Source: Candidatus Limnocylindrales bacterium (lineage in GTDB: Bacteria; Chloroflexota; Limnocylindria; Limnocylindrales; CSP1-4). Taken from it: a stretch of 64,000 bases of DNA. Position 1 is the first letter of the stretch. Each line of letters begins with the position of its first letter. Positions 1-64,000 of the stretch are shown in pieces. Both the position numbers and the translations under genes were made by a program. The notes beneath the pieces were generated by a model. It searched no databases. It was not told the origin of the DNA and was given only the letters and a program-made list of their open reading frames with translations. The stretch spans positions 11,729 through 75,728 of the forward strand of contig JBBQFS010000001.1 in assembly GCA_038322255.1 (NCBI GenBank), given 5' to 3'.

Positions 1-661
1 GCCGGTGACCCAGGCGTACGTTCCCCCGACGCCCAACGAGGTGACGGCGATCTCCGCCCGGCTCGGGCTACCGGATCGGTACGCCTTCTATCCGGCGCAG
101 ACGTGGGGCCACAAGAACCACGAGCGCCTGTTCGAGGCCCTGCGCCGGCTGCGTGACCGCGGAATCGAGGTGCCGCTGGTGTGCTCCGGCCACCAGAGCG
201 ACCGCTATCCCGCGCTCATGAACCTCGCGGCCGAGCTCGGCATCCAGGGCCAGATTCTCTTTCTGGGCTTCCTCAGCTCGACCGAGATCCAGGTCGTCTA
301 CCGGCAAGCGACCTGCCTCGTGTTTCCGTCGCTGTACGAGGGTTGGGGCCTGCCGATCCTGGAGGCGTTCGGCGCCGACCTGCCCGTCGCCTGCTCGAAC
401 GTGACGTCGCTGCCCGCGCTCGTCGGTGACGCCGCCGTCGTGTTCGATCCGACGGATCCGGGAGCAATCGCCTCGGCGATCGAGCGGTTGTGGGTCGATG
501 ATGTCCTGCGAAGCGAGCTCGTGGAGTGCGGCCGAGCGCGTACCCGCCAGTTCGACTGGCACCGGACCGCACTGACCATGCGGGCGCACTACCGTCGACT
601 CGCGGGCCGGGAGTCCGACCCTCGCGACCTGGGTTTGCTCGCGGCCGAGCCGCTCGTCTAG
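1..661 (+). CDS. Glycosyltransferase family 1 (GT4-like), C-terminal part; the gene starts upstream of the window
   Basis: ORF 5..661 carries the GT1 C-terminal signature (EGWGLPILEAFGADLPVACSNVTSLP...DP.DP..IA.AIERL). No credible start within the window. GT1 enzymes are about 370 aa, so only the C-terminal 218 aa are present. Confidence 0.7.
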   Translation, partial: PVTQAYVPPTPNEVTAISARLGLPDRYAFYPAQTWGHKNHERLFEALRRLRDRGIEVPLVCSGHQSDRYPALMNLAAELGIQGQILFLGFLSSTEIQVVYRQATCLVFPSLYEGWGLPILEAFGADLPVACSNVTSLPALVGDAAVVFDPTDPGAIASAIERLWVDDVLRSELVECGRARTRQFDWHRTALTMRAHYRRLAGRESDPRDLGLLAAEPLV

Positions 662-699
662 CCCGAGATGCGACGGCAGACGCTGACGCGCGGCAGTCG

Positions 700-2835
700 A
701 TGACGGCCGCATCGGGACCCGAGGCCGAGCAAGCTACTGGGTTTCGCTCGGACATCGAAGGCCTCCGCGCGGTCGCGGTGCTCCTGATCCTGCTCTACCA
801 CGCCGGCGTGCCCGGCCTGTCCGGCGGCTACGTCGGCGTCGACGTGTTCTTCGTGATCTCCGGCTTCCTCATCACGAGCCTCCTTGTCCGCGAGCTGGAT
901 GAGACCGGCCGGCTCGACCTGCCGCAGTTCTACGCCCGCCGAGCGCGTCGCATCCTGCCCGCCTCGCTGCTCGTCCTCGCCGCGACGCTCGTCGGGGGCG
1001 TCGTCTTCCTGTCGCCGGTGGGCCTCTGGCGGGTGGCGCCGGACATCGCCGCCGCGGCGGCCTACGTCCCGAACATCCTGTTCGCGTTCCAGACGATCGA
1101 CTACTTCCATCCGGCCAACGTATCGCCGGTGATCCACTACTGGTCGCTCGGCGTGGAGGAGCAGTTCTACGTCGTCTGGCCGGTGTTCCTGTGGCTGGCG
1201 CACCGCTTCGCCGGCGGCGCACGCAGCCGGCTGACCTGGGTCGTCGTCGCCGCTATCGCAGGCTCATTCCTCCTCTCAGCGTTCCTCACGAGCCGCTATC
1301 CGACCGCGGCGTTCTACCTGCTTCCCACGCGCGCGTGGGAGCTGGGTGCGGGTGCGCTCGTGGCGCTTGCCGGCCAGCGCGCGCGAGGGTTGGCGCCAGC
1401 CATCGCGAATGTCGTGGGGGCGCTGGGTCTCGGCGCGATCGGCATCTCAGCGGTCGCGTTCGGGACATCGACGCCGTTCCCCGGGACCGCGGCCCTCCTG
1501 CCGGTGCTCGGATCCGTCCTCGTCCTCGTCGGGGGCATGGGCGCGCTCGCGGGCGCGCAAGGGAGCGCCTCGCCGACCTGGGCCGGGGTCGCCCTGGGAT
1601 TGCCGCCGATGCGCTACGTCGGCCGGATCTCGTACTCGCTCTATCTGTGGCACTGGCCCGTGCTGATCCTCGGCGGCATCGCCCTGGGCGCAATGCCGAA
1701 GCCGCTCCCGGCTGTCGTGGCGGTCACGGCCTCGGTCGCCCTGGCCGCCGTCACGTATCGCTGGGTCGAGGATCCGCTCCGCCGTGGGCAGCTCATCGGT
1801 CGGCGACCGCTACGGAACCTCACGGTGGCGCTGGTCGCCTCCGCCCTCGTCGCCGGGGCTGCACTGGGCGGCAGCCGCCTCGCCACTGCGAGGTTCAGGC
1901 AACCCGCCGCGGTGGTGACACCGCCGGCGGGCGACGATCCCTTCGGCGGCCTGATCCCGACCGTCGGGCCGATTTCCAGCGACGGGCCGACCCCGACGGT
2001 CTGGCCTATCCGCACCTTCGGGCCGACCGTCGACGGGCCCCTGCCGGCCGACCTGATCCCCCCGATCCTCAACCTTCATCGCGGCACGGTGAAGTACAAC
2101 CCGAGTGCCGACGGCTGCTCGCTGCTCACCGGCCAGACCGTGAATGGGCCGTGCACGTATGGCAATGTCGCATCGCCCACGAAGGTCGTTCTCTTCGGGG
2201 ATTCGCACCTGGCCCAATGGTGGCCGGCCCTCGAGCGGATCATGGCGAACCGCGATTGGAAGGTCGTCTTCCTGATCAAGACCAGCTGCACCTACGCAGA
2301 CGTGACCGCGATGAGCGATTCCGGCCCCAAGACGGAGTGCGACACGTGGCGGGCTGGTGCCCTCGCCCGGATCAGGGCCGAGCAGCCCGCGCTGGTCGTC
2401 GTGTCCTCCAACCAGCGCCCTCCGCCGGTCGTTGCAGGCGTGGCCCTGGCTGGGGCCGAGGCGACGGCCGCCATGCAGGCCGGCGCAACGCGAACGATCA
2501 CCACGCTCCAGTCGATCGGCGCGCGCGTCGCCGTGCTCGCGGACACGCCGCAGGTCCCGTTCGATCCGGCCGACTGCCTGAGCGCGAACGCCGACCACGT
2601 CATCCGCTGTGCGATTCCGCGTTCGCAGGCGATCGATCTCGGCTGGCTCGTCGCCGAGCGAGCCGCCGCGGAGGGCCTGAGCGCGACCTTCGTGGACGTG
2701 GATGCGTGGATCTGCCCGACCGATCCGTGCCCGATGGTGATCGGCCGGTATGCGGTCTTTGCCGACACCAACCACGTGACGAGGCCGTTCGTCCAGGGCC
2801 TGACGAACCGACTGGACGCAGCGCTGCCGCGCTAG
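700..2835 (+). CDS. Acyltransferase-3 family membrane O-acyltransferase fused to a C-terminal SGNH hydrolase domain (OatA/OafA-like)
   Basis: Internal ATG at 700 of ORF 526..2835. Acyltransferase-3 signatures are present (RSDIEGLRAVAVLLILLYH, VDVFFVISGFLIT, WSLGVEEQFYVVWP), with multiple TM segments. The C-terminus has SGNH motifs (VVLFGDSHLAQWWP). Confidence 0.8.
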   Translation: MTAASGPEAEQATGFRSDIEGLRAVAVLLILLYHAGVPGLSGGYVGVDVFFVISGFLITSLLVRELDETGRLDLPQFYARRARRILPASLLVLAATLVGGVVFLSPVGLWRVAPDIAAAAAYVPNILFAFQTIDYFHPANVSPVIHYWSLGVEEQFYVVWPVFLWLAHRFAGGARSRLTWVVVAAIAGSFLLSAFLTSRYPTAAFYLLPTRAWELGAGALVALAGQRARGLAPAIANVVGALGLGAIGISAVAFGTSTPFPGTAALLPVLGSVLVLVGGMGALAGAQGSASPTWAGVALGLPPMRYVGRISYSLYLWHWPVLILGGIALGAMPKPLPAVVAVTASVALAAVTYRWVEDPLRRGQLIGRRPLRNLTVALVASALVAGAALGGSRLATARFRQPAAVVTPPAGDDPFGGLIPTVGPISSDGPTPTVWPIRTFGPTVDGPLPADLIPPILNLHRGTVKYNPSADGCSLLTGQTVNGPCTYGNVASPTKVVLFGDSHLAQWWPALERIMANRDWKVVFLIKTSCTYADVTAMSDSGPKTECDTWRAGALARIRAEQPALVVVSSNQRPPPVVAGVALAGAEATAAMQAGATRTITTLQSIGARVAVLADTPQVPFDPADCLSANADHVIRCAIPRSQAIDLGWLVAERAAAEGLSATFVDVDAWICPTDPCPMVIGRYAVFADTNHVTRPFVQGLTNRLDAALPR

Positions 2836-2842
2836 CCGGGGT

Positions 2843-4243
2843 TCAGGCCGGGCCGTGCCGCCAGCTGCGCCAGTCCTCGATCGTTTCGGCGTACCACGCG
2901 AGGGTGGAATCAAGCTGGCCGTTGAGGCCGAAGCGCGGCGATGCATCGTCTGCGGCGTTGCGCCCGAGCCGGGTCCGGAGGTCGTCGTCGCCGAGCAGCG
3001 CGGCCGTCGCCGTCGCCATGCCGGCCGCGTCGTGCGCACCGACGAGCACGCCCGTCGCCGTCTCCGGACCTTCAGCCGCGCCGGTCCAGGATCCGGGCGC
3101 CCCCTCGAGGCTGCGGACCTGCTCGTGGATCCCGCCGACCGCGGTCGCGACGACCGGCAGGCCAACCGAGAGCGCCTCGAGCACGGTCGTCGGGAACGTG
3201 TCGGCGTTGGCTGCGTGGAGGTAGACATCGGCGGCCTGGTAGTACGCCGCGACCCGCTCCGGAAGCTTCTCGTAGGGCACGAACCGCAGCTCGGCGTTCT
3301 CCAGGCGTCGGGCCGGGCCGTCGTCGCCGAGCGCGATCAGCAGCAGCTGTCGATCGCGCAGGGCAAACGCCACGCTTTCCGCCGCGGCGGCGACGGTCTC
3401 GTAGTCCTTGAACGGGTTGCGCTGCATGGCGTTCGCCGTGAAGAGGAGGATCAGGTGGTCGCGCGGAAGCCCCAGCAGCTCACGCGCCGCGGCCTGCTCG
3501 GCCGGCCGGAACACCTGCTGGTCGACGCCGTTCGGGATTAACCGAAAATTCACCGCGCCGGCCGCGAGGACCGACTGCTCGGCCCGCTCCAGCAGCCATC
3601 TCGACGGCGCGGAGACGTAGAGCCGGCTGCCCTCGTAGATCGCCTTCTTTGCCAGCCAGTTCTCGTGCGTGGCGTCGCGCTGGATGGCGGGATGGATGGC
3701 GAGATCCGGGCAGCTCACGCAGCCGGACCGCCAGTTTTCAATGCCCATCGTGTAGGCGCAGTGGCCGGTGTACGTCCACTCGTCATGCAGGGTGAGCGCC
3801 GTCGGCACCCGGGCGGTCAGCGCCGTCAGCGACCGGAGGTCGAAGTACTCGTTGTGCAGGTTGTGCAGATGGACGAGGTCGGGCGTGAACCCCGCCAGCT
3901 CCAGGAGGGCCCGGCTGCCCGGATAGTCGAAGAACTCGCGGCCCTTCGCCCGGCTCCGGAGATAGGCAACCGGATGCGGTGAGAGGAGCGCGCGCCGGAC
4001 CGGCTGGAGCGCCGGGCTGCGCCGGGCGAGTGGCCTGAGCAGCCGCGCCGCCACGCGCCGGGCGAACCGCCCGGAGTCCGGAACGCTCGCCGGGATCAGG
4101 TGGACGTCCGGATCGTGCGTGGTCCGGGTCCCGACGGCCATCGCCGAGGTATGGCCCCGGCTGCGGTAGCCGCGAAAGAGCGCGTAGCCGATTTTGTGCG
4201 CGCCACCGCCACCGTCCGAGGCGCTGACCTGGAGGATCCTCAA
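2843..4243 (-). CDS. Glycosyltransferase family 1 (GT4)
   Basis: Minus-strand ORF. N-terminus RILQVSASDGGGGAHKIGYAL is typical of GT4. C-terminal motif EALSVGLPVVATAVGGIHEQV. A TTG start at 4243 overlaps the TGA stop of the upstream GT2-like gene (TTGA). The long 5' extension of the track ORF (to 4864) overlaps the neighbouring gene and is not coding. Confidence 0.75.
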   Translation of the reverse strand: MRILQVSASDGGGGAHKIGYALFRGYRSRGHTSAMAVGTRTTHDPDVHLIPASVPDSGRFARRVAARLLRPLARRSPALQPVRRALLSPHPVAYLRSRAKGREFFDYPGSRALLELAGFTPDLVHLHNLHNEYFDLRSLTALTARVPTALTLHDEWTYTGHCAYTMGIENWRSGCVSCPDLAIHPAIQRDATHENWLAKKAIYEGSRLYVSAPSRWLLERAEQSVLAAGAVNFRLIPNGVDQQVFRPAEQAAARELLGLPRDHLILLFTANAMQRNPFKDYETVAAAAESVAFALRDRQLLLIALGDDGPARRLENAELRFVPYEKLPERVAAYYQAADVYLHAANADTFPTTVLEALSVGLPVVATAVGGIHEQVRSLEGAPGSWTGAAEGPETATGVLVGAHDAAGMATATAALLGDDDLRTRLGRNAADDASPRFGLNGQLDSTLAWYAETIEDWRSWRHGPA

Positions 4244-5346
4244 GGCCGGCGCACGAGGCGGCCAACCTGGCGGCCAACCTGGCGGATGACGCCCGAGCTG
4301 GTTCGCCCGCCCAGGCGCCGGGCCCGGCGCGCGACGCGACGAACGATGCTCCTCGAGCCGGCGTCCACGACGTCGAGGGCTTTCAGCGCCCGGCGGCCGA
4401 AGCCGTACCAGCGCGAGCGCAGGAGTCGTTCGATGTCCGCCGTGTCGCGCAGCTCGCCCGGCCTGCTCCGCGCCAGGTCGTCGACCATCCGGGTGATCTG
4501 CTCGGGATGCGGACCGGCGTAGCGCTCGAGCCAGCTCGGGAAGTCGTAGACGTTGTGGACGCGGTACGGCCGGCCGAGCCGCAGGAACGCGTCCTGCGCC
4601 CAGGCGACCGCTCCGGGGCGCTTCGACCAGCTGGCGTGGCCGTAGTAGTCGCACTTCTCGATGACCTGCTTCGGCAGCAGCAGCGAGTAGTGGTAGAGGT
4701 GGATGCCCTGGCGGGCGAGATCCTCGCCGCGCAGCCAGTTGCCGGCGCGCAGATCGCGTCCCTCCGGGTCGAGGACGGTCGGCGGCCGGTGGCTCGCATA
4801 CGCGTAGCCCGGGCCCCACCGGAACAGGCGGTGGTAGTAGGTCGCGCCGCGCCGCAGGTACCACCCGTCCGCGGTGTAACCGAGGCCGCCCCAGAACGTG
4901 ATCTGCTTGAACGTGACCGCCGTGATCGTCGGGTCGTCACGGAGCATCCCGACGACGCGCGTCATCTCCTCGCCGCGGTAGAGCTCGTCGATGTCGACCT
5001 GCCAGAGATAGTCCCCCGTCGCCCGCTTGGCGTAGGCCCGGCTCTGCTCGTCCTTCTCGCCCGGCCAGAAGCCGCTGGGATGCCCCTCGTCCTCGGCGGT
5101 GACGATCGAGACCTTGCCCTCGGGGTCCTCCTCGCGCTTGAACCGGCGGAGCTCGGCCAGCGTGCCGTCGCGCGAATGCCCCTCGGCGGTGGCGATGTTC
5201 ACGGCCCCCGGCGCGGCCCCCTCGACCACGATGATCTCGTACGCGAACCGATACAGCGATCGCAGCGTGTAGCTCGTGAACGGCTCGCCGTTCAGCACGA
5301 TCACGCCGAACGTGATCCTCGGCTCGCCGGTGGTCGCGGCGGTCAC
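4240..5346 (-). CDS. Glycosyltransferase family 2-like (nucleotide-diphospho-sugar transferase fold) protein
   Basis: The conserved part of ORF 4240..5934 starts at the GTG at 5346 (VTAATTGEPRITFGVIVLNGEPF...). This GTG overlaps the TGA stop of the FkbM gene (GTGA). GT2-like N-terminal motif; the family assignment is tentative. Confidence 0.55.
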   Translation of the reverse strand: MTAATTGEPRITFGVIVLNGEPFTSYTLRSLYRFAYEIIVVEGAAPGAVNIATAEGHSRDGTLAELRRFKREEDPEGKVSIVTAEDEGHPSGFWPGEKDEQSRAYAKRATGDYLWQVDIDELYRGEEMTRVVGMLRDDPTITAVTFKQITFWGGLGYTADGWYLRRGATYYHRLFRWGPGYAYASHRPPTVLDPEGRDLRAGNWLRGEDLARQGIHLYHYSLLLPKQVIEKCDYYGHASWSKRPGAVAWAQDAFLRLGRPYRVHNVYDFPSWLERYAGPHPEQITRMVDDLARSRPGELRDTADIERLLRSRWYGFGRRALKALDVVDAGSRSIVRRVARRARRLGGRTSSGVIRQVGRQVGRLVRRP

Positions 5347-6053
5347 GCCGGCTCGGCCGCCATGCGTCGCGCGTCCCGGCGAACGAAGGTGAAGTTCCAG
5401 CCATCGACCGCGACGAGGTCGTAGCCCCTGCCGAGAACGCGTCGGATCGTCGACCAGAAGCGATAGGCGCTGACCGGCTGGTCGACCTCGAAGCACAGGA
5501 CCTGGGGCAGGATGCCGGCTCGCAGGGTCGCGGCGATCACCTTGTGCTCCGCGCCCTCGATGTCGAGCTTGAGCAGGTCGATCGAGGTGTGGCCAAGCTC
5601 GGCCATGATCGATTCGATGCTCACGACAGCGGCTTCGAACCACTCGCTCGTGTGCTGCAGGTTGACGACCGAATGGGAGACGTGCGCTGGGTCTCGGGGA
5701 CGGTAGAACTTCATGACCGTGTTCGAGGACCATAGCCCGACCGGCCGGAAGCGGAAGTGCGCCTCGCGGCTCGCGATCGGCTCCGCGTATGCGATCGCTC
5801 GCGGCGTCGGGTCGAAGGCGAAGACGTCGCAGCCGAACCGCTCGATGACGCCCAGGTCGAAGCTGACATCCTCGCCGACGCCGCCGTCGTAGCAGCGCCA
5901 GGCCGGGCCGATGAGCACCGTCGGTACGATCCATCCGCCATAGGTCGTGCCGATCTTCTCGAGACCGAGATCGGGGCGTTCGCGAACGCTCCGGATGACC
6001 GACCGGCGAACGCGGCGGAGGGCCCAGCCCCGGGCCCGCGGCAGGATGGTCAC
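5343..6053 (-). CDS. FkbM family SAM-dependent methyltransferase
   Basis: C-terminal region FDPTPRA...MKFYRP...IDLLKLDIEGAEHKVI matches the FkbM methyltransferase family. A GTG start at 6053 overlaps the TGA stop of the upstream GT2 gene. The upstream part of track ORF 5343..6707 overlaps the GT2 gene and is rejected. Confidence 0.7.
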   Translation of the reverse strand: MTILPRARGWALRRVRRSVIRSVRERPDLGLEKIGTTYGGWIVPTVLIGPAWRCYDGGVGEDVSFDLGVIERFGCDVFAFDPTPRAIAYAEPIASREAHFRFRPVGLWSSNTVMKFYRPRDPAHVSHSVVNLQHTSEWFEAAVVSIESIMAELGHTSIDLLKLDIEGAEHKVIAATLRAGILPQVLCFEVDQPVSAYRFWSTIRRVLGRGYDLVAVDGWNFTFVRRDARRMAAEPA

Positions 6054-6934
6054 GGCGTTGGGACGGGGCGGAGCCGGGCCGCCTGCAGCAGCCCGATCAG
6101 GAAACGGCGCCAGACGCGCACCAGGTTCGACAGGATCAGGCCCCGCGGCGAGGCCAGGATCACGAAGGTCGTCCAGTAGAAGGGATTCTTCGTGGCCCTG
6201 ATCGTGAGCGAGGACCGCAGGTAGGCGCCCACGGAGCTGAGGTCCAGCGACCGGATGCCGGTCGTCGCCTCGTCCATCACGACCCGGACGGAGGGATCCG
6301 TCCGCAGCTCGAAGCCCTTGCGTGCGGCGCGAATCGTGAACTCGTAATCGGACAGGTAGTGCGGCAGCAGGATCGTGTGCCATCGCCCGAGCTCGACGAA
6401 GTCCGCGCGCCGGAGGAACAGGTCGCGCGTCGGGAAGCAATCGATGTCCTGCGGCTCGAACGCGGGGGTGAATGCCAGCTTTCGCCAGTCGACATGCACG
6501 CCGATCCCGGCCGGCTCGCCCGTCTGGGCGCTCGACGGCTGGGCGAGCAGCAAGACCCGCCTGCCGTCCGGCATCGCGGCGCGGGCCGCTGCCAGGAAGT
6601 CCGGCTCGAAGGTGGTGTCGTCGTTGGCGAGGAGGACGAGGTCGCCCGGCGCGCGCGGCCGGCGCTTGAGCCAGCGGCGGGCCTGCTCGAGGCTGCCGGC
6701 CCACCACCAGTCCCCGGAGCCACGGATGACGGTCACCGAGGGGATGACCGAACGGACCGCGTCGGCAGTGCCGTCCCGGGAGCCGTCGTCGACGAGGACG
6801 AGGTGGAAGCCCTGGTCGGTCTGCGCGGCAAGGCAGCGCGCAAACCGCTCGGTCAGCGCCCGACGGTCGTGGACGGGGGCCAGCACGTAGATCGTGCCGG
6901 CGGGTGCCTGCTCGTGGGCACGGGCCGCTGTCAT
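6050..6934 (-). CDS. Glycosyltransferase family 2
   Basis: ATG at 6934 (MTAARAHEQAPAGTIYVLAPVHDRRA...). The LVLVDDGSRDGT motif is the classic GT2 DxD region. Confidence 0.75.
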   Translation of the reverse strand: MTAARAHEQAPAGTIYVLAPVHDRRALTERFARCLAAQTDQGFHLVLVDDGSRDGTADAVRSVIPSVTVIRGSGDWWWAGSLEQARRWLKRRPRAPGDLVLLANDDTTFEPDFLAAARAAMPDGRRVLLLAQPSSAQTGEPAGIGVHVDWRKLAFTPAFEPQDIDCFPTRDLFLRRADFVELGRWHTILLPHYLSDYEFTIRAARKGFELRTDPSVRVVMDEATTGIRSLDLSSVGAYLRSSLTIRATKNPFYWTTFVILASPRGLILSNLVRVWRRFLIGLLQAARLRPVPTP

Positions 6935-7099
6935 GCCCGGGGAACGCTCATCATCGGAGTGGACAGTATCCCACGCTGACCCGGCGGCTCCGACGAGACA
7001 GCCGCGGGTGGGTGGGTGTCGGTCGATCCCCCTATCCTCGAACGCAACGAGGCCCGGTCCGCGGGACCGCGCCCGAATCCGCGCGCCGCCGGAGGGAAG

Positions 7100-8401
7100 A
7101 TGAAGCTGTTTCTGATCGGGGCTGGCCACGTTGGCCTCGTCACCGCGGTCGGCATGGCCCGGCTCGGCCACCGCGTGACCGTCGCCGACATCGACGCGGC
7201 CCGAATCGACGGCCTCAAGGCCGGCCGGGCACCCATCTTCGAGCCCGGTCTCGAGGACGCCATCACCGAGCTCGGCGACCGCCTGGCTTTCACCACGGAG
7301 CTGCGCCCGCCCCGCGACGCCGGCCACTCGTTCGTGGCGGTGAGCACCCCATCCGGGCGCGACGGCCCGCTCACGATCGACAACGTGCTCCAGGTCGTCG
7401 AGGCGCTCCTCGACGGGACCGGCCCCGATCACACGATCGTGGTCCGCTCGACGCTGCCGATGACCGCCCCCGGCGCGCTGACGGCGCTTCGCGGCGGACG
7501 GCCCGGGACGCCCGCGATCGTGACCAACCCCGAGTTCATGCGCGAGGGCTCGGCGCTGCGCGATTTCGAGCGCCCTGGGCGCGTCGTCGCGGGCTGGCTC
7601 GAGGAGCGGGATCGCCCGGCCGCGGCTCGCGTCCTGGAGCTGTACGCCGGCATCGAGGCCCCGACCCTGGTCGCCGACGCCAGCTCGGTCGCCCTGATCA
7701 AGCTCGCCTCGAACGTCTTCCTCGCGATGAAGGTGGCGTACGCCAACGAGCTCGCCCGCCTCGCGGATGCCTTCGGGGCGGACGCGCCGCTCGTCGCGGA
7801 TGGGCTGGGCATGGACGGGCGAATCGGCCGGGGCTTCCTTGACGCCGGCCCCGGCTTCGGCGGCTCGTGCCTGCCCGAGCAGGCGGTCGCGCTGGCCCGC
7901 ATGGCCGCATCCGCGGGCGTCGCCGCGCCCCTCATCGACTCGGTCTCAAGCTCCAATCGGACCCACCAGGCCGCGATCGTCAGCCGACTTGGCGAACTCC
8001 TCGGCGGCGGGCCGGGCAGGGAAAGATTGCGCGGCGCCCGGATCGGGCTGCTCGGCCTGGCGTTCAAGGCCAACACCGACGACGTGCGGGAATCGCCGGC
8101 GCTGGCGATCGCGACCGAGCTCCGCGCCGCCGGGGCGACGGTCACCGGTACGGACCCGCGCGCCGCCGATCGGGCTCGGCGCGCCGATCCAGCCCTCGTG
8201 ACCGCCCCGGACCCGGCGGCCGCCGCCGCAGATGCCGATGCCGTGTTGATCGTCACCGAGTGGCCTGAGTACGGCGCGCTCGACTGGGCGCCGGTCGCGG
8301 CGGCGATGCGCGGCGACCTCGTCTACGACACGCGCGGCATCGCCGATCCCGAACGGGTCGCGTCCGCCGGGCTTCGCCTGGAGCGCCTCGGGCGACCCTG
8401 A
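7100..8401 (+). CDS. ugd: UDP-glucose 6-dehydrogenase (nucleotide-sugar dehydrogenase family)
   Basis: GGAGGG RBS at 7091-7096, then ATG at 7100. N-terminal Rossmann motif MKLFLIGAGHVGLVTAVGMARLGHRVTVADID. Catalytic region GFGGSCLPEQ. 434 aa. Confidence 0.85.
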   Translation: MKLFLIGAGHVGLVTAVGMARLGHRVTVADIDAARIDGLKAGRAPIFEPGLEDAITELGDRLAFTTELRPPRDAGHSFVAVSTPSGRDGPLTIDNVLQVVEALLDGTGPDHTIVVRSTLPMTAPGALTALRGGRPGTPAIVTNPEFMREGSALRDFERPGRVVAGWLEERDRPAAARVLELYAGIEAPTLVADASSVALIKLASNVFLAMKVAYANELARLADAFGADAPLVADGLGMDGRIGRGFLDAGPGFGGSCLPEQAVALARMAASAGVAAPLIDSVSSSNRTHQAAIVSRLGELLGGGPGRERLRGARIGLLGLAFKANTDDVRESPALAIATELRAAGATVTGTDPRAADRARRADPALVTAPDPAAAAADADAVLIVTEWPEYGALDWAPVAAAMRGDLVYDTRGIADPERVASAGLRLERLGRP

Positions 8402-8518
8402 GCCGACGCCGGGCCCCGCACCCACGCGGCTGGTCCGACGCCTTGCGGTACCATTCGGCCCCGCCAACGCGCCAGGCGTGATCGGCGCGCCCGACATCGA
8501 ACAGGACACCCGTACCGC

Positions 8519-10252
8519 ATGACGCTCCGAGCCAGACCCGTCGCACGCCGACGGGGCCGTGCCGGCTGGGATTCCGGCGACCGCCGCAACACCCTCATCA
8601 ACGCCGGCTTCTTCATCGCGATCGGCCTTGCCGTCCTCATCCTCCTCGGCTACGCGGCCTGGAGCTGGTACGACGGCCACTTCGGCGCCGCAGCCGTGGT
8701 CAACGGCCAGGTCATCACCAAGGACGACCTGCGCAACCGGCTCGCGATCGAGAACTTCCGGCTCGACTACATCGAGAGCCGCATCAAGACCCTCGAGGCC
8801 AAGGGCCGCATCTCCAGCGCCGACGCCCAGCAGCAGGTCGATTTCCTCAACCAGCGCCGCCAGCAGCTGGCGAACCTGACCCTCCAGCGGCTGGTCGACG
8901 GCACGCTGATGGCGAAGCTCGCGGCCGATGACGGCGTCGCCGTGACCGACGCGGAGGTCGATGCGCAGCTCGTTTCGGAGGCGACGACGTCGGAGCAGCG
9001 TCACGTCTGGATGATCGCGGTCGAGCCCGCGACGGACCCCGCCACCGGCCAGGTCGGGGAGGCCCAGAAGCGGGCCGCGCTCGTTCGGGCCCAGCAGGCG
9101 TTTGCCCGGCTCAAGAACGGTGAGTCCTGGGACGACGTCGCCCGGACGATGTCAACGTCGGGGCTCGCACCCCAGAGCGGCGACCTCGGCTGGCTGTCGA
9201 AGGACAGCGGCTACGACGCGGATTTCATGACCGGCGTGTTCGCGGCCGAGCTCAACGCGCCGACCACGGTCATCCAGGGCGCCGACGGGACCTACCGCAT
9301 CGGGCGGTACACCGAGGTCGCTGCCCAGGAGGTCGATGCGAACCTCCAGCCCTCGATCGTCGATATCGGCATCAAGCTCGACGACTACCGCGTCGCCGCT
9401 CGCGCCGACGTTGTCCGCAAGAAGCTCTCGGACAAGGTCGTCGCCGACATGTCGAAGCCCGGCCCGCAGCGACACGTGCTCCAGATCTACCTGCCCGAGC
9501 CCAACGCGCCGACGGTCACGACCGAGAGCGGCGTGAAGGTCCGCCACATCCTCTTCGCGCCGAACGACGACGCCACCAAGGCCGCGGACGTCCCGGCCGG
9601 CGACCCGGCATGGGCCAGGGCCAAGGCGGCTGCCGACGCGACCTACCTCGAGCTCAAGACGCATCCCGACACCTTCGACGCGCTGGCACGTGGGCTCTCG
9701 GATGAGCCGTCGGCGAAGTCGACCGGCGGAAAGCAGCCCTGGTACTACCCGTCCAGCTCGCTCGAGCAGGCCTTCAAGGACGCGATCTTTGCGCCCGGCC
9801 TGACGCCCGGCCAGCTGCTCCAGCCCGTCAAGACGGCATTCGGCTGGCACGTGATCCAGATCATGCGACCGACGGGCGACGGCGATGCCGCCTGGCTCGC
9901 GGCGATCAAGGCCAAGGTCACGGACGACGCGTCGTTCAAGCAGCTCGCGAAGGACAACAGCGAAGGACCCGAGGCGATGGCCGGCGGCGACATCGGCTGG
10001 ATCGCCCCGGGACAGCTCGCGGACAAGGTCGACGCCGCCATCTTCGGGACGGCCGTCGGCTCGCTCTCGGCGGTCGTCACCGTCGACCAGGGCGGCGTCT
10101 ACCTGATGAAGGTGCTCGCCGAGGAGACGAGGACGCCGACCGACGCGCAGCTCAAGATCTTCAAGGACAGCGGCTTCTCCTACTGGTACACCCGCCAGAA
10201 GGAGAAGGCCAAGATCGACTATCCCCTCGGGACCGCCTCGGCGACCGGCTAG
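8519..10252 (+). CDS. Membrane-anchored SurA/PrsA-like peptidyl-prolyl cis-trans isomerase (parvulin type)
   Basis: N-terminal TM anchor (LINAGFFIAIGLAVLILLGYAAW). SurA-like chaperone region. C-terminal parvulin/PpiC motifs (VRHILF..., GWHVIQIM, GGDIGWI). The weak RBS makes the start uncertain. Confidence 0.7.
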   Translation: MTLRARPVARRRGRAGWDSGDRRNTLINAGFFIAIGLAVLILLGYAAWSWYDGHFGAAAVVNGQVITKDDLRNRLAIENFRLDYIESRIKTLEAKGRISSADAQQQVDFLNQRRQQLANLTLQRLVDGTLMAKLAADDGVAVTDAEVDAQLVSEATTSEQRHVWMIAVEPATDPATGQVGEAQKRAALVRAQQAFARLKNGESWDDVARTMSTSGLAPQSGDLGWLSKDSGYDADFMTGVFAAELNAPTTVIQGADGTYRIGRYTEVAAQEVDANLQPSIVDIGIKLDDYRVAARADVVRKKLSDKVVADMSKPGPQRHVLQIYLPEPNAPTVTTESGVKVRHILFAPNDDATKAADVPAGDPAWARAKAAADATYLELKTHPDTFDALARGLSDEPSAKSTGGKQPWYYPSSSLEQAFKDAIFAPGLTPGQLLQPVKTAFGWHVIQIMRPTGDGDAAWLAAIKAKVTDDASFKQLAKDNSEGPEAMAGGDIGWIAPGQLADKVDAAIFGTAVGSLSAVVTVDQGGVYLMKVLAEETRTPTDAQLKIFKDSGFSYWYTRQKEKAKIDYPLGTASATG

Positions 10253-10260
10253 ACCCGCGA

Positions 10261-11589
10261 ATGCTCGATGCCCTCGTCGCCGAAGCGACCGATCGCTGGG
10301 GCCTCGACGTCTCGGCCGGCATCCAGGTGGTCGCGGCGGAGCGCCTGCCCGCGACGCCGATCGAGGCCTCGCGACCGCTGCTGATCGTGCCCCTGGCAAT
10401 CCTCGCCGGGGTCGGGGAGCTCCCGCCACGGATGACCCCGCCCGCGAGCGCGCTGCCCGGGCGGCACGGGCCCGCCGGACGCGATCCGCTGGCCGTCCTC
10501 GGTCGGCTCTATCCGGCCGATGCCACGGTCGCGCGGCTCGGCGATCCCCCGGTCGGCGCCGGCGGTCTGCCCTCGGCCGGGCTCGAGGCCGGGCTCGAAG
10601 CCGGGACCGTCGCGGGCCTGACGGCCGACGACCTCCTCGGTCCGCTTTACCTCCCGCCGATCGCCCCCGAGCTCGCCGCCGCCGGCCCGTGGGCGATGCC
10701 ATATATCAGCGATCGTCTCCGCCAGCCCGACGGCTGCCCGTGGGACCGGGAGCAGACGCACGCCTCCCTTCGGAAGCACCTGCTCGAGGAGACGTACGAG
10801 GTGTACGACGCGCTCGAGGCTGGCGTCACGCCGGAGCTGGCGGAGGAGCTCGGCGACCTCCTGCTCCAGGTCGTGCTCCATGCCCAGCTGGCGGCCGAGG
10901 CGGGCGCGTTCGACCTGGCCGACGTCCAGGCGTCGATCGCCCGCAAGATCGTTCGCCGCCACCCCCACGTGTTCGGTGACGCCGTCGCGCGGACCGCGGC
11001 GGACGTCAACCGGCAATGGGAGCGGATCAAGGCCGAGGAGCGCGCCGAAGCGGCCGGATTGCCGGACACGGTCGAAGCTACCGACGCCGCCGACGCGCCC
11101 GACAACGAGGGTCGCGGCCGAAGCCACGCCGGGACCGCCGCCGGCTGGACGCCGAAGAGCGCCCTCGACGGCATCAGCAGGTCCATGCCCGCGCTCGCCG
11201 CGAGCCAGGAGATGCAGGAACGGGCGGCGGCCCTCGGCTACGACTGGCCGAACGTCGATGGCGTGCTCGACAAGGTCGCCGAGGAGCTCGGCGAGCTCGC
11301 TCAGGCGGCGTCCGCCGTGGACCGCCAGGAAGAGTTCGGCGACCTCCTGCTGGTCGTGGTGAACGTCGGGCGCAGGCTCGGCATCGAGTCGGAAGCGGCC
11401 CTGCGGGCGGCGAACGCCAAGTTCCGGGAGCGCTTCCGGCGGGTGGAGCGGATGGTCGCCGCACGCGGCGTCGCGATGCGCGACCTCGACTTCGCGACCC
11501 TCGACGAGCTGTGGGATGCTGCCAAGGCTGAGGAGCGGGCCGCAGCCGCGAGCCCGCCGCTGACCGTCGGGAGTGAGGACGTGCGATGA
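10261..11589 (+). CDS. mazG: Nucleoside triphosphate pyrophosphohydrolase MazG with an N-terminal extension domain
   Basis: Two MazG/EE..E. repeats ([30 protein letters not shown] and [25 protein letters not shown]). The extra N-terminal domain of about 150 aa resembles a degenerate YabN-type N-domain. Confidence 0.8.
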
Positions 11590-12323
11590 CCATCGGTAAT
11601 CGACCCCCGTCGGTGCGCGCCGACGGCCGGGGTCCGCGCGACCTCCGCCCGGTCATCATGACGCTGGGCGTGCTCAAATGGGCCGAGGGCTCGTGCCGCA
11701 TCCGCGCCGGCGACACGGAGGTCCTGTGCGCCGCGACCATCGGCGACCGGGTGCCGCCACACCTCCGCGGCAAGGGCACGGGCTGGGTCACGGCCGAGTA
11801 CTCGATGCTTCCACGCGCGACGGCGGAGCGGTCCGATCGCGAGTCGGTCAAGGGCCGGATCGGTGGTCGGACGCACGAGATCCAGCGCCTGATCGGGCGG
11901 TCGCTGCGTGGCGTGGTCGACCTCGCGAAACTCGGTGAGCGCACGATCACGGTCGACTGCGACGTCCTCCAGGCCGATGGCGGGACGCGCTGCGCCTCGA
12001 TCACGGGCGGCTACGTCGCACTCGCCGCGGCGCTCATGGGCGCGGGCCTGGAGCGGACGCTGATCGGCAAGGTTGCCGCGATCTCGGTTGGCATCGTCAA
12101 CGGCATCGAGGTGCTCGATCTCGACTATCCCGAGGACTCCCACGCCCAGGTCGACGCGAACGTGGTCGGGACCGACGCCGGGACCTATGTCGAGGTCCAG
12201 GCCACGGCCGAGGGCGTGCCCTTCGACCGGGCACGGATCGACTCCCTGCTGGACCTCGCCAACGAGGGCCTGGCTCGCCTGTTCGAGGCGCAGACGGCGG
12301 CGCTCGCCACGGTCCGCCGCTGA
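11586..12323 (+). CDS. rph: Ribonuclease PH
   Basis: ATGA overlap with the mazG stop. Full-length match to the RNase PH family (LRPV...[17 protein letters not shown]...[18 protein letters not shown]...[17 protein letters not shown]). Confidence 0.9.
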
Positions 12324-12379
12324 GCGGTCCGCCGCTCAGCCGTCGGCTGCCGAGCGGTCGGGGCCTGGCCGCCCGGTCG

Positions 12380-13003
12380 AAGCCACGCCTGGTCGTCGCG
12401 ACCCACTCGGAGCACAAGCTGGGCGAGCTCTGGGACCTGCTTCGCCTCGATGGCGTCGATCTGGTGTCGGTTGACGAGCTGGGCGTGCCGGGCGAGCCGG
12501 TCGAGGACGGCTTGACGTTCGAGACCAACGCCAGGATCAAGGCCCGGTTCGCCGCCCGGGCGACGGGCTTGCCGGCCCTCGCTGACGACTCCGGCCTGGA
12601 GGTCGATGCGCTCGATGGCGCGCCGGGCGTACGTACCCGGCGCTACGCCGGCGCCGACGCGACGGACGCGCAGAACAACGCGAAGCTGCTGCGCGAGCTG
12701 GCCGACGTGCCCCCGGACCGGCGCGGCGCGCGCTACGTCTGCGTCCTCGCACTCGCGATGCCGGATCCGGCAGCCCCCGGCGGGCTGCGGATCGTGACAC
12801 GCCGAGGCACGAGCCGCGGCCGGATCGCGACGGCGCCGCGTGGGCGGGGAGGCTTCGGCTACGACCCGCTGTTCGAGCCGGCCCGGGAGCGGCCGGGTGG
12901 GCGAACGTTCGGCGAATACGGCCGCGAGGAGAAGGATACGATCTCGCACCGCGGCCGCGCCGCGCGCCGGATGAGCCCGCTGCTTCGACGCCTCGAGCTC
13001 TAG
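12380..13003 (+). CDS. rdgB: Non-canonical purine NTP pyrophosphatase RdgB/HAM1 family (dITP/XTP pyrophosphatase). The 5' end is approximate because no canonical start codon is present.
   Basis: RdgB homology begins at about 12383 (PRLVVATHSEHKLGELWDLL...), upstream of the first GTG at 12464. Motifs FETNARIKARF...ADDSGLEVDALDGAPGVRTRRYAG and GRGGFGYDPLFEP are present. The frame is open upstream, but there is no ATG, GTG or TTG between the rph region and 12464. Confidence 0.7.
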   Translation, partial: KPRLVVATHSEHKLGELWDLLRLDGVDLVSVDELGVPGEPVEDGLTFETNARIKARFAARATGLPALADDSGLEVDALDGAPGVRTRRYAGADATDAQNNAKLLRELADVPPDRRGARYVCVLALAMPDPAAPGGLRIVTRRGTSRGRIATAPRGRGGFGYDPLFEPARERPGGRTFGEYGREEKDTISHRGRAARRMSPLLRRLEL

Positions 13004-13167
13004 CCGGGGGCGCGATGCCGGGCTCGACCCGGGAGGGGTGGAATCAACGACGCCGGACGGTTCCATCAGCCTGCCAGCTACCGTCCGGCGCCGCCCGTGA
13101 GACGCCGACGTCAGGCGGTCGGTTCCCGGATCGGGGAGTGGCACCCCCTATGATTGGCGGCGCCCGT

Positions 13168-13244
13168 CGGGGCGTAGCGCAGCCTGGTAGCGCACATGCT
13201 TTGGGAGCATGAGGCCGTGGGTTCGAATCCCACCGCCCCGACCA
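13168..13244 (+). tRNA. tRNA-Pro (anticodon TGG)
   Basis: Manual fold. A 7-bp acceptor stem (CGGGGCG/CGCCCCG), a D-arm GCGC-AGCCTGGTA-GCGC, an anticodon stem CATGC/GCATG with loop TTTGGGA (anticodon TGG), a T-arm GTGGG-TTCGAAT-CCCAC, discriminator A, and encoded CCA. Confidence 0.85.
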
Positions 13245-13253
13245 CCACCTCGG

Positions 13254-13592
13254 TCAGCCGCCCTGGCCCTGACCGTTGGTCGCGTGGGGCGCACCCATGA
13301 CGCCGCCCACCCGGCCCTCGCGGATGTTGTCGTTGCCGACCGGCTCGCGCGCGATTCCCGGGCCATCGAGCAGGTTCTCGCGGGAGCTGGCCCGCATCGG
13401 CGGCTGCCCGCCTGAGTCGGGATCCTCCTGGCCGGCGCCCGGCGCACGCATCGGCTCCTCGCCGGGCTGCGCCGGTGGCCCGTCGTTGGGCTGCGCCGGT
13501 GGCCCGTCGCCGGGCTGATCGGGCGCCCCAGGCCCGTCCGGGGGCTCGCGATCGGGATCCCAGGGATCCGACGGGCCGCGTTCGATGGTCAT
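13254..13592 (-). CDS. Hypothetical proline/glycine-rich small protein with an internal tandem repeat
   Basis: AGGAGG RBS 6 nt upstream of the ATG at 13592 (MTIERGPSDPWDPDREPPDGPGAP...). Low-complexity PGDGPPAQPNDGPPAQPGEEP is encoded by a 24-bp tandem DNA repeat. No family recognised. Confidence 0.4.
   Translation of the reverse strand: MTIERGPSDPWDPDREPPDGPGAPDQPGDGPPAQPNDGPPAQPGEEPMRAPGAGQEDPDSGGQPPMRASSRENLLDGPGIAREPVGNDNIREGRVGGVMGAPHATNGQGQGG
13465..13518. repeat. Tandem direct repeat, about 24 bp x 2.3 (GGGCTGCGCCGGTGGCCCGTCGYY), inside the Pro-rich ORF
   Basis: Seen directly in the sequence. It encodes the repeated PPAQP(N/G)DG motif on the minus strand. Confidence 0.6.
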
Positions 13593-13862
13593 GGGAAGCC
13601 TCCTGTCGGCGTACGTCCTGGAAGCGTGCGTGGGCTGAGGCACGCGGAGCGGAACGCCGCGCGCGTTGGCCTATCGACTGCGTTCCAGCGCGGCGTGCGT
13701 GATGATTGCGCGCGCCGGCTGGCGCACCGCGGAAGGCGACGCACTTGTCTCAAGTCACCGTGTGGCATGGGACGGCTGGCGCAAGGTCGATTGGGCGAGG
13801 ATGCGTCGAACGCACGGGCTGACCGCGGCCGCGCCATGGATCATCTCGGCGGAGGGAGGGTC

Positions 13863-14318
13863 ATGACGGAATTCACCGACGACAACGCGCAGCTGGACCA
13901 CGCCGCCGACCTTCGGCGCGCGTCGGACCTGTTCGTGCAGCGGCTCGACCGACTGCAGGAGCTCGAGACGCGCAAGCGCGAGCTGCCGCCCGACCAGCCC
14001 GAGTTCATCCGGCTCGCCCGCGAGGTCGAGGACATGGCCCGGGCGCTGCTCTTCGCCGGCGGTCAGCAGGTGGAGCTCGCGGAGGAGGTCCATCGCGAGG
14101 CGAAGACCAACGACGTCGCCATCGACCAGTCGATCCGTGACACGCCGCCGCGCCGGGACGCCGTGGCGATCCTCGCCGACTGGCGGGCGGCCGAGCGCAG
14201 GCTCGCGGCCGCGGAGCTGGGCTCCGACGACGAGACGGCTGCCCGGGGGAACGTCGAGCGCCTCCGGAACGAATACCGGCTGATCACCGCCCCGAACCCG
14301 AACGACCGCAACGCCTGA
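13863..14318 (+). CDS. Hypothetical protein (helical, charged; 151 aa)
   Basis: GGAGGG RBS at 13852-13857, then ATG at 13863 (MTEFTDDNAQLDHAADLRRASDLFVQRLDRLQELETRKRELPPDQPEF...). The longer track ORF from 13626 lacks an RBS. No family recognised. Confidence 0.45.
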   Translation: MTEFTDDNAQLDHAADLRRASDLFVQRLDRLQELETRKRELPPDQPEFIRLAREVEDMARALLFAGGQQVELAEEVHREAKTNDVAIDQSIRDTPPRRDAVAILADWRAAERRLAAAELGSDDETAARGNVERLRNEYRLITAPNPNDRNA

Positions 14319-14351
14319 CGCGCCCGTTGCGCGCTCGATAGGCTTCGGCGC

Positions 14352-15278
14352 GTGACGCCCGCCCGCCGACCCATTCGTGTTGGCATCCAGCTGCCAGAGG
14401 TCGAGCGCGTCGTTCGCTGGCCGGAGTACGTGGCGCTCGCGAAGGCCGCCGAGGACGTCGGGTTCGACACGCTGTGGCTCGGCGACCACCTCCTGTACCG
14501 CTATGGGGACGGCTCCACCCGCGGGCCGTGGGAGGTCTGGACGATCCTCTCGGCGCTCGCCGCGAGCACCTCGCGGATCCGGCTCGGGCCGCTCGTCGCG
14601 TCGACCGCGTTCCACGCGCCGGCGATGCTCGCCAAGCTTGCCGCGACGGTCGACGAGGTGAGCGGCGGGCGGCTGATCCTCGGCCTCGGCGCCGGCTGGA
14701 ACGAGACCGAGTTCCGGGCGTTCGGCTTCCCATTCGACCACCGGATCTCGCGCTTCGAGGAGGCGTTCACGATCATCCGCACGCTCCTGCGCGAGGGCGC
14801 GATCGACTTCGACGGCCGCTTCTTCCAGGCCCGCGACGCCGTCCTGCTCCCGGCGTCGACGCGCCCGGGCGGGCCGCCGCTGATGGTCGGCAGCATCGGT
14901 CCGCGGATGCTCGAGATCACGCTCCCGCACGTCAATGCCTGGAACGTCTGGTACGCCGAGACGGGTAACTCGCCTGCGGGCCTCGAGCCGCACCTCCGGC
15001 GCGTCGACGAGATCAGCCGGAAGGTCGGGCGCGACCCCGCCGAGATCGAGCGCACCGCGGCGGTCCTGGTGCGCCTCCCCGAGGGGAAGGGCCGGGTGAT
15101 GGGCGACACGACGCAGGCCGGCGTGCCGCCGTTCCAAGGCTCGCCGATGGAGCTCGCGAGCCTGCTCCGCGAATACGCAGCCCTCGGCGTCGCCGAGGTC
15201 CAGCTGGTCGTCGACCCGATCACGATCGAGTCCGTCCAGGCCCTCGCTCCCGCGCTCTTGGAGCTCGATCGAGGCTAG
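14352..15278 (+). CDS. LLM-class (luciferase-like) F420-dependent oxidoreductase
   Basis: GTG start. Matches the luciferase-like monooxygenase family (DTLWLGDHLLYRYGDG...GPLVASTAFHAPAMLAKLAATVDEVSGGRLILGLGAGWNETEF). Confidence 0.8.
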   Translation: MTPARRPIRVGIQLPEVERVVRWPEYVALAKAAEDVGFDTLWLGDHLLYRYGDGSTRGPWEVWTILSALAASTSRIRLGPLVASTAFHAPAMLAKLAATVDEVSGGRLILGLGAGWNETEFRAFGFPFDHRISRFEEAFTIIRTLLREGAIDFDGRFFQARDAVLLPASTRPGGPPLMVGSIGPRMLEITLPHVNAWNVWYAETGNSPAGLEPHLRRVDEISRKVGRDPAEIERTAAVLVRLPEGKGRVMGDTTQAGVPPFQGSPMELASLLREYAALGVAEVQLVVDPITIESVQALAPALLELDRG

Positions 15279-15404
15279 GGAGCGCGTCGCCCGGGACCGC
15301 GCCAAACCGCACGGCGAAAGGATCTCCGCCGGCCTCGTATTGGGGGCTCGCCGAGAGGCCCGGCAACAGGTCCGCTGCTACCATCGAGGGGAAGGGGGTC
15401 GCTA

Positions 15405-15899
15405 TTGCGAGATTCGCATCCGGCTGAGGAGAATCGCCGGAATCGCCGCCCGGATGAGCTCTCGCCCCTCGACAAGCGCATCATCGAGCACCTCCAGCAG
15501 GACGGCCGGCGGCCGTTCACGCAGATCGCCGCGGCGCTGGGTGTCTCCGAAGCAGCGGTGCGCGCCCGCACCAATCGGCTCGTCGAGCGTGGCATCCTGC
15601 AGATCGTCGGCGTGGCCGACCCGGACAAGCTCGGTTTCCAGCAGGCGCTGATCGGCGTTCGCTGCCAGCCGGGCAAGCTCCTCGAGGTTGCGGAGGCCCT
15701 CGCGAGCATGCCCGAGGTCGACTACGTCGTGGTAACGACAGGCCGTTTCGACGTCCTGATCGAAACCGTGGCCGAGGACAACGAAGGGCTCCTGCACTTC
15801 CTCGCCGACCGCCTCCAGCGGATCGACGGCGTGCGCGACACCGAGACGTTCTCGTACCTGCGACTCGTGAAGCAGACCTACCAGTTCGGAACGCGGTGA
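15405..15899 (+). CDS. Lrp/AsnC family transcriptional regulator
   Basis: TTG start preceded by a GAAGGGGG RBS. N-terminal HTH region (LDKRIIEHLQQDGRRPFTQIAAALGVSEAAVRARTNRLVERGIL). C-terminal RAM/AsnC_trans domain. Confidence 0.8.
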   Translation: MRDSHPAEENRRNRRPDELSPLDKRIIEHLQQDGRRPFTQIAAALGVSEAAVRARTNRLVERGILQIVGVADPDKLGFQQALIGVRCQPGKLLEVAEALASMPEVDYVVVTTGRFDVLIETVAEDNEGLLHFLADRLQRIDGVRDTETFSYLRLVKQTYQFGTR

Positions 15900-17233
15900 T
15901 GCCGGCACTCTCAAACCTGATCCTCGCTTCGATCGGCATCCTGGTCTTCTTCGCGTTCGCAATCTTCCTGGGCCCCACTGTCTGGGCCGGCCGACGGGTC
16001 TTCGGACGGGGCTCTGAACACGGTGAGACAAGGTTGGGTGGCATGCCGGGCACCGAAGACGGACCGCGCGACGACGCCTCCGCCGCGGCGATGAGCCGGG
16101 CGCTCGTTCCGGTCGCCGACGTCGACCCGGATCCGCCCGCGGGGAAGCTCGGCGCTGTGACCAGCGACCCCAGCCTCGAGGACCGGGTCATCCGGATCGT
16201 GAGCTGGGCGTTCCTGATGGCCGTCGCCGTCTTTGCCGCGGCGAGCGGAGCCTGGACCGCCGAGCTGCCCACGATCGTCGTCGCGATCGCGATCACCGGC
16301 CTCCTGATGCTCATCCTCCAGGACGTCCTGCCCCGGACGGCGTTGCGCCGCGCGGGCGGTCCTCTACAGGGCCTGCTGGCGCTGGTCTTCACCACCGGCC
16401 TCGTCGCGCTGACCGGCGGCCTCCAGAGCCCGTTCACCTTCGGGTTCCCGCTCATCGTGGGCGCCGGGGCCCTCCTCGTAGCGCCGCGAATCGCGCTTGC
16501 GCTCGCCGTCCTTACGACGGCCTGCTACCTCGCGGCCGGCCTCGTCGCCGACCCGACGCCCGAGATCGGGCCGCTCGTCCAGATGGCCGTCACCCTGACC
16601 GGCGTCTTCCTGCTCGCCTACATCGGCGCATCGGTGGGCCGGGAGCAGCGCCGGGCGCGCGACGCCGCCATCCGCCTGTCGACCCTCGACTCCCTGACGG
16701 GGCTCTTCAACCGGACGTACTTCTTCACCGCCCTCGAGCGGGAGATCGCGCGGGGCGACCGCTCCGGCCGGGCGTTCTGCCTGGTCATGCTCGACCTCGA
16801 CGACCTGAAGGCGGTCAACGACCGGTTCGGGCACGTGGCAGGCGACCAGGTGCTGCGGGCCGTGGCGGACATCGTACGAATCGGCGTCCGCAAGATCGAC
16901 GTCGCGGCGCGCTACGGCGGCGACGAGTTCGTCGCGCTGCTGCCCGAGACCGACCCGACGGGCGGCTGGGTCCTGGCCGAGAAGATCCGCCTGACCGTCG
17001 CGGAGCAGGGCCTGCCGGGCGTCGACCCCGGCCCCACGATCTCGGTCGGGGTCGTGTCGTACCCGGCCGACGGACGGTCGGCCGACGCGCTCCTCGTGAG
17101 CGCCGACCGGGCGATGTACGCCTCGAAGCGCGGCGGCAAGAACCGGGTAGCACGGGCCACCACCGAGCCGATGGTCCTGTCCATCGAGCCGATCGAGGCA
17201 GCGCGGCCACGCGAGGGCGAGCGCGCCGGCTAG
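15896..17233 (+). CDS. Membrane-bound GGDEF-domain diguanylate cyclase
   Basis: ATGA overlap with the Lrp stop. An N-terminal region with about 6 TM helices. A C-terminal GGDEF domain (LDSLTGLFNRTYF...RYGGDEFVALLPETD...ADRAMYASKRGGKNRV). Confidence 0.8.
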   Translation: MMPALSNLILASIGILVFFAFAIFLGPTVWAGRRVFGRGSEHGETRLGGMPGTEDGPRDDASAAAMSRALVPVADVDPDPPAGKLGAVTSDPSLEDRVIRIVSWAFLMAVAVFAAASGAWTAELPTIVVAIAITGLLMLILQDVLPRTALRRAGGPLQGLLALVFTTGLVALTGGLQSPFTFGFPLIVGAGALLVAPRIALALAVLTTACYLAAGLVADPTPEIGPLVQMAVTLTGVFLLAYIGASVGREQRRARDAAIRLSTLDSLTGLFNRTYFFTALEREIARGDRSGRAFCLVMLDLDDLKAVNDRFGHVAGDQVLRAVADIVRIGVRKIDVAARYGGDEFVALLPETDPTGGWVLAEKIRLTVAEQGLPGVDPGPTISVGVVSYPADGRSADALLVSADRAMYASKRGGKNRVARATTEPMVLSIEPIEAARPREGERAG

Positions 17234-17289
17234 CGCTCGTCATGGCGCTTCCGGGCGCCACCCGGCGCGCGGTGTAGCATCGCCGGGCG

Positions 17290-18540
17290 ATGACCGACGG
17301 CGACCGACCGCGACCTTTCGAGGCCCGGCCCAAGGGCTTCTCGACCCGCGCGATCCGGGCCGCGTCCCGAACCCCCCCCGTCGCCCAGCGCTCCACTTCG
17401 GTGCCGATCTACCAGACGGCGACATTCACCTCAGAGGATGCCGAGGGGCTCGGCGACGTCGTCGGCGATCCGTGGGCGGGGTACTCATACAGCCGCCTCT
17501 CGAATCCCACGACCCAGGCGCTCGGCGATGCCTACGCGGAGCTCGCCGGCGGAGAAACCGGGTACGCCTTCGCCTCTGGGATGGCGGCGATCCACGCGAC
17601 CCTCGCCGCGCTGCTGAAGGCGGGTGACCGGGTCGTCGCGCCGACGGCCCTGTACGGCTCGACGCGCACCCAGCTGACCGGCTATTTCGGCCGCTTTGGC
17701 ATCAGGGTCGAGCTCGTCGACGTGAACGACCTCGATGCGGTCCGGCGCGCTGTCGCAGCCGCGCCGACGCGCATCCTGTACGCTGAGACATCGGCCAACC
17801 CGACGACGTTCCTCGCCGACCACCAGGCCCTCTCGGGGATCGCGCGCGAGCACGGCGCGGCCTACGTTGCCGACAACACCTTCGCCTCGACCTACGTCTG
17901 CCGGCCGCTCGAGCTCGGTGCCGACCTGGTGATCGAATCGGCGACGAAGTACCTCGGCGGCCATAGCGATCTCATCGCTGGCCTCGTCGCCGGCCCGCGC
18001 GAGCTCGTTGCGAAGGTCGCCCGAACCCAGGTGGAGACCGGCGCGACCCTCGGGCCGTTCGAGGCCTTCCTCGTGCTGCGCGGCCTGCTGACCCTCGCTG
18101 TCCGGATGGACCGCCACGCCGCCAACGCGCTGGCCCTCGGGACCTGGCTGGAGGGCCAGGACGGCGTGCGACGGGTCTTCTATCCGGGTCTCGCGAGCCA
18201 CCCCCAGCGAGCGGTCGCGGAACGCCAGTTCCGCCGAGGCAACGGCGGCGGGGTGCTGGCCTTCGAGGTCGTCGGCGGCCGGGTCGGCGGGCAGGCGGTC
18301 ATCGATACCCTGCGCCTGACCGAGCTCACGGCCTCGCTCGGGAGCGTCCACACGATGGTTGTCCATCCGCCCTCGACCTCGCAGCGCCAGCTGTCCGAGG
18401 CTGAGCTCATCGAGAGCGGCGTCACCCCGGGCCTGCTCAGGGTGAGCGTCGGGCTCGAGGACGTTCCGGATCTCCGCGACGATTTCGAGCGGGCACTCGC
18501 CGCGGCGCGAGCGGCCGTCGCCGTCCCGGCCGGGGTCTGA
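17290..18540 (+). CDS. PLP-dependent trans-sulfuration enzyme (cystathionine gamma-synthase/beta-lyase or O-succinylhomoserine sulfhydrylase family)
   Basis: Cys/Met-metabolism PLP family motifs (YSRLSNPT, TGYAFASGMAAI, SATKYLGGHSDLIAG with the lysine in TKY). Confidence 0.8.
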   Translation: MTDGDRPRPFEARPKGFSTRAIRAASRTPPVAQRSTSVPIYQTATFTSEDAEGLGDVVGDPWAGYSYSRLSNPTTQALGDAYAELAGGETGYAFASGMAAIHATLAALLKAGDRVVAPTALYGSTRTQLTGYFGRFGIRVELVDVNDLDAVRRAVAAAPTRILYAETSANPTTFLADHQALSGIAREHGAAYVADNTFASTYVCRPLELGADLVIESATKYLGGHSDLIAGLVAGPRELVAKVARTQVETGATLGPFEAFLVLRGLLTLAVRMDRHAANALALGTWLEGQDGVRRVFYPGLASHPQRAVAERQFRRGNGGGVLAFEVVGGRVGGQAVIDTLRLTELTASLGSVHTMVVHPPSTSQRQLSEAELIESGVTPGLLRVSVGLEDVPDLRDDFERALAAARAAVAVPAGV

Positions 18541-18642
18541 TCAGGCCCACGCTTGGCGAGCCTGACGATCGAGCGGCCCGCGGGCCACGCAGCGGGCCGG
18601 CCCGAAGGCCGCGCCGCCCCGAGCCTCGCAGCGCGCGCCGGC

Positions 18643-20076
18643 ATGCGTCTGTGGCGGCTGTTCACGTCGGTCAACTTCGCGGTCGTCCAGATCGTGGCCG
18701 TGGCCGTGCTCGCGGTGTTCGGGATGACAATCCGGCAGCTGCCGGGCTTCGCGTTCCGCTCGGCCGGCGACTACGCGACGCAGATGGACAAGCTGCGCTC
18801 GATCTACGAGCCGGCCCTCGGTGTCGGCCTGGTCGACGTCATGGAGCGCCTCCAGCTCTTCCGCGTCTTCAGCTCGACGCCCTTCAGCGTCGCGCTACTC
18901 GTCCTCGCGGTCTCGATCCTGATCTGCACGATCGACCGGCTGCCGCGGCTGTGGCAGCAGTCGGCCACGATCCGGGTCGTCCAGCCAGACGCGTACTTCG
19001 ACCCGCAGCTGCCCGATCGCGTCTCGATTGCAGCCGGGCCGGGGCTCACGGCGGCCGCAGTTGGCCGCGCCCTCCGCGACCACCACTTCTCGGTCCGGGA
19101 AGCGGCCGGCCCTGACGGCTCGAGCTTCGTCTACGGTGACCGCAATCGCTGGGTGAAGCTCGCGACGCTCGTCTCGCACCTCGGCCTGATCCTGTTCCTG
19201 GTGGCCGGGCTCGTGACGGCCCGCCTCGGCGACGAGCAGGGGCTCGTGGTCGCGGAGGGGGACACGCTGACGGTGCAGCCGATCGGGACGCCGGGCCTGC
19301 TCCTGGTCAAGAACCTTGGCTTCGATGCGCCGGGCCTCGAGACCGGCGTGCCCAGCGACTTCACGACCGACCTCGCGGTCTATCGCGACGGCGAGCTCCT
19401 GGCGCGCAAGACGATCCGCGTCAATGACCCGCTGACGGCGGGCGGCTACACGTTCCACCAGAACGGCTTCGGCCCGGCGCCCGACATCGAGATCAAATCC
19501 ACCATCGACGGCTCGGTCCTGTGGTCCGGCCCCGTCCCGCTGACTGACGCCGCGGGCGGCCGGCCGTTTGGAGCCATCCCGATCCCGGGGCGGCCCTATG
19601 GCCTCGAGTTGCTGCTCGATCGAACGGACACGGGCGTCGGGACGCTGATCACCCTGCCGTACGCCGTTCGCGGCACGAATCCTGACGGCACGCCGGACAT
19701 CGTGCAGGGCTTCCCGGTGCTCGTGGTGCGCGGCGACACGGTGACCATGGAAGGCCTCGACATGAGCGTCCACCTGCGGGGCTTCAGCGACTACACGCTG
19801 CTGATCGCGAAGCGCGACCCCGGCCAGCCGATCATCTGGGGCGCGTTCATCACCCTCCTCGCCGGCCTCGCGGTGACGTTCTACCTGCCCCGGCGACGCG
19901 TCTGGGCGAAGCTCCGTGGGGATGGCCGGCTTGATCTCGTGGGCCGATCGGATCGCCAGGTCGACTTCGACCGGGAGTTCGGCAGCCTGGTCGATGCCCT
20001 GGTCGTCGCGCGGGGGCCATCGGGCAGCCCGGCCTCGCCGTTGAGTTCGACCTCGGCAACGGGGCCGACAGGGTGA
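18643..20076 (+). CDS. resB: Cytochrome c biogenesis protein ResB/Ccs1 (system II)
   Basis: Internal ATG at 18643 (MRLWRLFTSVNFAVVQIVAVAVLAVFGMTI...). The N-terminal TM helix, large periplasmic domain and C-terminal TM are typical of ResB. No resC/ccsA is adjacent. Confidence 0.7.
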   Translation: MRLWRLFTSVNFAVVQIVAVAVLAVFGMTIRQLPGFAFRSAGDYATQMDKLRSIYEPALGVGLVDVMERLQLFRVFSSTPFSVALLVLAVSILICTIDRLPRLWQQSATIRVVQPDAYFDPQLPDRVSIAAGPGLTAAAVGRALRDHHFSVREAAGPDGSSFVYGDRNRWVKLATLVSHLGLILFLVAGLVTARLGDEQGLVVAEGDTLTVQPIGTPGLLLVKNLGFDAPGLETGVPSDFTTDLAVYRDGELLARKTIRVNDPLTAGGYTFHQNGFGPAPDIEIKSTIDGSVLWSGPVPLTDAAGGRPFGAIPIPGRPYGLELLLDRTDTGVGTLITLPYAVRGTNPDGTPDIVQGFPVLVVRGDTVTMEGLDMSVHLRGFSDYTLLIAKRDPGQPIIWGAFITLLAGLAVTFYLPRRRVWAKLRGDGRLDLVGRSDRQVDFDREFGSLVDALVVARGPSGSPASPLSSTSATGPTG

Positions 20077-21593
20077 CCGACCTCGCCGCGCTGGCGGCCG
20101 AGCTGCTGCCCGGCGCGACGTGGGTCGGCGGGCCCAAGGCCAAGGGCGGTGAGCCGTCCGCGACGGGCCGCTCCATCGCGTGGGTGCGGATCCTCCGAGC
20201 CCGCGTTCCGGCCTTCGACGCCCTCGAGTCGGGCGACCTGGTCATCGCGCCGGCGTCGGCCCTCGCCGTCGTGGCGCCCGGCGAGGGCGAGCTGCGGGAC
20301 CTCGTCGCGGCGCTCGCCGCCGTGCCGGTCTCGGGCGTGCTCCTCCTCGAGAGCGAGGCGGGCGCCGGCACGACGCCGTTCGATGCGGCGGATGCGGCCG
20401 CAGCGGCACTCGGCTCGGCCGGCGTCCCGGCGATGCGGGTGGCCCGGACGGATGCCGCGACCCTGGAGCGCAGCGTGGTCGGGTTCATCGTCGCGCGTGG
20501 CGCCGAGCTCGAGCGGCAGGCGGCCCTGCTCGAGGCCGAGCTGCGCCGCCGGGCGCTGGAGGGCGGCGGCGTGGCGGCCCTGGTCGCCGCGGTCTCGAGC
20601 TTCCTCGGCCGGGCGCTGGCGGTCGAGGCGAGCCGCGGCGAGGCGATCGTGGTCCACGCGCCCGCCGAGGTTCCAACCGCGGCCGCCGACGCGGCCCGGT
20701 ATCAGGCGAGAGCCGGCGACCAGGCCGCTGTGGCGATGCGGGTCGCCCTACCATCCGCCTCCGGCGCCGCAGGGTCGGTGCTGATCCTGGGCGCCGAGCC
20801 GGCGTCGGAGCTTGGTCGGGTCACGCTGCCGCGCGTGGCCGGCCTGCTGGCGCTCGAGCTCGCCCGCGAAGAGGCGGTTCGGGGCGCGACCGATCGTGCG
20901 CGCCGCCCCGAGCCGATGCCGTCCGCGGGCCCGCCATGGGTCGTCGTGCTCGCCCGCCAGCGCGAGCCCGGCGGGGAGGACGATGCGCCGGCCGCCCGGA
21001 CGTCGCGGGAAGGCGTGCGCCGGGCGCTCCGACTCCTGGCCCCGGCCCGGCGGATGAGCCTCCGAGGCGACGCGGACAGCCTCGAGATCCGCCTTGTCGC
21101 CGCCGGCACGGCCGAGGAGATGCGCCGGCTCGTCGCGGGGACGGGCGAGATCCTCGGCCGGTCCGTCGCGATATCGCGGGAGTTCGCGGTCCCCGCCGAT
21201 CGGCCGGCCGCCGAGGCCGAGGCCCGAGCGACCCTCGAAGCCGCGCTCGTCCTCGAGCGCGCGCCGACGGTCGCCCGCGCGGACCGGCTGGCCGTCTACC
21301 GCATGCTGGGCGCGCTGCACAAGCTGCCTGACGGTCAGCGGCTCGCGCTGGCCGTCCTCGAACCGTTGCTCCACGCCCGTCCCGACGTCCGCCGCGAGCG
21401 CCTCGAGACCCTCCGCGTGCTGCTCGCCCATGGCAGCGTCGGCGAAGCGGCGGCGGCCCTCGGCGTGCATCGCAACACCGTGGCTTACCGCCTTCGCGGG
21501 ATCGAGGCGGCGACGGGCTGGCGACTCGCAGATCCGGAGTTGCGGCTCCCGTTGGCAGTCGCGATCGGACTCGTGCAAGAAGAACAAGTCTGA
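20073..21593 (+). CDS. PucR/CdaR family transcriptional regulator
   Basis: A GTG start overlaps the resB stop (GTGA). The C-terminal PucR-type HTH is LETLRVLLAHGSVGEAAAALGVHRNTVAYRLRGIEAATGWRL. Located directly upstream of glnA. Confidence 0.7.
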   Translation: MTDLAALAAELLPGATWVGGPKAKGGEPSATGRSIAWVRILRARVPAFDALESGDLVIAPASALAVVAPGEGELRDLVAALAAVPVSGVLLLESEAGAGTTPFDAADAAAAALGSAGVPAMRVARTDAATLERSVVGFIVARGAELERQAALLEAELRRRALEGGGVAALVAAVSSFLGRALAVEASRGEAIVVHAPAEVPTAAADAARYQARAGDQAAVAMRVALPSASGAAGSVLILGAEPASELGRVTLPRVAGLLALELAREEAVRGATDRARRPEPMPSAGPPWVVVLARQREPGGEDDAPAARTSREGVRRALRLLAPARRMSLRGDADSLEIRLVAAGTAEEMRRLVAGTGEILGRSVAISREFAVPADRPAAEAEARATLEAALVLERAPTVARADRLAVYRMLGALHKLPDGQRLALAVLEPLLHARPDVRRERLETLRVLLAHGSVGEAAAALGVHRNTVAYRLRGIEAATGWRLADPELRLPLAVAIGLVQEEQV

Positions 21594-21741
21594 CCTCCTG
21601 TGGCGGGCGATTTGCCTGCTCAGCTGCCCTCCGGGCGATGGTAAGGTGACCTCCCGAGAAACCCGGCCGAGCCGTTCCTCGTGCGTGGCGCACAAGACGA
21701 TCGGCGGGAACCGTCCGTCAGAAGGACAGGAGGCAGCGTCG

Positions 21742-23094
21742 GTGGTTGCGCCCTACGAAGCGGTGTCAGGCACGGAGCAGATCGAGCAGGCCAAGGCCAA
21801 GGGCATCCGGTTCATCCAGCTCCAGTTCACCGACATCATCGGTGTCGTCAAGGCGGTCACGATCCCGGTCCACCAGCTCGAGGGGTCGGTCCGGCACGGG
21901 ACCTGGTTCGATGGCTCCTCGGTCGAGGGCTTCACCCGGATCGCCGAGAGCGACCAGTACCTCATGCCCGACATGCGAACCTTCTCGGAGATCCCGTGGT
22001 CGAACGGCACCGCGGCCCGGGTCATCTGCGACGTCTTCACGCCACGAGGCGAGCCGTTCGCCGGCGATCCGCGCTTCGTCCTCCGCCGCCAGGTCGAGCG
22101 CGCCAAGAAGCTGGGCTACATCGTCAACATGGGGCCGGAGCTCGAGTTCTTCCTGTTCCGACGTGGGGACGACGGCACGATCGAGCCGCTGCCCCACGAC
22201 CAGGCCGGCTATTTCGACTTCAGCTCGGACCTCGCAACCACGATCCGGCATGACATGGTCGACGCCCTCGAAGCCTTCGGCATCCGCGTCGAGGCGGCCC
22301 ACCACGAGGTCGCGGCGGGCCAGCACGAGATCGACTTCGAGTATGCCGACGCCCTCCAGACCGCAGACAACGCGATCACTTTCAAGTTCACGCTCAAGGC
22401 GATCGCCCAGCAGCACGGCCTTTACGCGACCTTCATGCCCAAGCCGATCCACGGCATCAATGGCTCGGGCATGCATACCCACCAGAGCCTCTATTCGATC
22501 GACGACGCTCGGAACTCGTTCGCCGACGCCGAGGCGTCGTACGGGCTGTCGCCGCTGGCCAAGTCCTACGCGGCCGGGATCCTGGCCCACGCCCGGGGCA
22601 TGATCGCGGTCCTCGCGCCGCTCGTGAACAGCTACAAGCGGCTGGTCCCGGGCTACGAGGCCCCGACGTACCTGACCTGGGGCCGGACGAACCGGTCGGC
22701 GCTCATTCGCGTTCCGATGGTCTCGCCGGGCAAGTCGATCGAGGGCACCCGCCTCGAGGTCCGCTGCCCGGACCCCTCATCGAACACCTACCTTGCCTTC
22801 GCGGCGATGATCGCGGCCGGCCTCGACGGCGTCGAGAAGGGCCTCGAGCTCAGCGAGCCGGTCGAGGAGTCACTGTTCGAGATGGACGCGGCCCAGATCG
22901 CGGCGAAGTCGATCAAGGAGCTGCCAGGCACGCTCGGCGAGGCGCTCGACGAGCTCGAGAAGGACGACGTGATCCGCGAAGCCCTCGGGGACCACGTCTT
23001 CAGCCACTTCGTCGACGCCAAGCGCCTCGAGTGGGACGAGTACCGGACCCAGGTCTCCGACTGGGAGGTGGAGCGCTACCTCGAGCAGTTCTAG
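21742..23094 (+). CDS. glnA: Glutamine synthetase type I
   Basis: GGAGG RBS, then GTG at 21742. GS-I signatures (GPELEFFLF, HHEVAAGQHEIDF, KPIHGINGSGMHTHQSL, NSYKRLVPGYEAPTYLTWGRTNRSALIRVP). The long 5' part of the track ORF (from 21094) is rejected. Confidence 0.9.
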   Translation: MVAPYEAVSGTEQIEQAKAKGIRFIQLQFTDIIGVVKAVTIPVHQLEGSVRHGTWFDGSSVEGFTRIAESDQYLMPDMRTFSEIPWSNGTAARVICDVFTPRGEPFAGDPRFVLRRQVERAKKLGYIVNMGPELEFFLFRRGDDGTIEPLPHDQAGYFDFSSDLATTIRHDMVDALEAFGIRVEAAHHEVAAGQHEIDFEYADALQTADNAITFKFTLKAIAQQHGLYATFMPKPIHGINGSGMHTHQSLYSIDDARNSFADAEASYGLSPLAKSYAAGILAHARGMIAVLAPLVNSYKRLVPGYEAPTYLTWGRTNRSALIRVPMVSPGKSIEGTRLEVRCPDPSSNTYLAFAAMIAAGLDGVEKGLELSEPVEESLFEMDAAQIAAKSIKELPGTLGEALDELEKDDVIREALGDHVFSHFVDAKRLEWDEYRTQVSDWEVERYLEQF

Positions 23095-23137
23095 CGATCG
23101 CCTGTCGCGGGCCCCGCCTCGGTCCCCAGCAACACCA

Positions 23138-23175
23138 CCGAGCGGCCGGGTTCTCCGGCCGCTCGGTTCGTTTAT
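23138..23175 (+). terminator. Rho-independent terminator downstream of glnA
   Basis: Perfect 12-bp inverted repeat CCGAGCGGCCGG-gttct-CCGGCCGCTCGG, followed by TTCGTTTAT. Confidence 0.6.
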
Positions 23176-23341
23176 CGGCGAGCCATGTCGCCCTATGCTG
23201 CGCTGATGCCCGAACCGCCCCGACAGCTCGACCAGTGTGGCCCGAGCGCCATCCGCGTCGGCGACGGCTACCTGAGCACGTGGCGCCTGCGCGCCTCGAC
23301 GCCGCTGCCCGACTGAGCCCGGCGCGAACCTGGCGCCGCCG

Positions 23342-24610
23342 GTGTCAATCGACGATCCACGCTCCGCCGCGTCGCCGCGGATCCACCCTGAGCGGACGCT
23401 CTGGCTGCTCTCGATCGCCCACGCGGTCAACCACGCCCAGGCGGTGGTCCTGCCGCTGATCTTCCTGCGGATCATCGACGAGTTCGGGGTTGGCGTGCAG
23501 GCGGTCACCTTCGTCGCGGCGGCGGGCGCGATCTCGTCCGGGATCATCCAGGCGAGCTACGCCTTCGTCACCCGTCACGTCGAGCGGCGCCTGCTGCTGA
23601 CCGCCGGCGGGCTGCTCTTCGGGCTGGGCTTCGCGGCCCAAGCCGCGGCGACGTCCTTCTTCGGCTTCGCGGTGACGAACGTGGTGTCGAGAGTCGGCGG
23701 CTCGCCCCAGCACCCGGTCGGCAACGCGCTCCTGGTCGAGCAGTTCCCGACCGAGCGGCGGGGCTTCGCGATCAGCGCCCACATCTCGGGCGGCAACGTC
23801 GGCACGGTCGTCGCGGCACTGGCCGGCCCGCCGCTCCTCGCGGCTGCCGGCTGGCGGGGCGTCTCGATCGTCTTCGGGATCCCGGCGGCGCTGATCGCGG
23901 TGGCGATGTTCCGCTGGATTCGCGAGACCGGCGCCGACCGACTGGCCGCGATCCGCGAAGGCTCCGTGCGCGACGCGATGCGCACGATCGCGCGAAGCTC
24001 CACGATCAAGCGCACGTACCTCGCGTCCGTCTTCGGCGGCGGCGGGCGCGGCCTCGGCGTCGCGAACCTGTTCGCGCTGCTGTACATCACCCACGTTCTG
24101 GGGCTGCCCGAATCGACGACGAACCTCATGTACGCCGGGCTCATCGTGCTCTCGGTGCCGATGCCGCTCGTGGCGGGCTGGCTCTCGGACCGCTATGGGC
24201 GGCGGCCAACGATCCTCGGGGCCTACCTCGGCGGCGCCGCCGGGTTCGTGATCTTCATCGCCGCGGGCTCGAGCCTGCTGGGCCTGTGGGTCGGCATCGC
24301 GATCATGGGCCTGTTCTCGTTCGCCGAGAGCCCCCAGCTGCAGGCCCTCCTCGCGGACATCGTGCCAACGGGCATCCGGGACGTCGCTTTCGCCCTGTAC
24401 TTCACGCTCGCCTTCGGCGTCGGCTCGCTGTGGACCGCCGCGTACGGCGCGATCATCGAGGCGACCGGGGAGGCGACCGGGCTGCCGATCGTGTTCGGGC
24501 TGATGGCCGCGTCGTTCGTCGGGGCGGCCGTCATCATGTACCCGGTCCGGGACCCGCCGCGCCGGTCGGCGCCGCGCGAATCGGCGCCGCGCCAGGGCCT
24601 CGCCGACTGA
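23342..24610 (+). CDS. MFS transporter (12 TMS)
   Basis: GTG start. Hydrophobic profile and MFS motifs (GWLSDRYGRRPT, LGVANLFALLYITHVLG). Confidence 0.75.
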   Translation: MSIDDPRSAASPRIHPERTLWLLSIAHAVNHAQAVVLPLIFLRIIDEFGVGVQAVTFVAAAGAISSGIIQASYAFVTRHVERRLLLTAGGLLFGLGFAAQAAATSFFGFAVTNVVSRVGGSPQHPVGNALLVEQFPTERRGFAISAHISGGNVGTVVAALAGPPLLAAAGWRGVSIVFGIPAALIAVAMFRWIRETGADRLAAIREGSVRDAMRTIARSSTIKRTYLASVFGGGGRGLGVANLFALLYITHVLGLPESTTNLMYAGLIVLSVPMPLVAGWLSDRYGRRPTILGAYLGGAAGFVIFIAAGSSLLGLWVGIAIMGLFSFAESPQLQALLADIVPTGIRDVAFALYFTLAFGVGSLWTAAYGAIIEATGEATGLPIVFGLMAASFVGAAVIMYPVRDPPRRSAPRESAPRQGLAD

Positions 24611-24664
24611 CCTCCGGAGGCCCTCTGCTATGCTCCCCGAGCCCTGTCAAACGGGCACCTCAGT

Positions 24665-24741
24665 CGGGGCGTAGCGCAGCCTGGTAGCGCGCTTCGTTCG
24701 GGACGAAGAAGTCGTGGGTTCGAATCCCGCCGCCCCGACCA
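24665..24741 (+). tRNA. tRNA-Pro (anticodon CGG)
   Basis: Manual fold. The acceptor, D and T arms are nearly identical to those of the tRNA-Pro at 13168. The anticodon stem CTTCG/CGAAG has loop TTCGGGA (anticodon CGG). CCA is encoded. Confidence 0.85.
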
Positions 24742-24799
24742 TACTCACCGCTTCCCGATCCGAATACGTTGGCGTCCGCTCGAGCCCGAGGAGGAAGCC

Positions 24800-25090
24800 T
24801 TGACCCAGTACCACCTCGCCATCGACGAGGGCGATGTCGCCCCGACCGTCCTGATGCCGGGCGACCCCGGCCGCGTCCCGACTGGCACGCGTCTGGCGCC
24901 TGCGTGCCGGTGGGATCTCGGTCGTTCTCGATACGCCCGCAAGGTTTCGGCGAAGGGCGAGGAGTTCGACCCGGATACGCAGTTCGAGCACACCGCCTAC
25001 TCCATCCAGCGGCTCGCGCGGCTCGGCTGCGAGATCGTTCGCGAGCTGCACGAGCAGGACCAGCGCCGGGCCTCGCGCCCCGGAAGCTGA
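24800..25090 (+). pseudogene. Remnant ORF: the first 25 codons match the purine/uridine nucleoside phosphorylase (PNP_UDP_1, DeoD-like) N-terminus, then the homology ends
   Basis: GAGGAGG RBS, then a TTG start. MTQYHLAIDEGDVAPTVLMPGDPGR parallels the DeoD N-terminus (HI.AE.GD.A..VLMPGDPLRA). The remaining 70 codons have no PNP similarity. The ORF is 96 aa, against about 235 aa for a full enzyme. Confidence 0.35.
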
Positions 25091-25113
25091 GACCGGGTCA
25101 GGACATCAAGCCT

Positions 25114-26394
25114 ATGGACGTGGGCCTGTCGATGGGCAAGATGGTGGGCATGACGCAGCCACCCGGATCGGGTCGCCGGCTCTCGTCACCCCGCCGGCTC
25201 GTGGCCCTCGCCACGGCGTTCGCCCTCATGGCGCTGGCAGGGACGGCGTCAGTCGCCGCAGGGCGGCCGGTTGCAGTCGATGCCGCACCCCAGGGAGCCC
25301 TCGCGGTCCCTGGCCCGGGCAGCCTCGTCCTCCAGCTTCGGGCATCCGGCCTGTCGAACCCTGTCTTCGTGACCACCGCGCGGGACTCGACCGGACGGCT
25401 GTTCATCGTCGAGCAGACCGGCCGGATCAGGATCTACCAGAGCGGCAACCTGCTCGCCATGCCGTTCCTGTCGATCGCCGGGCTGGCGGGCGGCCATGAG
25501 CAGGGCCTGCTCGGCCTGGCTTTCCACCCGAGCTACCCGTCGAACCGCAAGCTCTACGTCAACCTCACCAATGCGGCCGGCGACACGCTCATCCGCGAAT
25601 ACCGCGCCTCGAGCACGAATCCGAACGTCGTCGACACGAGCACGGCCAGGAACGTGCTCAAGATCAGCCAGCCCTACGCCAACCACAACGGCGGCATGCT
25701 CGCGTTCGGGCCCGACGGGTACCTCTACATCGGGATGGGCGACGGTGGTTCCGGCGGTGACCCCGGCAACCGTGCCCAGAGCACGAGCACGCTCCTCGGC
25801 AAGATGCTCCGGATCAACGTGAATGGCACGACGTCCACGAGGGGCTACCTGATCCCGTCCACCAACCCCCACGTCGGGAAGACCGGCCTCGACGAGATCT
25901 GGCAGATCGGCCTGCGCAACCCGTGGCGCTTCTCCTTCGATCGGGCAAACGGCAATCTCTGGATCGGTGACGTCGGCCAGGCCAAGTGGGAGGAGATCGA
26001 CCGGGCGGTGAAGACGTCAGCGGGAGCGGGCAGGGGCGTCAACTGGGGCTGGCGGTTCATGGAGGGCCGGCACTGCTTCAATCCTTCGTCCGGTTGCAGC
26101 TCGGCCGGCAAGAACCTGCCGATCGTCGAGTTCGATCATGGCAACGGGCGGTGCTCGGTGACGGGCGGCTACGTGTACCGCGGCACGGCGATCCCGGCGC
26201 TGGCTGGTTCGTATGTCTTCGCCGACTACTGCAGCGGCGAGATCTTCTGGATCACCGCGAATGCCGCTCCACCGCAGACCCGGCACCTGCTCCTCGACAC
26301 AGCGTTCAACATCTCGTCATTCGGCGAGGACGCTGCGGGCGAGCTCTACGTCGTCGACCACGGCGGGGCGCTGTACGCGGTCGCCAAGGCCTGA
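25114..26394 (+). CDS. PQQ-dependent soluble sugar dehydrogenase (glucose/sorbosone dehydrogenase, YliI family), secreted
   Basis: Signal-peptide-like N-terminus (SPRRLVALATAFALMALAGTASVAAG). Beta-propeller motifs (LFIVEQTGRIRIY, GLLGLAFHP, ANHNGGMLAFGPDGYLYIGMGDGG, NPWRFSFD, GNLWIGDVGQ). The start is ambiguous, with ATG candidates at 25114, 25132 and 25150. Confidence 0.8.
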   Translation: MDVGLSMGKMVGMTQPPGSGRRLSSPRRLVALATAFALMALAGTASVAAGRPVAVDAAPQGALAVPGPGSLVLQLRASGLSNPVFVTTARDSTGRLFIVEQTGRIRIYQSGNLLAMPFLSIAGLAGGHEQGLLGLAFHPSYPSNRKLYVNLTNAAGDTLIREYRASSTNPNVVDTSTARNVLKISQPYANHNGGMLAFGPDGYLYIGMGDGGSGGDPGNRAQSTSTLLGKMLRINVNGTTSTRGYLIPSTNPHVGKTGLDEIWQIGLRNPWRFSFDRANGNLWIGDVGQAKWEEIDRAVKTSAGAGRGVNWGWRFMEGRHCFNPSSGCSSAGKNLPIVEFDHGNGRCSVTGGYVYRGTAIPALAGSYVFADYCSGEIFWITANAAPPQTRHLLLDTAFNISSFGEDAAGELYVVDHGGALYAVAKA

Positions 26395-26442
26395 CCTCCC
26401 GCAAGGCCTGACCGCCGGCGGATCACCTGTCACGCTCCAGGT

Positions 26443-27090
26443 GTGACAACGCCCGCAGGCGCCACGATCGAGCTCGAGACGGCGACGGCCGCGATCTCCG
26501 CCGCCGACCCGATGTTCGCGGCCTTCATCGCGGGGGCCGGGCCGTATGCCCCGAGGCCGGGCCAGGGTGACCCACTGGCATCGCTGGCGAGGGCGATCGT
26601 CTTCCAGCAGCTCGCGACTCGCGCCGCCGCGGCGATCCACGGGCGGTTCGTCGAGGCGATCGGCGGAGCCGTCACGCCCGAGGCGATTCTGGCCACCGAT
26701 GTGACCGCCCTTCGCGCTGCCGGCCTCTCCGGCGCCAAGACCGCGTCGCTGCAGGATCTCGCCGCGAAGGTCACCGACGGGACGGTCCCGCTCGACGGTC
26801 TCGACGCGCTCGAGGACGACGAGATCGTGACGCGGCTCACGGCCGTGCGTGGCATCGGCCGCTGGACGGCCGAGATGTTCCTCCTCTTCGAGCTGCAGCG
26901 GCCGGACGTCTGGCCGGTCGACGATCTCGGCATCCGCCACGGCTGGCGCCTCATCCACGGACAGGCGGAGCTCCTCAAGCCGCGCGAGCTCCAGGCAGAG
27001 GGCGATCGATTTCGACCGCACCGGAGCGTGGTCGCGCTCTACTGCTGGCACGCCGTCCACGTCGACCGCGGCCAGGTTCCCGCCGGCTAG
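26443..27090 (+). CDS. DNA-3-methyladenine glycosylase II family (HhH-GPD) protein
   Basis: GTG start. HhH-GPD motifs (LTAVRGIGRWTAEMFLLF, WPVDDLGIRHGW). Confidence 0.75.
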   Translation: MTTPAGATIELETATAAISAADPMFAAFIAGAGPYAPRPGQGDPLASLARAIVFQQLATRAAAAIHGRFVEAIGGAVTPEAILATDVTALRAAGLSGAKTASLQDLAAKVTDGTVPLDGLDALEDDEIVTRLTAVRGIGRWTAEMFLLFELQRPDVWPVDDLGIRHGWRLIHGQAELLKPRELQAEGDRFRPHRSVVALYCWHAVHVDRGQVPAG

Positions 27091-27551
27091 GGCGACGTCC
27101 CTGCGGTCGCCCCGGCCGAGAACCCCGCCGGCGAATCGGCCGCCGACCAGCCCGACACCGCATCGATGCGGAAAGTGACGATCTGGGCGAACGTCGTCTC
27201 GGCGTACTGCGCATAGCGCTGGCGAAGCGACCGTTCGAGGGCGTCGACTCGCTCGGCCGGCTCGACCGTCCGGACCAGGGCCAGGCGGACCCACCACAGG
27301 GTCGACCAGTCGTGGGCATTCCAGTGCTCTACCAGGAGCGTCGCCCGGGGGTCTCGCTCGAGGTTGCGGACCCGCCCGAGCGCCGCGGACCCCTTCGGCT
27401 TGACCGAATCGATCGGGATCGCGAGGCGGTCGCCATCGATCGCGAAGCACGCCGGCACGACGTCCGCGACGCCCGTGCGATTGAGCGTCGCCAGCACGCC
27501 GTGGTCCGCGGCCGCGGCCCGACGCATCGCCTCAACTCGGTCCAGATGCAT
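27087..27551 (-). CDS. PPOX-class (pyridoxamine 5'-phosphate oxidase-like) F420-dependent oxidoreductase family protein
   Basis: GGGAGGT RBS, then ATG at 27551 (MHLDRVEAMRRAAAADHGVLATLNRTGVADVVPACFAIDGDRLAIPIDSVKPK...). The long 5' extension of the track ORF is rejected. Confidence 0.65.
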   Translation of the reverse strand: MHLDRVEAMRRAAAADHGVLATLNRTGVADVVPACFAIDGDRLAIPIDSVKPKGSAALGRVRNLERDPRATLLVEHWNAHDWSTLWWVRLALVRTVEPAERVDALERSLRQRYAQYAETTFAQIVTFRIDAVSGWSAADSPAGFSAGATAGTSP

Positions 27552-27676
27552 CCCGACCTCCCTGGAGGGCTGCGCCACACCCCGGGCGCCCGACTCGTCC
27601 GTCAGTCTCCCATCGAACCACGTACCGCGTGCGGGGTCGGTCCGGCGACCCTCCCGAGCGGTACGATCGTGCGCCG

Positions 27677-28447
27677 ATGGACCTTCTTCCCGCGCTCGGC
27701 CTGATCGGCCTGCTCCTCGTGAAGGAGGCCGGCGTGCCGGTGCCCGTGCCGGGCGACCTGCTTGTTCTCGGCGCCGGAATCGCGGCGGCGGGCGCGGGCC
27801 TCGCCGCCGGAGGCGTGCCGGCCTTGCCGGCACCGCTGCTTCTGGCCGCCATCCTGACCGCGGGCTTCGTCGGGGGGAGCCTCCAATTTGCGCTCGTGCG
27901 AGTGGCGTTTCGGGAGCCGCTTCTGCGGTTGCTCACCCGCTTCGGGGTGCCGCGCGACCGTCTCGATGGTCTCGCCGGGTGGCTTCGGCAACGAGGCGCT
28001 GTCGGCGTGGCCCTCGCGCGTGCGACACCCGGCGTGCGGGTCGGGGCCACGGCCGCGAGCGGCCTCGCGGCGCTGCCGTTCGGGGCGTTCCTGCCTGGCC
28101 TCGTCGCGGGGAACACGCTCTTCGTGGGCGGTCACTTCGCGTTGGGCTATGTGGCAGGCCCGGCGGCCCTGGCGCTCATCGCCGCAACCGGCGGGTTCGC
28201 GCTGGCGGTCGGCGGGTTCGTCATCCTCGCTCTGATCGGCGCCGGCGGCTGGCGCGTCCTTCGCCGCCGTCGGGCTGCGGCGTCTGCGGGGGGTTCGAGC
28301 GCGTCGCCGGTCGCCGCGCGGGCCGCCCGGTCCGGCGCGAGCGGGGAGCGCGCGCTGCCACTCGACCTCCCAAGCCTCGCGACCTGGGCCGAGGCCGCCT
28401 GCCCAGCCTGCCTCGCAGTGTCGCTGGTCCGGGGCCGAGGGGCGTAA
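27677..28447 (+). CDS. DedA/VTT-domain family membrane protein
   Basis: ATG at 27677 (MDLLPALGLIGLLLVKEAGVPVPVPGDLLVLGAG...). Multi-TM protein with an Ala/Gly-rich C-terminal basic tail. Confidence 0.7.
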   Translation: MDLLPALGLIGLLLVKEAGVPVPVPGDLLVLGAGIAAAGAGLAAGGVPALPAPLLLAAILTAGFVGGSLQFALVRVAFREPLLRLLTRFGVPRDRLDGLAGWLRQRGAVGVALARATPGVRVGATAASGLAALPFGAFLPGLVAGNTLFVGGHFALGYVAGPAALALIAATGGFALAVGGFVILALIGAGGWRVLRRRRAAASAGGSSASPVAARAARSGASGERALPLDLPSLATWAEAACPACLAVSLVRGRGA

Positions 28448-28509
28448 GCGGCGGGGGGTAGCCGCACGTTTGGAGCCCTGGGGTGTAGGGTGGATGCAGG
28501 GGGTGACGG

Positions 28510-28950
28510 ATGCCGTCAGCAGAGCGCACGGTCAGCATCGACCGGCCGGTGGCCGAGGTCTTCGAGTTCGTCGCCGACGGGCGAAATGCACCGCGCTGGC
28601 GTAGCGGGGTCCAGGACGTCGCGCACCAATCCGGCGAGGGCGTCGGCGCTGCCTACCGGCAGGGCGTACGCGGTCCCGGTGGCCGCAGGGTCGCCGCCGA
28701 CTACGAGATCACGAGCTACGAGCCAGGACGGCTCCTGGCGTTCCGCGCGATCGCCGGGCCCGTTCGGCCCGAGGGCTCCTACCGGTTCTCGCCTGACTCG
28801 GGCCGGACGGTCGTGACCTTCTCGCTGCACGTCGAGCTCTCGGGCTGGAAGCGGCTCGTGATGGGTCGGGCCGTCCAATCGACGATGGACGCCGAGATGA
28901 CTGCACTCGACAAGCTGAAGTCGACCCTCGAAAGCTCACCGACGGCCTGA
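28510..28950 (+). CDS. SRPBCC family protein (polyketide cyclase/dehydrase-like, Polyketide_cyc2)
   Basis: GGGGGTGA RBS, then ATG. N-terminus RTVSIDRPVAEVFEFVADGRNAPRWRSGV is typical of SRPBCC. Confidence 0.75.
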   Translation: MPSAERTVSIDRPVAEVFEFVADGRNAPRWRSGVQDVAHQSGEGVGAAYRQGVRGPGGRRVAADYEITSYEPGRLLAFRAIAGPVRPEGSYRFSPDSGRTVVTFSLHVELSGWKRLVMGRAVQSTMDAEMTALDKLKSTLESSPTA

Positions 28951-29029
28951 GCCGGCAGCAGCCCCCACGGGTCCGAGAGGCCTGGCGACTTCTCAGGAAA
29001 ATCTCACGTTCCGATCCTTGAATGCTGAC

Positions 29030-29983
29030 ATGAACGACGAGTTTCGAACCAGCGACGGGGCCCAGCACTCGGCGCCCGTTGCCTTCACGCCGACCACCGA
29101 CACGTTCCTGTTCACCGACGCCGATCCGGGTCCTCCTCCCCCACTCGGCGCATCGGTGGCCGACCAGGCAACCCGACCGTCCCGCGCGGGCGGTCGGGGC
29201 CTCGCCGGCCTGCTGGCGGTGAGTCTCTTCTCGGCGGTGCTCGCCTCGACCGGGACCGTTGCGGTGCTCCAGGGCTCCCTCGCGGCGCCTGCGGCCTCGG
29301 GCGCGCCTGTGGGCGGTCGGACCGTCACGAGCGTCGACACGACCGGAGACATCACCGCGGTGGTTGCCGCGGCGCGGGAATCCGTCGTCACGATCACCTC
29401 CAACGGCATGGCCTCGAACCGCTTCTCGCCATTCGCGGTGCCCACGACCGGCGTCGGGTCCGGCGTGATCCTCAGCGCCGATGGCTACATCCTGACCAAC
29501 CGCCACGTCGTCGAGAACAGCCAGAGCCTGACCGTGACGCTCTTCGATGGCCGGGAGATCCCTGCGACGACCGTCAAGATCTCGGACACCACGGACCTGG
29601 CCCTGATCAGGATCGACGCGACGGGCCTCCGGGCGGCCCCGATCGGCGACTCCGCGGCGCTCCAGGTCGGCCAGACCGCGATCGCCATCGGCAGCCCGCT
29701 CGGGACCTATACCGAGACGGTCACCCGGGGGATCGTCTCCGGGCTCAACCGCACGATCACCGTCACCGATCAGGCCACGCGCCGCGACACGACGCTGAAC
29801 GGCCTGATCCAGACCGACGCCGCGATCAACCCCGGCAACAGCGGCGGGCCCCTCCTCGACGCCGCCGGGAACGTCATCGGCATCAATACCGCGGTCGCGA
29901 CCAGCGCCGAGGGCCTCGGCTTCGCGATCCCGATCGCCGCCGCGAGCGACCTCATCAGCCTGGCGCGCGGCGCCGCGGCCTGA
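29030..29983 (+). CDS. Trypsin-like S1C serine protease (HtrA/DegP-like without a PDZ domain), with N-terminal membrane anchor
   Basis: Catalytic triad contexts (TNRHVV, DLALIRID, GNSGGPLLD). TM segment GLAGLLAVSLFSAVLASTG. Confidence 0.8.
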   Translation: MNDEFRTSDGAQHSAPVAFTPTTDTFLFTDADPGPPPPLGASVADQATRPSRAGGRGLAGLLAVSLFSAVLASTGTVAVLQGSLAAPAASGAPVGGRTVTSVDTTGDITAVVAAARESVVTITSNGMASNRFSPFAVPTTGVGSGVILSADGYILTNRHVVENSQSLTVTLFDGREIPATTVKISDTTDLALIRIDATGLRAAPIGDSAALQVGQTAIAIGSPLGTYTETVTRGIVSGLNRTITVTDQATRRDTTLNGLIQTDAAINPGNSGGPLLDAAGNVIGINTAVATSAEGLGFAIPIAAASDLISLARGAAA

Positions 29984-30109
29984 CGTGGCCCATGGCGCTG
30001 CCCTGCAGCCCCGGGACCGGCGCCCCGCCTACCATCCCCATCCCATGAACCATCCCATCCGGAACGCCGCTGCCGTTCGCAGCTCCTGACCTCCAGCCGA
30101 GCCCAGCCC

Positions 30110-30787
30110 ATGCACCTGCTACTCGTCGAGGATGACCCACGCCTCCAGCGGGTCCTTCGGCGCTTGCTCGAGGACGACCGCCACGTGGTGGAGGTCGCGC
30201 CCGACGGTGAGACCGCGCTCGAGCTCGCAGCCGCCACGGCGGGCATCGAGACGGTCATCCTGGACCTCGGGCTGCCGGACATGTCCGGCCTCGACGTCGC
30301 GCGCCGCCTTCGCCGCGACGGGCGCGAGGTCGCGATCCTCATGCTTACCGCTCGCGACGCGGTCAGCGACCGCGTCAACGGGCTGGATGCCGGCGCCGAC
30401 GACTACCTGGTCAAGCCGTTCGCCTACGAGGAGCTCTCGGCCCGGCTGCGGGCTCTCGCGCGGCGCACCGAATCGGGCGTGCGGCGGCCCGACCCGGTGC
30501 TGGCCGCCGGCCCCATCGCTCTCGACGAGCGAAGCCGTCGCGTCACCGTCAAGGGCCGCCTCGTGGACCTCAGCCCGCGCGAGTTCTCGTTGCTGGAGTG
30601 CTTCCTCCGCCACCCCGGCCAGTCGCTCACCCGCGATCAGCTGCTCGACCAGGCCTGGCCATTCTCGGTCGCGGTGACCCCCAACGCCGTTGACGCCTAC
30701 GTCCACTACCTGCGGACCAAGCTCGGTGACGCCGGGCGCTGGATCGAGACCGTCCGGGGCGTGGGCTACCGTCTGGCCGATGGCTGA
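30110..30787 (+). CDS. OmpR-family two-component response regulator
   Basis: Receiver motifs (LLVEDDPRL, VILDLGLPDMSG, LMLTARD). Winged-helix output domain. Confidence 0.9.
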   Translation: MHLLLVEDDPRLQRVLRRLLEDDRHVVEVAPDGETALELAAATAGIETVILDLGLPDMSGLDVARRLRRDGREVAILMLTARDAVSDRVNGLDAGADDYLVKPFAYEELSARLRALARRTESGVRRPDPVLAAGPIALDERSRRVTVKGRLVDLSPREFSLLECFLRHPGQSLTRDQLLDQAWPFSVAVTPNAVDAYVHYLRTKLGDAGRWIETVRGVGYRLADG

Positions 30788-32177
30788 CGAGGGCGCCTCG
30801 CCGGACTCGGTCGATCGTCACGCGTCCGAGACCGACGCCCGTCTCGTTCGCGGCGTCCGCTGGCGCCTGGTGGCCTGGAGCGGTGGCTCGACGCTCCTGA
30901 TCCTGCTCGTCCTGGGCATCGCGCTGTACCTGAGCGTCGCCTCATCGCTGCAGGCGACGGCCCTCAGCAATCTCGAGCAGCGTGCCGGCGACCTCGTGGA
31001 CTTCGTTCACGGCCGGCCGCCGGGCGGCAGCGACGACCACCCGACCGACATCATCTTCGGCGGCGGCGGCAGCACCTTCGCGATCCTGATCGCGCCCGAC
31101 GGCAGCGCGATCGGGCCACGCCAGTTCCAGATGCCGGATGGGCTACCCGACCGAGGGGCGGCGACGGCGGCCGGCAGGTCGGGCCGCGACGTGCGCCTGT
31201 CGACGATCACGGTCCACTCGAACCCGGGCAACCAGGCCGTTGCGGTGCCGGTCCGCCAGCTGACGATCCCCGCCGACTCCTCCCAGGGCCGGTTCTTCGT
31301 CCAGGTCGTCCAGGATCGGACCGCCGAGGCCCGGACCCTCGAAAGCCTGCTCGTCGTCCTCGTCGTCGGCGGCTTGGTCGTGGTGCTCGTCGCGGTCGGC
31401 TTCGGCGCGATCTATGCCCGCCGGGCGCTCGTTCCGATCCGCGAATCGCTCACCGGCCAGCGCGTCGCACTCCAGCGCCAGCGCGAGTTCGCGGCGGATG
31501 CGAGTCACGAGCTGCGGACGCCGCTCACGGTCATCCGCGCGTCCGTGGAGCATCTCCGTCGCAATGCCGCCCGGCCGGTTCGCGAGGTCGGCGACGCCCT
31601 GCTCGACATCGACGCCGAGGTCCAGCAGCTCACGACCCTCGTTGACGACCTGCTCCTCCTTGCCCGCTCCGATTCGGGCGCCGTGACGCTCGAGCGCGTG
31701 CCGCTCCATCTCGACGACGTCGCGGCGGACGCTGCCGCGGCCCTCGCTCAGCCGGCTGCCGACGCGGGGGTGCGCGTCGAGATCGACCCGCAGCCGACGG
31801 CCGCGATCGGCGATCCGGCGCGGCTCCGGCAGCTGGTGATGATCCTCGTCGACAACGCGATCCGGCACAGCCCCCGCGGTGGCGCGGTCCGGGTGGTTAT
31901 CCGGCCTGATCCCGCGGGCGCGGGTTCCGCCACCCTCGCTGTCGAGGACGCCGGGCCCGGCGTGGCGCCCGACGATCGGCCCCGCGTGTTCGACCGCTTC
32001 TGGCGGGCGGCCGGCGCGCCCGCCGGCGGGACGGGGCTCGGCCTGGCGATCGCCAAGTGGATCGCCGAGCACCACGACGGCAGCATCTCCGTCGATCGAT
32101 CCGAGGCAGGCGGGGCCCGCTTCGAGGTCAGGCTCCCCAGCCCAACCGCGCGACCCACCCCGGAGGCTGGATCGTGA
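30780..32177 (+). CDS. Sensor histidine kinase (TM-HAMP-HisKA-HATPase_c)
   Basis: ATG at 30780 overlaps the regulator stop (ATGGCTGA). H-box ASHELRTPLT. N, G1 and G2 boxes (LVDNAIRHS, VEDAGPGV, GGTGLGLAI). Confidence 0.85.
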   Translation: MADEGASPDSVDRHASETDARLVRGVRWRLVAWSGGSTLLILLVLGIALYLSVASSLQATALSNLEQRAGDLVDFVHGRPPGGSDDHPTDIIFGGGGSTFAILIAPDGSAIGPRQFQMPDGLPDRGAATAAGRSGRDVRLSTITVHSNPGNQAVAVPVRQLTIPADSSQGRFFVQVVQDRTAEARTLESLLVVLVVGGLVVVLVAVGFGAIYARRALVPIRESLTGQRVALQRQREFAADASHELRTPLTVIRASVEHLRRNAARPVREVGDALLDIDAEVQQLTTLVDDLLLLARSDSGAVTLERVPLHLDDVAADAAAALAQPAADAGVRVEIDPQPTAAIGDPARLRQLVMILVDNAIRHSPRGGAVRVVIRPDPAGAGSATLAVEDAGPGVAPDDRPRVFDRFWRAAGAPAGGTGLGLAIAKWIAEHHDGSISVDRSEAGGARFEVRLPSPTARPTPEAGS

Positions 32178-32965
32178 ACACCCGCCCAACTCGCCCAACT
32201 CGCCCAGCTCGCCGCTCGCCGCTCGTTCCGGGCCTCATCGCACTCGCCTTGCTCGTCGGCCTGGGAGCCGCGGGCGGGCTCGCCTATCTCTTCATCAGAG
32301 GCGCGCCGCCGCCGGCTGTTGGCCTCGGCAGCGCATCGCCGGGCTCGAGCCAGGCACCGGCGAGCATCGGGGTCATGCCGACCGGGCCGGTCTCGACGAT
32401 CGGTCCGGGGGGCGTCGACGGCACCTGGACCATCGACACCACGATCGGGTCGTTCTCCGACTTCTCTTCGTCGTTCGTCGGCTACCGCGTGGAGGAGACG
32501 CTGGCCAACGTCGGCGCGAACACCGCGGTCGGGCGGACGCCGAAGGTGAGCGGGTCGCTCGTCCTTGCCGGCACATCCATCGCGAGCGTCGAGGTGACCG
32601 CGGACCTGACGGCGCTGCGAAGCGATGACCAGCGGCGCGACGGCCAGCTGGATCGGCAGGCGATCCAGACCTCGCAGTTTCGGACCGCGACGTTCAAGCT
32701 GACCAGCCCCCTCGCGCTCGGATCCGTGCCCGCCGACGGCCAGACCATCACCGTCACGGCCGACGGTGAGCTCACCCTCCACGGCGTGACTCGCCCCGTC
32801 GAGGTCGCGCTCCAGGCGCGCCTGTCGGGCGACGTCGTGACCGTGACCGGGTCGATCCCGATCCTGTTCGCCGACTACGGCATCGAGCGCCCGAGCTCGT
32901 TCCTCGTCCTGTCGATCGAGGACCACGGGACCATGGAGCTGCAGCTGCACTTCCGACGCGCCTGA
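32174..32965 (+). CDS. YceI-family periplasmic polyisoprenoid-binding protein, membrane-anchored
   Basis: A GTG start overlaps the kinase stop (GTGA). Signal or anchor region LIALALLVGLGAAGGLAYL. YceI-like body (GTWTIDTTIGSF...VTRPV). Confidence 0.75.
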   Translation: MNTRPTRPTRPARRSPLVPGLIALALLVGLGAAGGLAYLFIRGAPPPAVGLGSASPGSSQAPASIGVMPTGPVSTIGPGGVDGTWTIDTTIGSFSDFSSSFVGYRVEETLANVGANTAVGRTPKVSGSLVLAGTSIASVEVTADLTALRSDDQRRDGQLDRQAIQTSQFRTATFKLTSPLALGSVPADGQTITVTADGELTLHGVTRPVEVALQARLSGDVVTVTGSIPILFADYGIERPSSFLVLSIEDHGTMELQLHFRRA

Positions 32966-33068
32966 CGCTTCGGCCGGGCGGCCGCCTGGGTCCCGCAAGG
33001 CCGCCACCGACTGACCGTGAGGGTGCTGGCCCCGCCGGAGGGCTGACCACGCTGTAGGATCGCGGCGG

Positions 33069-34730
33069 ATGCCCGACGACCGCTTCGATTTCGTCATCGT
33101 CGGCGGGGGATCAGCCGGCTGCGTCCTCGCCAACCGCCTGAGCGAGGATCCGGGCAGCCGCGTTCTGGTCCTCGAGGCGGGCCGACCGGACTGGCGATTC
33201 GACGTCTTCCTGCACATGCCCGCGGCGCTAGCCTTCCCGATCGGGAGCGCGTTCTACGACTGGGGCTACCGCTCGGAGCCCGAGCCCAATCTCCATGGCC
33301 GCCGGGTCTACCACGCCCGGGGCAAGGTCCTCGGTGGCTCCTCCTCGATCAACGGCATGATCTTCCAGCGTGGCAACCCCCTCGACTACGAGCGCTGGGC
33401 GACCGTGCCGGGCCTCGCCGACTGGGACTACGCCCACACCCTGCCGTACTTCAAGCGGATGGAGACGGCCCTGTCCGCCGCGCCAGACGACCCCTATCGC
33501 GGCCAGACCGGACCGCTCGTGCTCGAGCGGGGCGCGGCGAAGGGGCCACTGTTCGGGGCGTTCTTCGACGCGGTCGAGCAGGCGGGGTACGCGCACACCC
33601 CGGACGTGAACGGCTACCGTCAGGAGGGCTTTGCCCCGTTCGACCGGAACATCCACCGGGGCCGCCGGGTTTCGGCGGCGACGGCCTATCTCAAGCCGGC
33701 GCTGCGCCGCCGCAACCTCGAGGTGCGCACCTCCGCGCTGGTCACCTCGGTCACGTTCGACGGCCGTCGCGCGACAGGCGTCGAGTACCGGACCGGGGGC
33801 GGGCACCATCGCATCCTGGCCGGGAATGTCATTCTCGCCGGCGGAGCGATCAACACGCCCCAGCTGCTGCAGCTGTCCGGGGTGGGGGACGGCGATCACC
33901 TCCGGAGCCTTGGCATCGAGACCATCCAGCACCTGCCCGGCGTCGGGCAGAACCTCCAGGATCATCTCGAGGTGTATGTCCAGCACGGGAGCCTCGAACC
34001 GGTCTCGATGCAGCCGCAGGCGACCGATCAATGGCGCCGGCCGTGGATCGGCTTCCAGTGGCTGTTCCTCCGTCGCGGCCCGGGCGCGACGAACCATTTC
34101 GAGGCCGGGGGGTTCGTCCGCGGCGATGAGGACGTCGCCTACCCGAACCTGATGTTCCACTTCCTGCCGCTGGCGATCCGCTACGACGGGACCTCGCCAG
34201 CGGGAGGGCACGGCTATCAGGTTCACGTCGGCCCGATGTACTCCGACGCCCGGGGTTCTGTGCTGATCCGCTCGACCGATCCGGAGGTCCACCCGGCCCT
34301 GCGGTTCAACTACCTCTCGACCGACCAGGATCGCCGCGAATGGGTCCAGGCGATCACGGTCGCCCGCCACATCCTGGGCCAGCCCGCGTTCAAGCGCTAC
34401 GACGCCGGCGAGGTGTCACCCGGGCCGGTGGTCTCCACGCCCGAGGAGATCCTCGACTGGGTCGGGCACGACGCGGAGACCGCCCTGCACGCGTCGTGCA
34501 CCGCGCGGATGGGCATCGACGACGAAGCCGTCATCGATCCATCGACGATGGCCGTCCATGGAATCGACGGCCTGCGCGTCGTCGACGCTTCGGTATTCCC
34601 GTACGTCACGAACGCCAACATCTACGCGCCGGTGATGATGGTCGCCGAGCGGGCGGCGGACCTGATCGGCGGCCACACCGTGATGCCGCCCGAGCCCTTG
34701 CCGTTCTACCGCCACGAGCCGGGAGCCTGA
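33069..34730 (+). CDS. GMC family oxidoreductase (choline dehydrogenase-like)
   Basis: N-terminal FAD motif [33 protein letters not shown] signatures ([14 protein letters not shown]). C-terminal active-site region. Confidence 0.9.
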
Positions 34731-34775
34731 GACCGGCTCACCCGAGGCCGGCTGGCGGATTGCTGGCGGAGCCGG

Positions 34776-35102
34776 TCAGGCGTTCTTCTTGCGCCGCCCG
34801 CCACGTCCGCCCGGGATGGGGCCGCGGCTCAGATAGATCGCGCCGTTGCGCACGCCGAGATTCACGGGGCTGCCGCTGGCCTTGATCTGGCGGGCCACGG
34901 CGGCGCGAATCGTCACCAGCTTCTCGTTGTCCTCGAGCTCGATCTTCTTGATCCACGTCACCGATCCGGCACCCAGCTCGTTGAGCACTTTCTCGATCAA
35001 CTGCTCGCGTCGCTTGATTGCCAGCTGGCGCGGACTGAGGGCGCGGGGCTTGCGCGGCTTGGGTGCAAGCTCTTCGGGTTTGGCGTCGCGCACGCGAACC
35101 AT
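34776..35102 (-). CDS. Hypothetical small basic protein (108 aa, Lys/Arg-rich termini)
   Basis: ORF in a locally lower-GC region. MVRVRDAKPEELAPKPRKPRALSPRQLAIKRREQ...GGRGGRRKKNA. No family recognised. Flanked upstream by an AT-richer promoter region with a palindrome. Confidence 0.5.
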   Translation of the reverse strand: MVRVRDAKPEELAPKPRKPRALSPRQLAIKRREQLIEKVLNELGAGSVTWIKKIELEDNEKLVTIRAAVARQIKASGSPVNLGVRNGAIYLSRGPIPGGRGGRRKKNA

Positions 35103-35191
35103 AGGGGGTCCTCCTCAAGGAATGCAGGGCTACGCGCGGATCCGTAACGAACGGGAGCGCATCGTAACGAATCGCGCGCCAAAGTACAAAG

Positions 35192-35203
35192 TTTCGCGCG
35201 AAA
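35192..35203. promoter_or_regulatory. Perfect 12-bp palindrome TTTCGCGCGAAA in the AT-richer upstream region of the small basic-protein gene (candidate operator)
   Basis: Seen in the sequence. Flanked by a CGTAACGAA direct repeat x2 and a TTGACG hexamer. Its function is inferred only. Confidence 0.3.
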
Positions 35204-35235
35204 ACCAGTTTCGCCCGAAGAGTTGACGCGTCGCG

Positions 35236-36159
35236 CTAACCGATGATCTGGCGGAGCGCGAAGATGACGTTCGCCGGTCGCTCCGCGAGTCGTCGCATAT
35301 ACCACGGGTACCACGCTTCGCCGTAGGCGATGAGATCACGCACGAGGTAGCCCTCGCGGGCCAGCCGTCGTTGCTGGTCCATGCGAATCCCGTACAGCAT
35401 CTGGACCTCGAAGCTCGTCTTCGGCAGGCTCATCGCCGTCGCGTGCTCGGCGATCTGCTCGATGAGCCGGACGTCGTGCGTCCCGAGCCCGAGGCGCACG
35501 TTGCGACCGCTCCGGGCGCCCTCCAGCAGGGCGACCGCGAGAGCCACGAAGTTGGCATCGACGTCGTGGCGGCTCTGGTAGGCGCGCTCGACCGGCTCCG
35601 CGTACGCGCCCTTCACGAGGCGGATCCGGGGATCGAGCGGCAGCAGCCGCTGGACGTCGGTAGCGGTCCGGCGGAGGTAGGCCTGGAGGCAGAGGCCGGT
35701 GTTGGGTTGCGTCACCTTGATGCGTTCGTAGAACGCGATCGTGCCCTCGGCGTAGGCGCTGCCCTCCATGTCGATCCAGAGGGTCTTGCCAGTCTCGGCC
35801 GCCCGCTCGGCCAGCCGGACGGCGTGGGCGAGCGTGCGCTAGATATCGATGTCATAGCCGAGCTGGGTGAGCTTGACGCTGACCTCGCCATCGAGGTCGC
35901 GCGCGGCGATGTCGGCCATCAGCCCGAGGTAGTGCTCCGCGACCTCGTCACCCTCCTCAGCCCGGGTCACGTTCTCGCCGAGGCGCGTGAACTCGCTCGA
36001 GATGCCGTCCGCGCGGAATCTGACCGCGGCATCGAGGGCGCTGCCAGGGTCCTCGCCGGGCATGAACCGGCGGACAGCACGGCGGGCGAACCACAGCTTC
36101 GGCAGGTGTTCCCGCAGCCAGGGGTTCCGGGCCATCCACAGCAGCAGCCGTCGCATCAT
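35236..36159 (-). pseudogene. Proline dehydrogenase (PRODH) interrupted by a single in-frame TAG at 35839-35841
   Basis: Track ORFs 35839..36207 (N-terminal part) and 35236..35769 (C-terminal part) are in the same frame. They are contiguous in PRODH family alignment (…LGYDIDI-TAG-RTLAHAVRLAERAAETGKTLWIDMEGSAYAEG…). Probable start at 36159 (MMRRLL...). Confidence 0.7.
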
Positions 36160-36197
36160 CCGCAGCCTAGCGCGGTCGCCCCCGCCATACTGGGCAG

Positions 36198-37610
36198 GTG
36201 ACGGCAAGCGACCGTTCGACGGGCACCCGGCGAGAGGCCGATTCGATGGGCGCGATCGAGGTCCCGACCGACCACTACTGGGCAGCCCAGACCCAGCGCT
36301 CGATCCACCACTTCGCGATCGGGCGCGACCTCATGCCCGAGCGGATCATCCGCGCGTTCGGGTTGCTCAAGCTCGCCGCCGCGGATGTCAACGCCTCGCT
36401 CGGGCTCATCACCGACGCCGAGCACGACCTGATCGTGGCGGCGGCCCGCGAAGTCGCGGACGGCCGGCTGTCGGCCGAGTTCCCGCTGCGGGTCTGGCAG
36501 ACGGGGTCGGGCACACAGACGAACATGAACGTCAACGAGGTCATCGCGGCTCGGGCCAACGAGCAGGCCACCGGGGTGAGGGGCGGCAAGGCGCCGATCC
36601 ACCCCAACGACCACGTCAACCGCAGCCAGTCCAGCAACGACACCTTTCCGACCGCGCTCCACGTGGCCGTCGCGATGGCCCTGGTCGAGGACCTCAAACC
36701 GTCGGTCCGCGAGCTCCGCGACGCGCTCGACGCCAAGGCGGCCGAGTTCCGTGACATCGTCAAGATCGGCCGGACGCACCTGCAGGACGCCGTGCCCCTG
36801 ACCCTCGGCCAGGAGTTCAGCGGCTACGTCGCGCAGCTCGACGGTGACTTCGCCCGGATCGACGCGACGCTGCCGGGGCTGTACGAGATCGCACTCGGCG
36901 GGACGGCTGTCGGGACGGGCCTCAACAGCCACCCACGCTTCGCCGAGCTGGTCGCCGCCCGCATCTCCGAGCTCACGCGCCTGCCGTTCGTCAGCGCACC
37001 CAACAAGTTCGCGGCCCTCGCCGGCCAGGAAGCCACCGTCTTCGCGTCGGGCGCCCTCAAGACCCTCGCCACCAGCCTGATGAAGATCGCCAACGACATC
37101 CGCTGGCTCGGCTCCGGGCCGCGGGCGGGGATCGGCGAGCTGCGCCTGCCCGAGAACGAGCCCGGCTCCTCGATCATGCCCGGCAAGGTCAACCCGACCC
37201 AGAGCGAGGCGCTGACCATGGTCTGCGTCCAGGTCATGGGCTATGACACGGCCATCGGCTTTGCCGGCTCGCAGGGCAACTTCGAGCTCAACGTGTTCAA
37301 GCCGGTGATCGCCCACGACCTCCTCCACGGGATCGAATTGCTGAGCGACGCGAGCCGCAGCTTCCGCGAGCACTGCGTCGTGGGCCTCGAGGCGGACAAG
37401 GTCCGCATCGACGAACACGTGACGAACTCGCTCATGCTCGTGACGGCGCTGACACCCCGGATCGGGTATGACAAGGCGGCCGAGATCGCCAAGAAGGCAC
37501 ATCATGAGGGCACGACGCTTCGCGCGGCGGCTCTCGCCCTTGGCTATCTCGACGAGGCCGAGTTCGACACGCTCATGCGGCCGGAGGCGATGACCCGCCC
37601 CTCCGCCTGA
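36198..37610 (+). CDS. fumC: Fumarate hydratase class II
   Basis: Full-length match including the [20 protein letters not shown] signature. 470 aa. Confidence 0.92.
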
Positions 37611-37680
37611 GCAAGGGGCGCGGTCAGCTTCGCGCGACGCGCCACCCGGCACGACGCGGAGCCGCCAGGGAGACGGTCAC

Positions 37681-38592
37681 ATGCGCTGGAGACCATCAGG
37701 CTCGACCCAGGTCGAGGACCGCCGCGGCGGTGGCGGGGGCATGGGCGGCTTCGGCGGCTTGCGGACGGGCGGCCTCGGCAGCGGCGGCATCCCGATCCCG
37801 GTCGGTGGCGGCCTCGGCGGTATCGTCCTGATCATCATCGTCATCGTCGTCATGAACCTGCTCGGCGGCAACGGGGGCGTTCCGACCGGCGGACTCCAGG
37901 GCGGCGGAGGTGGCGCGATCGCGTCGCTCAATCCGGGCGACAACCAGGCCCAGTTCATCAACTCGGTCGTGGTCGATGTCCAGACGTTCTGGGCCGACGA
38001 GTTCGTGAGGACCGGGCGCCAGTACCCGCAGACCACGCTCGTGCTGTTTTCCGACCAGACCCAATCGGGCTGCGGCGTCGCCTCGTCGCAGACCGGGCCG
38101 TTCTACTGCCCCGCCGACCAGAAGGTTTTCCTCGACGCGGGTTTCTTCGACGAGCTGCACCAGCGTTTCGGCGCACCCGGTGACTTCGCCGAGGCGTACG
38201 TCATCGCCCACGAGTTCGGCCACCATGTCCAGAATGCCCTCGGGACGATGGACAACGTCGCAGCCGAACAGCAGGCCAACCCGAGCCGGGCCAACGACCT
38301 CTCGGTCCGGCTCGAGCTCCAGGCCGACTGCCTTGCCGGCGACTGGGCCCACTCGGTGTGGGCCAATCCGGACCAGGCCAACGTCGAATCCATCACCGAC
38401 GCCGATGTCCGCGACGCCCTCAACGCGGCTGCCGCCGTCGGCGACGACCGGATCCAGCAGCAGGCCACCGGGACGATCGACCAGGAGTCGTGGACCCACG
38501 GCTCGGCCGATCAGCGCGTGAAGTGGTTCAACACCGGGTTCAAGCAGGCCACGATCGAGAGCTGCGACACGTTCTCGGTGGCGACGCCGTAG
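37681..38592 (+). CDS. Neutral zinc metallopeptidase (YpfJ-like family), Gly-rich N-terminus with TM
   Basis: HExxH motif AHEFGHHVQN. Family-typical FWADEFVRTGRQY and GPFYCPAD. Confidence 0.85.
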   Translation: MRWRPSGSTQVEDRRGGGGGMGGFGGLRTGGLGSGGIPIPVGGGLGGIVLIIIVIVVMNLLGGNGGVPTGGLQGGGGGAIASLNPGDNQAQFINSVVVDVQTFWADEFVRTGRQYPQTTLVLFSDQTQSGCGVASSQTGPFYCPADQKVFLDAGFFDELHQRFGAPGDFAEAYVIAHEFGHHVQNALGTMDNVAAEQQANPSRANDLSVRLELQADCLAGDWAHSVWANPDQANVESITDADVRDALNAAAAVGDDRIQQQATGTIDQESWTHGSADQRVKWFNTGFKQATIESCDTFSVATP

Positions 38593-38605
38593 TCGCGCGC
38601 CGGCG

Positions 38606-38989
38606 CTAGGTGCGCGAGGCCCTGGGCTTGGGCACCTTCGAGGGAAGCGTCGCCGTGTAGTCGATCGCCTCGCGCACCCACGCGTCGATCTGCGCGTCGT
38701 CGGCGATGACCTCGTCCGGCAGCGCGGCGTAGCCCTTCATCGCGCGCCCGGGCATGACCTCGAAGGTCCGGCCCTCGCCCGATGCCAGCACCGCAGCGAG
38801 CCGCCCCGGCTCGAGACGAACCCACCACGAGCTGGCGAACAGGCCGGTCGCCATGTTCCCGCCGACCCACGCACAGGGGTAGCCGAACATCGGGCGCCGG
38901 GTCGCATCCGGACCCGCCCGATCGAGGACTCCCGAGAAACGCTCGACGAGCTCCGGCGGCGATTTCTCGAACTTCGGCATGTCGGCCAT
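38606..38989 (-). CDS. TfoX N-terminal domain-containing protein
   Basis: RRPMFGYPCAWVGGNMATGLFASSWWVRLEP...EVMPGRAMKGYAALPDEV resembles the TfoX_N domain. The start is ambiguous, at 38989 or 38980. Confidence 0.6.
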   Translation of the reverse strand: MADMPKFEKSPPELVERFSGVLDRAGPDATRRPMFGYPCAWVGGNMATGLFASSWWVRLEPGRLAAVLASGEGRTFEVMPGRAMKGYAALPDEVIADDAQIDAWVREAIDYTATLPSKVPKPRASRT

Positions 38990-39023
38990 GGCGGGACGAT
39001 AGCCGTTTCCGCCGTGGCGCGGC

Positions 39024-40013
39024 CTAGGGACGCCGGGCGCGGTTGGCCGAGCGGGCCACGAGGTCGCGAGCCAGATCGCGCGGCGCGATTCGTGGCCCAT
39101 AGCGCGGCGGCATGATCCCCGACGACTCGAGGAGGCGGACCACCCGCGCCCGGTGCCCGGCCCACGGCGCGAGCAGCTTGAGCATCTCCTCGTCCGTGCC
39201 GCGCGGCGCCCCCGTCAGCGCGAATGCCACGACGTGCGACAGGTGCGCATCACCGACGCTCACCGCGTCGGGGTCCCCGAGCGCCCGGAGCGTGACCTCG
39301 GCGACCGTCCACGGCCCGATGCCGGGCTGGGCCCGCAACGCCGCGGCCACGGCGGCGGTTTGGGCGCCGCCTCCGCCAGTGGCGCGGGCCGCCTCGCCGA
39401 GGGCCTCGAAGCGGGCGCTGTCGCGGGCGATCCGGCGGAGGAGCGTGCCGCGTCGCGGTTCGATACCGAGCTCGGTCAGGGTCCACGAAGGCTGTGCGGC
39501 GATGGTCGCGGGCGTCGGTGGCAGCCACAGCCCGAGCGGGCCGGGCGCCACCACGCCGTGTGCCCGGACCAGGCGCCGGTAGTTGCGCCACGCCTCGGTG
39601 CCCGTGATGCGCTGCTCGAGGATCGCCGGCAGGAGCGCCTCCCAGACCGCGCCGGTGCGGCCGAGTCGGACGCGGCCATGGCGCCGCGCGAGCCGCGCGA
39701 CGACGGGATGGTGCCCCGGCTCGAAGCCCGCGTCGTCGTCGTCCTGGGCCAGCGCAGCGGGCAGGCCGTCGAGCAGCCGCGCCGCTCCCGGCCCCCAGGC
39801 CCACGCCCGAGCGACGAGTCCATCCAGCCGGATCTCGATCGCCCCCGGGCCGTCGGGCGTCACCGAGGCGCGAATCGCCGCCGCCGCCGCGACCCGGATC
39901 GTGGGGTCGCCGGCACCGCGGACGAGCGGGCCCAGGACGGCCCGCAGGTCGAGTGGCGCATCCAGCTGGAGGGACCGGGCCGCTGCGCCGGCGCGGGCGT
40001 CGACGATGCCCAT
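39024..40013 (-). CDS. AlkA-like DNA glycosylase (AlkA N-terminal domain plus HhH-GPD)
   Basis: ATG at 40013. HhH-GPD region (LRAQPGIGPWTVAEVTLRALGDPDAVSVGDAHL). Second AlkA-family paralogue in the window. Confidence 0.7.
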   Translation of the reverse strand: MGIVDARAGAAARSLQLDAPLDLRAVLGPLVRGAGDPTIRVAAAAAIRASVTPDGPGAIEIRLDGLVARAWAWGPGAARLLDGLPAALAQDDDDAGFEPGHHPVVARLARRHGRVRLGRTGAVWEALLPAILEQRITGTEAWRNYRRLVRAHGVVAPGPLGLWLPPTPATIAAQPSWTLTELGIEPRRGTLLRRIARDSARFEALGEAARATGGGGAQTAAVAAALRAQPGIGPWTVAEVTLRALGDPDAVSVGDAHLSHVVAFALTGAPRGTDEEMLKLLAPWAGHRARVVRLLESSGIMPPRYGPRIAPRDLARDLVARSANRARRP

Positions 40014-40099
40014 CACGCGATGGCATCCGCGCTTCGAGAACGTTGCAACAGGCGGCTTCTTCCCGCTGCCGGGCAAGCTGGGGTAAGGTTCGCCCTGAC

Positions 40100-40696
40100 G
40101 TGCGACTCCCAAGGGTCGTCGCGCGCGCCGTGCTCATCGCGGCGCTCGCCTCGGTCGCCGTCCCTGGTCTCGTTGGCTCGCGTATCCCAAGCGTCCCTGC
40201 AGCCATCGATCCGTCGGCCTTTCGCGAGGTCGATGCCGATCAACCGGTGACGGATACGACGACCCCCTTGTTCGATCCCCAGGCGCGATCCGCGGGAAGG
40301 CTGAATGCCGATGCCGTGCTCGGCGAGCCGGCGGCAGCCCCAGTCGGTCTCGTCGCGCCCCGGCCCCTCGCGAAGCTGCCGGCCGCCAAGTCGATCGTCC
40401 AGGAAACCTGGAAGCTCGATTCGAATATCAGTTGGTACGGGCCGGGCTTCTACGGCAACAACGGCGCATGCGGGATGATCCCCGGCGGACTCCAGTCCGA
40501 CACGGTCGGCGTGGCCCACCGCACGCTCCCGTGCGGCACGAAGGTGACGTTCCGGTACAACGGCAGGACCGTAATGACGAGGGTCATCGACCGAGGGCCC
40601 TACGTCGCGGGTCGCACCTGGGACATGACCCACGGGCTGTGCGCCCTCCTCGGACATTGCTTTACCGGCGGAGGGGTCTACTACAGGATCGGGTAG
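40100..40696 (+). CDS. RlpA-like double-psi beta-barrel (DPBB) domain protein, secreted
   Basis: GTG at 40100, then a signal-like segment (VVARAVLIAALASVAVPG). DPBB motifs (ISWYGPGFYGNNGACGM, HRTLPCGTKVTFRYNGRTVMTRVIDRGP). Confidence 0.65.
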   Translation: MRLPRVVARAVLIAALASVAVPGLVGSRIPSVPAAIDPSAFREVDADQPVTDTTTPLFDPQARSAGRLNADAVLGEPAAAPVGLVAPRPLAKLPAAKSIVQETWKLDSNISWYGPGFYGNNGACGMIPGGLQSDTVGVAHRTLPCGTKVTFRYNGRTVMTRVIDRGPYVAGRTWDMTHGLCALLGHCFTGGGVYYRIG

Positions 40697-40727
40697 CGAC
40701 ACGGCGGTCGCGAGTATCCTCGGGCCC

Positions 40728-42107
40728 GTGAACCGCTGGAGCACGATCATCGAGCCGTTCAGGATCCACTCCGTGGAGCCCATCCGGCTCACGACCGTCG
40801 AGCAGCGGGACGCGGCGCTCGAGACGGCCGGGTTCAACCTGTTCAACCTCCACGCCGACGACGTCCTCATCGATCTCCTGACCGATTCTGGCACCGGCGC
40901 CATGTCGCGTGACCAGTGGGCCGCCATCCAGCACGGCGACGAGAGCTACGCCGGCTCGCCATCGTGGTTCGCGTTCCTCGAGAGCGTCCAATCGCTGTTC
41001 CCGTTCAAGCACGTGATCCCGACGCACCAGGGCCGGGCGGCCGAGAAGATCCTGTTCAGCGTCCTCGGCGGCCCGGGCAAGGCGGTACCGAACAACACCC
41101 ACTTCGACACGACCCGCGCGAACGTGGAGGCGACTGGCGCGGAGGCGATCGACCTCGTGATCCCCGAGGGTCGAGACCCGTCGTTCGTTCATCCCTTCAA
41201 GGGCAACATGGACGTCGAGGCGCTGGATCGCTTCCTGGCGGAGCGTCAGGGCAACGTGCCAGTCGTCTTCGTGACCGTCACGAACAACTCGGGTGGCGGG
41301 CAGCCCGTGTCGCTCGAGAACCTGCGGGCCGTCCGCGGCGTCTGCGATCGGCATGGCGTGCCGCTCTTCCTCGACGCGTGCCGGTTCGCCGAGAACGCGT
41401 GGTTCATCAAGCTCCGCGAGCCGGGCCAGGGCGACCGCTCGATCCCCGACATCGTGCGCGACATGGCGACCCTGGCCGACGGCATGACGATGTCGGCGAA
41501 GAAGGACGGGCTGGCCAACATCGGCGGCTGGCTCGCGGTCAATGATGACGCGCTGGCCGAGCAGTGCCGGAACCTGCTCATCCTGACCGAGGGCTTCCTG
41601 ACCTACGGCGGCCTCGCCGGCCGCGACCTCGAGGCCATCGCCCAGGGCCTTCGCGAGGTCGTCGACGAGGACTATCTGCGCTACCGCATCCGCTCGACCG
41701 CCTACCTTGGCGAAGCGCTGGATCGCGCCGGCGTGCCGCTGGTCAAGCCGTTCGGCGGGCATGCGGTCTACCTCGACGCGCGGGCCCTCCTGCCGCATCT
41801 CACGCCGCTGGAGTACCCCGGCCAGGCGCTGGCGATCGCGCTCTACCGCGAGGGCGGGATCCGGGGCTGTGAGATCGGCACGGTCATGTTCGGGCGCCGG
41901 CCGGACGGGACGGAGTCAGCCGCGGCGATGGACCTGGTGCGGCTCGCGATCCCGCGGCGGACGTATACCCAGAGCCATATCGACTACGTGATCGAGGTCG
42001 TGCGCCACGTCGCCGAGCGCGCCTCGACCCTGCGCGGGCTCCGGATCGTCGAGCAGCCAGCGGCCCTGCGGCATTTCACCGCGAGGTTCGAAGCGATCAA
42101 GGCGTGA
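40728..42107 (+). CDS. Beta-eliminating lyase family: tryptophanase or tyrosine phenol-lyase
   Basis: GTG start. Family-wide match (IIEPFRIHSVEPIRLTT..., DSGTGAMS, PLP-lysine region SAKKDGLANIGGWLAV). Confidence 0.8.
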   Translation: MNRWSTIIEPFRIHSVEPIRLTTVEQRDAALETAGFNLFNLHADDVLIDLLTDSGTGAMSRDQWAAIQHGDESYAGSPSWFAFLESVQSLFPFKHVIPTHQGRAAEKILFSVLGGPGKAVPNNTHFDTTRANVEATGAEAIDLVIPEGRDPSFVHPFKGNMDVEALDRFLAERQGNVPVVFVTVTNNSGGGQPVSLENLRAVRGVCDRHGVPLFLDACRFAENAWFIKLREPGQGDRSIPDIVRDMATLADGMTMSAKKDGLANIGGWLAVNDDALAEQCRNLLILTEGFLTYGGLAGRDLEAIAQGLREVVDEDYLRYRIRSTAYLGEALDRAGVPLVKPFGGHAVYLDARALLPHLTPLEYPGQALAIALYREGGIRGCEIGTVMFGRRPDGTESAAAMDLVRLAIPRRTYTQSHIDYVIEVVRHVAERASTLRGLRIVEQPAALRHFTARFEAIKA

Positions 42108-42108
42108 T

Positions 42109-44313
42109 CTAGGCGCTGGCGGGTGCCGCCGAGGCCGGGGCGCTTGACGCGTCGGGCTCGCGGTCGAAGACGTGGACCGTGTCGTCGGCCGTGGGCGCCA
42201 CGTCGAACTCGTCGACGTACGCCGGAATGCTGAATCCGAATTCGGCGCCCTTGCCGGGCCGCGGCCTGGCCCAGATCCGGCCGCCCATCGTCGCTACGAG
42301 CTCGCGGCATACGAACAGCCCGATGCCGGCGCCGGGGGCGATCGAGGCATTCTTCGCCGACCGGTAGTAGAGCCCGAACAGTCGATCGCCGTCGTCCTCC
42401 GCGATCCCAGGGCCATCGTCGCGGACGTGGATGAGCACCTCGCCCTCCCCGTCCTCGACGCTGACCTCGACGGTCGAGCCGGCGCCGCTGTACTTCGCGG
42501 CATTCGAGAGGAGGTTGCGCATGATCTGGGCGAGGTATTCCTCGTCCGCAGCGACCATCTGGACCGGGCCGTTCGAGGCGAGCTTGATCGTGACCTCGGG
42601 CCACAGGCCCCGCTCGCGCTCCACGAGCTGCTTGATGATCCGGTCGATCAGGACCGGCCGGACGCCGCCGAAATCGCCGCCGCGCTCGATGCGGGCCATC
42701 GCGACGAGGTTCTCGATCATCCGCTGCAGCCGCTCGGCCTCTGCCGCGACGCTCACGAGGAGCTCGTTGCGCGTCTCCGGATCGAGCCTCGTGCCGCGGC
42801 CCAGCAACAGCTGCGTCCCGCCGTAGATCGAGGTCACCGGCGTCCGCAGCTCATGCGACAGGACGCCGAGGAAGCGGTCCCGGATCAGGTCGGCTTCGTG
42901 GCGCCAGGTGACGTCCGAGATGACGGCGACCTGGAACGGCCGACCGTCGAGCTCGAACGTGCTGCGCGCGATCTCGGCCGGGAAGTGGGTGCCATCGATG
43001 CGCCGCCCGGTCGTCTCCGAACGGAAGACCGGTCGCTCGCCGGACGTCGTCGGCGTCTCGTCCTTGTGGAGGGCAACCAGGTCGCTGAGCGCCATGCCGA
43101 TCAACCGATCGACGTTACAGCCGTACAGCTCGGCGGCCTGGCGGGTCGCCCAGGACACCCGGCTCTCCTCGTCGAGGGCGAGGATTGCGTTGGGGTCCGC
43201 CTCGAGGAGCGCCCGGAAGCGGGCCTCGCTCGCTCGAACAGTCCGCGATTCCTCGGCTTCGCGGCGGGCCTCGCCCAGCCCGATAAGCATCTCCTCGCGA
43301 TCGATGGCATGCGCGGTCAGCGACGCGAGGTCGGCGAGCAGGGCCACGTCGTCGTCGACGAAGAGCGGCCGCCCTTCGATCTCGGCGATGAGGCGCTCCG
43401 TCGTGTCGCTGTCCGGCCGGACGGCAAGCTCGACCCTGGACGCGGTCGCTGCGGTGACCGCGGATCCCGGCCCTTCCGCGGCGGCGGACAGCACGGCGGG
43501 CCCCAGCACCCGGTCGCCAACCACGGCCAGTGCCGGGCCGGGCGACCGCGGCAGGATCGTGACGCGGCTGGCCCCGAGGATCTCGCGCGCGGTCGTCGCG
43601 AGGTCGGCCCAGAGGCTGACGGTGCTCACCTCGGCAGGCGGGGCGACGAGCTTGCGGACCAGCTGGAAGGACGCGGCGCGATTGATGGACCCGCGGAACC
43701 ACGCGGGCGGTACGAACGCGGCGAAATAGCCCAAAGCTGCGACCAACGCGAGCGCCCGGCTGACCGCCGTGACGTCTGCGGTCGACGCTCCAGGGCCACG
43801 GGCGACCCCGACGAGCCCGGCGATGAGGATGGCGGCAGCGAACAGACCGGTGGCGATTGCCGCCGCGGCGAGGCGAATGCGGGCGACGCCGTAGCGCCGG
43901 CGGCTGTCCCGGGCGAACCAGGCGGCGGCGCCGATCTCGGCAGCGAAGAAGTAGACCACGGCAAAGACCGTGCCAATCGCTTGGAAGCCCGTGTCGCGCA
44001 GGAAGGTCACGGCGGCCCACGCGGCCACCGCGCCGACGAGGGCGGCGAGCGAGATCCGGTTCGGGATCGAATGGATCTGCCCAATCAGGCGGATCACGAA
44101 CAACGGCTGCGCGAACAGGATGCCCACGAGCACCGGCCTGGCCACCGGCGCCAGCGCCGGCACGAGCGCATTCAGGAAGTTGAGGGCGAACAGCGCCGAG
44201 AACGACCCAAAGATGACCATGACCGAAAGCTCGAGCGGGCCTCGGTGCCGCAGGTATCGCCAGAGGCTGGCGCCGAAGAGGAGGTAGAACGCGACCTGAA
44301 GCGCCGCCGTCAT
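42109..44313 (-). CDS. Multi-domain sensor histidine kinase (polytopic membrane N-domain, GAF-like, PAS, HisKA, HATPase_c); orphan (no adjacent response regulator)
   Basis: ATG at 44313. About 6 TM helices. PAS (LLEADPNAILALDEESRVSW). H-box HELRTPVTSI. N/G boxes (LLSNAAKYS, DDGPGIAEDD, GAGIGLFVCRELV). Confidence 0.85.
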   Translation of the reverse strand: MTAALQVAFYLLFGASLWRYLRHRGPLELSVMVIFGSFSALFALNFLNALVPALAPVARPVLVGILFAQPLFVIRLIGQIHSIPNRISLAALVGAVAAWAAVTFLRDTGFQAIGTVFAVVYFFAAEIGAAAWFARDSRRRYGVARIRLAAAAIATGLFAAAILIAGLVGVARGPGASTADVTAVSRALALVAALGYFAAFVPPAWFRGSINRAASFQLVRKLVAPPAEVSTVSLWADLATTAREILGASRVTILPRSPGPALAVVGDRVLGPAVLSAAAEGPGSAVTAATASRVELAVRPDSDTTERLIAEIEGRPLFVDDDVALLADLASLTAHAIDREEMLIGLGEARREAEESRTVRASEARFRALLEADPNAILALDEESRVSWATRQAAELYGCNVDRLIGMALSDLVALHKDETPTTSGERPVFRSETTGRRIDGTHFPAEIARSTFELDGRPFQVAVISDVTWRHEADLIRDRFLGVLSHELRTPVTSIYGGTQLLLGRGTRLDPETRNELLVSVAAEAERLQRMIENLVAMARIERGGDFGGVRPVLIDRIIKQLVERERGLWPEVTIKLASNGPVQMVAADEEYLAQIMRNLLSNAAKYSGAGSTVEVSVEDGEGEVLIHVRDDGPGIAEDDGDRLFGLYYRSAKNASIAPGAGIGLFVCRELVATMGGRIWARPRPGKGAEFGFSIPAYVDEFDVAPTADDTVHVFDREPDASSAPASAAPASA

Positions 44314-44546
44314 CGGGTCCACCCTGCCTGAGAGCCTCCGCCTGCGAGCGCCCAGCCGTCGTTTCACGGACTCCCGCTGCCCGACGGGCGCTGACGTGAT
44401 CGCCGGTCTTTGCGCCCCGCGAATAACGTCGACATTACAGCTCTGGCCCGGAATCGGCCTCGCCACGAACGCCCGGAAGGCTTTCCGATGCCTCCCGCAC
44501 CGCTCCCCGGGGCCGGTCCGAGGCGGGCGCTGGTACGCTCCGGGGC

Positions 44547-44843
44547 ATGTGTCGAAGCATCAGGACCCTCCGCCATCAGGACGACGCCGCGACGACCGGC
44601 GAGGTCGAGGCCGCCGCGCGCCAGTACGTGCGCAAGGTCAGCGGCTTCCGCCAGCCGTCGGCCCGCAACACCGAGGCCTTCGAGGCTGCCATCGCCGAGA
44701 TCGCGGCCGCCTCGCAACGGCTCATCCTGGCCGTCGGCGGCGACGTCGAGCCCGGGCCCGATCGACGCCCGCCGTCCCGACCCCGGATCGAGCGTGAGCA
44801 CGATCACGGGCACGTCCACCCGCACGCCGCCAGCCCCGCCTGA
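44547..44843 (+). CDS. DUF2277-like small protein (98 aa)
   Basis: MCRSIRTLRHQDDAATTGEVEAAARQYVRKVSGFRQPSARNTEAFEAAIAEIAAASQRL resembles the conserved MCRNI...AA.QYVRK.SG...PS N-terminus of DUF2277 proteins, as I recall it. Confidence 0.5.
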   Translation: MCRSIRTLRHQDDAATTGEVEAAARQYVRKVSGFRQPSARNTEAFEAAIAEIAAASQRLILAVGGDVEPGPDRRPPSRPRIEREHDHGHVHPHAASPA

Positions 44844-44871
44844 CCGCCCGCAACCCGGGCCGCTGACGAGG

Positions 44872-45762
44872 ATGCGCGCGTCGCCCGACGAGGCAGCCCA
44901 GATACCGCTCGCCCCCGAGCTCCCGACCCGCCACGTCACCAGCACCAAGATCGTCGCGATCCGCGGCTCCGAGCTCGAGGTGCGCGACGACCTGGTCGTC
45001 GGCGAGGAGCCCCTCGAGATTCTCGCCGCCGGTCCCCGCCAGGAGGCGGTCCAGGTGGCGGTCACGATGCGCACCCCCGGCCACGAGGAGGACCTCGCGA
45101 TCGGCTTCCTCATGAGCGAGGGCCTGCTCGCGGGCAACGAGGTCAAGAGCGTTCAGTACGGCGACCCCGGGGTCATGGCCGAGCCCGACGACAGTGTCCT
45201 CGTCCGCCTGGCTCGGCGTTTCGACCCATCGCTCGTGGCCCAACGGAACTTCGTGGCCACGGCCTCGTGCGGCATCTGCGGCAAGGCCTCCATCGACGAC
45301 GTCGCGATCCGGTGCGAGCCGCTGCCAGAGAACCTGCCCGTCATCGCCCGGTCAGTCATTGCGTCGCTGCCGGATTCGCTGCGCGCGGCGCAGGCAGCCT
45401 TCGACCGAACCGGCGGGCTCCACGCGGCGGGCCTGTTCGAGACCGACGGTCGCGCCGTCGCCGTTCGTGAGGACGTGGGCCGACACAACGCGCTCGACAA
45501 GCTGATCGGCTCGCGATTGCGGGCCCGCGAGCTGCCGCTCTGGGATCGGCTTTTGATGGTTTCGGGCCGGGTGAGCTTCGAGATCGTGCAGAAGGCCGCG
45601 ATGGCCGGCATCCCGATGATCTGCGCCGTGTCGGCCCCGTCCGATCTCGCGGTCCGGCTCGCAGATCGCCTCGGTGTGACGCTCATCGGCTTCCTGCGCG
45701 GCGACGGCTTCAACGTCTACACCCACGACGGCCGCGTCGACCTTCGCGACCTCATGCGCTGA
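44872..45762 (+). CDS. fdhD: Formate dehydrogenase accessory sulfurtransferase FdhD
   Basis: Motifs VTMRTPGHEEDLAIGFLMSEGL, ATASCGICGKASID, DVGRHNALDKLIG and MVSGRVSFEIVQKAAMAGIPMICAVSAPS. Confidence 0.85.
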   Translation: MRASPDEAAQIPLAPELPTRHVTSTKIVAIRGSELEVRDDLVVGEEPLEILAAGPRQEAVQVAVTMRTPGHEEDLAIGFLMSEGLLAGNEVKSVQYGDPGVMAEPDDSVLVRLARRFDPSLVAQRNFVATASCGICGKASIDDVAIRCEPLPENLPVIARSVIASLPDSLRAAQAAFDRTGGLHAAGLFETDGRAVAVREDVGRHNALDKLIGSRLRARELPLWDRLLMVSGRVSFEIVQKAAMAGIPMICAVSAPSDLAVRLADRLGVTLIGFLRGDGFNVYTHDGRVDLRDLMR

Positions 45763-45829
45763 GTCGGCCCAGGAACCACCCGACGTCATTCCAGGACACG
45801 CACCTCTGCCGGATCGGGCGGCGAAGCCC

Positions 45830-46681
45830 TCAGGGGCCGAGCGCGAGCGAGGCCTCCACCAGGCAGTGATCGCCCCGTGGCGGGCAGTCGATCGAGGTGC
45901 TGGTGGGGACCAGCTCCGGGCTAGAGAGGATCAGGTCGATCCGGAGCAGGCCGATCCCGAGGAAGGCGAACTGGCCGGGTCGCCAGCTCCATCCGGGTCC
46001 GATACCGGCCACGGCGTGGGCGTCGTTCAGGCCGTTCGTGAGCCGTCCGAACGCCGGCTCGGTCGGGGTCGTGTTGAAGTCGCCGATCAGCAGGACCCGA
46101 TCGCCGCCGGCCTCCAGCTCGAGAGCTCGGGCCCTGATCAGGCCGAGGTCGGCGTTGCGCTGGATCGGGTCATAGCCAGACGGGATCCAGGCCACGCGCT
46201 CGATCAGCGCCGGGAATGGATGGGCACCGAGGACGACGAGCTCCCCGTCGGGCAGGTTCACCCGGGTCTCGAGCCGCACCGGATCCTGCCTGTAGTCAGA
46301 CGACAGGATCGGGTAGACGCTGAGGAGGCCGATGCCGGTCACGCCTTCGGTCGGTGACATCGCCCGATAGGGATAGCGGTCCAGCAACGTTGGGTCGGAT
46401 TCGATCGCGGCCGCGACCGGCGGCGTCAGCTCCTCCAGGACGACCAGGTCGACCGGGTGCGGCAGCAGCATCGCGATCGCGTCGGGGCCGACCCGCGCGC
46501 CGGCCTCCAGGTTCCAGGTTGCGACGTCGACGTGCCTGCCGATCCCCGAGGTCGCAACCGATGGCGACCACCATTCGCCGCCAAAGCGAAGGCCGAAGAC
46601 CGCGGCGACGAGCAGCAGCGCCAGCCCAAGCGCTCTCGATCGAGTGAGCGCCGCGACGGGGAGGAGGACGAGGCCGGCCAA
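45830..46681 (-). CDS. Endonuclease/exonuclease/phosphatase (EEP) family protein with N-terminal TM segment
   Basis: TTG start at 46681. EEP motifs (VATWNLE, VVLEEL, LIGDFNTTP, DHCLV). Confidence 0.75.
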   Translation of the reverse strand: MAGLVLLPVAALTRSRALGLALLLVAAVFGLRFGGEWWSPSVATSGIGRHVDVATWNLEAGARVGPDAIAMLLPHPVDLVVLEELTPPVAAAIESDPTLLDRYPYRAMSPTEGVTGIGLLSVYPILSSDYRQDPVRLETRVNLPDGELVVLGAHPFPALIERVAWIPSGYDPIQRNADLGLIRARALELEAGGDRVLLIGDFNTTPTEPAFGRLTNGLNDAHAVAGIGPGWSWRPGQFAFLGIGLLRIDLILSSPELVPTSTSIDCPPRGDHCLVEASLALGP

Positions 46682-46829
46682 GGCCAGGTGCGGCGCGATG
46701 AGCTGGGCAATCGCGATCGGCCCGCCGTCGAACGGCGCGACGGCTCCGCTGGCGAGCAGGGCGCCGACGATCGAGGCGTAGGCGACGCCCAGGCGAGCGA
46801 CGCGCCCCGCCCGAGACGAGCGCGGCAGG

Positions 46830-47879
46830 TCAGTCCCGGCGTGCGTTCGTGAACTCGAAGCCGAAGCGGCCCTTGATGCAGAGGTGGCCTTCGGTTACGG
46901 TCGAATCCATCGGCGAGGTGACCTTCACGATCGTGTTGTCCTGGACGTGGAGGTCGATCGCGCAGCCGACGCCGCAGTACGGGCAGATCGTCTGGGTCAT
47001 CGTCTGGGCCGACTCGTCCCACGTGCCTGCCTCGCGCATGTCGTACTCCGACTTGAACATCAGCGCACCCGTCGGACAGACGCCGATGCAATTGCCGCAG
47101 TAGACGCAGGCCGAATCGGGCAGGGGCGCGTCCCACTCCGTGGAGATTCGGGCATCAAAGCCGCGGCCCGCGACGGCGATCGCGAACGTGTTCTGGGCGT
47201 CCTCGCCACAGGCCTCGACGCACTTGTAGCAGAGGATGCACTTCGAGTAGTCACGCACGTAGAGGTTGTTATCGACCTTCACCGGCTGGGCGACGGACTC
47301 GGCCACGGACGCTTCTGGGCCGGCGGGGGCGTGGTGATGCCCGGGATCACGGTCATCGCGTTCGTGCGCGGCGGCGGAGCGAGCCGGCGGCCCGAATCTC
47401 AAAGGGTCGGCGCCGTACCGCGCCGCGTAGCGGGCCGCGTCGCCATCGGGCTCGCGAGGACCGGCGAGCGAGAGGTCGACCGACGAGCCGAGGAACTCGA
47501 GCACCACCTTCCGCGAGTGCTGGACGCGCTCGGATTCGGTCTGGATCTCCATGCCCTCCTCGACGCGGCGCGAGCACGCGGGAGCGAGCACGCGCGCCCC
47601 CTTGACCTCGACGACGCACACGCGACAGACGTTCACGGGAGTGAGATTCTCGAGGTAGCACAGGGTCGGGATGTCGAGGCCCTGGGCCCGGCAGGCGTCG
47701 AGGATGGTCGAGCCGGCGGGCACTTCGACCGCGACGCCGTCGATCGAGAGGCTGAGCCGCGCTGGGAGGGCGGCCGGCGGCGGGCCGGGGATGCGCGTCG
47801 CCCGGGCCGGCGGCGTCGTGTAGACGATGCCTGGTGGCGCCGTGTCCACCGCTCCCGGTTGCTGGGGGTCGTGGGTCAC
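46830..47879 (-). CDS. Formate dehydrogenase alpha subunit, N-terminal electron-transfer fragment (2Fe-2S ferredoxin-like, 2x[4Fe-4S] and the MopB-type CPYCGVGC cluster region), ending where the catalytic domain proper begins
   Basis: A GTG at 47879 overlaps the fdsB TGA (GTGA). Motifs: 2Fe-2S region LSIDGVAVEVPAGSTILDAC...CYLENLTPVNVCRVCVV; ferredoxin CxxCxxC (CILCYKCVEAC, CVYCGNCIGVCP); and TICPYCGVGCAIDLHV...GHLCIKGRFGFEF. Stop after ...FTNARRD. 349 aa. Confidence 0.8.
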   Translation of the reverse strand: MTHDPQQPGAVDTAPPGIVYTTPPARATRIPGPPPAALPARLSLSIDGVAVEVPAGSTILDACRAQGLDIPTLCYLENLTPVNVCRVCVVEVKGARVLAPACSRRVEEGMEIQTESERVQHSRKVVLEFLGSSVDLSLAGPREPDGDAARYAARYGADPLRFGPPARSAAAHERDDRDPGHHHAPAGPEASVAESVAQPVKVDNNLYVRDYSKCILCYKCVEACGEDAQNTFAIAVAGRGFDARISTEWDAPLPDSACVYCGNCIGVCPTGALMFKSEYDMREAGTWDESAQTMTQTICPYCGVGCAIDLHVQDNTIVKVTSPMDSTVTEGHLCIKGRFGFEFTNARRD

Positions 47880-49834
47880 AGCGCTGCCAGCTCCGGTTGG
47901 CGGATGGCCGACTCGATCGCCGACGAGGCCGTTTGCCCGAGCCCGCAGATGCTCGCGTCGCGCATCGCCCGGCCGATGTCGGCCAGGAGCACCAGTTCCT
48001 CCTCCCGGGTCCGGACCGCGACGCCGTCTGCCAGGCGCGAGAGGAGCTCCTCCTGGCGAACCGTGCCGACCCGGCAAGGCACGCACTGGCCGCACGACTC
48101 GTCGCGGAAGAACGCGGCGATCCGGCGCAGCGTACCCACGAGATCGGCGGTCTCGTCGAAGACCATCACCACGCCAGACCCCAGGGTCGCATTGATCTCG
48201 CGCGTGCCCTCGAACGTCAGTGGCGTGGCGAGCACCTCAGGCCCGACGAAGACGCCGGCCGCGCCGCCGAGCAGGATCGCGCGGATGGCGCGCCGCTCGG
48301 GCACGCCACCGCCCAGCTCGATGAGCTGGCCCAGGGTCGTCCCGAACGGGACCTCGTACACGCCTGCGCGCCCGACGTTGCCCGACAGGCAGAACAGCTT
48401 CGGCCCGGTTGAGCCCTCGCTGCCGACCTTCGCGAACCGGGCCCCGCCGCCGGGGCCGTCCTCGAGGATCGCGAGCACGTTAACGAGCGTCTCGACATTG
48501 TTGACCGCCGTCGGCTTGCCAAACAGCCCGAACTCGACGGGGAAGGGAGGCTTGTTGCGCGGCTCGCCGCGCTTACCCTCGATCGACTCGAAGAGCGCCG
48601 TCTCCTCGCCACAGATGTAGGCGCCCGCGCCGCGCCGGACCTCGATGTCGAAGGCGAGGCTCGATCCCGCGACCGAGGCGCCGAGGTAGCCGGCGGCTCG
48701 CGCCATCTCGATGGCGCCACCGATGCGCGATTCAGCGAGCGGATATTCGCCACGGATGTAGAGGTAGCCCTTGGACGCGCCCGTGGCGAAGCCCTCGATC
48801 GTCATGGCCTCGACAACCGCGAACGGGTCGAGCTCCATGAGCACGCGATCCTTGAACGTGCCCGGCTCCGACTCGTCGGCGTTGCACACGACGTAGTGGG
48901 GCTGCGCAGGCTGGGCGGCGACCGCGGCCCACTTGCGCCCAGTTGGGAAGGCCGCGCCGCCGCGGCCGAGGAGCCGGCTGTCGGTGACCTCGCCAAGCAC
49001 GGCATCGGCGCCCATTGCCAGCGCCTGCTCGAGGGCGCGGTAGCCGCGATGGGCGACGTAGTCGTCGAGCGAGCTGGGATCGGCCAGGCCGACGCGGCGG
49101 AGCAGCAGGAGCTGCGGCTGGCCGGTCTGGGGCACCGAGGCGTGCGCAGCGTCCCGGAAATCCGGTGCGGGCGGTGCGTGGCCATTGGTTTTGGCAGCCG
49201 CGGACCCTGTCCACTGGGCATTCGCGGCCGACGGGGCGTTCGCCGCCGAGGGGGCCGCGACCGCGCGCTCGAGCCGAGCGATCACGCCCGCGGCATCGAT
49301 CGGCGCGGCGGTCTCCCGGGTCGGCTGCTCGCCGGCGATCGTGAACATCGCGGCCGGCGCGAGCTCGCACAGCCCTAGGCACGGGCTGCGCAGCCAGCCG
49401 ATTCGGCCGTCGCCCGAGGGGGCTCCGGCGGGCCCGAGCGTCCGGCCCAGGTCGGCGCACAGCTCCTCGGCCCCGGCAAGACGGCAGGCGATGTCATCGC
49501 AGACGTGGGCGATGGCCGGCGGCCGCGGCTTCGTGGTGAAGAGGGCGTAGAACGTGGCGACACCATAGGCCTCGGCGGGCGGTACCGACAGGCGCCGGCA
49601 CACGTAGTTCAGGCCCGGCTGCGTGATCTGGCCGACCCGATCCTGCAGCGCGTGCAGCGCCGGCAGGAGGAGGTCGCGCCGGCTCCGGGCTTCGTGCCCG
49701 CCTCTCGCGACGTGCCCCTCGGTCATCGAGTCGCGCCCGCCGCCGCGCCAGCCGCTGTCGGCCGGCCCGAGCACCGCATCGACCGCCGCGCGCTCCCCGG
49801 GGGAAGCCAGCGGCCCGATGACGTGAAGGTCCAT
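47876..49834 (-). CDS. NAD-dependent formate dehydrogenase beta subunit: fused NuoE-like (2Fe-2S thioredoxin-like) and NuoF-like (FMN, NAD, 4Fe-4S) domains
   Basis: N-terminal NuoE/FdsG-like region (LLPALHALQDRVGQI...EAYGVATFYALF...RSPCLGLCELAPAAMF). NuoF motifs (GAGAYICGEETALFESIEGKRGEPRNKPPFP, CGQCVPCRVGT). Confidence 0.85.
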   Translation of the reverse strand: MDLHVIGPLASPGERAAVDAVLGPADSGWRGGGRDSMTEGHVARGGHEARSRRDLLLPALHALQDRVGQITQPGLNYVCRRLSVPPAEAYGVATFYALFTTKPRPPAIAHVCDDIACRLAGAEELCADLGRTLGPAGAPSGDGRIGWLRSPCLGLCELAPAAMFTIAGEQPTRETAAPIDAAGVIARLERAVAAPSAANAPSAANAQWTGSAAAKTNGHAPPAPDFRDAAHASVPQTGQPQLLLLRRVGLADPSSLDDYVAHRGYRALEQALAMGADAVLGEVTDSRLLGRGGAAFPTGRKWAAVAAQPAQPHYVVCNADESEPGTFKDRVLMELDPFAVVEAMTIEGFATGASKGYLYIRGEYPLAESRIGGAIEMARAAGYLGASVAGSSLAFDIEVRRGAGAYICGEETALFESIEGKRGEPRNKPPFPVEFGLFGKPTAVNNVETLVNVLAILEDGPGGGARFAKVGSEGSTGPKLFCLSGNVGRAGVYEVPFGTTLGQLIELGGGVPERRAIRAILLGGAAGVFVGPEVLATPLTFEGTREINATLGSGVVMVFDETADLVGTLRRIAAFFRDESCGQCVPCRVGTVRQEELLSRLADGVAVRTREEELVLLADIGRAMRDASICGLGQTASSAIESAIRQPELAAL

Positions 49835-50094
49835 CGAGTGAGGAGTCTAGCCCTGCCGCCGCGTCCACCGACCGCGGCCCGCCCGACCCGGCTGGGCATG
49901 CCGAAGTTCCGATCCGTGGGGACGCGCTTGTAATGGTCCTGAAATTGGTCCGGAGCCCTACGGGCGCTAACATCCGGCCACCGTCGCGCTCACACCAGTG
50001 ACAGAGGTGTCACTGCGCCCGACGCGCGTAGGAGACCAAAGGGCGCCTCCGTGGGGTCGTCGCTTCGCCGTGTTCGCGTCGACGTGGCCGGTCA

Positions 50095-50166
50095 GGTCGG
50101 TCGCGCGGTCGCCCGGTTCGCGCGGTCGCGCGGTCGCCCGGTTTCGCGCGGTCGCGCGGTCGCGCT
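50095..50166. repeat. Tandem direct repeat, about 25 bp x 2.6 (GGTCGCGCGGTCGCCCGGTT(T)CGCGC), within a 640-bp non-coding spacer
   Basis: Seen in the sequence. Not CRISPR-like: there are no unique spacers and the units are contiguous. Confidence 0.55.
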
Positions 50167-50478
50167 TGACCCGCCAAATGGGCACGCCTTGAGCAATTTC
50201 GGGGCTAAACCAGGGCTAAGCCCGGCTGAAGGCCGTGCACGTCCCCTCGGCCCGTAGCGGCGGCGCCGGATTCACGCTCAGGCTGCCGGCCGACGACCAT
50301 TCGCGACACGGTGCCACAGCGCGCGCAGGTGGCTAGGGCTCAGGTAGACCCGATTCTGATCACGGGGTGTGCATCCTCAGGCTCTAGATCCTTCCCACCC
50401 GGTTTTTCGCGGAGCCTCCTCGAATCAGCGGTACCGGGCGGCGCGTTCCACCTGCTTCGCGGGCCGTGAAGGCGCAGC

Positions 50479-50799
50479 TCAGCCGCCTGGCGCCTGGTAG
50501 CTGGGGTGCATGGAACGAGCCTTGTCGACCTCGTCCGCCGTCAGGAGGACCGTCGTCACGATGTGGGCCGCGCCGGTTGTCGCGACAGTCGTGGACAGCG
50601 CCGCCGCCGCAGCGTTGTCGGGCAGCTCGACGATGAGGATGACGTCGTACTTCCCGAACGACCAGTACATCGCCTCGAGCTTCCCGCCGAGGCTGCTGGC
50701 GGAGGCCTCGAGGGCCTTGATCCGGGTTGCCGCGCCGTCCTTCATCACCCCGGCGAGGCCCGCCTGGGTGTAGTTCGCCGAGAACAGGAAATGGGCCAT
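50479..50799 (-). CDS. GYD domain-containing protein
   Basis: GAGGTG RBS, then ATG. MAHFLFSANYTQAGLAGVMKDGAATRIKALEASASSLGGKLEAMYWSFGKYDVILIVELPD is a typical GYD-family sequence. Confidence 0.75.
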   Translation of the reverse strand: MAHFLFSANYTQAGLAGVMKDGAATRIKALEASASSLGGKLEAMYWSFGKYDVILIVELPDNAAAAALSTTVATTGAAHIVTTVLLTADEVDKARSMHPSYQAPGG

Positions 50800-50858
50800 G
50801 TCGCACCTCGTCCATGGGCGCTCATGCGCCTCCCGGGCATCCTACACGCGTAACCGGT

Positions 50859-52784
50859 TCAGGCCGGAATCGGCGCCGGGAGCTTCTCGACGCGGATCGC
50901 CGTCGCCTTGAACTCGGCCGTGCCTGACTTCGGGTCGGTAGCGTCGATCGTCAGGACGTTCGTGGCGACCTCATCCTGGAAGTGCAGGGTCATGAAGGTC
51001 AGGCCGGGACGCAGGCTGTGATCGATCCGGACCGGCGCCTCGATCGAGCCGCGACGCGAGGTTATCCGGACGCGCTCGCCGTCGATCAGCGAGAACCGCG
51101 CGGCGTCCTCGGGCGAGATGTCCAGCGACTCGCCGCGCCGCAGGGGCGACGTGTAGCCGCTCGACTGGACGCCGGTGTTGTACGAGTCGAGCCGCCGGCC
51201 GGTCGTGAGCCGGATCGGAAAGTCGTCGTCGAGCTTGTCGACCGGCGGGTCGTGGTCGACCGCGACGAACGGCGCCCGCAGCCCCGGCACCGGGTCCTCC
51301 CAGAGGCGCGAGTGCAGGAACAGCTCGCCCGGATGGGTCTCGTCCCAGCACGGCCACTGGATTCCGCCGAGCGACTCGAGCCGGGCGTAGGTCATGCCGC
51401 GATGGACGGGCGACAGCGACCGCAGCTCGTCCCAGGTCCTCTCGGCCGAGGCTTCGCCCCAGTCGCTGCCCATCCGCCGGGCAAGCTCGTAGATGATCCA
51501 GAGGTCCTCGCGTGCCTCGCCCGGTGGGTTCATCGCCCTGCGGACGCGCTGGACGCGGCGCTCCGAGTTCGTGACCGTCCCCTCGGATTCGGCCCACGCC
51601 GCGGCGGCCGGCAGCACCACGTCGGCGATCTGGGCCGTCGCGGTCAGCAGCAGGTCCTGCACGACGAGGAAATCGAGGCCGCCGAGGAGCCGCTTGGCCC
51701 GCTGCTGGTCGGCCTCGGACTGGACGGGATTCTCGCCGATGACGTAGACGGCGCGGAGCTCGCCCTCCTCCATGGCGTCGAACATCTGGGAGAGGTGCCA
51801 GCCGCGCCGCGCCGGGACCGTGACGCCCCAGGCTTCGTCGAACTTCGATCGGAGGGCCTCGTTCTCGACGTACTGGAAGCCAGGGAGTCGGTCGGGGAGG
51901 GCGCCCATGTCGCCGCCTCCCTGGACGTTGTTCTGGCCCCGGAGCGGGTTGAGGCCGCTGCCGTACTTCCCGACATGCCCGCAGAGCAGCGCGAGGTTGA
52001 TCAGCGCCAGCACGTTGTCGACCGCGTTGTGGTGTTCGGTGATGCCGAGCGTCCAGCAGATCATCGCCTTGTCGGCGGTCGCGAAGGCGTGGGCCAGCTC
52101 CTGGATCGCGGAGGCGGGCACGCCCGTCTCGCGCTCCGCGTACTCGAGCGTGTACGACTCGACCTTGGCCCGGTAGGCCTCGAAATCTGACGTCGCGCGC
52201 TCGATGAACTCGGTGTTCGCCAGGCCGGCGTGGATGATCTCGCGCCCGATGGCGTTCGCGAGGGCGATGTCAGACCCGACGTCGAGCCCCAGCCAGACGT
52301 CGGCCCACTCGGCCGAGCTCGTCCGGCGCGGGTCGACCGCGTAGAGCCGGGCGCCGTTGCGGACGCCGCGCAGGAGGTGGTGGAAGAAGATCGGATGCGT
52401 CTCCCGGGCGTTGCTGCCCCAGAGCACGATCAGGTCCGTCTCTTCAGCCTCGCGATATGAGCTGGTTCCGCCACCAGCGCCGAACACGGTCGCCAGACCG
52501 GCGACAGATGGCGCGTGTCAGGTGCGGTTGCAGCTGTCGATGTTGTTGCTGCCCAGGACCTGCCGGGAGAGCTTCTGGGCCGCGAAGTTGACCTCGTTGG
52601 TCGCCTTCGAACAGCTGAAGATCCCAATCGGGGTTCGCGCGTCCGCGGTGGCCTTGGCGGCCAGCGCGGCGCGGAATCCGGCGACGGTCCGGTCGAGCGC
52701 CTCGTCCCAGGTGGCCGGGCGGAGCTCGCCGCCCTTCGTGTCGCGCACGAGGGGCTGGGTCAGGCGAACGTACGACTTCGGCAA
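50859..52784 (-). CDS. Formate dehydrogenase alpha subunit, molybdopterin (Mo-bisPGD) catalytic fragment, selenocysteine-containing (in-frame TGA at 52518-52520)
   Basis: GGAGGA RBS 4 nt before the TTG at 52784 (MPKSYVRLTQPLVRDTKGGELRPATWDEALD...). Continues ...LGSNNIDSCNRT-TGA-HAPSVAGLATVFGAGGG..., matching the FdhF/FdsA Sec/Cys active-site context (…NN.D.CAR.U.HGPSVAGL). The downstream 540 aa are a full MopB domain plus the molybdopterin-binding C-domain. 641 codons if TGA is decoded. Confidence 0.8.
52489..52505 (-). other. Putative bacterial SECIS hairpin (GUCGCC-GGUCU-GGCGAC) 12 nt 3' of the in-frame UGA
   Basis: On the mRNA: UGA-CACGCGCCAUCU-GUCGCCGGUCUGGCGAC. A 6-bp stem with a GGUCU apical loop, similar in position and loop sequence to the E. 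coli fdhF SECIS apical stem-loop. Confidence 0.55.
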
Positions 52785-52988
52785 GGGTCCTCCGTGCCTT
52801 CTCGTGGCCGTCGATCGGCCGCGTTCGTCGCCGGCTGCTGCCGGTCCGGCCAGTGTAGCGAGGCACCCGCCGAGTGCCGGGTGCCAGCTCGGGCCGTCTC
52901 GGCGGAGAGGCCCCGGCCCGTCCGGCCCGCCCGGTTGGTTGTGGCCAGTTCGGACCGGCTCGGACGTCCGTGGCGATTTTTCCGCCAC

Positions 52989-53753
52989 CTAGGTCCGCCT
53001 GGGGCCACCGACGCGCCGCGCGACGATGTTGAGGCGGACGTAGTCGAGCTTCGCCTCGGGCATGCGCGCGGCGACCGCCTGCACGAAGGGCTTCCGCTCT
53101 CCGGGTGGCAGCTCGGCGAGGAAGGTCCGAAGGCAGACCGTCTCGAGGAACGACTCGAAGGGCTCGCCGGGATCGAAGTGCGTCGGCTCGTCGGAGAGCC
53201 AGGTCTCGATCTCGACGAAGCCGCTCCTCTCGAGCCGCGCCCGCGTGGCCTCGGGCGTCTCGAAGCGGTGCTCCCGGTGGAAGCCTGGATGGACCTCGAG
53301 GGCGGTGTCGAGCAGCGCGGCGACGTTGCCGGCGCCGCCGCACTGGGCCACGAGCCAGCCGCCGGGACGCAGGACGGCGGCGAGATTCGCAAAGAGCGCG
53401 TCGTGATCGAGGACCCAGTGGAAGGTCGCCGTCGACAGGATCGCGTCGACGTTGGCGGCGAGCGGGAGCCGTAGCGGGCGGGCGAGGTCCGCCTCGACGT
53501 AGTCCACCTGCTCGCCGAATCTCGCCAGCCGTCCACGCGCCTCCGCGAGCATCGACGCCGACGCGTCGAGCGCGACCACGCGCCCGTGCGGCAACCGCCC
53601 GAGCAGCATCTCGGTGACGCGTCCCGTGCCGCACCCTGCGTCGAGGACCGTCTCGTCGCCGTCGAGCGGCAACCGATCGAGGACCGCCGCGCCCCAGCGC
53701 GCCTGCGGGTCGGCGACCCGATCGTACGCTCTCGCATTCCAGTCGCCGGTCAT
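52989..53753 (-). CDS. Class I SAM-dependent methyltransferase (trans-aconitate methyltransferase Tam-like)
   Basis: MTGDWNARAYDRVADPQARWGAAVLDRLPLDGDETVLDAGCGTGRVTEML parallels the Tam N-terminus (DWN..Y, V.D.GCG.G). Confidence 0.8.
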   Translation of the reverse strand: MTGDWNARAYDRVADPQARWGAAVLDRLPLDGDETVLDAGCGTGRVTEMLLGRLPHGRVVALDASASMLAEARGRLARFGEQVDYVEADLARPLRLPLAANVDAILSTATFHWVLDHDALFANLAAVLRPGGWLVAQCGGAGNVAALLDTALEVHPGFHREHRFETPEATRARLERSGFVEIETWLSDEPTHFDPGEPFESFLETVCLRTFLAELPPGERKPFVQAVAARMPEAKLDYVRLNIVARRVGGPRRT

Positions 53754-53760
53754 GGCACGA

Positions 53761-54288
53761 CTATGGCATCACCCAGCGCGCCGGTGGCACCTCGACCGCG
53801 AGGACGGTTGCGTTCCACGGCGGTGGCGTCGATCCCGGGATGTCGAGGTCGGTCGGCAAGTCGAGCCCGAGCACGACGACGGCAACCTTCTCGGAACCCG
53901 AGAAGCTGACCCAGGCGTGCATGAACTGGCCAGGTCGCACGACGGGGCCGTAGCACGGCGGCATCGATCCGCCACCCGGCCAGAACACCGCGCAGAAGAA
54001 GGGCCCCGGCTCGATGGCGATCCGGTCGATCGGCAGCCGGACCGGGGCGATCGCGAGCTCGACGGCCATCGTCGCCGAGGGACATGGGTCGCCGGAAAGG
54101 GTCGATGGCAACGGCAGCGGCTCGATGCGGCAGGCGACCAGTCGGGTCGAATGCAACGGACCCGCGGGGGTTGCGTCGGAAGCCGGCCGACCGAATCCCA
54201 GGGCGACCGCAAGGGCGACGGCCAGCGGAACCGTGATCCCGGCAAGCAGCACGGCGATGCCGAGCCACCCACCGCGCCGAGAGGTCAC
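53761..54288 (-). CDS. Hypothetical membrane-anchored protein (175 aa)
   Basis: A GTG at 54288 overlaps the selD TGA stop (GTGA). N-terminal TM (GGWLGIAVLLAGITVPLAVALAVALGF). No family recognised. Lies 8 nt upstream of the methyltransferase start. Confidence 0.45.
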   Translation of the reverse strand: MTSRRGGWLGIAVLLAGITVPLAVALAVALGFGRPASDATPAGPLHSTRLVACRIEPLPLPSTLSGDPCPSATMAVELAIAPVRLPIDRIAIEPGPFFCAVFWPGGGSMPPCYGPVVRPGQFMHAWVSFSGSEKVAVVVLGLDLPTDLDIPGSTPPPWNATVLAVEVPPARWVMP

Positions 54289-55391
54289 GCGAGGGCGACG
54301 GCCGCGAGTGTCGCGGCTTCGACGCGGCCGATCGTCCAGCTGGACACGCCTGCAGCACGTAGCGCGCTTTCGACCGCTGGCGCCCCGCGCGCGGGAATGG
54401 CGGCGAGGAGACCGCCCGAGGTTTGCGGGTCGTGGGCGAGGGTGACGACTTCTCCCGAGACGTCGCCGCCAACGGTCAGGGCCGGCGCGACGAACCGGCG
54501 GTTGTTGGCGGCCCCGCCGGTCTCCACGCAGTCACGCGCGAGGTCGAGGGCGCCATCCAGCGCCGGGAGCGCCGACGCGTCGAACACGAACTTCGTTCCT
54601 GAGGCTCGAGCCATCTCGAGGCCGTGGCCCAGGAGGCCGAAGCCGGTGACGTCGGTCGCCCCGCGGATGCCGTGCGCGACGAGCACCTCCGCTGCCGCGC
54701 GGTTCAACGCGCGCATGGAGTCGACGGCCGCCGCGAGCTCGTCGTCGCTCGTCCGACCCTGCCGGCGCCCGCTCACGAGCAGCCCGGTCCCGAGCGGCTT
54801 CGTGAGCATCAGGAGGTCGCCCGGCCGCGCGCCTCCCTTGCGCAGCAGGTGATCGGGCGAGGCAACCCCGACAACGGCCAGGCCGTATTTCGGCTCCTTG
54901 TCCCGGATCGTATGGCCGCCTGCGAGAAGCCCCCCGGCTTCGCGGACCTTCGATGCCGCGCCGTCGAGGATCGCCCGGAACGCGTAGCTCGGCATGTCCT
55001 CCGGGATCGCGGCGACCGAGAGCGCGAACAGGACCCGGCCGCCCATCGCGAAGACGTCCGACAGGGCATTCGCCGCCGCGATCTCGCCGAAGGTGCGAGG
55101 GTCGTCGACGATCGGGGGGAAGAAGTCGAGCGTCCCGATGACGGCGACGCCGGGCGCAACCAGGTGGACGGCGGCGTCGTCCGGCGGGTCGAGCCCGGCG
55201 ATGAGGCCGGTCGAGCCCTCGGTCGCCGACCGGTGGTCGTGACCGTAAACCGCGTCAACGTCGTCGATGCCGAGCCCGGCGAGCGCCTCGGCCAGAGCGT
55301 CAGCCCCGAGCTTCGCCGCACAGCCGCCGCACGTCGTCAGCTCCGTCAAACGGATGGGCGGGAACGTCAGCTCGGGAAGCTGGGACGGCAT
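54285..55391 (-). CDS. selD: Selenide, water dikinase (selenophosphate synthetase)
   Basis: ATG at 55391. IRLTELTTCGGCAAKLG (Cys form), DDAAV..., GTLDFFPPIVDDPRTFGEIAAANALSDVFAMGG, GGHTIRDKEPKYGLAVVGV and TDVTGFGLLGH align with E. coli SelD. The 5' part of the track ORF (to 56084) is rejected. Confidence 0.9.
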   Translation of the reverse strand: MPSQLPELTFPPIRLTELTTCGGCAAKLGADALAEALAGLGIDDVDAVYGHDHRSATEGSTGLIAGLDPPDDAAVHLVAPGVAVIGTLDFFPPIVDDPRTFGEIAAANALSDVFAMGGRVLFALSVAAIPEDMPSYAFRAILDGAASKVREAGGLLAGGHTIRDKEPKYGLAVVGVASPDHLLRKGGARPGDLLMLTKPLGTGLLVSGRRQGRTSDDELAAAVDSMRALNRAAAEVLVAHGIRGATDVTGFGLLGHGLEMARASGTKFVFDASALPALDGALDLARDCVETGGAANNRRFVAPALTVGGDVSGEVVTLAHDPQTSGGLLAAIPARGAPAVESALRAAGVSSWTIGRVEAATLAAVALA

Positions 55392-55490
55392 GTGGGCGAT
55401 GGTAGGACGCAGCCCATTGACCGTCGGCGCGGTGGCCGCGACGATGCCGCGAACCCGCACTTCTGACGCGGGCCCTTGGGAGGGCAGGCG

Positions 55491-56507
55491 ATGACCGACC
55501 TCGCGACCGAGCGCGACCTTGTGACGGTCCCGAAAGTGGAGCTGCACATCCACCTGAACGGCTCGATCACCGAGGCGACGGCGTCCGAGCTGGCGCGCCG
55601 CCACGGTGCCGATCCAGCGGAAACCCTGATCCTGCGCGACGGCCGCTACCCCGGCAGCTACCCGGACTTCAAGGCGTTCCTCGACGTCTACATGGCCGCG
55701 AACGCCTTCGTTCGGACGCCGGAGGACCTGGAGTTCGTCGCGGCCGAGTTTGCCGAGGGGCAGGCCGCCCAGAACATCGTCTACTCCGAGGCGATCTTCA
55801 CGGCGATGATCTATGCCCGGAACGGGATGGATCCGACGGCGATGTGGGCCGCGCTCCAACGGGGCCTCGCAGCTGCCGGGCCTAACACGCGCATTGGACT
55901 GGTGGTCGATGCGATCCGCGACTTTGGCCGGGCTGAAGGGGACGCCACGCTCAAACTCGTCGAGGGCGCTGACGCCCCGATCGTCGGTCTCGGCCTGACC
56001 GGAATCGAGGGCACGGTTCCGGTCGAGGAGTTCCTTTCTTTCCGGGCCGCTGCGCGACGGCTCGGGCTCGGTTTCGAGGTCCACGCCGGCGAGATGGGCC
56101 CGCCTGAAAGCATCGTCGAGTCACTCGATGTGCTGGAGGCGGATCGGATCGGCCACGGCGTCGCGGCCATCGGCGACTCGGCACTCCTGGAGCGACTGGT
56201 GCGCGACCAGGTCGTGCTCGACGTCTGCCCATCATCGAACATCGGGGTGGGTCTCTTCCCGTCGCTCGACGCACACCCAGTGGCGGAATTTTGGAAGGCC
56301 GGCGTGAACATGACGATCTCCAGCGACGACCCGCCGTTCATGAGAACGACCCTGACTGATGAGCTCCGCCACGTCGTCCGACTGGCCAGGCTATCGCGGA
56401 ACGACCTCGCTGAGCTCCAGCGGAGAGGCGCACGTGCGGCGTTTGCCAGTGATGCGACGCAGGGCGAGCTGCTGGCGCTGATCGACGAGTGGGCGGGCGG
56501 CACTTGA
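55491..56507 (+). CDS. add: Adenosine deaminase
   Basis: GGGAGGG RBS, then ATG at 55491. Metal-binding motifs (VELHIHLNGS, EVHAGE, SSDDP). Confidence 0.85.
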   Translation: MTDLATERDLVTVPKVELHIHLNGSITEATASELARRHGADPAETLILRDGRYPGSYPDFKAFLDVYMAANAFVRTPEDLEFVAAEFAEGQAAQNIVYSEAIFTAMIYARNGMDPTAMWAALQRGLAAAGPNTRIGLVVDAIRDFGRAEGDATLKLVEGADAPIVGLGLTGIEGTVPVEEFLSFRAAARRLGLGFEVHAGEMGPPESIVESLDVLEADRIGHGVAAIGDSALLERLVRDQVVLDVCPSSNIGVGLFPSLDAHPVAEFWKAGVNMTISSDDPPFMRTTLTDELRHVVRLARLSRNDLAELQRRGARAAFASDATQGELLALIDEWAGGT

Positions 56508-57253
56508 CGAGCGAGGTGTCGCTGGCAGCCCGGAGGCGGGTGCGGATCACCGACACGGTCCTGGGCGGCGGCGATGCCGCGGTCGAGGCCTACGTCGTCG
56601 AACGGCCCGACGAGCCCGTCGTGGCCGGGATCCTCTTCCTGCACTGGCTCGGCGACCACCGCAGCGACCGGACGCAGTTCCTTTCGGAGGCCCGCGAGCT
56701 CGCCACGTTGGGCGTTCGAAGCGTCCTGCCCGCCGGTCGACTGCCCTGGGTGCCGGAACCGGTGAACGCTGCCACCGATATCGCCAACATCGAGGCCGAG
56801 CAACGGCGGCTCGGAGCCGCGCTCGAGGCACTCACAAGTGGGCTGCCCAAGGGCGCGCCGATCGGCCTGGTTGGCCACGACTTCGGCGCGATGCACGGCC
56901 TGCTCCTGGCCGCGCGCCAGCCGCGGTTCAGGGCCGCCGTCCTCATCGGGGCTACGCCGCGCTGGGGCGACTGGTTCCTGCGGTTCTGGCAGGTCGACGG
57001 CGACCGGTTCGACTACCTCCGCAGGCTTTCCCCAGTCGACCCGATCGAGGCGGCGCGTGACCTCAAGGCCACAGTGCTCTGGCAGTTCAGCGAGCGTGAC
57101 TTCTTCATCGCCCCGATGTCCGCGGTCGAGCTGGCGAAGGCCGCGCCGGGTGAGCCGGTGATCGAGTGGTATCCGGCCGATCACGCGATGCGGAGCCCGA
57201 AGGCGCGCCGGTCGAGGATCGCGTTCCTCCGTCGGGAGCTGCACCTTCGCTGA
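56504..57253 (+). CDS. Alpha/beta-hydrolase fold protein (dienelactone hydrolase-like)
   Basis: A TTG at 56504 overlaps the add stop (TTGA); alternatively GTG at 56489. Nucleophile elbow GLVGHDFGA. Weak family assignment. Confidence 0.5.
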   Translation: MTSEVSLAARRRVRITDTVLGGGDAAVEAYVVERPDEPVVAGILFLHWLGDHRSDRTQFLSEARELATLGVRSVLPAGRLPWVPEPVNAATDIANIEAEQRRLGAALEALTSGLPKGAPIGLVGHDFGAMHGLLLAARQPRFRAAVLIGATPRWGDWFLRFWQVDGDRFDYLRRLSPVDPIEAARDLKATVLWQFSERDFFIAPMSAVELAKAAPGEPVIEWYPADHAMRSPKARRSRIAFLRRELHLR

Positions 57254-57324
57254 CAGCGCGCAGCGTCGTCACGCGGCCGGAGGCCGACGGACACTCCGGC
57301 GCGAGACCTTCACTACGATGTTCC

Positions 57325-57421
57325 GGGAGCGGAGGGGTCCCGGTGGGCTTCCTCGTCTTCAAAACGAGTGGCGCGGCGCTCGGCGTCGCGCGGTGGGTTC
57401 GACTCCCATGCGCTCCCGCCA
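57325..57421 (+). tRNA. selC: tRNA-Sec (selC), anticodon TCA
   Basis: 97 nt. The acceptor stem GGGAGCG(G)/(G)CGCTCCC has 7 bp plus a G-G at position 8. D-region CCCGGTGGGC. Anticodon loop CTTCAAA with TCA at 57359-57361. Long variable arm. T-arm GGTGGGTTCGACTCCCAT is identical in loop to E. coli selC. Discriminator G and CCA are encoded. Sits immediately upstream of selA. Confidence 0.8.
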
Positions 57422-57470
57422 GCGCGGCTGCACCAGCGAGGACGATCGAGCCGATGACCGGATCGAGCCG

Positions 57471-58922
57471 ATGACGAGAGAACGGCGGCCCCCCAGCGTC
57501 GACGCGATCCTGCGTGCCGCGGCGCCGGGCCTCGACGGGCGCGACCACGAGGCGGTCGTCCTCGTGGCACGCGAGGTCGTGGCGGGGGAGCGGGCGCGGC
57601 TCGCGGGCGGCGGCCCTGGGGCGGCCGCGGCGAAGCTCGCCGACGAGCTGCGCGAACGCCTCGAGGCGCTCGAGGGGGGAAGCGATGAGGCAGGCGCGCG
57701 GGCCGCCGGCTCCGGGCTTCAGCCCGTCATCAACGCGACCGGCGTGATCCTGCACACGAACCTCGGGCGCGCGCCGTGGCCCGACGCGGCGATCAAGGCA
57801 GGCCAACTGGCCGCGAGCGGTCCCTCGATGCTCGAGCTCGATGCCGACTCGGGGCGCCGGGGCCGGCGCTTCCGGGCGGTCGAGGATGAAGTCGTCGCAT
57901 TGACCGGCGCCGACGACGCGCTGGTCACCAACAACAATGCCGCCGCGGTTGCGCTTGCGGTCGGGCTCGCGGGGCGCGGCGGCGTTGCGGTCTCGCGTGG
58001 TGAGCTCGTCGAGATCGGTGGCGGCGTCCGGATTCCGGAGATCGTGCGCCGCGCGGGCGCCCGCCTCCTCGAGGTGGGCACGACGAATCGCACCCGCGTC
58101 GCCGACTTCGAAACGGCCCTCGTCGAAGGCCGCGCGAAGCTCGTCTTGCGCGTCCATCCCTCGAACTTCACCCAAACCGGGTTCGTGGAATCGCCGGACG
58201 ACGCGGAGCTCGCGGCGGTGGCCCACCGTCACGGGGCCCTGGTGGTCGACGACCTCGGGTCGGGCGCCCTACTCGACACGGCGCGATTCGGTCTCGCCCA
58301 CGAGCCGATGCCGCGCGAGCGCCTCGAAGCGGGTGCTGACCTCGTGACATTTTCCGGCGACAAGCTCGTCGGTGGGCCTCAGGCCGGGATCATCGCTGGC
58401 CGCGCCGATCTCGTGGAACGGCTGCGGCGCGACCCCCTGGCCCGCGCGATGCGCCCGGACAAGGTCGTCCTCGCGGCGCTGGCTGCGACGCTCAGGCTGT
58501 ACCGAGCCGGGGTCGCGCACACCGCCATCCCGATCTGGCGCCAGATTGCGGCACCACTCGACGGGCTCGAACGACGCGCGACCGACGTCCTCGCGGCGCT
58601 CACCGGCGGCGCGTCCCTGCTCAACGCCGACGCCTCGCCCGGGACCCGCGGCGTCACGCTCGGCGTCGAGCCGACCGAGTCGACCATCGGCGGCGGCTCG
58701 CTGCCCGGGCAGACGCTCGCGTCCTGGGCAGTCGTCATCGTCGGTCCGCCGCCGCAGCGCCTGCTCGCCGCGCTTCGGGACGGGCACCCGCCGGTGATCG
58801 GCCGGGTGGTCGACGACGCGGTCGTGCTCGACTTTCGAACGGTAGAGCCACGCGACGACAAGCGATTCGCCGACGCCGTTCGGGCAGCGATTCTGTCGAC
58901 CTCACCGCCCCTGCGGGGTTGA
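57471..58922 (+). CDS. selA: L-seryl-tRNA(Sec) selenium transferase
   Basis: ATG at 57471 (MTRERRPPSVDAILRAA...). PLP-lysine region FSGDKLVGGPQAGIIAG. INATGVILHTNLGRAPW. Confidence 0.9.
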   Translation: MTRERRPPSVDAILRAAAPGLDGRDHEAVVLVAREVVAGERARLAGGGPGAAAAKLADELRERLEALEGGSDEAGARAAGSGLQPVINATGVILHTNLGRAPWPDAAIKAGQLAASGPSMLELDADSGRRGRRFRAVEDEVVALTGADDALVTNNNAAAVALAVGLAGRGGVAVSRGELVEIGGGVRIPEIVRRAGARLLEVGTTNRTRVADFETALVEGRAKLVLRVHPSNFTQTGFVESPDDAELAAVAHRHGALVVDDLGSGALLDTARFGLAHEPMPRERLEAGADLVTFSGDKLVGGPQAGIIAGRADLVERLRRDPLARAMRPDKVVLAALAATLRLYRAGVAHTAIPIWRQIAAPLDGLERRATDVLAALTGGASLLNADASPGTRGVTLGVEPTESTIGGGSLPGQTLASWAVVIVGPPPQRLLAALRDGHPPVIGRVVDDAVVLDFRTVEPRDDKRFADAVRAAILSTSPPLRG

Positions 58923-58929
58923 CACCAGC

Positions 58930-59145
58930 ATGGACGCGACCACGGCGTTCGGCGTCGCGGCCCTCAGCTTCATGATGCTGATGTATGCGCTGGAACGGCG
59001 CGGGCGCGTCTTCGTCCTCGCATTCGCAGCGGGGTGCGCCCTCTCGAGCGCCTACGGATTCGCGTCTGGCGCCTGGCCGTTCGGCGTTGTTGAAGCCATC
59101 TGGACGGTCATCGCGCTCCGTCGCTACGCCACGGACCCGAGCTGA
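58930..59145 (+). CDS. Hypothetical small membrane protein (71 aa, 2 predicted TM helices)
   Basis: ORF between selA and selB. Its TGA overlaps the selB ATG (TGATG). No RBS upstream. No family recognised. Confidence 0.35.
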   Translation: MDATTAFGVAALSFMMLMYALERRGRVFVLAFAAGCALSSAYGFASGAWPFGVVEAIWTVIALRRYATDPS

Positions 59146-61076
59146 TGCATGACCCCAACGTCGGGCCGACCGTCGTCATCGGCACCGCCGGCCACATCGA
59201 CCACGGCAAGACGAGCCTCCTGCGCGCGTTGACCGGCATCGACGCCGACCGGCTGCCCGAGGAGCAGGCCCGGGGCATGACGATCGACGTCGGATACGCC
59301 CATCTCACGTTCGGCGATGGCGTCGAGCTCGACTTCGTCGACGTGCCGGGGCATGACCGCCTGATCGGCAACATGCTCGTCGGAGCGGGCGAGGTCGACG
59401 CGGCGATGGTCGTCGTCGCCGCCGACGATGGGCCTCGGCCGCAGACGCTGGAGCACCTGCAATTGCTCGACGCGCTCGGCATCGACGAGGGTCTCGCGGT
59501 GGTGACGAAGGTCGATGCGGTCGACCCGACGAGAGTCACGGAGGTCGTGAGCGCCGTGACCGCGCTCCTCGCCGTGACATCGCTCCGTGGTTCTCCCGTT
59601 CTCCCGGCATCGTCGGTGACAGGAGAGGGGATCGAGGCGGTTCGAACGGCGCTTCGATCTGTGCGTGACGGGGTTGCTGCGCGATGGTCGGCGGTTGGGC
59701 TGCCACCTCACGGCGCGGGCCCGCTCCGGCTCGCAGTCGACCGCGCCTTCGCGGTCAAGGGTCGGGGCGCGGTTGTCACAGGGAGCCTTCGCGGCGGCGC
59801 GCTGGAATCCGGAGCGACGCTCCGGCGCGAGCCAGGCGGTGAATCGATCCGCATTCGCGAGGTCCAAGTGCACAGCCATGCGCGGGATCGTCACGACGGC
59901 GGCCGGACGGCGCTCAACGTGGTGGGGCTGCCGGTCGAGTCCCTACGGCGTGGCGACGTGCTGACGAGCGGACCCGGTGTGCTCGGGAGCGATCGGATCC
60001 TCGTCGAGCTTCGGCCGCCAGCCCGCGTTGGGCCAGCGACGGCTCGTCCACCGAAGGTCGGCGCTCGACTCCGACTGCACGTCGGCACCGATAAGGCCGA
60101 GGCGACGCTCCGGCTGGTTCGCGCGCGCCCGAGTGCGGCGATCCTGACCCTGGAGCGACCAGTTGCGACATTCGTGGGCGATCGAGCAATCCTTCGGGAG
60201 CCAGCGTCGGGGGACGTCGTCGCCGGCGTTCGCGTCCTCGACCCGCGACCGCCTCGGGGCCCTTCGCGACGTCGCTTGACCGCTGCACGCCTTCAGGTCC
60301 TGTCGGCGGCGGTCGAAACGGGCGACGTCAGCGCGACTTGGTCGGCTCGCGTCGAGTTGCACGGGGCCATCGCGCTGGCGTCATCGCTTGACGGCGGAGG
60401 TCGAGGGCCGACGGCGCCGAATCTGGCGCTCGCGGCCGACGTGCGAACCGCGCTTGAGGAGGCCGCCCTCGAGGCCGTGACCGCGCAGCATCGCGAGGCG
60501 CCACTTCGTCCGGGTCTGGCACTCCCGCGCGCGCGCGCCGCGCTCCTCCGGCGGCTCCGCTCCCTCGCGACCATCGAGCGCCGCGACGCCGAGGCTGCGG
60601 GATCGGCCGTTGCCGGCGTGCTCGACCACCTCGTCGAGCAGGGCTTGCTTGTCCGGCAGGGCGAGGCGCTGCGCGATCCGTCCCGCGGCTCAGAGCTGCC
60701 GCCGGACCTGGTCGCCGCGATGGATCGGCTCGAATCAGCCCTCGCGATCGCCGCGCCGCCGCCGCTCGAAGCCGCGGCGCTCGAGGCTGGCTGCCCAACC
60801 GAGGGCATTCGCGCGCTCCAGGCCGCCGGGCGCATTGTTCGACTCGGGCCGGATCTCGCCTGGGCGACGCCGACGTTCCACCGCCTCGCGGCCGTCGCCC
60901 TCGACCGATCGCGCCAGGCGCCGCTCACGCCCGCGGCCTACCGGGACGCGACCGGGACCAGCCGGCGCTACGTGCTCGCCATCCTCGAGGACCTGGATCG
61001 GCGCGGAATCCTGCAGCGAACCCCCGAGGGCCACATTCCCGGCCCTCGGGCTCCGCGGGCGGAGCCGGTCGCGTGA
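59145..61076 (+). CDS. selB: Selenocysteine-specific translation elongation factor
   Basis: G-domain motifs (IGTAGHIDHGKTSL, DVPGH, TKVD). Long C-terminal winged-helix region. 643 aa. Confidence 0.9.
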   Translation: MHDPNVGPTVVIGTAGHIDHGKTSLLRALTGIDADRLPEEQARGMTIDVGYAHLTFGDGVELDFVDVPGHDRLIGNMLVGAGEVDAAMVVVAADDGPRPQTLEHLQLLDALGIDEGLAVVTKVDAVDPTRVTEVVSAVTALLAVTSLRGSPVLPASSVTGEGIEAVRTALRSVRDGVAARWSAVGLPPHGAGPLRLAVDRAFAVKGRGAVVTGSLRGGALESGATLRREPGGESIRIREVQVHSHARDRHDGGRTALNVVGLPVESLRRGDVLTSGPGVLGSDRILVELRPPARVGPATARPPKVGARLRLHVGTDKAEATLRLVRARPSAAILTLERPVATFVGDRAILREPASGDVVAGVRVLDPRPPRGPSRRRLTAARLQVLSAAVETGDVSATWSARVELHGAIALASSLDGGGRGPTAPNLALAADVRTALEEAALEAVTAQHREAPLRPGLALPRARAALLRRLRSLATIERRDAEAAGSAVAGVLDHLVEQGLLVRQGEALRDPSRGSELPPDLVAAMDRLESALAIAAPPPLEAAALEAGCPTEGIRALQAAGRIVRLGPDLAWATPTFHRLAAVALDRSRQAPLTPAAYRDATGTSRRYVLAILEDLDRRGILQRTPEGHIPGPRAPRAEPVA

Positions 61077-61798
61077 ACCGACGGCCCGACCGACGGCCCG
61101 ATGGATCGCCGGATCCTCCAAGCGTGTCGGCCCCGCTCCGGCAGGCCGTCACGGCGATCGTGCTGGCAGGCGGTCGTTCGTCGCGGTTCGGCGGCCCGAA
61201 GCTCGTCGTCGAGCTTGACGGCGCGACCCTCCTCGACCGCGCCGTGCGCGCGGTCCAATCCGTCGCCACGTTTGTCATCGTCGCTGGTCCGGAGCCCGCG
61301 GCGCGGTTGGGTTCGTCCACCCCGCGACGTCGCCTTGGCGCTGCTGGCGACGCCCCGGCTTCGTCCGTCCGGTTCGTCGACGACGACCAGCCATTTGCCG
61401 GCCCGCTCGCGGCGCTCGCCGGCGCGCTCCGCGAGACCTCGACCGAGCTCGCCATCATCGTCGGTGGCGACATGCCGGGCCTCGTGCCCGCCGTGCTCGC
61501 CGCGATGCTGGACAACCTCGCGTCGGACCTCACTGTCGATGCGGTCCACCTCGCCGGCGTGACAGAGCCCCCGCATCGGGAGGTCCTCCCGCTCGGGCTC
61601 CGAGTCGCACCGGCCGCGAAGGCCGCCGTCGCGCGCCTGGGAAACGGCGATCGCTCGCTCGTGCGCCTCCTTGACCGCCTTCGGACCGTCGAGATTCCGG
61701 CCACCGAATGGTTGGCTCTCGACCCGGCCGGCCGGACCCTCCTGGACGTCGACGAGCCGAGAGATCTGGAGCGTTGGGACGCAGGCGAGATTCGCTGA
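61073..61798 (+). CDS. mobA: Molybdenum cofactor guanylyltransferase
   Basis: A GTG overlaps the selB TGA (GTGA). N-terminus TAIVLAGGRSSRFGGPKLVVELDG is the MobA NTP-transferase signature. Confidence 0.8.
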   Translation: MNRRPDRRPDGSPDPPSVSAPLRQAVTAIVLAGGRSSRFGGPKLVVELDGATLLDRAVRAVQSVATFVIVAGPEPAARLGSSTPRRRLGAAGDAPASSVRFVDDDQPFAGPLAALAGALRETSTELAIIVGGDMPGLVPAVLAAMLDNLASDLTVDAVHLAGVTEPPHREVLPLGLRVAPAAKAAVARLGNGDRSLVRLLDRLRTVEIPATEWLALDPAGRTLLDVDEPRDLERWDAGEIR

Positions 61799-61912
61799 CC
61801 CCCTTTCGTCGCTTGCAGGGGCCCGTTACGCTCTCGCCTGCATGTGCGGCGCGGTGCTCCGTCTGCCGCGATGGATCAAACCGGCTCGATGGCCGAACGC
61901 GAGGGAGGAACC

Positions 61913-62464
61913 ATGCCACCTACGATCACGGCGTTCTGGAACAAGCTCAACGCCAACGAGAAGCTCGTCGGCTACGGAATCGTCATCGTGCTCATCTCGT
62001 GGCTCGTGGGCATCGTCACGGGCGGCGGGTTCGGCAGCAGCTGGGCCTTCGTCGCCGCGATCGCCGTCGCAATCATCTACTGGCTCAAGTACGCCCCGAA
62101 CCAGTCGATCACGTGGCCCGCGCCGATCCCAACGATCGTCCTGGTCATCTCCGGGATCGCCGCCCTGCTGTCGATCCTCGGGCTGCTGGCGTTGCTGAGC
62201 CTGCTCGGCTTCCTCGGAATCATCTATCTGCTCGCCGTCCTACTGAACGCGGTCGGGGCCGGGATCATGGCGTACGGCGCCTGGAAGGAATACCAGGCAA
62301 TGCCGAAGGCCGCCTCGAGCTCGGCATCACCGTCAGCGCCATCGGCGCCGATGTCGACCATGCCGCCGCCATCATCGGCGCCGATGTCGACCATGCCGCC
62401 GCCTCCTCCGGCCTCCACGACTCCGCCGGATTCGACCCCGCCCTCGGCCCCGCCGGCGCCCTGA
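61913..62464 (+). CDS. Hypothetical 4-TM membrane protein with Pro/Ser-rich C-terminal tail
   Basis: GGGAGGA RBS, then ATG at 61913 (MPPTITAFWNKLNANEKLVGYGIVIVLISW...). The tail SAPMSTMPPPSSAPMSTMPPPPPASTTPP is encoded by a 30-bp direct repeat. Locally lower GC. Confidence 0.5.
   Translation: MPPTITAFWNKLNANEKLVGYGIVIVLISWLVGIVTGGGFGSSWAFVAAIAVAIIYWLKYAPNQSITWPAPIPTIVLVISGIAALLSILGLLALLSLLGFLGIIYLLAVLLNAVGAGIMAYGAWKEYQAMPKAASSSASPSAPSAPMSTMPPPSSAPMSTMPPPPPASTTPPDSTPPSAPPAP
62341..62403. repeat. Direct repeat ATCGGCGCCGATGTCGACCATGCCGCCGCC x 2 (33-bp period)
   Basis: Seen in the sequence. In-frame, within the membrane-protein C-terminal tail. Confidence 0.6.
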
Positions 62465-62549
62465 CCGTCGCCCGATCCAGCTGCCCAAACGGCGGGCCGG
62501 GAGCAATCCCGGCCCGTTTCGTTTCCCGGGCTCGGCTCGGGCGGTTGGC

Positions 62550-64000
62550 TCAGGCATCTCCAGTGGCTGAAGCGCCGGCGCTTGAAGGCGAAGGGCCTGC
62601 CGCGGCGCGTCGCGGCTGACGCAGACCCACCGCGTTGACGGCCGCGCCCGCGACCATCAGTCCCGCCGCGACGATCGCAGCCAAGTGAAAAGCGTCGGTG
62701 GAAGCCACCCTGGTCGCCGTCGCCAATTCGGGTGGCGCGTTCTTCGGTGGCGGATTCAGCGGCTCGTACGCTGCGCGGAGCTCGGGTGAGCTGGGGTCGG
62801 TGCCTGGGACGGCCGCCGCGAGCGTCCCGTAGAACGCGCCGCTCACGACGATGAACACCACCGCGGCGATGATCGGCTGCCCGACCCGTGACAGCGCGTT
62901 GTTGATCGCGGATGCGATCCCCGCGTTGCGCACCGGCACGGAGCCCATCAGCGCCGTCGTAAGCGGCGCGACGAGCAGCGAGATCCCAAGGCCGAACAGG
63001 ATCGTCGCCGGAAGCGGGTCGACGAAGACGTCCGGCGGTGGCGCGAACGTCGACGGGTTCGAGAGTGACACCGTCCAGGGCTGCGAGGTCGGCGGCACTC
63101 GAGCCCACCAGAGCAGCCCGAGGGCCATCAGCACGGGACCCGCGACAAGGAACGGCCGGACGCCGACCCGGCCGGACACCGACCCGACTCGCGCGGACAG
63201 GAAAGTCAGGAGCAAGCCGCCCGGCAAGCCGATGATGGCAGCGCCCAGGGGGCTATAGCCGAGCGTGTTCTGGATGAATAGCGACTGGAACGTGAACGTC
63301 GTGTAGAGCGCGCCGTAGATCAGCAGCGTGGACAGGTTCACGGCGGCGAACTCCCGGATCCTGAACAGGCTGAGGGGCACCAGCGGGTGCTTGCGGCGGG
63401 CCATCAGGATTGGGAAGGCGATGGTTGCCGCGAGGCCTATTCCGATCGCGGCAAACGCCACCGGATCCTTCCACTGCTGCTGCTGGCCCCGAGTCGCCCC
63501 GAACGCCAGGCCTCCGACCGCCAGGACCGCCACGAATGCTCCCAGCCAGTCGAAGTGGCCCGTCGCCGAGTCGTTGCGCGATTCGTCCATGTACCGCCAG
63601 GCCAGCCAGGCACCGACCACGACGAGCGGCACGTTGATGAGGAACAGCGCCCGCCAGCCGGCGGTGTCGACCAGGATTCCGCCGATCGGCGGCCCGAAGG
63701 TCGACAGCGCGGACGTCACCGAGGCCCAGAGCCCGAACGCGCGAGCTCGGCTCGCGCCCTCGAAGGCGTTGGTGATGATCGATAGCGAGCCCGGAACGAG
63801 CAGCGCGCCGGCCACCCCCTGCAGCAGCCGGCCGAGCACGAGCAGCTCGAGGTTCGGCGCGAGCCCGCACAGGACCGACGTCGTCCCGAAACCGATCAGC
63901 CCGATGATGAACATCCGGCGCCGGCCGTAGAAGTCGCCGAGCGCACCGGCGAGGACGAGGAACGCGGCCAGCGTCGCGAGGTAGCCCGCGGTGACGTAGG
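62550..64000 (-). CDS. MFS transporter, DHA2 (EmrB/QacA-like, 14-TMS) family; 5' end beyond the window
   Basis: The frame stays open to the window edge (…LGDFYGRRRMFIIGLIGFGTTSVLCGLAP…). MFS motifs and a continuous hydrophobic profile. Confidence 0.8.
   Translation of the reverse strand, partial: YVTAGYLATLAAFLVLAGALGDFYGRRRMFIIGLIGFGTTSVLCGLAPNLELLVLGRLLQGVAGALLVPGSLSIITNAFEGASRARAFGLWASVTSALSTFGPPIGGILVDTAGWRALFLINVPLVVVGAWLAWRYMDESRNDSATGHFDWLGAFVAVLAVGGLAFGATRGQQQQWKDPVAFAAIGIGLAATIAFPILMARRKHPLVPLSLFRIREFAAVNLSTLLIYGALYTTFTFQSLFIQNTLGYSPLGAAIIGLPGGLLLTFLSARVGSVSGRVGVRPFLVAGPVLMALGLLWWARVPPTSQPWTVSLSNPSTFAPPPDVFVDPLPATILFGLGISLLVAPLTTALMGSVPVRNAGIASAINNALSRVGQPIIAAVVFIVVSGAFYGTLAAAVPGTDPSSPELRAAYEPLNPPPKNAPPELATATRVASTDAFHLAAIVAAGLMVAGAAVNAVGLRQPRRAAAGPSPSSAGASATGDA

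Follow-up and report, generated by a model that had tools for sequence, protein, structure and literature searches.

Variable gene content between selD and the selenocysteine formate dehydrogenase gene of Limnocylindria suggests that two selD-adjacent genes are passengers

Sec/FDH islands, which cluster selA, selB, selC and selD with fdhA, are known from bacteria that seem to have formate dehydrogenase (FDH) as their chief or sole selenoprotein. A further set of genes, YedE, YedF, DUF3343, LysR_Se, YqeB/YqeC and SelU, has been predicted to be linked to selD and to selenium on the basis of co-occurrence across many phyla (PMC9312934, PMC2432076); YedE, YedF, DUF3343 and LysR_Se make up the published list of selD neighbours (PMC9312934). 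Here we describe a stretch of 64,000 nucleotides (the window) from a Candidatus Limnocylindrales bacterium, in which the genes of a 175-aa protein (p175) and of a methyltransferase stand between selD and a Sec-FDH gene. The host belongs to an abundant, uncultured lineage of soil Chloroflexota. The proposed association of p175 and the methyltransferase with selenium is of the same kind as that of the predicted selD-linked genes, namely selD neighbourhood, but it is found in one lineage only. Neither protein matches YedE/YedF, DUF3343, LysR_Se, YqeB/YqeC or SelU in Pfam or NCBIfam, the methyltransferase matching methyltransferase families only, and a literature search for a Tam-like methyltransferase tied to selD found none.

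The window shares with the described islands a tRNA-Sec, selA, selB, selD, a UGA-containing FDH gene with its hairpin, and a mobA-like gene, all within about 15 kb. Encoded on the plus strand and beginning divergently from selD are adenosine deaminase (55476..56507; PF00962, 3e-66), an alpha/beta hydrolase that stays beside selD in most related loci (56489..57253), the tRNA-Sec with anticodon TCA (57323..57421; ARAGORN, and RF01852 at 69 bits), selA (57471..58922; an ORF matched by tblastn to SelA-called genes of relatives), a 71-aa membrane protein conserved between selA and selB (58930..59145; ORF) and selB (59145..61076; an ORF whose relatives carry GTP_EFTU and WHD_3rd_SelB). selD had been thought to sit in an unusual slot; with tRNA-Sec, selA and selB no more than about 2 kb away on its other side, this premise is weak. 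On the minus strand, beyond the FDH gene, are the genes of a GYD-domain protein (50479..50799; PF08734, 1e-23), of a NuoE/NuoF-like fusion, the FDH diaphorase subunit (47876..49834; 2Fe-2S_thioredx, Complex1_51K, NADH_4Fe-4S) and of a separate Fe-S subunit (46836..47879) with Fer2_4, Fer4 and Molybdop_Fe4S4, assigned by tblastn to a gene of locus L041 with these Pfam matches. Unlike the described islands, the window has a split FDH alpha subunit, whose Fe-S N-terminal part is a gene of its own after the NuoEF-like gene, and embeds the lineage-specific p175, methyltransferase, alpha/beta hydrolase and 71-aa membrane protein.

The selD gene (54285..55391, minus strand) encodes a selenide, water dikinase with the Cys-type active site TTCGGCAAK and all the features sought in SelD, i.e., an equivalog-level score (318 bits against TIGR00476, cutoff 125), the AIRS and AIRS_C domains and the N-terminal Cys/Sec-x-x-Lys motif. 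Read directly on the minus strand, its 3' end is GCC CTC GCG TGA (stop at 54287-54285), and p175 (53761..54288, minus strand) starts with the GTG at 54288-54286, which confirms the overlap of the two genes claimed in an earlier note on this DNA and gives it a length of 4 nt (GTGA). p175 stops with TAG at 53763-53761; the methyltransferase gene (52989..53753, minus strand; 254 aa) runs from the ATG at 53753 to the TAG at 52991-52989. It thus follows p175 closely, as the earlier note had it, but at a distance of 7 nt instead of 8 nt, and the overlap and the spacer are tight enough for the translational coupling proposed there. GC3 is 0.88 in selD, 0.85 in p175 and 0.92 in the methyltransferase gene, the coding signature of a 70%-GC genome, whereas the other frames across p175 reach 0.64-0.70. 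A spurious origin of the p175 ORF is ruled out by its GC3 and its conserved homologues; all three ORFs, including selD and that of the methyltransferase, are real genes. Their packing in this genome would allow co-transcription from the promoter of selD, together with translational coupling.

Downstream on the same strand, as previously noted, lies the gene of the Sec-containing FDH catalytic subunit (50859..52784, minus strand; TIGR01591 at 556 bits for the C-terminal part, with Molybdopterin and Molydop_binding domains). Its in-frame TGA (52520-52518), with a hairpin just 3' of the UGA, is kept in 19 of 19 relatives. The subunit is without N-terminal Fe-S domains; an N-terminally truncated pseudogene was ruled out, as all relatives have the same start and the Fe-S part is encoded separately after NuoEF. 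Regarding the start codon, a GTG at 52988 abutting the methyltransferase stop was rejected in favor of the TTG at 52784, because GC3 is flat across 52800-52950 and because the relatives always start at the codon preceding PKSYVRLT (TTG or GTG), with GGAGG before it. Behind the methyltransferase gene there is thus a non-coding spacer of about 200 nt (52785..52988, minus strand), recognized from the flat GC3, 19 aligned upstream regions and its fold. The spacer contains a conserved promoter-like TACACT element (52857-52852), hairpins in the leader and the Shine-Dalgarno sequence GGAGG, and in the 19 aligned upstream regions element, leader and Shine-Dalgarno sequence are kept regardless of the gene upstream. 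Rfam gave only a chance-level match over the region, inside selD (E 0.17), and a known riboswitch is absent from the spacer; a consensus scan for promoters and terminators, which is uninformative in 70% GC DNA, found none. The Sec/FDH island layout of the lineage is hereby documented, including the split FDH alpha subunit and the conserved promoter-like element and leader of FDH.

The p175 protein has a transmembrane helix at about residues 9-32, a variable linker and a conserved alpha/beta domain (residues 50-175) with a PPxxW..P motif at the C-terminal end. Its N-terminus, MTSRRGG, places an RR motif with positive-inside charge before the hydrophobic helix (residues 10-31 by this reading), and the alignment shows a lipobox-type L-A-G/A-C after the hydrophobic region in many relatives; p175 has thus both marks of a secreted or lipoprotein-type envelope protein, the charged anchor and, in its family, the lipobox Cys. 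Since p175 is anchored N-terminally and its relatives are lipoproteins, the domain is predicted to be extracytoplasmic, a compact alpha/beta domain held outside the membrane by a signal-anchor. Conservation in relatives, the lack of which had been named beforehand as counting against a new selenium function, is seen in 108 homologues, with C53, C69, C99 and C112 invariant; the four Cys probably form two disulfides. Within the close clade a Q-F-M-H-A-W motif is conserved as well, of which M-H-W is lost in distant members, while the four Cys are kept; these distant homologues stand in contexts without selD, methyltransferase or FDH. The AF2 model of the domain has a pLDDT above 90. A Foldseek comparison of the model with the PDB gave no match (best E 0.27, TM 0.24 or below), nor was there one in Pfam and NCBIfam for p175 alone or over 91 family members, and multi-domain relatives gave no Pfam clue. 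The description of a membrane-anchored protein outside any recognizable family was therefore accurate, and p175 is a cell-envelope protein of a narrow, lineage-restricted, unnamed family. This small four-Cys extracytoplasmic family, so far unannotated, is hereby delineated with a confident model of a fold unmatched in the PDB; it has only 81 representatives at 50% identity among 1.84 billion proteins.

The methyltransferase belongs by its scores to the class I SAM-dependent enzymes (Methyltransf_25, PF13649, 7e-21, 75 bits against a gathering threshold of 27; PF08241, 72.5 against 21.2), and its SAM motif LDAGCGTG (residues 37-44), of the GxGxG type, is invariant across 36 orthologues. It is equal in length and architecture to Tam (E. 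coli Tam; Agrobacterium 2P35) and to the uncharacterized Anabaena methyltransferase 3CCF; all have, at the N-terminus, a helix whose start reads D-W-N...Y, then a Rossmann SAM domain bearing GCGTG and, at the C-terminus, a helical lid with a beta strand at its end. The best matches in sequence and fold are 3ccf (2.6e-15 in sequence, 3e-16 in Foldseek) and 2p35 (1.8e-10 and 1.4e-14); with the latter it shares the Tam-type fold of Rossmann core and C-terminal lid at a TM of 0.65-0.70, and the designation as Tam-like thus holds for the fold. The identity to Tam and 3CCF is, however, only about 24-28%, and the scores against the Tam profiles PRK01683 (84.2 bits, cutoff 297) and PRK14103 (76.9 bits, cutoff 320), in alignments covering only the N-terminal 135 residues or so, fall short of the equivalog level. 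Orthologues are labelled 'trans-aconitate 2-methyltransferase' by JGI pipelines. As BioC scores the same as Tam, the substrate is not transferable from either; JHAMT, RebM and GtmA, among others, come almost as close in fold, and the superfamily is huge and generic, with more than 7900 matches. The methyltransferase reaches no curated equivalog cutoff. The protein is accordingly classed as a predicted cytoplasmic small-molecule SAM enzyme of the Tam/JHAMT type and not as a Tam equivalog. The selenium-, tellurium- and arsenic-methylating enzymes (TPMT/Tpm, UbiE-type MmtA, ArsM, TehB) are likewise all of class I, and such chemistry would be feasible: the thiol S-methyltransferases GtmA and TmtA are among the structural neighbours, which makes methylation of a chalcogen chemically possible. 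The scores against the corresponding profiles are low (ArsM PRK11873, 31 bits against 263; MenG/UbiE TIGR01934, 35 against 158), and no TPMT family match is found among the Pfam matches at E <= 0.01. A tblastn search of plasmids yielded distant homologues only, with at most 33% identity over the full length.

The order selD, p175, methyltransferase, FDH recurs over about 50 loci of the Limnocylindria type, which form one shallow lineage (selD 76-82% identical) and include 20 complete selD-to-FDH intervals. Of the complete intervals, 19 have the methyltransferase gene and 16 have p175; p175 is missing from L044, L045, L050 and L051, which keep selD, selA, selB and Sec-FDH, and L051 has selD, methyltransferase and FDH with no gene intervening. 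The lineage of L001, L010 and L012 has selD and Sec-FDH without the methyltransferase. In roughly 17 loci the p175 start is no more than about 25 nt away from the selD stop; in several, other genes or an insertion of about 9 kb come between p175 and selD. Ten loci have an opposite-strand gene between p175 and the methyltransferase, and several contain only one of the two. The 20 intervals also hold Peptidase_S51, DJC28_CD, SnoaL, cupin, guanylate cyclase and PNPOx-like genes, a Zn-ribbon membrane protein, a 178-aa lipoprotein, a 352-aa unknown protein and the insertion of about 9 kb, which carries a recombinase. The 178-aa lipoprotein, which replaces p175 in L044, is not a p175 homologue, hhalign finding no homology. 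The 352-aa protein, Zn-ribbon membrane, guanylate cyclase and PNPOx genes usually stand between methyltransferase and FDH. From the methyltransferase to the FDH start there are about 200 nt in the window; L024, L029 and L051 have 59-70 nt. About ten unrelated gene families, in varying combinations, make the selD-FDH interval a mosaic. The occurrence of the methyltransferase beside the same neighbours in genomes lacking selD, named in the earlier note as counting against a selenium function, was not found: in each of the five contexts sampled by way of the methyltransferase, and in every locus to which p175 led, it lies between selD and a TGA-containing FDH gene, and the close orthologues, always near selD, are all from the one lineage and all accompanied by a UGA-FDH.

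These comparisons suggest passenger status for both p175 and the methyltransferase, in a normal Sec gene island of which this stretch is variable. We consider it fairly probable that their link to selD is inherited local synteny and not a dedicated selenium pathway, the two being real genes that occupy a spacer prone to indels, inside a Sec/FDH island that is ordinary in other respects and has, on one side, tRNA-Sec, selA, selB and mobA and, on the other, selD, fdhA(Sec), the nuoEF-like gene and the Fe-S genes. As the window carries the minimal version of the interval, the two surviving genes abut selD; tight packing of this kind can come from compaction of a mosaic interval. The alpha/beta hydrolase and the 71-aa membrane protein, neither of them known to act in selenium metabolism, are just as persistent members of the island. 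The new selenium-handling module put forward earlier is not borne out, its whole support being synteny within one shallow lineage, in a mosaic interval and with a p175 that is dispensable and outward-facing. A selenium role is neither refuted nor supported, and its absence is what we infer; it is unlikely for p175 and a weak possibility for the methyltransferase. An unlikely reading is that the methyltransferase, co-expressed with SelD, methylates excess selenide or selenol as a detoxification or volatilization valve, with p175 optional. The 19 of 20 intervals, its position as the sole gene between selD and FDH in L051, its tight packing downstream of selD in the window, the selD and UGA-FDH in all orthologue contexts seen and the thiol S-methyltransferases among its fold neighbours fit such a valve; yet the synteny is confined to one shallow lineage, many unrelated genes share the interval, in 10 loci the methyltransferase is cut off from selD and p175 by the opposite-strand gene, the L001, L010 and L012 lineage does without it, the chalcogen and metalloid cutoffs are unreached, and the published selD-neighbour predictions (PMC9312934) contain no Tam-like methyltransferase. 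If the enzyme did act on selenium, it would represent a new enzyme family in bacterial selenium homeostasis. Less probable still is the combination of an unrecognized selenium-specific methyltransferase buffering the SelD selenide pool with a p175 that founds a new extracytoplasmic fold family and has a related role in the envelope.

That p175 is a binding or uptake component which supplies the Sec pathway with selenium, or another chalcogen or metal, captured outside the membrane, is very improbable. Its start close to the selD stop, the four invariant Cys and Q-F-M-H-A-W of the close clade and the outward-facing topology would suit this function, against which stand its loss from four of 20 complete islands that retain selD, selA, selB and Sec-FDH, the genes or insertion that part it from selD in several loci, the contexts without selD in which distant homologues keep the four Cys, the loss of M-H-W in distant members and the lack of an associated transporter gene; structural disulfides are the simpler reading of four invariant Cys in a secreted domain. 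We give equally little credence to the view that the methyltransferase, with or without p175, serves FDH as a maturation, cofactor or regulatory factor and has no part in selenium metabolism. Its place a short way upstream of fdhA (59-70 nt in three loci, about 200 nt in the window) would be accounted for in this way, but other genes usually intervene, FDH has its own conserved promoter-like element and persists in L001 and L012 without the methyltransferase, and no methyltransferase is known to be needed for the maturation of Mo/W-bisPGD FDH. Some observations run against passenger status, the preferred reading: thiol S-methyltransferases are among the structural neighbours of the methyltransferase, its retention (19 of 20) through many rearrangements could reflect selection for co-location, and every examined context has it between selD and TGA-FDH, in L051 with nothing intervening.

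The selD gene occupies positions 54285-55391 of the minus strand, ends GCG TGA, and is followed on that strand by the gene for a 175-aa protein (p175; 53761-54288, GTG at 54288, TAG at 53763-53761) and by the gene for a 254-aa SAM methyltransferase (52989-53753, ATG at 53753). In the minus-strand sequence, selD and p175 overlap by the four nucleotides GTGA, and seven bases lie between the p175 stop and the methyltransferase ATG. Third-position GC content (GC3), which discriminates well between coding and non-coding frames in this DNA of about 70% GC, was 0.88 for selD, 0.85 for p175 and 0.92 for the methyltransferase, against 0.64-0.70 for the rival frames across p175. Because of this coding signal, the gene description of the earlier note is correct, including the overlap of the selD TGA with the p175 GTG; the close spacing of the methyltransferase likewise stands, at 7 nt instead of the reported 8 nt. 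A weak match to the COG3860 RNA within selD (55182-55232; E 0.17) is no better than chance.

p175 is a genuine, conserved gene: 108 homologues (47-77% identity) were retrieved from the 5.8 billion proteins searched, so that the conservation in relatives that had been set as a test was found; nearly all originate from soil and groundwater metagenomes, and the few named ones from MAGs of Limnocylindria, 'Chloroflexi' or 'Dormibacteraeota'. In alignments, the variable N-terminus consists of a basic stretch and a hydrophobic helix, closed in many relatives by an L-A-G/A-C lipobox; a Pro/Ser/Thr-rich linker leads to a conserved domain of about 125 residues with four invariant cysteines (C53, C69, C99 and C112), the motif PGQFMHAW and, at the C-terminal end, VPPxGWxxP. 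The window protein carries RR and then a helix of about 22 residues with no lipobox cysteine, and is therefore a predicted signal-anchor protein; whether signal-anchor or lipoprotein, the predicted topology places the domain outside the cytoplasmic membrane. The RR, the helix and the lipoboxes of relatives bear out the proposed membrane anchoring, and the protein is indeed without a recognisable family, as p175 and 91 relatives gave no match in Pfam or NCBIfam. An AlphaFold2 model (91 sequences; pLDDT >90 for residues 50-175) predicts one helix against a five-stranded sheet, to which Foldseek found no match in the PDB (best E 0.27, TM ≤0.24). Only 81 proteins emerged when 1.84 billion cluster representatives were scanned in full with an HMM; p175 is a new, narrow family, small and lineage-restricted.

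Divergent members keep the four cysteines and the C-terminal motif, and most have a lipobox. Regarding the three distant lineages with readable context (L046-L049), neither selD nor the methyltransferase nor the formate dehydrogenase (FDH) gene was found near the p175 homologue, and the association of p175 with selD is thus confined to the orthologous clade. The homologue is surrounded by regulators in L048 and adjoins an amino-acid ABC transporter in L049. In L046 (8001-12848) and L047 (440-4438), the four-cysteine homologue lies beside DUF4232, glutaredoxin-like, DsbD_TM (CcdA-like) and thioredoxin-like genes, neighbours which hint that the family may belong to an extracytoplasmic thiol-disulfide context.

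The methyltransferase is a class I SAM enzyme (Methyltransf_25, 7e-21; motif LDAGCGTG). Among solved structures, 3CCF (an uncharacterised protein of Anabaena) and 2P35 (Agrobacterium Tam) are the nearest in both sequence and fold; juvenile-hormone acid methyltransferase comes next, ahead of a wide range of O-, N-, C- and S-methyltransferases that act on small molecules. The label 'Tam-like' is fair for the architecture but does not extend to the Tam equivalog (84 bits, cutoff 297; BioC scores equally); identity to E. coli Tam is 28%, and the substrate is not inferable from the resemblance. Conservation within the orthologous group is high (97 positions invariant in 36 members of 73-92% identity), and the best 120 matches in the protein search were all at least 73% identical.

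A set of 51 loci was fetched via p175 (genome and metagenome contigs), methyltransferase orthologues and distant p175 homologues, and 23 query proteins were mapped onto it. One island is common to the close relatives (76-82% identity in selD, about 80% in NuoEF), with tRNA-Sec, selA, a 71-aa membrane protein, selB (and mobA) and an alpha/beta hydrolase on one side, and selD, the selenocysteine-containing FDH, a NuoEF-like gene and then a separate Fe-S subunit on the other; the FDH TGA was present in 19 of 19 copies seen. The methyltransferase occurs in 19 of the 20 complete selD-to-FDH intervals and p175 in 16, together with an opposite-strand Zn-ribbon membrane protein (about 13), a PNPOx-like gene (about 9), a 178-aa lipoprotein (6), a 352-aa protein of no known function (5) and Peptidase_S51 (4); DJC28_CD, SnoaL, cupin and guanylate cyclase genes and a recombinase-carrying insertion of about 9 kb are also found. 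The interval is a mosaic across the related loci, and p175 and the methyltransferase abut selD in the window because it has the minimal version. The p175 and methyltransferase genes overlap by 4 nt in 11 loci, are separated by a 7-nt spacer in eight loci and the window, lie 27-37 nt apart in two, and are parted by the Zn-ribbon gene in ten. p175 occurs without the methyltransferase in L001, L010 and L012, and the reverse holds for L044, L045, L050 and L051, the last with the direct order selD, methyltransferase, FDH. Regarding selD and p175, they overlap or lie within about 25 nt in some 17 loci and 70-650 nt apart in six; other genes intervene in five, and in five no selD was present in the 1-4 kb upstream.

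The insertion in L002 (about 840-9400), directly after selD and parting it from p175, contains a 468-aa ORF that by eye resembles a serine recombinase, and marks the interval as an insertion hotspot. The lipoprotein family of about 178 aa (L041 6897-7433, L044 7478-7996, L002, L003, L004, L007, L011, L020, L025, L040) often lies upstream of p175 and, in L044, which lacks p175, immediately precedes the methyltransferase; no Pfam or NCBIfam match was found for it, and by hhalign it is not a p175 homologue. The 352-aa protein, absent from the window and also unmatched in Pfam and NCBIfam, follows the methyltransferase in several loci (L041 8750-9808, where the methyltransferase stop and its own start share 4 nt; L002 11299-12360; L004, L008, L031, L043, L050).

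The best-supported reading is that p175 is an envelope protein specific to the lineage, whose four invariant cysteines probably form structural disulfides, and the methyltransferase a predicted cytoplasmic small-molecule enzyme, both long established in a spacer prone to indels within a normal Sec/FDH island, with compaction in the window genome producing their apparent coupling to selD. The locus is an ordinary Sec/FDH island that includes a new narrow family and a generic methyltransferase. The new selenium-handling function proposed earlier found no support beyond single-lineage synteny, nor was it refuted. For p175 such a role is unlikely because the protein is outward-facing, can be dispensed with, and has distant homologues with no link to selD. 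For the methyltransferase the probability is low: it is retained in nearly every island, always near selD (all contexts sampled carry selD), and has thiol S-methyltransferases among its fold neighbours, but many loci show it uncoupled from selD, one lineage keeps Sec-FDH without it, and it gave no profile match to known selenium, tellurium or arsenic methyltransferase families. Persistence alone is weak evidence of function at this phylogenetic depth, because two genes with no known selenium role, those for the hydrolase and the 71-aa protein, persist in the island equally. Published selD-neighbour predictions do not include the methyltransferase (PMC9312934).

In most related loci the hydrolase (56489-57253, plus strand) lies between selD and tRNA-Sec/selA, and the 71-aa protein (58930-59145, plus strand) between selA and selB. 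The longest ORFs of the hydrolase and an adenosine deaminase overlap by 19 nt (56489-56507), but alignments with relatives begin only at residues 13-18 of the hydrolase, which leaves its start uncertain. A MobA-like gene (61073-61798, plus strand), identified by the motif LAGGRSSRFGG alone, overlaps the selB stop and would tie Mo-cofactor guanylylation to the island.

The Sec-FDH gene (50859-52784, minus strand) follows the methyltransferase on the same strand, as had been noted, but a start at the GTG abutting the methyltransferase stop was rejected in favor of TTG 52784, because GC3 is flat across 52800-52950 and the relatives all begin (M)PKSYVRLT at a TTG or GTG with GGAGG in front. The resulting spacer of about 200 nt (52785-52988, minus strand) matched no Rfam family. 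In 19 aligned upstream regions, GTACACT is conserved about 67 nt ahead of the FDH start (TACACT at 52857-52852, minus strand, in the window), with short G+C hairpins and GGAGG after it, and is kept whether the upstream gene is the methyltransferase, the 352-aa gene, the Zn-ribbon gene, guanylate cyclase or PNPOx. Judged by sequence, this region looks like a -10 element and leader, and the spacer may hold an FDH promoter and leader particular to this lineage; FDH would then probably be transcribed separately, making selD-p175-methyltransferase a likely single transcription unit in the window genome. A hairpin immediately 3' of the FDH UGA (52470-52520, minus strand; apical GUCGCC/GGCGAC stem, GGUCU loop) appears consistent with a bacterial SECIS, its free energy being unexceptional for the GC content (z = -0.9). 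The FDH alpha subunit is divided between two genes. Missing from the Sec-containing catalytic polypeptide are the 2Fe-2S, 4Fe-4S and Molybdop_Fe4S4 domains of the N-terminus; a separate gene (about 46836-47879, minus strand) past the NuoE/F-like fusion encodes them, an arrangement common to all relatives.

Follow-up and report, generated by a model that had tools for sequence, protein, structure and literature searches.

The window that we analysed, a stretch of DNA of 64 kb taken at its full length, very probably carries a resident chromosomal selenocysteine (Sec)-decoding locus of a high-GC Limnocylindria-like Chloroflexota bacterium, and this locus adjoins the gene whose UGA it decodes, which encodes the catalytic module of a formate dehydrogenase (FDH). 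The original prediction had placed selD, a tRNA-Sec, selA, selB and mobA within 7.5 kb, and all five lie where it put them or close by, the last of them only as a MobA-like gene. The SelD, SelA and SelB assignments are at equivalog level, and all of the sel ORFs are intact.

The tRNA-Sec gene, selC, is encoded on the plus strand at 57325..57421. ARAGORN called tRNA-SeC(tca) at 57323-57421 and the Rfam family RF01852 matched at 57325-57417 with 69.2 bits (gathering score 47), so that both methods agree on a tRNA-Sec with a TCA anticodon, exactly where one had been predicted. G73 and the CCA end are encoded at 57418-57421, and the tRNA has a UCA anticodon and a 13-pair acceptor/T helix, the structure line displaying a 6-bp D-stem and a long variable arm. 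Acceptor pair 8 is a G-G mismatch, which is kept in the five copies from Chloroflexota-labelled MAGs, and pair 6 covaries (C-G, U-G and U-A). The gene occupies an equivalent position in four related loci (L001, L002, L003 and L005), and selA starts 49 nt downstream of it.

The three sel proteins, which the original prediction had named from the sequence, all exceeded their NCBIfam equivalog cut-offs. The selenophosphate synthetase gene selD (54285..55391, minus strand) has a coding region of 368 aa from an ATG start within a maximal ORF of 599 aa; its product matched TIGR00476 over its full length with 318.5 bits (cut-off 125), contains the AIRS and AIRS_C domains (PF00586 and PF02769) and is 81-85% identical to the copies in L041 and L042. 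The motif TTCGGCAAKLG, read from the translation, has a Cys at the third position ahead of the catalytic Lys and thus represents the Cys form of the enzyme, not the Sec form; aligned by eye, this pair presumably corresponds to C17 and K20 of the E. coli protein. The Sec synthase SelA (483 aa; 57471..58922, plus strand) scored 439.5 bits with TIGR00474 (cut-off 267.9) over model positions 3-454 of 455, N-terminal tRNA-binding part included, matched PF03841 at 2.5e-113 and has the PLP-lysine motif FSGDKLVGGPQAG. The Sec-specific elongation factor SelB (643 aa; 59145..61076, plus strand) scored 280.2 bits with TIGR00475 (cut-off 242.25); it has the GTPase motifs GHIDHGKT, DVPGH and TKVD, the domains PF00009 and PF25461, and the C-terminal winged helices and beta-barrel domain of SelB, with PF09107 at residues 591-631 and a weak match to PF09106. 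The DgaE model (54 bits) and the EF-Tu/eIF2-gamma models (about 100-128 bits) gave weak secondary matches, as they might if SelA and SelB were paralogues, a DgaE-like PLP lyase and a GTPase akin to EF-Tu or IF2-gamma, and a tRNA-Ser or tRNA-Leu with a long arm had been taken for tRNA-Sec. This is extremely improbable, as SelA (439 bits) and SelB (280 bits) exceed their own cut-offs while every paralogue model remains far below its own, the SelB-specific winged-helix and beta-barrel domains are present, and the tRNA with its UCA anticodon matches RF01852, not RF00005.

Downstream of selB lies the gene for a MobA-like nucleotidyltransferase (61073..61798, plus strand; PF12804, 8e-26), which is also found downstream of selB in L001-L005, L041 and L047. 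Its best NCBIfam score, 66.4 bits with a MobA model, remains under every MobA equivalog cut-off (164 for NF001457), leaving the superfamily domain PF12804, and the product is probably a Mo-cofactor guanylyltransferase. The overlaps of starts and stops that had been predicted were both found, TGATG at 59143-59147 between the small gene orf71 and selB and GTGA at 61073-61076 between selB and the MobA-like gene; the latter 4-nt overlap recurs in L001, L002, L005, L041 and L047. The gene orf71 itself (58930..59145, plus strand; GC3 0.86) has counterparts in the same slot in relatives, among them an ORF of 76 aa in L041 with 80% identity, and the slot is also filled in L047-L049. Its product has two hydrophobic stretches that we judged to be transmembrane-like and gave no Pfam or NCBIfam match. 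A role for it as a Sec-pathway factor was set aside: the protein belongs to a family of more than 6000 members, others of which lie outside sel loci, and in four other contexts that we sampled 69-aa members lay near or directly after a PrmA-like methyltransferase gene with no sel genes nearby. A weaker, additional reading is that orf71 might assist selenium use specifically in this lineage.

Two further genes, for an adenosine deaminase (ADA; 55491-56507, plus strand; PF00962, 3e-66) and an alpha/beta-hydrolase (56489-57253, plus strand; weak Abhydrolase and DLH matches in Pfam), separate selD from selC. The hydrolase gene is kept in this slot in L041 and L042, and the ADA gene is missing from both. 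From spacing and overlaps we infer four or more transcription units, distributed over both strands: a minus-strand unit selD-orf175-methyltransferase-fdhA(C)-GYD, a plus-strand unit ADA-hydrolase-selC-selA-orf71-selB-mobA, a minus-strand fdhB-fdhA(N) unit beyond a 645-nt spacer, and a plus-strand DUF2277-fdhD unit. Unrelated genes, encoding a methyltransferase, the adenosine deaminase, the hydrolase and an EEP-family nuclease/phosphatase, are interspersed among them. The selenium/FDH ‘supra-operon’ suggested originally therefore holds as a functional link between Sec insertion and FDH maturation, but not as a single unit, given the four or more units on both strands and the unrelated genes between. 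A scan for promoters and terminators, uninformative at 71% GC, gave a single terminator-like site, which lies outside the locus, and nothing resembling a promoter.

The gene whose UGA is at issue, fdhA-C, encodes the 641-aa molybdopterin catalytic module of FDH (50859..52784, minus strand) and has the domains PF00384 and PF01568 only. Its in-frame UGA lies at 52518-52520 and specifies residue 89, in the context SCNRT*HAPSVAGL; the His that follows and the Arg of LRGQNNVQG are both retained. A candidate SECIS hairpin (52489..52505, minus strand; GUCGCC-GGUCU-GGCGAC) begins 13 nt after the UGA and forms in both the MFE and the centroid structures, with G23 and U24 of the loop placed, as we take it, as in E. 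coli fdhF. This hairpin was spotted by eye and by folding, not with a calibrated model, and its free energy does not improve on that of shuffled sequence (z = 0.16). The 17-nt core of the hairpin shows no difference between the window, L001, L005, L041 and L042, and an invariant core of this kind offers no covariation. An Rfam scan of 50-64 kb at E<=1 brought up only chance matches and no family of SECIS elements, riboswitches or leaders. In-frame-UGA scans of the window, a weak test, revealed no further selenoprotein gene: besides two ordinary stop/start junctions, all that they returned were artefacts in antisense frames, and their thresholds missed the true FDH UGA because GC3 falls over the SECIS.

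The remaining parts of the enzyme are encoded nearby. On the minus strand, fdhA-N (46830..47879; 349 aa) encodes the Fe-S module of a split FDH alpha subunit, with Fer2_4, Fer4 and Molybdop_Fe4S4 matches that correspond to a 2Fe-2S domain, two 4Fe-4S domains and a C-terminal Molybdop_Fe4S4 domain (FS0) at residues 294-345 of 349, and it terminates directly after CIKGRFGFEF. Adjacent to it, fdhB (47876..49834, minus strand; PF01257, PF01512 and PF10589) encodes a NuoE-NuoF fusion with 2Fe-2S, FMN/NAD-binding and 4Fe-4S domains (nuoF_fam match, 1.5e-128), which would form the diaphorase module and is 88% identical to its L042 counterpart. A GYD-domain protein (50479..50799, minus strand; PF08734, 2e-23) is encoded directly downstream of fdhA-C, in a position that it also holds in L041 and L042. 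The FDH-maturing sulfurtransferase gene fdhD (44794..45762, plus strand; PF02634, 2e-65), preceded by a DUF2277 gene (44547-44843), encodes a protein scoring 280.6 bits with NF001943 (cut-off 269) and 166 bits with TIGR00129 (cut-off 140.9) and is 90% identical to the syntenic L042 gene. It had been predicted to flank the sel genes, and it is present, but at a distance of 8.5 kb from selD.

The two halves of the alpha subunit tile an FdsA-type protein almost without a gap. Residues 23-344 of FdhA-N align to residues 7-303 of Rhodobacter capsulatus FdsA (6tg9/6tga), and residues 23-346 to residues 7-305 of 9wxb_B, whereas FdhA-C residues 7-634 align to FdsA residues 308-933; the halves together thus cover FdsA residues 7-305 and 308-933, with all domains and catalytic residues present on two polypeptides. 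The same division is seen with TIGR01591, of which FdhA-N covers positions 1-50 (53.5 bits) and FdhA-C positions 53-672 with 640.6 bits, below the cut-off of 666.25, so that FdhA-C does not classify as a single-polypeptide FDH alpha. The best PDB matches of FdhA-C were T. kivui FdhF and E. coli FDH-H. These data show that the FDH alpha subunit is encoded as two genes and is a variant in architecture; judged by its domains, it is presumably FDH-alpha-like in function. The split also occurs in L001, L005, L041 and L042, although no FdhA-N or FdhB homologues were found in the flanks retrieved for L001 and L005. In a search of a representative library in which metagenomic fragments dominated the matches, and as a rough guide, FdhA-N homologues of >=50% identity were mostly short, and most fused forms (>=770 aa) were at <=47%. 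Within a lineage that is abundant in soil and fresh water, the split form seems to be widespread. A literature search on split FDH alpha subunits and on Limnocylindria FDH found nothing relevant, and we suggest, quite tentatively and with more doubt than conviction, that in this FDH an FdsA-type alpha subunit has undergone a natural fission not described before, with its genes permuted and in different transcription units.

Sec-FDH ‘fragments’ had been described as flanking the sel genes, and gene callers do cut this FDH into 88-aa and 542-aa pieces. The catalytic gene also lacks an Fe4S4 domain of its own, and the FDH region contains a tandem repeat and, between fdhB and the GYD gene, a 645-nt spacer (49835-50479) without a clean ORF. 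Such features might be expected of a decaying Sec trait, in which the FDH would be a fragmented pseudogene and the sel genes relics, but we consider this very improbable. The FDH is present as predicted, yet as one intact catalytic gene whose sole interruption is a single UGA at the canonical Sec position, with a conserved hairpin after it. FdhA-C is 90-94% identical to its L041 and L042 counterparts over the full length, the Fe4S4 and other Fe-S domains that it lacks are encoded intact by a separate, conserved gene whose end coincides exactly with the beginning of the catalytic module, the same split is found in all four of the relatives named above, and the sel ORFs are all intact and above equivalog cut-offs. 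Within the spacer, only the region upstream of fdhB is conserved with L042; the idea that the spacer is a remnant of the S8 peptidase gene sited there in L041 and L042 was rejected, as no protein-level match was found.

To place the locus among its relatives, loci were retrieved with SelB, FDH or orf71 as bait, a retrieval to which relatives lacking the Sec trait are invisible. The selD / selC-selA-selB-mobA layout was found in nine related loci, namely L001-L005 (SelB 52-56% identical), L041 (SelB 62%), L042 and L047-L048, and as it recurs in this way the clustering is not due to chance. Those of the nine that carry a label are given as Chloroflexota or Limnocylindrales. According to the original prediction, a single-locus arrangement is a hallmark of lateral mobility, and compact sel clusters have indeed been tied to horizontal transfer in Photobacterium profundum (PMC1273633) and mycobacteria (PMC13449736). 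If the window held a recently acquired, laterally mobile Sec/FDH island, this might also account for the codon usage of selB and mobA, the most atypical in the window (GC3 z = -2.8 and -2.3), for the serine recombinase and Rep genes that adjoin selD in L048, and for the nearest SelB recovered outside the Chloroflexota-labelled clade being from Actinomycetota (~37% identity). However, the synteny extends to non-sel, housekeeping neighbours (MFS, methyltransferase, histidine kinase, beta-eliminating lyase and EEP genes) at similar divergence in L041, L042, L001 and L005. Of four relatives compared, three (L001, L005 and L041, but not L002) likewise have a low GC3 in selB and mobA, which therefore appears to be a property of those genes. 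GC content is flat across the window (0.70-0.73); a Pfam scan of the ORFs of the 64-kb window found no integrase, transposase, recombinase or conjugation genes, the 3′ end of the tRNA-Sec has no duplicate in the window with up to three mismatches allowed, and no att-like repeats bound the region, only chance-level repeats being seen in the 64 kb. In a tree of SelB sequences, that of the window lies within the lineage's own clade, whose members carry the label Chloroflexota or no label. We thus regard a recent mobile island as unlikely, although somewhat less so than decay or paralogy. The compact sel/FDH layout looks inherited in this lineage, not mobile, and we infer vertical inheritance; the lineage's ancestor may itself have received the locus by ancient transfer.

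For a resident locus of this kind we propose the following mechanism. Two divergent arrays, selD and its followers on the minus strand and the genes leading through selC-selA-orf71-selB-mobA on the plus strand, would be expressed around a common 99-nt control region, together with two further FDH units. SelD would supply selenophosphate, the housekeeping SerRS would charge tRNA-Sec with serine, and SelA would convert the product to Sec-tRNA-Sec. SelB-GTP would then bind both Sec-tRNA-Sec and the GGUCU-loop hairpin 13 nt past UGA-89 in the fdhA-C mRNA and bring the tRNA to the ribosome, so that Sec would become the Mo/W ligand of a cytoplasmic and presumably NAD-linked FDH. This enzyme would be assembled from FdhA-C (Sec and bis-MGD), FdhA-N (2Fe-2S, 4Fe-4S and FS0) and the NuoE-NuoF fusion FdhB, with the MobA-like protein, translationally coupled to SelB, likely providing the guanylylated cofactor and FdhD the sulfido ligand.

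The result mainly improves annotation, in that an uncultured high-GC Chloroflexota lineage emerges as a Sec user, and the locus leaves the current understanding of Sec decoding unchallenged. Automatic gene calls cut this FDH at its Sec codon: more than 100 FdhA-C homologues (85-100% identity) stop without exception at this same UGA and stand in databases as 542-aa stumps. In the split alpha subunit, nature has separated the catalytic Mo/Sec module from its Fe-S wire, which may interest engineers of CO2-reducing formate dehydrogenases; if it is true that the catalytic module docks non-covalently, alternative electron-transfer partners would in principle be possible.

As in E. coli, the same four components (selAB, selC and selD) are present, and the Sec residue stands in a U-H-x-P-S-V-A-G-L context. 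The GGUC-containing apical loop after the UGA is, we assume, in the same register as in the E. coli fdhF SECIS. FdhA-C aligns to residues 61-688 of E. coli FDH-H (1aa6) at 3.6e-136. In contrast with this locus, selC and selD are dispersed in E. coli, and whereas E. coli FdhF has its own Fe4S4 domain and belongs to the formate-hydrogenlyase complex, FdhA-C is without that domain and the FDH here has a NuoEF-type diaphorase. In the solved FdsABG/FDH1 enzymes the Mo/W ligand is Cys, and the beta subunit of Methylorubrum extorquens FDH1 is likewise a NuoE/NuoF fusion. The ligand here is Sec instead, the alpha subunit is split after FS0, and the genes are permuted and in separate transcription units. 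Common to both are 2Fe-2S, 4Fe-4S, FS0, bis-MGD and a NuoE/NuoF-type module (R. capsulatus, 6TGA; M. extorquens, 7E5Z), and FdhA-N and FdhA-C together align end to end with FdsA. No FdsD gene was recognized here; it is the GYD-domain gene that follows the catalytic gene.

A Sec-type selD lies beside selAB in P. profundum, and in mycobacteria selD and selC-selA-selB adjoin a selenoprotein fdhA; both arrangements have been linked to horizontal transfer, of which no signal is seen at this locus. The mycobacterial system (PMC13449736) differs in other respects too, as here selD is divergent, the hydrolase gene (together with that for ADA) lies between selD and selC, a small membrane-protein gene separates selA from selB, the mobA-like gene is translationally coupled to selB, and the FDH is FdsA-like and split; the mycobacterial tRNA has a 7/6 geometry, and the present one the G-G mismatch at acceptor pair 8. 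In both, nevertheless, selC lies directly upstream of selA-selB and near selD, an FDH is the nearby and presumably sole selenoprotein, the CCA end is encoded and the host is aerobic and of high GC content. The sel locus is thus of a known type, in an arrangement already published for mycobacteria, and the split FDH is its only, mildly novel, point.

The formate dehydrogenase (FDH) catalytic gene fdhA-C, originally read as Sec-FDH fragments, is a single gene (50859-52784, minus strand), since minus-strand translation of 50859-53000 gives a continuous frame interrupted only by one TGA between NIDSCNRT and HAPSVAGL, the canonical Sec-His active-site context of FdhF-type enzymes. From this in-frame TGA and its context, Sec is predicted at residue 89. 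A candidate SECIS hairpin (GUCGCC-GGUCU-GGCGAC; 52489-52505, minus strand) starts 13 nt past the UGA, a register that agrees with the fdhF SECIS in E. coli. Both the MFE and centroid folds contain the hairpin, and its sequence is identical in five loci (the window and the related loci L001, L005, L041 and L042); because the hairpin is invariant and the DNA very GC-rich, neither covariation nor folding energy lends it statistical support. Searching with the catalytic protein returned more than 100 homologues at 85-100% identity, all of 522-557 aa and most of 542 aa. These public predictions (P0001-P0120), which carry the names ‘YjgC’ or ‘formate dehydrogenase major subunit’, begin at the first GTG past the Sec codon and are a systematic mis-annotation of the selenoprotein.

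The tRNA-Sec gene (selC) was placed exactly by the original prediction, with a TCA anticodon, at 57325-57421 (plus strand). ARAGORN reports a tRNA-SeC with this anticodon at 57323-57421, the Rfam tRNA-Sec model matches 57325-57417 with 69.2 bits against a gathering score of 47 and, because the discriminator G and CCA are genome-encoded directly after this match, the mature tRNA is 57325-57421. The eighth pair of its acceptor helix is a G-G mismatch in all five copies from MAGs labelled Chloroflexota (window 57325-57421; L001 8433-8529; L002 8456-8552; L003 2727-2823; L005 8453-8551), among which pair 6 covaries (C-G, U-G, U-A); the tRNA-Sec of the actinobacterial locus L006 has eight canonical pairs. 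The predicted identities of selD, selA and selB were confirmed by NCBIfam equivalog models: SelD (minus strand, ATG start at 55391, end at 54285; Pfam AIRS and AIRS_C) scored 318.5 bits with TIGR00476 (cut-off 125), SelA (57471-58922, plus strand, starting 49 nt past tRNA-Sec; Pfam SelA, 2.5e-113) 439.5 bits with TIGR00474 (cut-off 267.9), and SelB (59145-61076, plus strand; Pfam GTP_EFTU, SelB beta-barrel and SelB winged helix) 280.2 bits with TIGR00475 (cut-off 242.25). The alternative that they are paralogues was rejected, the NCBIfam models for DgaE, EF-Tu, eIF2-gamma and ThiL all falling far under their own cut-offs. The gene called mobA (61073-61798, plus strand) does encode a MobA-like NTP-transferase domain (Pfam), but at 66 bits against a MobA equivalog cut-off of 164 (NCBIfam) it can be termed MobA-like only. 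Both predicted start/stop overlaps, TGATG between a small ORF and selB and GTGA between selB and the mobA-like gene, are in the sequence; the latter (4 nt, 61073-61076) recurs at the same junction in L001, L002, L005, L041 and L047, suggesting that Sec insertion and guanylylation of the molybdenum cofactor are coupled at the level of translation.

Pfam found no Fe4S4 domain in fdhA-C. A 2Fe-2S domain, two 4Fe-4S motifs and a C-terminal Molybdop_Fe4S4 domain (Pfam) are instead encoded by fdhA-N (46830-47879, minus strand), which stops right past CIKGRFGFEF. Among solved FdsA-type chains, fdhA-N matches residues 7-305 of 9wxb_B and 7-303 of R. capsulatus 6tg9/6tga, and fdhA-C matches FdsA residues 308-933; similarly, TIGR01591 positions 1-50 are covered by fdhA-N and 53-672 by fdhA-C. 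The order of the two alpha-subunit genes is permuted and they belong to different predicted transcription units, with fdhB, a NuoE-NuoF fusion (47876-49834, minus strand), between them and upstream of the Fe-S gene; fdhD lies at 44794-45762 (plus strand; Pfam and NCBIfam). Judged from sequence, the enzyme would be an NAD-linked FDH resembling FdsABG/FDH1, but with a natural split of the alpha subunit past FS0 and with Sec instead of Cys. The split is kept in L001, L005, L041 and L042, and fused homologues of at least 770 aa in a representative library were mostly at ≤47% identity, with one at 50%. A non-exhaustive literature search found no published description of such a split, the only element here that could count as a new variant. 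A GYD-domain gene directly downstream of the catalytic gene (window 50479-50799, minus strand; L041 11696-12016; L042 11719-12039), not present in L001 or L005, may encode an FDH-associated small subunit. The 645 nt spacer upstream of fdhB (49835-50479) holds no clean ORF, and carries approximately 2.6 copies of a 26-nt unit (97% matches) at 50087-50163; an S8 peptidase gene occupies this position in relatives, and no remnant of it was detectable in the window spacer.

Using SelB as the query against species representatives, we retrieved L001-L005, which are MAGs with a Chloroflexota or Limnocylindrales label and SelB identities of 52-56%, followed by Gaiellaceae and Thermoleophilia at approximately 37%. 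By tblastn, selD on the minus strand and selA-selB-mobA on the plus strand are found in L001, L002, L003 and L005, and selA-selB-mobA only in L004; tRNA-Sec lies upstream of selA in the former four and downstream of selB in actinobacterial loci. L001 and L005 also have the FDH catalytic gene near the sel genes, opening with a common N-terminus (LPKSYVRLT/LPKKYTRLT), and an MFS gene, and L005 has the methyltransferase (tblastn). Two closer contigs, L041 and L042, keep the window's order over approximately 20 kb, with a peptidase and a few other genes inserted. L041 runs MFS, membrane protein, mobA, selB, small ORF, selA, hydrolase, selD, methyltransferase, FDH (88-aa and 542-aa pieces), GYD, NuoEF and Fe-S subunit; L042 follows this order from selA on and continues with fdhD, DUF2277, histidine kinase and beta-eliminating lyase.

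The original prediction took single-locus clustering as a hallmark of lateral mobility, a reasonable heuristic because compact sel clusters are associated with transfer in other taxa (PMC1273633; PMC13449736), but one not borne out here. No integrase, transposase, phage or conjugation domains occur among the window's called genes scanned with Pfam, no duplicate of the tRNA-Sec 3′ end was found, and repeats within 44-64 kb are at chance level only. GC is uniformly high (0.68-0.75 per 2 kb) and the remaining genes are housekeeping ones (RNase PH, Ham1, glutamine synthetase, fumarase, ResB, UDP-glucose dehydrogenase and two-component systems). Divergence from the window is in the same range for sel genes and their non-sel neighbours, both in L041 (SelB 62, SelA 71 and SelD 81%; hydrolase 74, methyltransferase 71 and EEP 63%) and in L042 (SelA and SelD 85%; histidine kinase 87 and FdhD 90%). 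A neighbour-joining SelB tree also spoke against recent transfer, grouping the window with L041, L047 and L001-L003, apart from Actinomycetota. Recent import might be read from selB and mobA, whose GC3 is lower than that of any other gene in the window (z = -2.8 and -2.3) and whose codon usage is, together with that of two unrelated genes, the least typical (codon likelihood z = -2.5 and -2.1); it is disfavoured because both likewise rank low in L001, L005 and L041, and low expression or fast evolution accounts better for their codon usage. As all relatives were retrieved with SelB, FDH or orf71 (the small ORF) as bait, genomes without the locus are invisible to this comparison, and the verdict concerns recent transfer only, not an older acquisition by the ancestor of the lineage. 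In the related locus L048, genes for a large serine recombinase and for a rolling-circle Rep protein (336-3697) immediately adjoin selD; there, unlike in the window, a mobile element has entered beside the sel genes.

Orf71 (58930-59145, plus strand) has 71 codons, coding-like GC3 and two hydrophobic transmembrane-like stretches, and overlaps the selB start by 1 nt. It is 80% identical with the ORF in the same slot of L041, a conservation above that of SelB or SelA, and the slot is also filled in L047-L049. Its family has more than 6000 members without annotation. The four other contexts sampled have no sel genes in the vicinity, and the 69-aa members there are found close to a PrmA-like methyltransferase or immediately behind it. 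We therefore take orf71 to be genuine, though probably only carried along within the selAB operon. The interval from selD to selC contains genes for an adenosine deaminase (55491-56507, plus strand; PF00962, 3e-66) and an alpha/beta-hydrolase (56489-57253, plus strand; Pfam). The former, with the second-lowest GC among the called genes (0.67; GC3 z = -2.0), may be a local insertion; the slot between selD and the hydrolase holds no counterpart in L041 and L042. The selD array and the divergent plus-strand array, which begins with the adenosine deaminase gene and includes selC-selA-selB, are 99 nt apart, and on the minus strand selD is followed by orf175, a SAM-dependent methyltransferase gene, fdhA-C (204 nt from the methyltransferase) and the GYD-domain gene. 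The GTG start of orf175 overlaps the selD stop (54285-54288), and its 175 aa product matches no family and is hydrophobic over an N-terminal stretch; L041 lacks a homologue, and the one in L042 instead adjoins the methyltransferase. A membrane-protein gene without a family match (61913-62464, plus strand) contains a near-perfect 33-nt tandem duplication (62340-62405), repeating a Pro/Ser-rich segment in the C-terminal tail.

The locus is a known kind of sel/FDH arrangement, here in an uncultured Chloroflexota lineage. It resembles the E. coli paradigm in its components and SECIS context, and the selD / selC-selA-selB arrangement beside a selenoprotein FDH gene described in mycobacteria (PMC13449736). 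On sequence comparison, what appears specific to this lineage is the mobA-like gene, probably coupled translationally to selB and conserved across the lineage, the hydrolase and small membrane-protein genes embedded within the operon, the conserved G-G mismatch in the tRNA-Sec acceptor helix and the split FDH alpha subunit.
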